Source: a bacterium (GTDB lineage: Bacteria; Zhuqueibacterota; Zhuqueibacteria; Oceanimicrobiales; Oceanimicrobiaceae). From it: a DNA stretch of 21,574 bases. This document shows, piece after piece, positions 1 through 21,574 of the stretch. The translations under genes and the position numbers were made by a program. Positions within the stretch are counted from its first letter, which is position 1. Each line of letters opens with the position of its first letter. The notes beneath the pieces are model-generated. The model was not told the DNA's origin and searched no databases. It saw only the letters and a program-made list of their open reading frames with translations. The stretch lies in contig JBHHXT010000070.1 of NCBI GenBank assembly GCA_046757165.1, positions 1 through 21,574 of the forward strand, written 5' to 3'.

Positions 1-17
1 GCTGAAGCATTGCACTC

Positions 18-1148
18 CTACGCAAAGCTCACGACTTGCCGAACCGCCTCACCCTTCGCCAGCGTATCAAAGGCTTCGTTTATCTCATGCAGTTTGAGGG
101 TTCTGGTGTGTAGCAGATCGACTGGCAGTATCCCTGCTTGATAAAGCGAGATAAATCTGGGAATATCGCGTCCCGGCACAGCGGACCCCATGTATGAGCC
201 GACGACCGTCCGCTCTTCGGCCACCAGGCTGACAGCAGAAATGGTGAATTGTTTGCTGGGGTGCGGCAGCCCAATGGTCACGGTTTTGCCGCCGCGCCTG
301 GTGGCAGCATACGCTTGCATCAGGACGTCCTCGTTGCCAACGGCTTCAAGCACCACCTCTGCGCCGCCGGCAGTCAGGTCTTTGATTTCCTCAAGGGTTT
401 TTTCCGCAGTCGCGTTGATCGTATGGGTGGCGCCGAGCTGGCGGGCTATGTCGAGCTTGCTGTCCAGAACATCTACGGCCAGCAAGGGGTTCGCGCCGGC
501 AGCTTTCGCTCCCATGACCGCACTTAGCCCGACCCCCCCGAGGCCGAACACCGCAACACTTTGACCCGGCGCAACATTAGCGGTGTTCACCACCGCTCCA
601 ACGCCGGTCATGACAGCACAGCCGAACAAAGCGGCTTTATCTAACGGTAAGTCCGGAACGATTCTTACCAGCGACTCCCGAGCAGCGACGGTAAACTGCG
701 AAAAAGCGGAAACACCCAAATGATGATTGAGCTGCTGACCGTTGACGTTCTTGAAATGACGGTTGCCTGAAAGAAGCGTGCCTTGTGTATTCGCCGCCGC
801 GCCATTCTCACACAAAGCCGGACGGCCGGTGGCACACGGAAGACAGTGACCACAAACCGGCACAAATGAAAATACGACGTGGTCGCCCGGCTTCAAATCC
901 TTTACGTCGGCGCCCACCTCGCGAACGATGCCGCTGGCTTCGTGCCCCATGACCATCGGCATCACGCGCGGCCGGGAGCCGTTGATGACGGACAAATCCG
1001 AATGACACAAGCCGCCGGCGGCAATTTCGACCAGCACCTCCCCGGCGGCCGGACCTTGCAACTCCAATTCCTCCACCACCAAAGGTCCTGATTTGGCATA
1101 GGGTGCCGGTTTTTCCATTTCATATAAAACAGCGGCCCGAGTTTTCAT
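18..1148 (-). CDS. Zinc-dependent alcohol dehydrogenase (MDR superfamily, class III / liver-ADH-like group)
   Basis: Catalytic Zn motifs GLCHSD, GHEASG and GCAVMTG; structural Zn cluster CGHCLPCATGRPALC; Rossmann motif GLGGVG. ATG at 1148 is preferred over GTG at 1151 because a GGGAG SD lies 7 nt upstream of the ATG. Confidence 0.93.
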   Translation of the reverse strand: MKTRAAVLYEMEKPAPYAKSGPLVVEELELQGPAAGEVLVEIAAGGLCHSDLSVINGSRPRVMPMVMGHEASGIVREVGADVKDLKPGDHVVFSFVPVCGHCLPCATGRPALCENGAAANTQGTLLSGNRHFKNVNGQQLNHHLGVSAFSQFTVAARESLVRIVPDLPLDKAALFGCAVMTGVGAVVNTANVAPGQSVAVFGLGGVGLSAVMGAKAAGANPLLAVDVLDSKLDIARQLGATHTINATAEKTLEEIKDLTAGGAEVVLEAVGNEDVLMQAYAATRRGGKTVTIGLPHPSKQFTISAVSLVAEERTVVGSYMGSAVPGRDIPRFISLYQAGILPVDLLHTRTLKLHEINEAFDTLAKGEAVRQVVSFA

Positions 1149-1217
1149 CACAAAGCTCCCTTCAAGGTTTACAGCGCCCCCTTTGCTATGGCGACAGGCG
1201 CCCGATCATCATTAAGC

Positions 1218-1253
1218 TTGGCAAGTTTCCGAAGATTTGAAAGTATCCAAACG
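1218..1253. promoter_or_regulatory. Tandem operator-like sites upstream of the ADH gene (TTGGCAAGTTTCCGAA 1218-1233; TTTGAAAGTATCCAAACG 1236-1253)
   Basis: The second site matches 17/18 nt of the palindrome core upstream of the adjacent regulator (1920-1937). The first matches 13/16 of the core. The second site overlaps the predicted -10 element. Confidence 0.7.
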
Positions 1254-1268
1254 CCATGAGTAAATCAA
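1240..1268 (-). promoter_or_regulatory. Putative sigma70-type promoter for the ADH gene (TTGATT-N17-TACTTT)
   Basis: Minus-strand -35 at 1263-1268 and -10 at 1240-1245, 17-nt spacer, about 90 nt upstream of the start codon. Confidence 0.5.
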
Positions 1269-1294
1269 ACCCTCTTCATGCGAGCATAAGAGGG
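1262..1294 (-). terminator. Putative intrinsic terminator after the GbsR/MarR gene
   Basis: Minus-strand hairpin CCCTCTT-ATG-(CTCG)-CAT-G-AAGAGGG followed by TTTGATTT, starting 16 nt after the stop codon at 1311. Confidence 0.6.
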
Positions 1295-1310
1295 GCTTGA
1301 CGTGGTTATG

Positions 1311-1883
1311 TCAAGTTGAGAGTTCTTTTTCTTCTTTGACAGCTTGTTTTGAGGCCAACGAAGTTAAATACTCTTCGAAGGTGGGAACGGTTTTGACCAC
1401 CTCAGGCCATTCGTCGATGAACCGCTTGTAAAATTCCAGAACTCTTTTGTAGAAGAAATGCATCTCCAGCACCCGTTTGCAGAATGGAAGCATATTCTTT
1501 CTCGCTTCGGGACTGGCCTTTTCATACTTCCTGATGAGGATATGAAGGTATTTTTGAGCAATCTCAAAACTATGCTGATGGAGTCGATAAAAGCGATGGC
1601 TGCTGCGGATAAAGAAGTCATCAGCGAGCTGATAGTAATCTTTGCGGTCGTTTCGGACCCACATTTTGCGCACAAACCCCATTTCTTCCAGTTGGCGAGC
1701 ATGGGTACTGACCGGGCCTTTACTCACTTCCAGTTTCTGGCAGATTTCATCCAGAGACAGAGGCTTTGGACTGGTAATGAGGAGCCCAACGATGCGCCCT
1801 TTGAGCATTGGCTGTCCAAAGTCGGAATACGCTTTGCCGATATCTTCGACCAGGGCGTAAATAGCGTCAATCAGGTTGCTCAT
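1311..1883 (-). CDS. GbsR/MarR-family winged-helix transcriptional regulator
   Basis: GRIVGLLITSPKPLSLDEICQKLEVSKGPVSTHARQLEEMGFVRK...DRKDYY is a typical GbsR-like wHTH followed by a helical C-terminus. ATG 1883 (190 aa) is preferred because the TTG at 1934 sits at the predicted TSS inside the operator palindrome. The 1934 start remains possible. Confidence 0.85.
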   Translation of the reverse strand: MSNLIDAIYALVEDIGKAYSDFGQPMLKGRIVGLLITSPKPLSLDEICQKLEVSKGPVSTHARQLEEMGFVRKMWVRNDRKDYYQLADDFFIRSSHRFYRLHQHSFEIAQKYLHILIRKYEKASPEARKNMLPFCKRVLEMHFFYKRVLEFYKRFIDEWPEVVKTVPTFEEYLTSLASKQAVKEEKELST

Positions 1884-1914
1884 AGAATGGAGATGCCTTT
1901 GAAGAATGGATTTG

Positions 1915-1940
1915 TATCGTTTGAAAGTTTCCAAACGATA
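1915..1940. promoter_or_regulatory. 26-bp palindromic operator TATCGTTTG-AAAGTTTC-CAAACGATA
   Basis: Perfect 9-bp inverted arms (1915-1923 and 1932-1940) lie over the predicted transcription start of the regulator gene. The core recurs upstream of the ADH gene. Confidence 0.75.
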
Positions 1941-1942
1941 AT

Positions 1943-1971
1943 ACAGTACGGAATCGCGGGATAAAAGTCAA
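1943..1971 (-). promoter_or_regulatory. Putative sigma70-type promoter for the regulator gene (TTGACT-N17-TACTGT)
   Basis: -35 at 1966-1971 and -10 at 1943-1948, with a T-rich tract upstream of the -35. Confidence 0.55.
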
Positions 1972-2119
1972 GACAAAAAATATCCTATCTGGATGTCCCC
2001 CAAAAGTTCTTTTTGTGCTTAATGTAAGTTAATCCCGTCGATCAAGCTGAAGGAGTCGTTACGATTGGTCCTGAGGCTAAGCGGGTATGTGAAGAAACAA
2101 GCGCCGGGCAGCTCGTAGC

Positions 2120-5100
2120 TTATCTCGCAACAAACTCCACCACCCGGCCGCGGACACCGCTGAGCCGTTTCAGCAGATAGAGCCTGGAAGCCGCGCCAAA
2201 ACCGCTCGTGCTGAAGCCATAGAAAGATCCGGTCGGAAAGTCAGCGCTCGGCGGCACGAGCGTGTCCAGGTAGACACCGTTTGGCTTGCAGATGTGAATG
2301 CCGTGCTGGTCAGCGATGTATAAAAAATCCTGTCGAATTCGGGCACGGGACTCGGCAGATTCCTGGCCCTGTTCCACAATGGCAATCCGGGTGGGATAGG
2401 TGAGTCTGATCTGCTGGCCGACATCATCCGGGCTGTTTCGTCCCGCAGAACCGAGCACGCGCACCACTTCGCCATCTCCGTTGCACTGCACGATGCGATG
2501 GTTGCCCCAGTCGACGATGTAGATGTGGCCACTCGAATTGACCGCGATGCCTTCCGGACTCTTCAGGGGGGGCTCCAGGCTGAGCGACAAAATCCCTTCC
2601 CGGGTACTGTTGAACTTGTTTGAATAGGTCCAGAGCGCGTTTTCCTGCGCATTGACGGCGAGAATGCGGTTGCCGGCCCGGTCCAGGGCACAATCCCGCA
2701 GCTCGATGAGATTCTCAAAATCCAACCGCAGTTGGGAGTCAGGAGCTAGAACGGGGAGTGTGTTCAAGACGTAATTGTCGTCCCAACGTGGGGCGAAAGC
2801 ATAGTCAAAATCATCCATGACCGTCTGCCCCTTATTCGTAACGACGAACTCCAACTTCTTGCTGAGCAATACCGTTTTCTTGTCCAGCCCTGGCTTGTCG
2901 AACACGTATGATTCTTTGAATTCGTAGCAGTGGGCGTTGGTAATGCTGAGCTGCAATTCAGCGTTGAGCGGGATGAATGTTTTGACATAGATGCCGCCCT
3001 TCTCCTGCAAAAGCTCGTCTCCCAGTTTGACCTGCACCTCGGAGTCGAGCTCGCCGGGCAGCACGACCTGCAGGTGCAGAGCGGAGGTGACCGCCCTCCG
3101 CAGCTCATCGAGGGCGTAGGGAGTGCGGGCAAAATAATTCTCATGCGCCAACGATGTGTTCTGCAGATGGTGTTGTGACGGGTAGAACTCTTTTTGTGGC
3201 AAACCGAACTGCATGAGCCACTCGACGCTTTCGCGTGCAAACTTGCTTTTCAGGAATTTCTCCTCTGCCAGCAGCTCGTAAGTCAACAGGTCGGGATGGC
3301 GCGCGGGCTGGAATTCAACCGTGGCGATACGAATGGAGTCGAGGACCGCCAGGCTGCCGCTGTCGTCCGAGGACTCGATGCCGGCGGTCGCATTGGCCAG
3401 CCAGAATTCGTCATAAAGGTAGTCCCCTTGTTGCAGCTTATGGATGATGGTTTCATAGCACTTTTTTGCGGCCCGGCCGTTGTTATCCAGACGGAAGATC
3501 TCCGCAAGATAAAACACCGCGCGCAAATATTTTTTCTCATTGATCAGCCGGATCAAGATCTCGGCAGCGGCATCGAATTCATCAGCAAAGAACAAACAGC
3601 GCGCGCGGACATAGTCGGCTTCGCTCTTGTTCTCATAGCCATCCCGTACGGCCCGCATCGTTTGTGCGGCGACCAGAAACTTGTCCATTTTTGCGAACAG
3701 CGTCTCCTGGATTTCCGCCTCCAGCGACTGCACGATGCCCTGGAAAAAGCGCGTGTCGTCGCGCAGTCTCAATTCCGTAATCCTGAACAACCGATGCAGC
3801 AGTTTGATGTACCGTTCCCGGGTCCTGCCGATGTTGAGAGCAGTTCTCGGCAAGAAGAAACGAATCGTGGCCAGCGTGAGCTGTAGTTTTTCTTCATCCG
3901 TTCCGGTCAGCACCTCTGACCAAATCCGGTCCGGGTTGCGCGTGACGCTGCTGTTGGCCAACAAGTTCAATTGCTCCGTTCGATTTCGGACTGTGCGATT
4001 CTGAGGGGCAAACCTCTGGAGATCGGCGACCAGCTCGCGCAATTTCCTTGTGTCGCCGGCGAGGTAGGTGGCTTCAAAGTCGAGCAGATACTTGCGGTAC
4101 CTCGCATCCTCGAGCAAGATCTGCTGCCGCCTGGTTCTTCGTCGTTCTGCCAGCTCGAGGCGCAGGAAGGAATCCAAACGCTGGCGACTGTGCTCCCTGG
4201 CCCCCTGCACCATCTGAAGGTACCCCAACCAGTAATCGGATTCAGGTTCGGCGCGAGCGGAATCGTAAAACGCCACCGCTAAATCGTTGAACTCCACCCC
4301 TTCAGCATCCGGGTGACTGTGCAGTAGATTTGCTCGTCTGAACAGTCGGGCCACGGCCAAATCCGGATGGCTCGTCCTGCGCCATACGCGCATAAACGCC
4401 TCCCGGTCCGCTGAGCTGCGCGTCAGGAAGTGTGTGTTCAGATGTCGATTCAAGTCCAGATAGGCAAGCGTAGAAGACCACCTCTTTTGGATCTCAGGCC
4501 TGTGCTCGAACAAGGAAGCGACCTTCAGATCTCGCAACAAAGAGAGGCACAAGTCGCGATGCTCGTTTGCCTTGTTGACCACCTCAGCGCTGTCAGAAAT
4601 CTGCAACGACAGCGCTTGATAGAATTTCGCAAAGGCAAACTTTAGCTGCTCCTGCTTGACGGCAACCAGGGCCTGTAGTTCAGCAAGATGGTGGGGGGAA
4701 GAGGGATCTGGTTTGAATTCAAGCAGGTGGCGGTACAGTGTCTGCATAGCCGCTTGCGAATTCAGGATCTCGTCCAGCGTCGCTGGTTGGCCTTCCTCAT
4801 CCAGGTACTTCAGAAAGGCCGCCGTCACACCCTTGACCTTGCTTTCCGCCGCCATGTAGGTGGAAAACATCTTGATGGAATCCGGCGCTTCCGGCGAGAA
4901 TGACATGAATTCGCCATGGGCGCGCAGAAATTTCTCCTCCGGATCCGCATCCAGTTCGGCCAGGCGATAGGAACACCAGCCGATCTTATACTTTGAATAG
5001 AAATAGTATTCGGTGAAGTCTCGTCGCAAGTCAGGGCTCTGGATGGCAAGCTTGAACTCTTCCCAGGCCTGCTCCAGGAAGGTCCTCACCTGGTCATCAT

Positions 5101-5335
5101 CCGTGTCGGTCAACGCTTTGTTGTAATAGCTTTCCGCGTAGAAATATCTGGCGAGCCCCTCCTCGCGGGGATTCGCTTCGATGAACCCGGGAACCATCAT
5201 AATCAGCGAATCATATTCGGCACGATTGTACAGATGGATCCCGCTGATAAACTCCTGGGCATTGGCCAACCCGCTTTGCAGCGCAAAACAGATAAGAAGC
5301 AGCACCCACTTCCGCAAACCCAAAGTCACCTCCAT
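2120..5335 (-). CDS. Large exported TPR/alpha-solenoid protein with a beta-sandwich (PEGA/carboxypeptidase-regulatory-like) domain and a C-terminal NHL beta-propeller (1071 aa)
   Basis: Start at ATG 5335, 2 nt after the upstream stop, gives the signal peptide MEVTLGLRKWVLLLICFALQSGLANA|QE. TPR-like motifs: ARYFYAESYY, DYWLGYLQMVQG, ADYVRARCLFFADEFDAA, AVFYLAEIFRLDNNGRAAKKCYE. NHL repeats: LKSPEGIAVNSSGHIYIVDWGNHRIVQ and LTYPTRIAI...LYIAD. Confidence 0.8.
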   Translation of the reverse strand: MEVTLGLRKWVLLLICFALQSGLANAQEFISGIHLYNRAEYDSLIMMVPGFIEANPREEGLARYFYAESYYNKALTDTDDDQVRTFLEQAWEEFKLAIQSPDLRRDFTEYYFYSKYKIGWCSYRLAELDADPEEKFLRAHGEFMSFSPEAPDSIKMFSTYMAAESKVKGVTAAFLKYLDEEGQPATLDEILNSQAAMQTLYRHLLEFKPDPSSPHHLAELQALVAVKQEQLKFAFAKFYQALSLQISDSAEVVNKANEHRDLCLSLLRDLKVASLFEHRPEIQKRWSSTLAYLDLNRHLNTHFLTRSSADREAFMRVWRRTSHPDLAVARLFRRANLLHSHPDAEGVEFNDLAVAFYDSARAEPESDYWLGYLQMVQGAREHSRQRLDSFLRLELAERRRTRRQQILLEDARYRKYLLDFEATYLAGDTRKLRELVADLQRFAPQNRTVRNRTEQLNLLANSSVTRNPDRIWSEVLTGTDEEKLQLTLATIRFFLPRTALNIGRTRERYIKLLHRLFRITELRLRDDTRFFQGIVQSLEAEIQETLFAKMDKFLVAAQTMRAVRDGYENKSEADYVRARCLFFADEFDAAAEILIRLINEKKYLRAVFYLAEIFRLDNNGRAAKKCYETIIHKLQQGDYLYDEFWLANATAGIESSDDSGSLAVLDSIRIATVEFQPARHPDLLTYELLAEEKFLKSKFARESVEWLMQFGLPQKEFYPSQHHLQNTSLAHENYFARTPYALDELRRAVTSALHLQVVLPGELDSEVQVKLGDELLQEKGGIYVKTFIPLNAELQLSITNAHCYEFKESYVFDKPGLDKKTVLLSKKLEFVVTNKGQTVMDDFDYAFAPRWDDNYVLNTLPVLAPDSQLRLDFENLIELRDCALDRAGNRILAVNAQENALWTYSNKFNSTREGILSLSLEPPLKSPEGIAVNSSGHIYIVDWGNHRIVQCNGDGEVVRVLGSAGRNSPDDVGQQIRLTYPTRIAIVEQGQESAESRARIRQDFLYIADQHGIHICKPNGVYLDTLVPPSADFPTGSFYGFSTSGFGAASRLYLLKRLSGVRGRVVEFVAR

Positions 5336-5337
5336 CG

Positions 5338-5937
5338 TTAATTTTCGCTCAAAATCTTGATGCTGTTGCTGTCGAGTCCCTTGACGAAGCACAGAATGCC
5401 ATCCTGGAGATGGTGATACGGGCCGATATATCTAAAGTTTTTTTGCATTCGTCGCAGATCGATTTGGACCTTCATGCTTTCCAGCCGTGTCGGCACGTTG
5501 AAGTAGTAGCGTATCGTTCCGGTGCGGTAAGGCGTAAATCGCCAGGAGCGCAAGACGGTCTGGATATACTGCCCGGCCTTGGGGTGACCGCGGTCACGCA
5601 GTTTCGTGATCATAAAACTGCCATTCTCGCCGATAGCGCCCTCGAGCATGACGTCTGCTCTTCTGTCCATTCGCTCCAGCAGCTCCCAGTCGATTGGCAG
5701 GGGATTGCGATTAAAATCGATTTCAAACTTCAGCACCTTCAGAGGAGGGCCAACGATTCTAATGCTCCGCGTCCCCGGTCGCTTCGGAACCGGGATCTCC
5801 TCGCGGTCGACTCTGACCGGAATGATCTTCTCGGTCTTGGGGATTTGTGACAGCAAAACATGGCGATACGCCAGCAAAGTGAGGATGCCCCCGAGAAACA
5901 CATAACCAGTTATTCGCAAAAATTTCTTGTTCATCAT
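5338..5937 (-). CDS. Short membrane-anchored TonB C-terminal-domain-like protein (putative energy transducer)
   Basis: N-terminal TM helix, short Pro/basic linker, then DVMLEGAIGENGSF...RDRGHPKAGQYIQTVLRSWRFTPY, which resembles the TonB_C pattern (V.l...I..dG...S.hp......v..WrF.P). It lies directly after exbB-exbD-exbD. Confidence 0.65.
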   Translation of the reverse strand: MMNKKFLRITGYVFLGGILTLLAYRHVLLSQIPKTEKIIPVRVDREEIPVPKRPGTRSIRIVGPPLKVLKFEIDFNRNPLPIDWELLERMDRRADVMLEGAIGENGSFMITKLRDRGHPKAGQYIQTVLRSWRFTPYRTGTIRYYFNVPTRLESMKVQIDLRRMQKNFRYIGPYHHLQDGILCFVKGLDSNSIKILSEN

Positions 5938-5939
5938 GA

Positions 5940-6503
5940 TTACAAATCGATTTGGATCACGTTACCGGCGACATGAATATTTCGACTATTTTTGATTTCT
6001 TCGATGGTGCCCGCAACACAGCCATACTCGAAGTTTGGCGCATCCACCAGCTTCTCTACAATCTTCGTGGCGTGGTGATACGGCAGATAGTCGGGACAAC
6101 GAATGAGAACAAAGTAATCCTTATTCGGCTGTTCCCTGGCGTCAGCGACGAGCTTGTAGATGCGCTGTTGCAGCGCGGCAGAATCCAGGGTCATCTTCTG
6201 CAACAAAACGTCCACCTTCGCCTCGGTGCTGAGCGCATTCCTGCGCTTATAGGTGTAATAGTTCAATGTATCGATAGCTGTATGGTCGACCCAGAGATAT
6301 TTCTGGTCATCCAGAATCTGCACCAGCACCTGTGCTTCCCCGGGCTCGTTTTTTGGCGTCGGAATGTAGAGGCGCGCCTCGCCCTTGGTGAGCTTGATCA
6401 GAATACTTGTGATGATGAAAAAAATAAGCAAAATGAAAATCAGGTCGATCAAGGAAATCATCTGGATCTTGCGATTTCCCAGAGAGAGTCTTCGAAATGC
6501 CAT
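5940..6503 (-). CDS. exbD: ExbD/TolR-family biopolymer transport protein (copy 2, 187 aa)
   Basis: TM motif ISLIDLIFILLIFFII with the conserved Asp, followed by IPTP and a periplasmic domain. Confidence 0.85.
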   Translation of the reverse strand: MAFRRLSLGNRKIQMISLIDLIFILLIFFIITSILIKLTKGEARLYIPTPKNEPGEAQVLVQILDDQKYLWVDHTAIDTLNYYTYKRRNALSTEAKVDVLLQKMTLDSAALQQRIYKLVADAREQPNKDYFVLIRCPDYLPYHHATKIVEKLVDAPNFEYGCVAGTIEEIKNSRNIHVAGNVIQIDL

Positions 6504-6516
6504 CTGGTTCGCCTAT

Positions 6517-7107
6517 CTAAAGCATGGTTCGAATAATAATCTGCGGTATCGCGTCCTGGTACATGCTGCACTGCTCCATGACAAAATTCAAGATTCTGAA
6601 CTCCGTATTTTGATCCGCCCGCACTTCAATGATGGGATGGCCGTTGCGCCGATAGAGGCGGTCCTTTGCGACATATCGCCGGATGGAATTCGTCAGCAAG
6701 GTGCAGGCCGGCAGGGTGACAAACGCCTCGGTGGGTAGCGCAAGAAAATCGGATGGAAATTTTGCAAAGGTGGAATCTTCCAAAGCGTGCTTGAAAGCCT
6801 GCCCGCGCGTCGTTTTCAAGGTGTCCCTGAACGAGGGCCACAAAACGTACGCCTTGCGCAGAATCTCCCCATCACTGGTGTCCGGCATGACTTGAATCAA
6901 AAGATTCTCCAGCGCGTCATTGCGAATAACGGGGAGTTGGGAGTCGGTTTTGGGCAGCTCCATGTCAGAGTAGACTTTCGATTCAGAAACGTCGCCGCTG
7001 ATAGAAAATGCAAAAGAGACCAGGAAGAATATCAGCAGCAGAAAGACCACATCGATCAAGCTCGTCAACTCCAGACTACGCGCACTTTCACGTCGTTCAA
7101 ACGGCAT
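6517..7107 (-). CDS. exbD: ExbD/TolR-family biopolymer transport protein (copy 1, 196 aa)
   Basis: Real start is ATG 7107 (MPFERR...), 2 nt after the exbB stop. Motifs LELTSLIDVVFLLLIFFLV, MELPKT and IEVRADQNTEF. Confidence 0.88.
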   Translation of the reverse strand: MPFERRESARSLELTSLIDVVFLLLIFFLVSFAFSISGDVSESKVYSDMELPKTDSQLPVIRNDALENLLIQVMPDTSDGEILRKAYVLWPSFRDTLKTTRGQAFKHALEDSTFAKFPSDFLALPTEAFVTLPACTLLTNSIRRYVAKDRLYRRNGHPIIEVRADQNTEFRILNFVMEQCSMYQDAIPQIIIRTML

Positions 7108-7109
7108 CT

Positions 7110-8774
7110 CTACAGCTTCTCCGTAATGGTGACATAGATCTCCTCCCACTTCGAGTAGATCCAGTCGAGCTTGTGCTTGTAGTAATAGTGCACCATGATA
7201 AAGAAAATACCGTTGGCCAGGCCAAAGATGGTTGTCCACAGCGCTTCGAATATGCCGTTGCTCAAGAGCTGGATGGTGCTGCCAAAATCCGGCACGGCAG
7301 AGGTTTTCGACAACTGTTGAAAGGCGAACGTAATGCCCGTTACCGTGCCAAACAGACCCACCAGGGGAGCCAGCGCGCCATAATTCCAGAACCACTCGAT
7401 TCTGGATTTCCGTTTCAACGTCTCGATTTCATTGGAAGCACGGTCCTCGAAGGCACGTTTGACTTCCTCAGTCGGTTTGGACCACCGGTACCCATTCATG
7501 CGATGAATTTTGAGCCCGGCATGAATGATTCGGCTGGTAGGAAACGGACGTAGTCCTTTCTTGAGGTCGAGCACGCCTTTCCTCAAAATCCATTTGCGAA
7601 ATCTCGAGATCGCTTTCTCGTCGGTGATGACCGGCTCATAGATTTCCTCGATCAGCCGCTTCATATCCTCCTTGGGCTGAAAATCATACTTCGGCCCATA
7701 GCCACCATTGCTGCCGTTGGCACTCTCCTCCAGCAACAGCTCATGAAAATTGTCCTCGATCTTGATCACCAATTCCGTCAGCAAATCATCTGGTGATTTG
7801 TGCTTGCCATTGATGAAGTTGTCTTCGGGGTAGGAAATGATGTCCTCAATCGTGGCGATGGCACGGTCGCCATCATGGGTCCAGTATTCCATGCAGGCGA
7901 CATCCACCGAGGCCATTTTTTCGGTTGAACTCAGCGCGCTCGGAATGCTCTTGACGGCCTGATCCGCGACCAGTTTGCTCTTGGCCGCGATCATTTCCCA
8001 CGCCTTCAGCACAAATTTGAATTTGTTGGTCAAGCGGTTTTCGTAAGAGGAATCACAACTGAGAGACAGCGACCAGAAGACATTTTTGGCCGACCGCCGG
8101 TACGGAAATATGTTGCCGAGATAGAGTGTGCGCGAGGAATAGAACAGCAGAATCACACAACTCAACACAGCGGTGATAGACAAGAACATGAAGGCGAGTT
8201 TCCCAAGCGCGGTGGACTGGTCGTAGATATTCGCCTTGCCGATGGTGGCCAGTTGCCACCTGCCCGGATGGAAATAGTAAAAGAGTGATTTCTCGGCGAG
8301 CGCCGCATCTTTCGGGTCCTGGCCTTTGCCGATAACAATGGAGGCCATGGCGGACTCCGCCACGAGCTCGGAATTGGCGCCGTAGGCGCGCACCCTGAAT
8401 GAGAGGTGCTGACCGACCTTCATGTTCAGGAAATCGGCGTGGTTGTCCTGCTCGATTTTCCGGACCTGAGTCGCCGTTTTTGAATCTCCATCATACACAG
8501 ACACCTGGTATGTGAATGGGAGGTTCTTGGGGTCTTTGATCAACTCTCTTTTCTGGTCGTTGCTGACATCCTGAACTGTAATAGTCCAGCTTAGACGCAG
8601 ATCGACCGCGGTTGGCACACGCAACCAGTTCTTGTGTACTTTTTGATATTCAATGTCCTCCAGCACAACTTGATAATTTTTCGTAGCTGCGTCATTCTGC
8701 GCGGCCAGCCCCCCCGGACGACTTGTTGTCAATAAGATCAACACCCCCGCAGCAGCAAACTTTAGCCTTTTCAT
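7110..8774 (-). CDS. exbB: MotA/TolQ/ExbB proton-channel family protein, enlarged (554 aa) with signal peptide, FN3-like domain and long cytoplasmic insertion
   Basis: C-terminal channel motifs GALAPLVGLFGTVTGI and GIFEALWTTIFGL; TM1 at about aa 193-212; N-terminal signal peptide (LAA|Q). Confidence 0.88.
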   Translation of the reverse strand: MKRLKFAAAGVLILLTTSRPGGLAAQNDAATKNYQVVLEDIEYQKVHKNWLRVPTAVDLRLSWTITVQDVSNDQKRELIKDPKNLPFTYQVSVYDGDSKTATQVRKIEQDNHADFLNMKVGQHLSFRVRAYGANSELVAESAMASIVIGKGQDPKDAALAEKSLFYYFHPGRWQLATIGKANIYDQSTALGKLAFMFLSITAVLSCVILLFYSSRTLYLGNIFPYRRSAKNVFWSLSLSCDSSYENRLTNKFKFVLKAWEMIAAKSKLVADQAVKSIPSALSSTEKMASVDVACMEYWTHDGDRAIATIEDIISYPEDNFINGKHKSPDDLLTELVIKIEDNFHELLLEESANGSNGGYGPKYDFQPKEDMKRLIEEIYEPVITDEKAISRFRKWILRKGVLDLKKGLRPFPTSRIIHAGLKIHRMNGYRWSKPTEEVKRAFEDRASNEIETLKRKSRIEWFWNYGALAPLVGLFGTVTGITFAFQQLSKTSAVPDFGSTIQLLSNGIFEALWTTIFGLANGIFFIMVHYYYKHKLDWIYSKWEEIYVTITEKL

Positions 8775-8818
8775 AGCATCAACACCTCAATTTGTCGTAA
8801 TCATTAAGTAAGTAACGA

Positions 8819-10927
8819 TTATCTGTAATTGAATGTATAGAACTCTTCCATCAACGTGCCGTTGGAAAATGTTTTGATGTAAGATTTGATCATTTTCAAC
8901 ACCAGCGCATCTAGACTATCATACTGCTCCTTTCTCTGGTACTCAATCAAGTCTGTCAAAATGTGATTGCCATTTGTCAGGAACCGTGCAAGGTCGGATG
9001 TTGGGAAAAAGCGCGGAATCTTCGCGAATTCATCGATAAACTCTCCAGACCTCCTTTGTAGTGAGAGTTTGTACATCGAGGCCGCGCGCAAGAAAAGAAT
9101 TTCATCGCCAAAGGTGCAATCGTTGGTGATCGGCACGTAGATATGCTCCGGGAATCTTGAATCATTCATGTCGATGTCGCGCAGGCTCGCAAGGGCATCA
9201 TTGTAATTGCCTTCCAGAAAGAACATATGGCCCTGCAAAAACTTCGCAACGCTGCTGTGACTCAGTTTCTGCCGGATCACATTGATCGCGGCCGCCTCAT
9301 TGTCATTTGCATACAACGCATAGGCGTAAAGATAGCTGAGATAATCAGAGGCTGCCTGGTGCTTCTCACCGCTAAACTCACTTGAAAAATCAATCCTCCG
9401 CCCCCAGGATTTGCCGCCATCGCCGCTGACCGCCACTGCCAGCTCGTGATTTCCCGATAGAATCAGAGACTGGACGAAATAGAGGAAGGAGCGAAAGTAC
9501 GCCTCCCTGTCGATTTCCGACTTGCCGTAGTCCATCACCAGATGTCGGTTGGCCTCTTCCTGGTATCGCCGGGCTATCTGGTCAAATTTCCGGCCAGACT
9601 TTCGCAGCGGCACCTCATCGGTCCGCCTGGAATCCTGCTGCGTCCCCAGCTCCGCAAGGAAACTCAAATCTGCGCTCCGCAATGCCGCCTCATATCGGTA
9701 GGCGCGATTTCCAGGATTCTTGGCCTCACGAGCGTTTTTCAAGTAAAGAGATAGTCTATCCACATTCTCGAGGGCGCGTACGTCATGGCAGGCGGGGTTC
9801 TGAAACAGCGCATTGGCATTCAGGTACCAGTATCTTGCCGTGAATGGGTTGCGGTCGACAGAAAGTGAATAGCGCGCACCTATCGCATCGAAGCTGCCAC
9901 GGTCTTTCGCGTAGGTCCAATCTCCAGACGGCACCCAATCCTGATCGAGCAGGCTCTCGGGGCTGAAATGAATGCCAAATGTAAACGATTCATGTTTCGA
10001 GTTCACGCCGAATCGGAGCTGAACCGGCAGGCCCGCGTCGATGTAAGAGAGATCGTACTGGACCCCAAACATCACCTCTTTGTCGCGGCCGGGCGGCGTA
10101 ATGACCCCGTAGTCAAATGAGAGCACGAGCCCATGCAGTCGGCCAAAGGGCGGCGTAAAAGAGACGCCCAGAACGCCGTTTGCCGGTATCGGGTCCCCTT
10201 TCAGACCCGAATCGGATGAGAATCTGGAGCCATTGAAATCACGCAGTACGAAACCGGCGTTGAACAGACCTGAGAGATGCGCATACTTGAAGCCCACATC
10301 CAGAGTGGTGGCAGACCCGCTCAGGCCAAATACATCTTGCCGGACAAACTTGGTCGTAAGTCCCATATCGAGATCCCCTTTCAGGAACCTGGCCCAGTCA
10401 AACATCCCCGGTGGTGTGATTCTCTTCAGCACCATATTCAGCGGATAGGAAGCTGAAACATAGATGGCCGACTCCGCCACTGAATTTTGTGCCGGGTCCT
10501 CATCTCTGACAGCGTCGTCACCATAGACCTCGAACTCACCCAGCGAATGCCACACGACGCCGAGGCCGAGCTTGAGGTCCTGCAAGGTGTTGATCAACGA
10601 GCTGCCACCCTGGTGTTTGGTAAAAAACAAGCGCAACGGAATGGCGCCGCCCAGATAGTTGATCGACGCGCCCTCGCGCAAGGGCAGATGCATGAACATC
10701 ACCGTGCCGCCGATTTTGGAAAGCGCTGAAAGGCCGGCAGGATTCCAGTAAATGGCACTGGCGTCGTCGGAGATAGAAGTAAACGCTCTGCCCAGGCCCA
10801 GCGCCTTGGCCCCCACGCCCGAACGCAGGAATTCACCGGCCTGCCCGGCCCCGCCCTGAGAATAGGCCGGGATGGCCAGCAACGACTGAAGCCAAAGGAA
10901 AAGGATTAGTGCACGGTTGAGCATCAT
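8819..10927 (-). CDS. PorV-family (FadL-superfamily) outer-membrane beta-barrel fused to a C-terminal TPR-like region (702 aa)
   Basis: Signal peptide, then GQAGEFLRSGVGAKALGLGRAFTSISDDASAIYWNPAGL (PorV/FadL-type N-terminal motif). Amphipathic beta-strands run to about aa 358, followed by about 340 aa of helical/TPR-like sequence (AKFLQGHMFFLEGNYNDAL; FAKIPRFFPTSDLA). Confidence 0.82.
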   Translation of the reverse strand: MMLNRALILFLWLQSLLAIPAYSQGGAGQAGEFLRSGVGAKALGLGRAFTSISDDASAIYWNPAGLSALSKIGGTVMFMHLPLREGASINYLGGAIPLRLFFTKHQGGSSLINTLQDLKLGLGVVWHSLGEFEVYGDDAVRDEDPAQNSVAESAIYVSASYPLNMVLKRITPPGMFDWARFLKGDLDMGLTTKFVRQDVFGLSGSATTLDVGFKYAHLSGLFNAGFVLRDFNGSRFSSDSGLKGDPIPANGVLGVSFTPPFGRLHGLVLSFDYGVITPPGRDKEVMFGVQYDLSYIDAGLPVQLRFGVNSKHESFTFGIHFSPESLLDQDWVPSGDWTYAKDRGSFDAIGARYSLSVDRNPFTARYWYLNANALFQNPACHDVRALENVDRLSLYLKNAREAKNPGNRAYRYEAALRSADLSFLAELGTQQDSRRTDEVPLRKSGRKFDQIARRYQEEANRHLVMDYGKSEIDREAYFRSFLYFVQSLILSGNHELAVAVSGDGGKSWGRRIDFSSEFSGEKHQAASDYLSYLYAYALYANDNEAAAINVIRQKLSHSSVAKFLQGHMFFLEGNYNDALASLRDIDMNDSRFPEHIYVPITNDCTFGDEILFLRAASMYKLSLQRRSGEFIDEFAKIPRFFPTSDLARFLTNGNHILTDLIEYQRKEQYDSLDALVLKMIKSYIKTFSNGTLMEEFYTFNYR

Positions 10928-10977
10928 AACCCCGTTGTCAAGTTCCGTTCTGGCACCTCAGCGAAAGCAGCACCCCT

Positions 10978-13947
10978 TCACTGGCCGTGCTTTACGACCC
11001 CGATCTTGAACCGCGCCCTCGTCTTGGTGCCGATGCAAATATAGCCCCCGTTGGCCACCATCCTACCGTTTCCGTTTCGCCCGTCCCATATGAAATCCCG
11101 CGAGGTCTCTTTCTCGCGAATCGCTCTAACCAGATTGCCGAAAAAATCGTAGATCTTGATTTCCGTTTCCTGCGGGCTGTGCAGTCGAATCGTCACCCCA
11201 CCCTGCATCGGATTGAACGGGTTCGGATAAGCAAACATCGCCGGCAGCTTATCCTGCAGAAAAAACCTCAGATTGCTTGCCTCACTCTTGTTGCCAGCGC
11301 CGTCGACCACCTGAACAGAAAAGTCGATCCCGACCGGTCGTTTTGCGCTGGATTGAATTCCGTACGGAAGCATCTCATCAACGCGCGGCAACGAGTCCCG
11401 GAAGGCAACCGTTTGCTCCGGCAGATCGTTTTCCCGAATCACATAGTCCCATATCTCACCGTTTTGCAGGTCATGCGCGACCAGATGCAACCGGATGTCA
11501 GGGGAAAACACCCAGATCTTTCCCTTCAAGCTCTCCCCATCCGGCAAGGTCAGACGGTCGATAACTGGCGGCGAGTCATCCTGGACGGAAAACACCACCT
11601 TAGAAACCACGCGGCGCTGCTGGAAATCGATTCCCTCCAGCCAGTAGCAGTACCTTTGCCCGTCCCGCAGCTCATCGAACTCATGACACGTGAGAGACGA
11701 CCCGGGACTCTCGATGACAACAGAATCCTCTGCAACCAAGTCGCAGTTTGCGTCCAGAAAAACTTGCGCGGAAACCAGGGCACCCGAGATCCTCCAGCAC
11801 ACCTTATTTGACAACCCCTTCGTAAACTTCCGCATCGACTGAATCTCAATTCGTGAGCTTCCAACGTACTCACACCTGTCCCTTCCGCCATCAGTCTGAA
11901 CATGACCGACCGAGTCGAACGGTTGCACCTGGTAAGTGAACTGCCGACTGGGCGTATCGTCAGAAAACAGGTCTTCATATCTCAGGACGTTGGGTCCGAC
12001 GGTCGCAATCGTGCTATCTTCCCGCAACAAATGATAGCCAGCCAAACCACTGCAATTTCCCGGATCAGAGGATGCGCTCCACGTCAGCTCGATGCCATTT
12101 GCACTGGTTAGCTGCTCGCAGTTAAAGGTCTCGACAGAATCGGGTCCGGTATCGTCAAGCCGCAAGGTGATCTGACTCAATCCGCTTGGGTTGTCTGCGG
12201 CGTCGACAACCCACACGGACAGGTCGATCGGCACACAAGCCTCCGAGGTCAGGGGATAAGCCAAAGTGGTATCGATATGCTCGACGGTCGGGTCCAAAGC
12301 AAAGGTAGACTTTGGCTCTCCGTTCTCAAACACTTCGATCAATTTGATTTTCCCCGGTGAAAAATCCCGGGCGGCAATCTTGATGGCGATGTTTCGACGG
12401 TCCACCCAGTTTCGGTTCCCGAGCAGGATGCGGTTTTCGACCTGTAAGGTGCTGATTTCCGGAAACGAGGCATCCTGGATTGACGAGACCGTATCGGAAA
12501 AAACCGGTCTCTGCTGGCGGTCCTCTGCCTCGACCCAGAAGGAATAGGTGCTGCCATCAACCAGACCCTGGAATGTGAAGCACGTGTCTGAGACAGTGTG
12601 CCTGACAGCACTTTCGAAATCGCCATCGCGCGCGATAAAAACCGAAAAGGAGTCGATCTGCGAGGAACCGGTCCAGCAGACCTGGTTTGAATTGCCGGCT
12701 GTGTATTCGGGCTCCGGCAGGATGGTCAGGCGTGTAAACTTGTTGTAGGGACAATTGGCTGTTCCTCCCACCCGCTGGATCGTGCCAAGCGAATCAAATG
12801 GCTGAATCTGATAGACAAGCTCCATGTCCGGCGTATCCGCGGAGAAGTTATCGTCATAAAGTGTCTCCGACGGCGGCAGGATGGTGATGAGGTCACCATC
12901 TCTCGAGACACGGTAGCCGGCCAGGCCAATTCCTGTACCATCACTGGAGGCCGTCCAGCTTAGCCGGATGCTGTTCTGAATCTGCTGGCAGTTCAGCTCA
13001 ACGGCCCGGGGCGGTGAGGTGTCGATGTAGATGGTCACATGGGCTGCCGCATCTTCTGCTGGCTGACCGCCATTGCCGGCGAGCCGAAAATCTGGAAAAC
13101 GGCTTTCGGGCGTATGGCTCGCATCCCTGCCTTCGACGCGGAAGTCGTAGCATCCGTCGGGCAAGTCTTGCAGAAACATAACAGAAGCTGTCGGTGCGAA
13201 TTCATGGCCCAATGGGGTCAGATTGCCGGGAAAAACCGTATCCGCCACTATGCTTTGCCAGCCAGATTCCTGGCAACTGCGCCGGTACAAGAAGGCTTGC
13301 CAAACGCCAGCCTCGTCCTGCAACCGTGCGTTGACGCGAAATGAGGAGTAGTTCCACCAGTGCGGAACGGAGGTGGAATCCAATTGCGGAATCCGGATAT
13401 CCGCCACGCCCGGTGCCTGCGAGTCCTGAATCGACCAAACGGTGTCAGCATGGGGGCTGCAATGCAGCTCGAGCTCGCTGCTGTCTACAATAGCATCGCA
13501 CTTCAGTTTGCAGACTGGCAAGAACAAAGCGATGCTGTACGAATATTGATTGCCTTGCTGCAAACCGTTCATGGTCTCGAATTGTAACGAATCCACAGTC
13601 AAATCAACGGGTCTCGGGAAACTCAGCACATTATCATCGCCTGCGTTGCGGGCAAACGTAATCACAAACGGGCCCTTGACGCTGTCCGGAGGGAACGGCA
13701 GAGTGGCCACCGGCGGAAGTTGAAACCAAATCGTGTTCGAGGTGCCCTGGGTGTAGCGAGGCTCGGGGAGCAGCTTCGGGGCTGGCACATCCTCGATACA
13801 ACTGCTCAAATCGAGGCTGCGGAACGCCCGCAAAAACTCAGGCAGAGGAGTGTCACGCTTGTCCGTGGCCGATTGTGCCTGAAGCCACTGCGCAGGCAGC
13901 GCGACAGCAAGGATCATGATAGCTGTTTTGAGCTTGGTGTTGTGCAA
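10978..13947 (-). CDS. Secreted Cys-rich FN3/Ig-repeat protein with a T9SS-like/FlgD-Ig C-terminal domain (989 aa)
   Basis: TTG start with an AGGAG SD; signal peptide LQA|Q; FN3 motifs (LSWTASSD..GLAGYRVSRDG); C-terminus AYPNPFNP...IKIYDFFGNLVR...WDGRNGNGRMVANGGY...KIGVVK. Confidence 0.85.
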   Translation of the reverse strand: MHNTKLKTAIMILAVALPAQWLQAQSATDKRDTPLPEFLRAFRSLDLSSCIEDVPAPKLLPEPRYTQGTSNTIWFQLPPVATLPFPPDSVKGPFVITFARNAGDDNVLSFPRPVDLTVDSLQFETMNGLQQGNQYSYSIALFLPVCKLKCDAIVDSSELELHCSPHADTVWSIQDSQAPGVADIRIPQLDSTSVPHWWNYSSFRVNARLQDEAGVWQAFLYRRSCQESGWQSIVADTVFPGNLTPLGHEFAPTASVMFLQDLPDGCYDFRVEGRDASHTPESRFPDFRLAGNGGQPAEDAAAHVTIYIDTSPPRAVELNCQQIQNSIRLSWTASSDGTGIGLAGYRVSRDGDLITILPPSETLYDDNFSADTPDMELVYQIQPFDSLGTIQRVGGTANCPYNKFTRLTILPEPEYTAGNSNQVCWTGSSQIDSFSVFIARDGDFESAVRHTVSDTCFTFQGLVDGSTYSFWVEAEDRQQRPVFSDTVSSIQDASFPEISTLQVENRILLGNRNWVDRRNIAIKIAARDFSPGKIKLIEVFENGEPKSTFALDPTVEHIDTTLAYPLTSEACVPIDLSVWVVDAADNPSGLSQITLRLDDTGPDSVETFNCEQLTSANGIELTWSASSDPGNCSGLAGYHLLREDSTIATVGPNVLRYEDLFSDDTPSRQFTYQVQPFDSVGHVQTDGGRDRCEYVGSSRIEIQSMRKFTKGLSNKVCWRISGALVSAQVFLDANCDLVAEDSVVIESPGSSLTCHEFDELRDGQRYCYWLEGIDFQQRRVVSKVVFSVQDDSPPVIDRLTLPDGESLKGKIWVFSPDIRLHLVAHDLQNGEIWDYVIRENDLPEQTVAFRDSLPRVDEMLPYGIQSSAKRPVGIDFSVQVVDGAGNKSEASNLRFFLQDKLPAMFAYPNPFNPMQGGVTIRLHSPQETEIKIYDFFGNLVRAIREKETSRDFIWDGRNGNGRMVANGGYICIGTKTRARFKIGVVKHGQ
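11257..13023 (-). repeat. Intragenic tandem duplication of a ~290-300-aa three-domain unit (aa ~309-597 and ~598-897), visible at protein level
   Basis: LNCQQIQNSIRLSWTASSD/FNCEQLTSANGIELTWSASSD; FSADTP..YQIQPFDSLG/FSDDTP..YQVQPFDSVG; SNQVCW/SNKVCW; SIQDASFP/SVQDDSPP; IDLSVWVVDAADN/IDFSVQVVDGAGN. Confidence 0.85.
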
Positions 13948-13977
13948 AGTCAGGCTCTCCTCTCGGTCCTAATCCCT

Positions 13978-16900
13978 TCACTTGACCAGGATCATCTTCT
14001 GTGAGGCGATGAAATCATGGACGCGGATTCTGTAAAAGTAGACACCACTCCCGACGATGTTGCCGCGATCATCGCGTCCGTTCCACACGACCGAATAATG
14101 AGACGGTGGTTTTTCTTCATCCACCAGGGTGCGAATTCTCTGGCCGGCGATGTTAAAAATCTCTATCACCACTCGCGCGACGCCTGTTTCAAGAACAGGA
14201 ATCGCATAGCGAATGGTCGTTGACGGATTGAACGGGTTAGGATAATTTTGTTGCAAAGCAAATTGCAGTGGCAAGAGCCCCATACTCGCCACACCAAAGG
14301 TTGTCAGCAGGCCGTTGCCTGTCAGATCACAGAAAAAAGTATCGGACCAGGCGCTTTCGATCTCTCCTGCCCGCGCCTTCACCCGCCAAAAGATGCCATC
14401 CCACGGCACGGTGAAATTGTAACACAGCGTGTCTAACGGGCCGGCGGTTTCGTTGGTCAGGGCGTTTCCAAACAAAGAGGCGAAACGCGCTCCTTCTACA
14501 AAATAGAAAATATCAAGATCCTCGACGCTGCCATGGGCGGCCTGCCAGCAGACCGTCGTGTCGTTCAAACACCAGCCGGAGTCCGGCGCGCTCACCGTGT
14601 GAGGCACCGTACAGCCATTCGACAATTGCTGGCGATTGCCAACACTGTCGACACCGTAGATGCGCCATTCAAGGCCTAAGAAGGTCTCATCAGTCGCAAT
14701 GTTGCGGTCGACAAATGTATGCACCGACGCCCGGCTGGTGTCGGCTGCAATAACCGAATCATCCCTGGCAATCTGATAAAACCAAACGCCGCTACAGTTG
14801 TCGTTGACATCCTGCCAACTAATGTGGACATCAACCTTGCCCGGGCCGCCGAAAAGCGGCGCTTTGACCGAATCCACCACACACGTCGCGACCAGCGGTG
14901 GAATTTCGTCATAGTTCCCGGCAAGCGAGCCCAGCTCCGGGTATTCCGTGGACCACGGCGAAATATGCCCCCATGGGTCCTTTGCCCTGATCCTGGCATA
15001 AAGTCGAACATTCTGATCGTTGACAAAATTGTAGTCTGCATCGCGCTCAAAGGTATAGGAACGACTCAAACTGAGCCGCCTCTCACTGACCATGGGCTCG
15101 AAATTCGCATCAATGCTAAGTTGTACAATGACGCTATCGGCACCGAAACTCTCATCGCCCGGCACCAGGTTATCATCAACCCAGGCCCATTCGATGGTGA
15201 CGCTATCGCGAAAGCACTGCGGCGTAAACTTGACAATGTTGGGCGTAAAAACCCAACGCGGGCTAAAACTGGCGGTTTTCGTGTCACCAGTCGGAGAATG
15301 CTGTCCCAGAGAGTCAATCGCGATCACATTGAACCCATACGTTTTGGAGATATCCAAACCCTGCACCAGGATCGTATCCGTAGCTTGCACATGAAAGGAA
15401 TCAGCCACAGGTGCGAAGTCGTCGGTTGCGTATTTGATCAAGAAGGTATCTACGGCATCCAATGTATCTAACCAGGCAACAAAGACCCTGCCTGTGGCCG
15501 AATCGGGGTGCACGGGCAAAGCTTGTACTTCGAAAGATACTGGCGGTGGTAGATTCTTGAAAGGGACAATAATTGTACCAGACCAGCCGCTTTCAAAAAT
15601 ATCCGAGCACGCCTGCCCCAGGTCATCGAGGATGATTTCCTTGACCGTGAAAAAATAATTGTGCTTCGGCTCCGGACTTATCAGGGTGTAGCAGGTGCTG
15701 TTGAAGGTCGTTGCTGAATCGATAGGCTGGGGGGAAACGGAATCCTGGTAGACGAGCACGATGGTCTGAAACATATCGTCTTCCTTGACGCGTGGCGTCG
15801 GCCGGGTCCAGCAGACCGCGATACTGTCATCATACACCCGGCTTTCTACAATTGTGGGAGGATGATTGGAGTACTGCGACACCACTGTATCGTCGCTCGA
15901 GACCAGGCCAAAGCAATCCCATGCCCGAACCATGTAAAAATTACACTGGTAACCCACCAGGTTGTCCTGTTCAAAGTCATGCACCCACTGTGTGACGTGA
16001 CCCGGAAGCACCGCTTTTGGCGCGTCCGGGGGCGCTTCGCCTTCCTTCCACGTAAAAACCTCGAACCGCTCAATCTCCATCATATCTGGATGGGACCAGC
16101 TCAGCATAATGTCGCCGCTCGGCTTGCTATCCTGAGCAGCCGTTAGATTCTGTACGCCTTGTAGCGTGACCTTTCTTCGTATCGTGATCGTGTTGGAAAA
16201 AATCGTCGTATCGCGGTTGGCATAGAACGCGCGAACGCGAATATCATACACCCCGTCCCCGGCGTCGAGCGGGCAGGTCACCTCGGTGACCTGCGTGTCG
16301 AAGAGAATCTTGCTCTCCTTGGAAGAATCCGGTTTGCGCACTTCGACTTCATAGCCCGAAATGTCGGTGTTGTTGAACTCTTGCCAGAAAACCGTAATGC
16401 TGTCGCTCGTGATGCGGGTCGGACCGGCGGGACAGGTCATGATTTGCGTGGTATCATATTGAATGGTCGGACCGATAAGGGCGCGGATACGAGCCTGATG
16501 GGATGAGTTGTCAGCGCTTCGAATGTTGCTGACATTGTCGACCGAGCCGACCTTGTAGAGAACGATTTTGTTTGCGCGAAAATTGGACAGCGAATCGCAG
16601 TAGCTGGCCTGGCTGCCGTCCACCGTATCGATGGCAGAGAACCCTTCATCTGCGCCCTCATCTTTGCGATAGATGATGAAAGACTTGACCCCGCTAACGA
16701 GGTCAGTTGCACCGCTCCATGACAACTGGTTACACCCCTTGTTGCCATTGTCGAAACGAATAGATTCAACGCTCAAACTGGCGACATCATCCGGAGGGAA
16801 CGCGTCCGGAATCGCGTCCACAACCTGTGACCATACGCTGGTATTGCCAAAGACGTCCTTGGCACGTATGCGGTAGAAATACTGCTGCCCGTTGACAAAA

Positions 16901-18696
16901 TTCGGGCTGCTGCCACTCGGCAGCAGCTCAAACAGATAACAAGACTTGCGTGCCAGGTCCTCGACATCAATCCATCCGCTATCAAAAAACCTGACTCCGA
17001 AGTCATCGGGATCATCGGAATCAAACAAATCCACCGAGTGGCGGGCTGCCTGAAACCGCAGCGAATCCGTATCCCGGAATCCGACGCAATTCGAATCGCT
17101 CAGCGGATCCTGAATGCATATTTCGTTTGCAAGCCCTTTGCTAAAGCGAACGCCAGATAGGCTTTCGAACGTGAACCACTGTGTTGGAATCGGCTTGCAG
17201 TGTCCGTTCAAATCGATGACGATAGGCGCCGATTCCACGCCCTCAGCAATATTGCCGACCGCGTCGATGGTCGAGATCTTGTACTTGAAGGTGTTTAGAT
17301 CGTTCTCGGGCCCAAGGAAGTCCGCATAATCGATCCAGTTCGTGGCGAGATAGGGCAAGACTGCATCTGCAGGGAGCACGAAGACCACATACATCTTCGG
17401 TCGCTTGCGCTTGATGCCAATCCCCCTGGCAAAATTTCCGCCCAATGTTATCTTTCCTGCCGAAAAGATGCTCTTGCTTTTGAACAGACGCAGCTTGCCA
17501 TTCATCATTTCGATCTTCTGAGTGGTCTGCTCAAAGTCCGCTGCCAGCCAATCCGGCGCCGAGGTATTGCGGCTGTCGAAATCGAAGGCCACGAACAGCC
17601 AGGCGTCTGCTTCCAGCGTGAACGACAGAAACTCGTCGCTCTCGTTCCATCGGTCTTGAATCGCCGTTTTGATGAGCGCAGCCTGCTCCAGCTCAGCCGG
17701 CATGAGCTCGATCTTGAACTCACTTCCTATCTGACCGGAGAAAAGCGAATCGCCGCTGTCAACGTACAGGTCCTGCCCCTCCGTCGCCCGAACCGGATAG
17801 TAATTCGGTGGCTGGATGCTGCTGACCGGGAAAAACGGGATGGTGTCGACGGGAGCAAACCGCGTGTTGGTGTTTACCTGTCTGCGATAAACGATGTATC
17901 GCTCGATCAAGCTCACCTCATCCTGGAGATAAGGCCAGCGCAAATTGACGGCACCTTCCCGGCTGACCCAAAACTGACTAATCCGGGTAATCGGTGGCGG
18001 CGACTGATCTTGCACCGAATAGACGAAATTCGAACGTAACGTCAGACCGGACGGTGTTTCAGCCTCAAGATAATAACCGAAGCGCTCGCCTTCAGGGAGA
18101 TCTTCGAACACACGGCACGAATCCAGATCAGTCAGAAGCCGCAGGGGAGTAGGAGCGCCTGCGCCAGGTTGGCCCTGGGTTCGCATATCATTGAACCGGA
18201 TTAGCTCATATCTAAACTCATCTTCAAACGGCTGCCAGCACACGAGGTTGGAGCTCCCTCTGGAATAGGGCGGCTCTGGCAGCACCTTGGGAATGATATG
18301 AATCCTGACTTTTCGGCTTCTTTCATCGATCAGTTCTCCATTGTTCGACAACTTTGCATACACATCGAAAGAGTAGTCGCCGTAGTCCAGGCTCGTCGGT
18401 ATGACAACCAGCGTATCGACGAGCTGACACCCCCGGCGGCACACGACCTTTTTCGAATCCCACCCGAGGACAAAGGAGGGTTTTACCCCCGTAATTCTTA
18501 GTTCTAGCGTCCCGACGCCTTGAGCTTCGGCCGAGACCACAATTCGCGTGGCTTCGTTTGGCCGAAGGTGGGCGTTTAGATCGCCAACTAAGCTAAAGCG
18601 AACGATTTCGTTAGTTTGGCCGGGAAAAAGCTGGGTCGGAATGATACCAAGCAGGATGGCGGCAAGAACCCCCCTCAGGTGTCGATGTCGGATCAT
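13978..18696 (-). CDS. Large secreted Cys-rich multi-FN3 surface protein with a T9SS type-A-like/FlgD-Ig C-terminal sorting domain (1572 aa)
   Basis: AGGA SD plus ATG; signal peptide; many FN3-like repeats (e.g. YFYRIRAKDVFGNTSVWS, YGFNVIAIDSLGQHS); C-terminus FALQQNYPNPFNPSTTIRY...IFNIAGQRIRTLV...WNGRDDRGNIVGSGVYFYRI...SQKMILVK. Confidence 0.88.
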   Translation of the reverse strand: MIRHRHLRGVLAAILLGIIPTQLFPGQTNEIVRFSLVGDLNAHLRPNEATRIVVSAEAQGVGTLELRITGVKPSFVLGWDSKKVVCRRGCQLVDTLVVIPTSLDYGDYSFDVYAKLSNNGELIDERSRKVRIHIIPKVLPEPPYSRGSSNLVCWQPFEDEFRYELIRFNDMRTQGQPGAGAPTPLRLLTDLDSCRVFEDLPEGERFGYYLEAETPSGLTLRSNFVYSVQDQSPPPITRISQFWVSREGAVNLRWPYLQDEVSLIERYIVYRRQVNTNTRFAPVDTIPFFPVSSIQPPNYYPVRATEGQDLYVDSGDSLFSGQIGSEFKIELMPAELEQAALIKTAIQDRWNESDEFLSFTLEADAWLFVAFDFDSRNTSAPDWLAADFEQTTQKIEMMNGKLRLFKSKSIFSAGKITLGGNFARGIGIKRKRPKMYVVFVLPADAVLPYLATNWIDYADFLGPENDLNTFKYKISTIDAVGNIAEGVESAPIVIDLNGHCKPIPTQWFTFESLSGVRFSKGLANEICIQDPLSDSNCVGFRDTDSLRFQAARHSVDLFDSDDPDDFGVRFFDSGWIDVEDLARKSCYLFELLPSGSSPNFVNGQQYFYRIRAKDVFGNTSVWSQVVDAIPDAFPPDDVASLSVESIRFDNGNKGCNQLSWSGATDLVSGVKSFIIYRKDEGADEGFSAIDTVDGSQASYCDSLSNFRANKIVLYKVGSVDNVSNIRSADNSSHQARIRALIGPTIQYDTTQIMTCPAGPTRITSDSITVFWQEFNNTDISGYEVEVRKPDSSKESKILFDTQVTEVTCPLDAGDGVYDIRVRAFYANRDTTIFSNTITIRRKVTLQGVQNLTAAQDSKPSGDIMLSWSHPDMMEIERFEVFTWKEGEAPPDAPKAVLPGHVTQWVHDFEQDNLVGYQCNFYMVRAWDCFGLVSSDDTVVSQYSNHPPTIVESRVYDDSIAVCWTRPTPRVKEDDMFQTIVLVYQDSVSPQPIDSATTFNSTCYTLISPEPKHNYFFTVKEIILDDLGQACSDIFESGWSGTIIVPFKNLPPPVSFEVQALPVHPDSATGRVFVAWLDTLDAVDTFLIKYATDDFAPVADSFHVQATDTILVQGLDISKTYGFNVIAIDSLGQHSPTGDTKTASFSPRWVFTPNIVKFTPQCFRDSVTIEWAWVDDNLVPGDESFGADSVIVQLSIDANFEPMVSERRLSLSRSYTFERDADYNFVNDQNVRLYARIRAKDPWGHISPWSTEYPELGSLAGNYDEIPPLVATCVVDSVKAPLFGGPGKVDVHISWQDVNDNCSGVWFYQIARDDSVIAADTSRASVHTFVDRNIATDETFLGLEWRIYGVDSVGNRQQLSNGCTVPHTVSAPDSGWCLNDTTVCWQAAHGSVEDLDIFYFVEGARFASLFGNALTNETAGPLDTLCYNFTVPWDGIFWRVKARAGEIESAWSDTFFCDLTGNGLLTTFGVASMGLLPLQFALQQNYPNPFNPSTTIRYAIPVLETGVARVVIEIFNIAGQRIRTLVDEEKPPSHYSVVWNGRDDRGNIVGSGVYFYRIRVHDFIASQKMILVK

Positions 18697-18997
18697 GGCT
18701 GTTTCCTATGCACGCTGTCAACAAAGTGCACACTCCCCCTGTTTAGTTAGAAGCAAACGTGTCCAATAGATGCGAATTACGTTCATTCCAGTCCATAGCC
18801 ACAAACCTCAGGCCTCCCCCACCTTGAGTGTCTTAACAAAACAGTCAGAGAATAATATTACCGACCTCACAAAGATTTAGATAAAGCAACTCTGCCCGCC
18901 ATTCCAGTAATATCTCATCTGGCCATTTCTTGGCGGGAAGACAGACTTTTTGAAGAATATACCCTGGTTGAGACAGTTTGGTCTAAAAACGAGAATC

Positions 18998-19026
18998 AAT
19001 ATATAACTATTACGCAATATAGTCAA
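18998..19026 (-). promoter_or_regulatory. Near-consensus sigma70 promoter for the eight-gene envelope operon (TTGACT-N17-TATATT)
   Basis: -35 at 19021-19026 and -10 at 18998-19003, each 5/6 to consensus, with an optimal 17-nt spacer. This predicts a TSS near 18991 and a leader of about 295 nt. Confidence 0.7.
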
Positions 19027-19226
19027 GACTTTTCTAAAATAATTGCGTTATTCGTCATAGTTATTCACAACCATTTCGGCTTACTCAGTCAGATCTTCCC
19101 CAGGAGAATGAACTAAGTTTTTTATATGCAAATAATTAACTTTAGAATTCCGCAAAGGGACTTCCGTCAAAAAAAACTATCTTCAACTTCTAATATTTGA
19201 CGTCATAGCAACTTTGATTGCGGAAT
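19009..19226. promoter_or_regulatory. Four copies of a quasi-palindromic WTTGCGKWAT motif (candidate transcription-factor sites)
   Basis: ATTGCGTAAT (-, 19009-19018, in the promoter spacer), ATTGCGTTAT (+, 19042-19051), TTTGCGGAAT (-, 19147-19156), ATTGCGGAAT (+, 19217-19226). Confidence 0.45.
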
Positions 19227-19438
19227 CTTAACAGGACCGGGTTTTGGGTTTGGCATAGCGTGAAAGGTAATTCTGGTAGGTGTCCTTCAAATATTATGCC
19301 GGGCATGGGTTTACGCACGAGTTATTGCCCGTTTTGGTACAACCGAGAATCTTGATGAAAAGGCTCGTCATCGTCTTCTGTGCAATTCTTTCCCAGCCTC
19401 CGTGCAGATTATGCACAGTAACCTGTCTCCGTCATTTT

Positions 19439-20491
19439 CTAATCGTGGTCCACATTCTGTAGAATTTCTCGCAATGTTCGTACTTGACTGTCGTTGCCAA
19501 GAACAATCAAAACGTCACCGGATTCAACCACCGTGTCGGCTGAAGGGTTGATTCGTATGGGCTGTCCTTCGCGATGATAGGCGATGACGAGGGTACCCGC
19601 CCGCCCCCTGATGTGCAAATCCCGAATCGATTTCCCGATAAACGAACTGCCAGCGCTGATATCGATTTCCTCCAGGCGCAAGGCCAGCTCCTGGTTGCCT
19701 GTGACCACATCGAGAAAATTGACGACTTTTGGGCGCAGCAAGACAGAGGCCATTCTGCGGCCACCGATTTCCGCGGAGCTGATCACCTTGGTCGCCCCTG
19801 CCCGCAGCAGCTTCGCCACCGTCGCTTCATCCGCGGCCTTAGCGACCAGGATTAGATTGGGATTGAACCCCCGCGCCGTGAGCGTAACAAAGACATTCTG
19901 TGAATCTTCGTGTACGGCCGCGATCAAAGCTTTTGCCTTTGTCACGCCGGCTTTGAGCAGAACATCATCGTCCGTGGCGTCGCCCAGAACCACCAGTTTA
20001 CCTTCGTTTTGCAGCTTCTCCACCAGAGCTGGAGCCCGCTCGATGATCACGACTGCCGCTCCGCTCCGTCGCAGCTCCTCGGCTGCATGGCGGCCTTCAC
20101 TGCCGTAGCCGCAAATGATGATGTGGTCCTTGATTGTTTGAAGAATCTTCTCCATCTTTCTGGCCCTGACTAATTCTTTTAACTGCCCTTCGAGAAAAAA
20201 AGCTGAAAGGTTTCCTAAGGCATAGCCGACCGTACCGAACCCCACGACGATCAAGACAAGGGTAAACGCACGCCCGGCCTCTGAAAGCGGCCGAACTTCC
20301 TGAAATCCAACGGTTGAAAGCGTGATGATAGTCATGTAGAGCGCCTCGCCAAATCGCCACCCCTCGAAGTAGACGTAGCCGAAGCTCCCGGCGACCAAAA
20401 GCGCCAGCAAAAACCCCACAGTGTACCCCATCCGCCTGGACGGGGTCAGGGGAGTGCTCAAGGTGAACTGCGTGTGACCCGCTTCAGACAT
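19439..20491 (-). CDS. Two-TM potassium channel protein with RCK (TrkA_N + TrkA_C) domains
   Basis: Pore helix and filter ALYMTIITLSTVGFQEV; Rossmann HIIICGYGSEG; GDATDDDVLLKAG; C-terminal TrkA_C (GKSIRDLHIR...INPSADTVVESGDVLIVLG). ATG 20491 has GGAG upstream; GTG 20509 is an alternative start. Confidence 0.9.
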   Translation of the reverse strand: MSEAGHTQFTLSTPLTPSRRMGYTVGFLLALLVAGSFGYVYFEGWRFGEALYMTIITLSTVGFQEVRPLSEAGRAFTLVLIVVGFGTVGYALGNLSAFFLEGQLKELVRARKMEKILQTIKDHIIICGYGSEGRHAAEELRRSGAAVVIIERAPALVEKLQNEGKLVVLGDATDDDVLLKAGVTKAKALIAAVHEDSQNVFVTLTARGFNPNLILVAKAADEATVAKLLRAGATKVISSAEIGGRRMASVLLRPKVVNFLDVVTGNQELALRLEEIDISAGSSFIGKSIRDLHIRGRAGTLVIAYHREGQPIRINPSADTVVESGDVLIVLGNDSQVRTLREILQNVDHD

Positions 20492-20549
20492 TTTGCTCCA
20501 GCTCTTCACTAGAAACGTCGTCCTGCAGGTAAAAAGAGTTTAGCTTTCT

Positions 20550-21353
20550 CTACGTGGCATCGGGTGTCTTGACCCCCGGCCGACTCAGGCGTGCCAGTTT
20601 ACAGGCGAGCCAGTGATAAGCGGGCACCGGCAACAGACGCACAAGCCGAAAGAGTACGCCCATTCGACGCGGAAAGATCAGCATGCGCTTGCGCTCAGCG
20701 ACGGCCTTTATCATGAGCTGTGCGGCACGCTCAGGTGTCTGCAGCCAGAAACGGTTGGGATTCTTCTCGTTGATAGGGGTATCGACAAAGCCGGGATGGA
20801 TGATGGTGAATTGAATATGCGGCAGCTCCGCTGCCTGGCTCAACAGGTAATACTCCAGGGCAACCTTGGTTAAACTGTAGACCCCGCGCCCGGGCAGCCC
20901 CCGCATCGCTGCCGCCGAACCGATGCCCACAATGGTGCCGGCGGTTTGCGGCACCATCACTTCCAGACAAGCCCGGGCGGTGTAGATTGCGCCCTTCAGG
21001 TTGGTATCGACCATGGTCTCGAAGCCCTCCCAACTCCAATTTTGAAATGAAGAATCAAAGCTCACGCCGCTATTGATCCAGGCGACATCCAGATGCCCCA
21101 CGTGACGATGGAAGTCCTGAACCGCGTGTCCGACTTGCTCGCGGTTGCGAACATCACAAGATCTCATCCAGAATGTGCTACCCGTGCCGCTCAGATGGTC
21201 GGCCAGTTCTCTCAGCTTCTCCTCGCGCCGGCTCAACAGACCAAAGTGTATCTTGAAAGGAGCCAGGGCACGCGTCAGGGCCCACCCCAGCCCGGAAGAA
21301 GCGCCCGTGATCAAAACCGCCTTGTTTCGCCAATAAGAATTCACTCGACTCAC
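20550..21353 (-). CDS. SDR family NAD(P)-dependent oxidoreductase
   Basis: TGASSGLG cofactor motif, INSG (NAG-like), catalytic YSLTK and PGFVDT; GTG start with a GGAGG SD. Confidence 0.92.
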   Translation of the reverse strand: MSRVNSYWRNKAVLITGASSGLGWALTRALAPFKIHFGLLSRREEKLRELADHLSGTGSTFWMRSCDVRNREQVGHAVQDFHRHVGHLDVAWINSGVSFDSSFQNWSWEGFETMVDTNLKGAIYTARACLEVMVPQTAGTIVGIGSAAAMRGLPGRGVYSLTKVALEYYLLSQAAELPHIQFTIIHPGFVDTPINEKNPNRFWLQTPERAAQLMIKAVAERKRMLIFPRRMGVLFRLVRLLPVPAYHWLACKLARLSRPGVKTPDAT

Positions 21354-21403
21354 CCGATAACCTCCATTGCTCTATGTGCTACAAACCGACAACATTTTTT
21401 TGG

Positions 21404-21480
21404 CAAATCCAAAAAACAAAAACCCAATCCCCAAATAAATCCCAAATGACAAACAAAACAATAAATTCCAAACAGTCAAA
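21404..21480. repeat. Strand-biased A/C-rich degenerate ~7-nt repeat tract (AAATCCA/AAAAACA/AAAACCC/AATCCCC/AAATCCC/AAATGAC/AAATTCC)
   Basis: Nearly G-free plus-strand tract with recurring (C)AAAT(C/T)CC units upstream of the SDR gene. Confidence 0.5.
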
Positions 21481-21514
21481 TTCGGTGTTTGGTTTTTAAG
21501 ATAGAATCCCCCTT

Positions 21515-21542
21515 AAAGTAAAAAAGTATTAGGAAGAATCAA
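21515..21542 (-). promoter_or_regulatory. Possible promoter for the SDR-K+ channel pair (TTGATT-N16-TACTTT)
   Basis: Same hexamers as the predicted ADH promoter, with a 16-nt spacer. The AT-rich context makes a chance match plausible. Confidence 0.3.
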
Positions 21543-21574
21543 CCAAAAGTCGCAAAGAGCGGCTGCTTCGATAC

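Follow-up and report, generated by a model that had tools for sequence, protein, structure and literature searches.

In the genome analyzed here, that of an uncultured bacterium most likely belonging to KSB1, an operon of eight genes, named A to H, directly joins the genes of an ExbB/TolQ-type motor to those of a carrier barrel and cargo proteins of the T9SS. We tentatively propose, as the best placed of several readings, that an Fn3 adhesin complex would be kept at the cell surface by a carrier barrel, on which a dedicated motor would pull via a transducer and a scaffold. The window, that is the whole stretch of DNA analyzed (21,574 nt), is an entire contig of a 6.1 Mb genome which is 99.98% complete. 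An earlier note on this DNA had suggested a possible hybrid, PMF-driven apparatus with the Agl-Glt parts list and an outer-membrane and adhesin layer of T9SS components. The dedicated motor-barrel-cargo unit in an FCB lineage is retained from this suggestion and is conserved, but descent from or membership of Agl-Glt is not supported, a Glt-like core being encoded elsewhere in the host genome.

Operon organization and promoter

The eight open reading frames all lie on the minus strand, from 18696 to 2120 (Table 1). The gaps between them are, from A to H, of 30, 50, 44, 2, 13, 2 and 2 nt, assuming starts at 7107 for the first ExbD (E) and at 5335 for the last gene (H), and three of the junctions are of the stop-NN-ATG type, so that the co-directional arrangement initially reported was reproduced in full. 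The eight genes would be carried on a single transcript. The near-consensus promoter also reported in front of A, with a 17-nt spacing between TTGACT and TATATT, is the top site of a promoter scan of the window whose total number of sites is at chance level (16 for 12.9 +/- 3.5 expected). This promoter is confirmed by its maintenance, together with a flanking inverted repeat, in 8/8 aligned upstream regions from eight genomes, and by a matrix derived from seven relatives, excluding the site of the window, which gives 74.8 bits to the latter and 28.2 bits to the next-best site of the genome. The inverted repeat, ACGCAA...TTGCGT, brackets the -35 box and is likely an operator. A search for a corresponding regulon found the repeat pair once in the genome and matrix hits in same-family loci only, and nothing reached the gathering score in an Rfam scan, which revealed no riboswitch.

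Table 1. Position of the promoter and of the eight genes in the window
Feature	Position	Strand	Basis
Sigma-70-type promoter, TTGACT at 19026, TATATT at 18998	18997..19054	-	kept in relatives; matrix scan
A, 1572-aa secreted Fn3/Ig-like chain, 25 Cys, generic type A CTD	13978..18696	-	domain profiles
B, 989-aa Fn3/Ig protein, operon-specific CTD subtype at C-terminus	10978..13947	-	profiles, CTD model
C, PorV/FadL-fold 14-strand barrel (residues ~24-360) with 340-aa TPR-like helical tail	8819..10927	-	profile, structure model
D, enlarged ExbB/TolQ-type subunit	7110..8774	-	MotA_ExbB profile, channel residues
E, 196-aa ExbD/TolR-type subunit (first of two), with membrane Asp	6517..7107	-	ExbD profile
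F, 187-aa ExbD/TolR-type subunit (second of two), with membrane Asp	5940..6503	-	ExbD profile
G, 199-aa TonB-like putative transducer	5338..5937	-	ESM-Atlas matches, homologue profile match
H, 1071-aa signal-peptide TPR/beta-sandwich/NHL protein	2120..5335	-	profiles, structure model

Distribution and conservation among KSB1 genomes

Named records with close homologues of G or D bear the label KSB1 or Calditrichaeota, and one KSB1 record contains an ExbB with 61% identity to D along its length, so that the host is most likely a member of KSB1. Full-length D is present in 16 of 20 genomes of the same family with 60-76% identity. The H profile matches 69 of 167 KSB1 genomes at E<=1e-12 and, according to our own count, 63 of them at E<=1e-50, four of the weak matches being limited to the NHL part. 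A divergent form with two ExbBs occurs in four additional genomes, and the operon is found in about 63-67 of the 167 genomes (~40%). H homologues, considered apart from their gene neighbourhood, are also present in Zixibacteria records.

Sixty regions were retrieved through matches to D or H, from which the other barrel locus of the host was excluded; the resulting 59 loci, being selected by these matches, measure gene order and not prevalence. The order barrel-ExbB-ExbD-ExbD-G slot-H is complete in 47 of them and agrees up to the contig end in 10 others, while H is apart from the motor genes in the last two. Conservation of gene order in relatives, which had been set beforehand as a test, is therefore observed. 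In four of the 47 complete loci the G slot is occupied by a protein unscored by the G profile, one of which passes Pfam TonB_C. At least 13 families retain the linkage of barrel and motor, also where the operon is duplicated, and among the 59 loci the motor clade was not observed without the barrel wherever the contig extends far enough. The genes flanking these loci are variable. The operon itself has variants, with a second ExbB, an extra gene between barrel and ExbB, or duplicate operons in several genomes. The extra gene encodes 350-390 aa, is related in 14 of 15 cases and has no family profile match; by eye, it combines an Fn3 domain and a small barrel. The absence of a TonB-dependent receptor, initially reported for the window, was upheld by domain profiles and extends to the 72 neighbour and operon proteins scanned in related loci, which cover part of the flanking ORFs. 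Likewise, no enzyme, ABC or catabolic gene constantly adjoins the operon in related loci.

The motor subunits and their ancestry

D (554 aa) displays a signal peptide, a periplasmic Fn3-like domain (fn3 matches in 3 of the 120 D homologues listed), TM1, a cytoplasmic region of ~200 aa and TM2-TM3, in which the channel residues T477, E510 and T515 are present. Among related loci, the membrane Asp of ExbD is present in 68/68 ExbD frames matched by pattern, 41 further frames being unmatched by this pattern, and the Glu of ExbB in 41 of 62 ExbB frames. The ExbD Asp and the ExbB Thr/Glu/Thr characteristic of Ton/Tol/Mot 5:2 motors are all found in E, F and D of the window, and because these channel residues are kept, the three subunits would together be active as a proton motor.

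The barrel-linked ExbBs are monophyletic both in a quick tree of 106 rows (63 rows, paralogous copies included; SH-aLRT 99) and in a careful tree of 46 rows (13 rows; 100/99), the latter built without fragments, MotA-like rows, the second ExbB wherever a locus has two, and locus L009 of the host, which forms a long branch. This position outside the ordinary exbBD clades agrees with the dedicated character attributed to the motor in the earlier note. AglR-like ExbBs constitute a separate clade in the 46-row tree (8 rows, 100/99); these rows were labelled by their adjacency to GltG-like genes and by an ExbD motif which we presume to be indicative of them, M. xanthus AglR itself being absent from the tree. 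A sister position of the two clades is not rejected (p-AU 0.29). Moreover, no protein of the window matches gliding_Glt or myxo_SS_tail at E<=0.1. With no Glt family match, an ExbB outside the AglR-like clade and a Glt-like core elsewhere in the host, membership of the Agl-Glt system was rejected, and the Agl-Glt parts list recognized in the operon by the earlier note holds as an analogy only.

The PorV-like barrel and the putative transducer and scaffold

Domain profiles agree with the identities first given to A and B (CTD), D (ExbB), E and F (ExbD) and H (NHL), whereas C matches PorV_fam (NF033709) with 65 bits, under the curated cut-off of 90; 36 of 37 C homologues match it at E<=1e-5. The model of C (pLDDT 78, pTM 0.76) consists of 14 strands and a helical tail and presents, as predicted, the 14-strand barrel with N-terminal hatch by which PorV/PorQ are defined. 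Its top Foldseek matches are PorV of the T9SS translocon. By Z score, PorV (8gl6_F, Z 25.0, rmsd 3.7 over 279 aligned residues) is tied with FadL (Z 25.1), to which the barrel is structurally as close. The tail matches TPR proteins structurally, is weakly matched by the CpoB/YbgF TPR model in 7 of 37 barrels, and belongs to a family confined to the operon-linked barrels. Given the even number of strands, this tail is expected on the periplasmic side.

G is composed of an N-terminal membrane anchor, a short Pro-containing linker with a PxRPG motif and a TonB-C-like domain. It has no Pfam and no relevant NCBIfam match of its own, its three best ESM-Atlas matches are TonB_C clusters (0.92) and one of its homologues is above the TonB_C cut-off, in line with the short TonB-C-like protein initially described. 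In two-ExbB loci the first ExbB has a G-like domain at its N-terminus (hhalign 97%, E 1e-10), a fusion which ties this domain to the motor. The SxxxH motif, called essential for the contact of TolA/TonB with the motor in a passage of PMC12204202, is found in the membrane helix of 0/40 homologues, G included.

Profiles detect an NHL and a weak TPR domain in H, of which the model (pLDDT 85) shows a helical TPR solenoid (~30-660), a beta-sandwich (750-840) and an NHL propeller (860-1071), with generic TPR and NHL matches only in a fold search. H is probably a periplasmic strut. Complex prediction, set up with the C tail as partner of H 565-1071 and G 48-199, returned a score of 0.57 (runs 0.57, 0.54 and 0.63), against 0.00 for the best of three controls, the score falling to 0.00 in the control where H was replaced; the runs have at least 93% of their contacts in common, with a partner pLDDT of at least 71. 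In the calibration of this score, 116 of the 157 solved pairs reached the mark, as did 2 of the 215 mismatched ones; among these, only 18 solved pairs but both mismatches had scores no higher than 0.60, for which reason the prediction was rated weak. Of the interface of motor and TPR parts with the barrel anticipated by the earlier note, a weakly predicted contact between the C tail and H is what emerged, the prediction being uninformative on G.

The cargo proteins

Domain profiles reveal Fn3 and CTD domains in A and B and no enzyme or catalytic domain in either of them. A is above the TIGR04183 cut-off (28.1 vs 23), whereas B is above that of FlgD_ig but below that of TIGR04183. An orthologue of A is retained across the phylum, and its residues about 290-445 form a lineage-specific insert, for which a search for a function through the Atlas gave matches all below 0.9. 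The CTD of A is ordinary, ranking 48 among the 145 host tails scoring 40 or more. Conversely, the length of B varies from 357 to 2177 aa in relatives, yet its distinct CTD is kept. A model of this CTD built from 19 loci of other families ranks B of the window as the top protein tail of the host (92 bits, 72 for the next) and marks the gene preceding the barrel in 17/17 held-out loci of the same family, suggesting that B is probably the cognate cargo of barrel C.

T9SS components and other motors of the host

The host encodes SprA (TIGR04189, above cut-off) and PorU (844 bits vs a cut-off of 420), but neither GldL nor GldM was matched in its genome (models TIGR03517 and TIGR03513). No match to the GldN model was obtained either, in a search that had no responding positive control. 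Among 167 KSB1 genomes SprA is present in 163, and GldM (PF12081) is above cut-off in none, the Bacteroidota genome used as positive control having responded. About 150 host proteins bear a C-terminal CTD according to our own profile, and 16 other PorV-family barrels are at or above cut-off, with no motor gene among three neighbours on each side; motor-free cargo-PorV pairs are common in this genome. Matches to TonB-dependent receptors above cut-off amount to 47, and the order receptor-CTD cargo-PorV was observed in 5 of 9 receptor loci inspected, indicating that PorV-held cargo often accompanies import.

Nine loci of the MotA/ExbB family are present in the host. They were assigned, partly by eye, to the flagellar stator, a second Mot-like pair, Tol-Pal, two plain ExbBD-TonB operons, two Glt-like loci, the A-H operon and one further barrel-linked motor, whose neighbours are a PorP/SprF-like barrel and a cargo of type B. 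By eye, tol-pal-like genes are on a separate contig. The Glt-like core corresponds to a locus (L183) matching the GltG, GltC and myxo_SS_tail models, and a GltG-like gene is present in 113/113 near-complete KSB1 genomes.

Possible function of the operon

In the proposed mechanism, the ExbB and the two different ExbDs, whose family is apparent from the profiles, would assemble into a 5:2-type motor of which G, with its supported TonB-C-like fold, would relay the force. G being too short to span to the outer membrane alone, H would act as a strut in the periplasm, its C-terminal half possibly docking on the TPR tail of C. The specificity of the CTD and the cognate pairs of Bacteroidota suggest that C could be a private PorV-like carrier, retaining B at the surface through its special CTD after passage by the shared SprA pore. 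A would be an Fn3 filament exported by the common route owing to its ordinary CTD and may then join B, as suggested by their co-conservation. The motor would move, tension or release this adhesin-like complex, Ton-type parts doing the job that GldLM and the track do for SprB-SprF. By analogy, the operon reads as a succession of motor, transducer, strut, carrier tail, carrier and cargo, as in the Bacteroidota T9SS with other parts. Against such a chain of force stand, besides the points on motility given below, the lack of SxxxH in G (0/40), the separation of H from the motor genes in two of the 59 loci and the structure of the barrel, which is as near to FadL as to PorV.

A force exerted on the displayed complex was ranked above its rivals for two reasons: SprA, unlike the operon, is found in nearly all genomes, and no motor gene lies beside the other carriers of the host. 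Since it is found in only ~40% of the genomes (about 63-67 of 167, vs 163 with SprA), the operon is unlikely to be the general secretion motor of the lineage, which was rejected as a main reading. Its motor could still extract the loaded C-B pair from SprA for this cargo set alone, substituting for the missing GldLM-GldKN energy chain. The release of the carrier-substrate complex from SprA is indeed presented as the energy-requiring step of the T9SS in a passage of PMC10994853, GldM is missing above cut-off where SprA is nearly always present, and the host has a second motor, located next to a PorP/SprF-like barrel and a cargo of type B. However, this restricted distribution, the GltG-like gene in all 113 near-complete genomes, and the 16 motor-free PorV-family barrels and ~150 CTD proteins of the host, for which another energiser must exist, make this reading an unlikely one, although second in rank. 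Less likely still is a role in uptake, where a substrate would be bound by A and B outside the cell, the motor then opening the FadL-like hatch of C or serving a receptor encoded elsewhere. The equal proximity of C to FadL and PorV and the frequent association of receptors with CTD cargo and PorV in the host (5/9 loci, 47 receptor matches) are in its favour, but no receptor is present among the 72 scanned proteins, no enzyme, ABC or catabolic gene is retained beside the operon, there is no riboswitch and the host already has two plain ExbBD-TonB operons.

The last two readings are the least probable. TolB and PorE have a propeller, to which that of H may be likened, and the motor could position C and the Fn3 proteins for a surface layer or for outer-membrane management, as an envelope-building or tethering machine of the Tol-Pal or Nfs type. 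The weak CpoB/YbgF TPR match in 7/37 barrel tails and the conserved, Cys-rich, structural-looking A are compatible with this improbable role, against which stand a separate Tol-Pal in the host, the lack of a peptidoglycan-binding domain among operon proteins searched by profiles, and a patchy distribution with occasional duplications. At the bottom of the ranking, a cargo-carrier pair could lie beside an unrelated motor-TPR module, both being co-regulated yet physically separate. Motor-free cargo-PorV pairs are indeed common in the host, H is detached in two loci and the complex prediction scored only weakly, but the linkage persists in at least 13 families and after duplication, the tail family is confined to these barrels and the motor clade without barrel was not observed where the contig suffices.

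A more specific version of the force-based reading is doubtful. In this version, KSB1 and Zixibacteria would glide or adhere retractably because the Ton-family motor drives the PorV-like carrier, together with its Fn3 adhesin filament, along the outer membrane or into it. The operon encodes neither a track protein nor a directional element, G is devoid of a cytoplasmic domain, the Glt core is not sufficient for gliding and flagella are no less frequent in genomes with the operon. A replacement of flagella was rejected for lack of anti-correlation, FliF being present in 21/48 genomes with the operon and 19/65 without it (a cross-count in which kin are not independent).

Significance for the T9SS outside Bacteroidota

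KSB1 genomes have SprA, PorU and more than 100 CTD proteins each, yet no GldM match, and the T9SS needs energy for pulling carriers off SprA. The operon would add a new output of the 5:2 motor family besides uptake, Tol-Pal and Agl-Glt, and provides a compact eight-gene system for asking whether Ton-type motors act on T9SS carriers. If the gliding or retractile adhesion reading were true, it would represent a third, independently assembled means of moving surface adhesins and, together with the universal Glt-like core, would show that the T9SS outside Bacteroidota is energised by ExbB/TolQ-type motors, with GldLM as a later replacement.

Comparison with known systems

No paper describing this operon was found in a literature search covering mostly open-access main texts without supplements. 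A T9SS is said to possibly occur in other FCB phyla in part of PMC11285876, Bacteroidetes-type gliding genes are given as absent from Caldithrix in a passage of PMC5317091, and an ExbB-ExbD-ExbD-TonB cluster of Fibrobacter, with no receptor found, is interpreted as an import system in a passage of PMC6851124.

The T9SS cognate pairs (SprB-SprF on the GldJKN track, PG1035-PorP-PorE) resemble the operon in that the gene of a CTD cargo immediately precedes that of its own carrier barrel, that the carrier has a periplasmic C-terminal part, and that SprA and PorU are present in the host. Cognate carriers encoded beside a cargo set its fate, moving or static, according to a passage of PMC12618676, and SprF, which carries the adhesin, and PorG, a barrel of 8 strands, are attached to the moving track through their periplasmic tails according to one of PMC12635249. 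The cognate pairs differ by their PorP/SprF barrel, PorV-like in the operon, and by a short Cys tail instead of a 340-aa TPR tail; moreover, the host has no GldL/M/N match, the operon motor belongs to the ExbB/TolQ family, and H lacks a lipid anchor and an OmpA domain.

The Agl-Glt gliding machine of Myxococcus (AglR/Q/S, GltC/D/E/G), as described in parts of Luciano 2011 (PMC3169522), where its core by itself gives no motility, similarly associates one TolQ-like and two TolR-like subunits with a TonB-C transducer, a long TPR protein, outer-membrane barrels (a small barrel gene exists in some operon loci) and a surface protein. In contrast, the operon ExbB branches in a clade of its own and has twice the length, G has neither FHA nor long disordered arm, nor the cytoplasmic domain that GltG/GltJ have in a passage of PMC11761067, the barrel is a 14-strand one of PorV fold and a T9SS-tagged cargo replaces the lipoprotein CglB. 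The TPR-tolQ-tolR-tolR-vWA operons, of unknown function in the relevant part of PMC12204202, share two unlike TolR-type subunits and a TPR gene, but their transducer head is a vWA with SHLS, while G is TonB-C-like without SHLS; as far as this part goes, the PorV barrel and the CTD cargo are reported only for the A-H operon. ExbB-ExbD-TonB systems have in common the motor family, the channel residues and the TonB-C-like domain, and are distinguished from the operon by its lack of a receptor, its two unlike ExbDs, its large scaffold H, its ExbB with signal peptide and periplasmic domain and its G without SxxxH. Of the Tol-Pal parts, TolB and an OmpA/Pal domain were sought in the operon by profiles and none was found. 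The operon thus departs from the defining features of the T9SS energy chain, Agl-Glt, Ton and Tol-Pal, and its principle is the known one of motor-driven trans-envelope machines.

Neighbouring genes and a probable second copy of the operon

Among the loci compared, many genomes of the host's family, and no others, retain the upstream TrkA/potassium-channel and SDR genes next to the operon. Downstream, a gene for a MarR/GbsR-like regulator and one for a zinc dehydrogenase showed no conservation beside it. The host also carries a paralogous pair of the cargo genes A and B at a contig end (Table), probably a second operon copy interrupted by the assembly. In three related loci the operon accommodates a two-gene insert encoding a membrane/TPR-like protein and a barrel-ended protein. 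Cargo, barrel or H genes are split or frameshifted in several relatives (L043, L050, L052, L069, L088, L097 and L099), reflecting either assembly error or decay.

Table. Coordinates of the features described (G000, host genome; C, host contig; L, fetched genomic region)
Feature	Position	Host location
Genes flanking the operon	window 19439-21353 and 18-1934	
Paralogous A-B pair, contig end	L222:1-6260	G000:C192
Two-gene insert within operon, relative	L062:4732-7871	
Two-gene insert within operon, relative	L063:7040-10533	
Two-gene insert within operon, relative	L064:7374-11511	
PorV-family barrel, long C-terminal extension, preceded by CTD cargo gene	L188:3962-7225	
PorV-family barrel, long C-terminal extension, preceded by CTD cargo gene	L189:8637-10592	
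Second barrel-linked motor	L100:7332-18732	G000:C89
Agl-Glt-like core	L183	G000:C87:6507-17319
Agl-Glt-like core	L184	G000:C10:599-3550

Other cargo carriers and motors

One of the two extended PorV-family barrels contains OmpA-like domains. After the L189 barrel gene comes one for an RsbW/phosphatase/TPR signalling protein. Receptor, CTD protein and PorV-family triplets occur on host contigs C10, C49, C72, C114 and C119, possibly representing surface binding proteins anchored by PorV instead of SusD.

The second barrel-linked motor of the host comprises a TPR protein, a type B-like CTD cargo with FG-GAP/Ig domains, a PorP/SprF-like barrel with a C-terminal extension, an ExbB (433 aa) placed by the tree outside the clade of the operon's barrel-linked ExbBs, two ExbDs, a membrane-anchored protein (357 aa) and a TPR protein. 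In one family of the phylum (L217, L218, L219), sprA is followed on the same strand by M28 peptidase, exbB and exbD genes, then by tonB, also on that strand, in two of the three loci.

The Agl-Glt-like core of the host comprises GltC-like, giant TPR (weakly matching PorW/SprE), small, ExbB, two ExbD and GltG-like proteins. A GltG-like gene, present in 113/113 near-complete phylum genomes, is as universal as SprA and lies within about 30 kb of sprA in several of them. This Glt-like core is a candidate general energiser of the T9SS where GldLM is missing.
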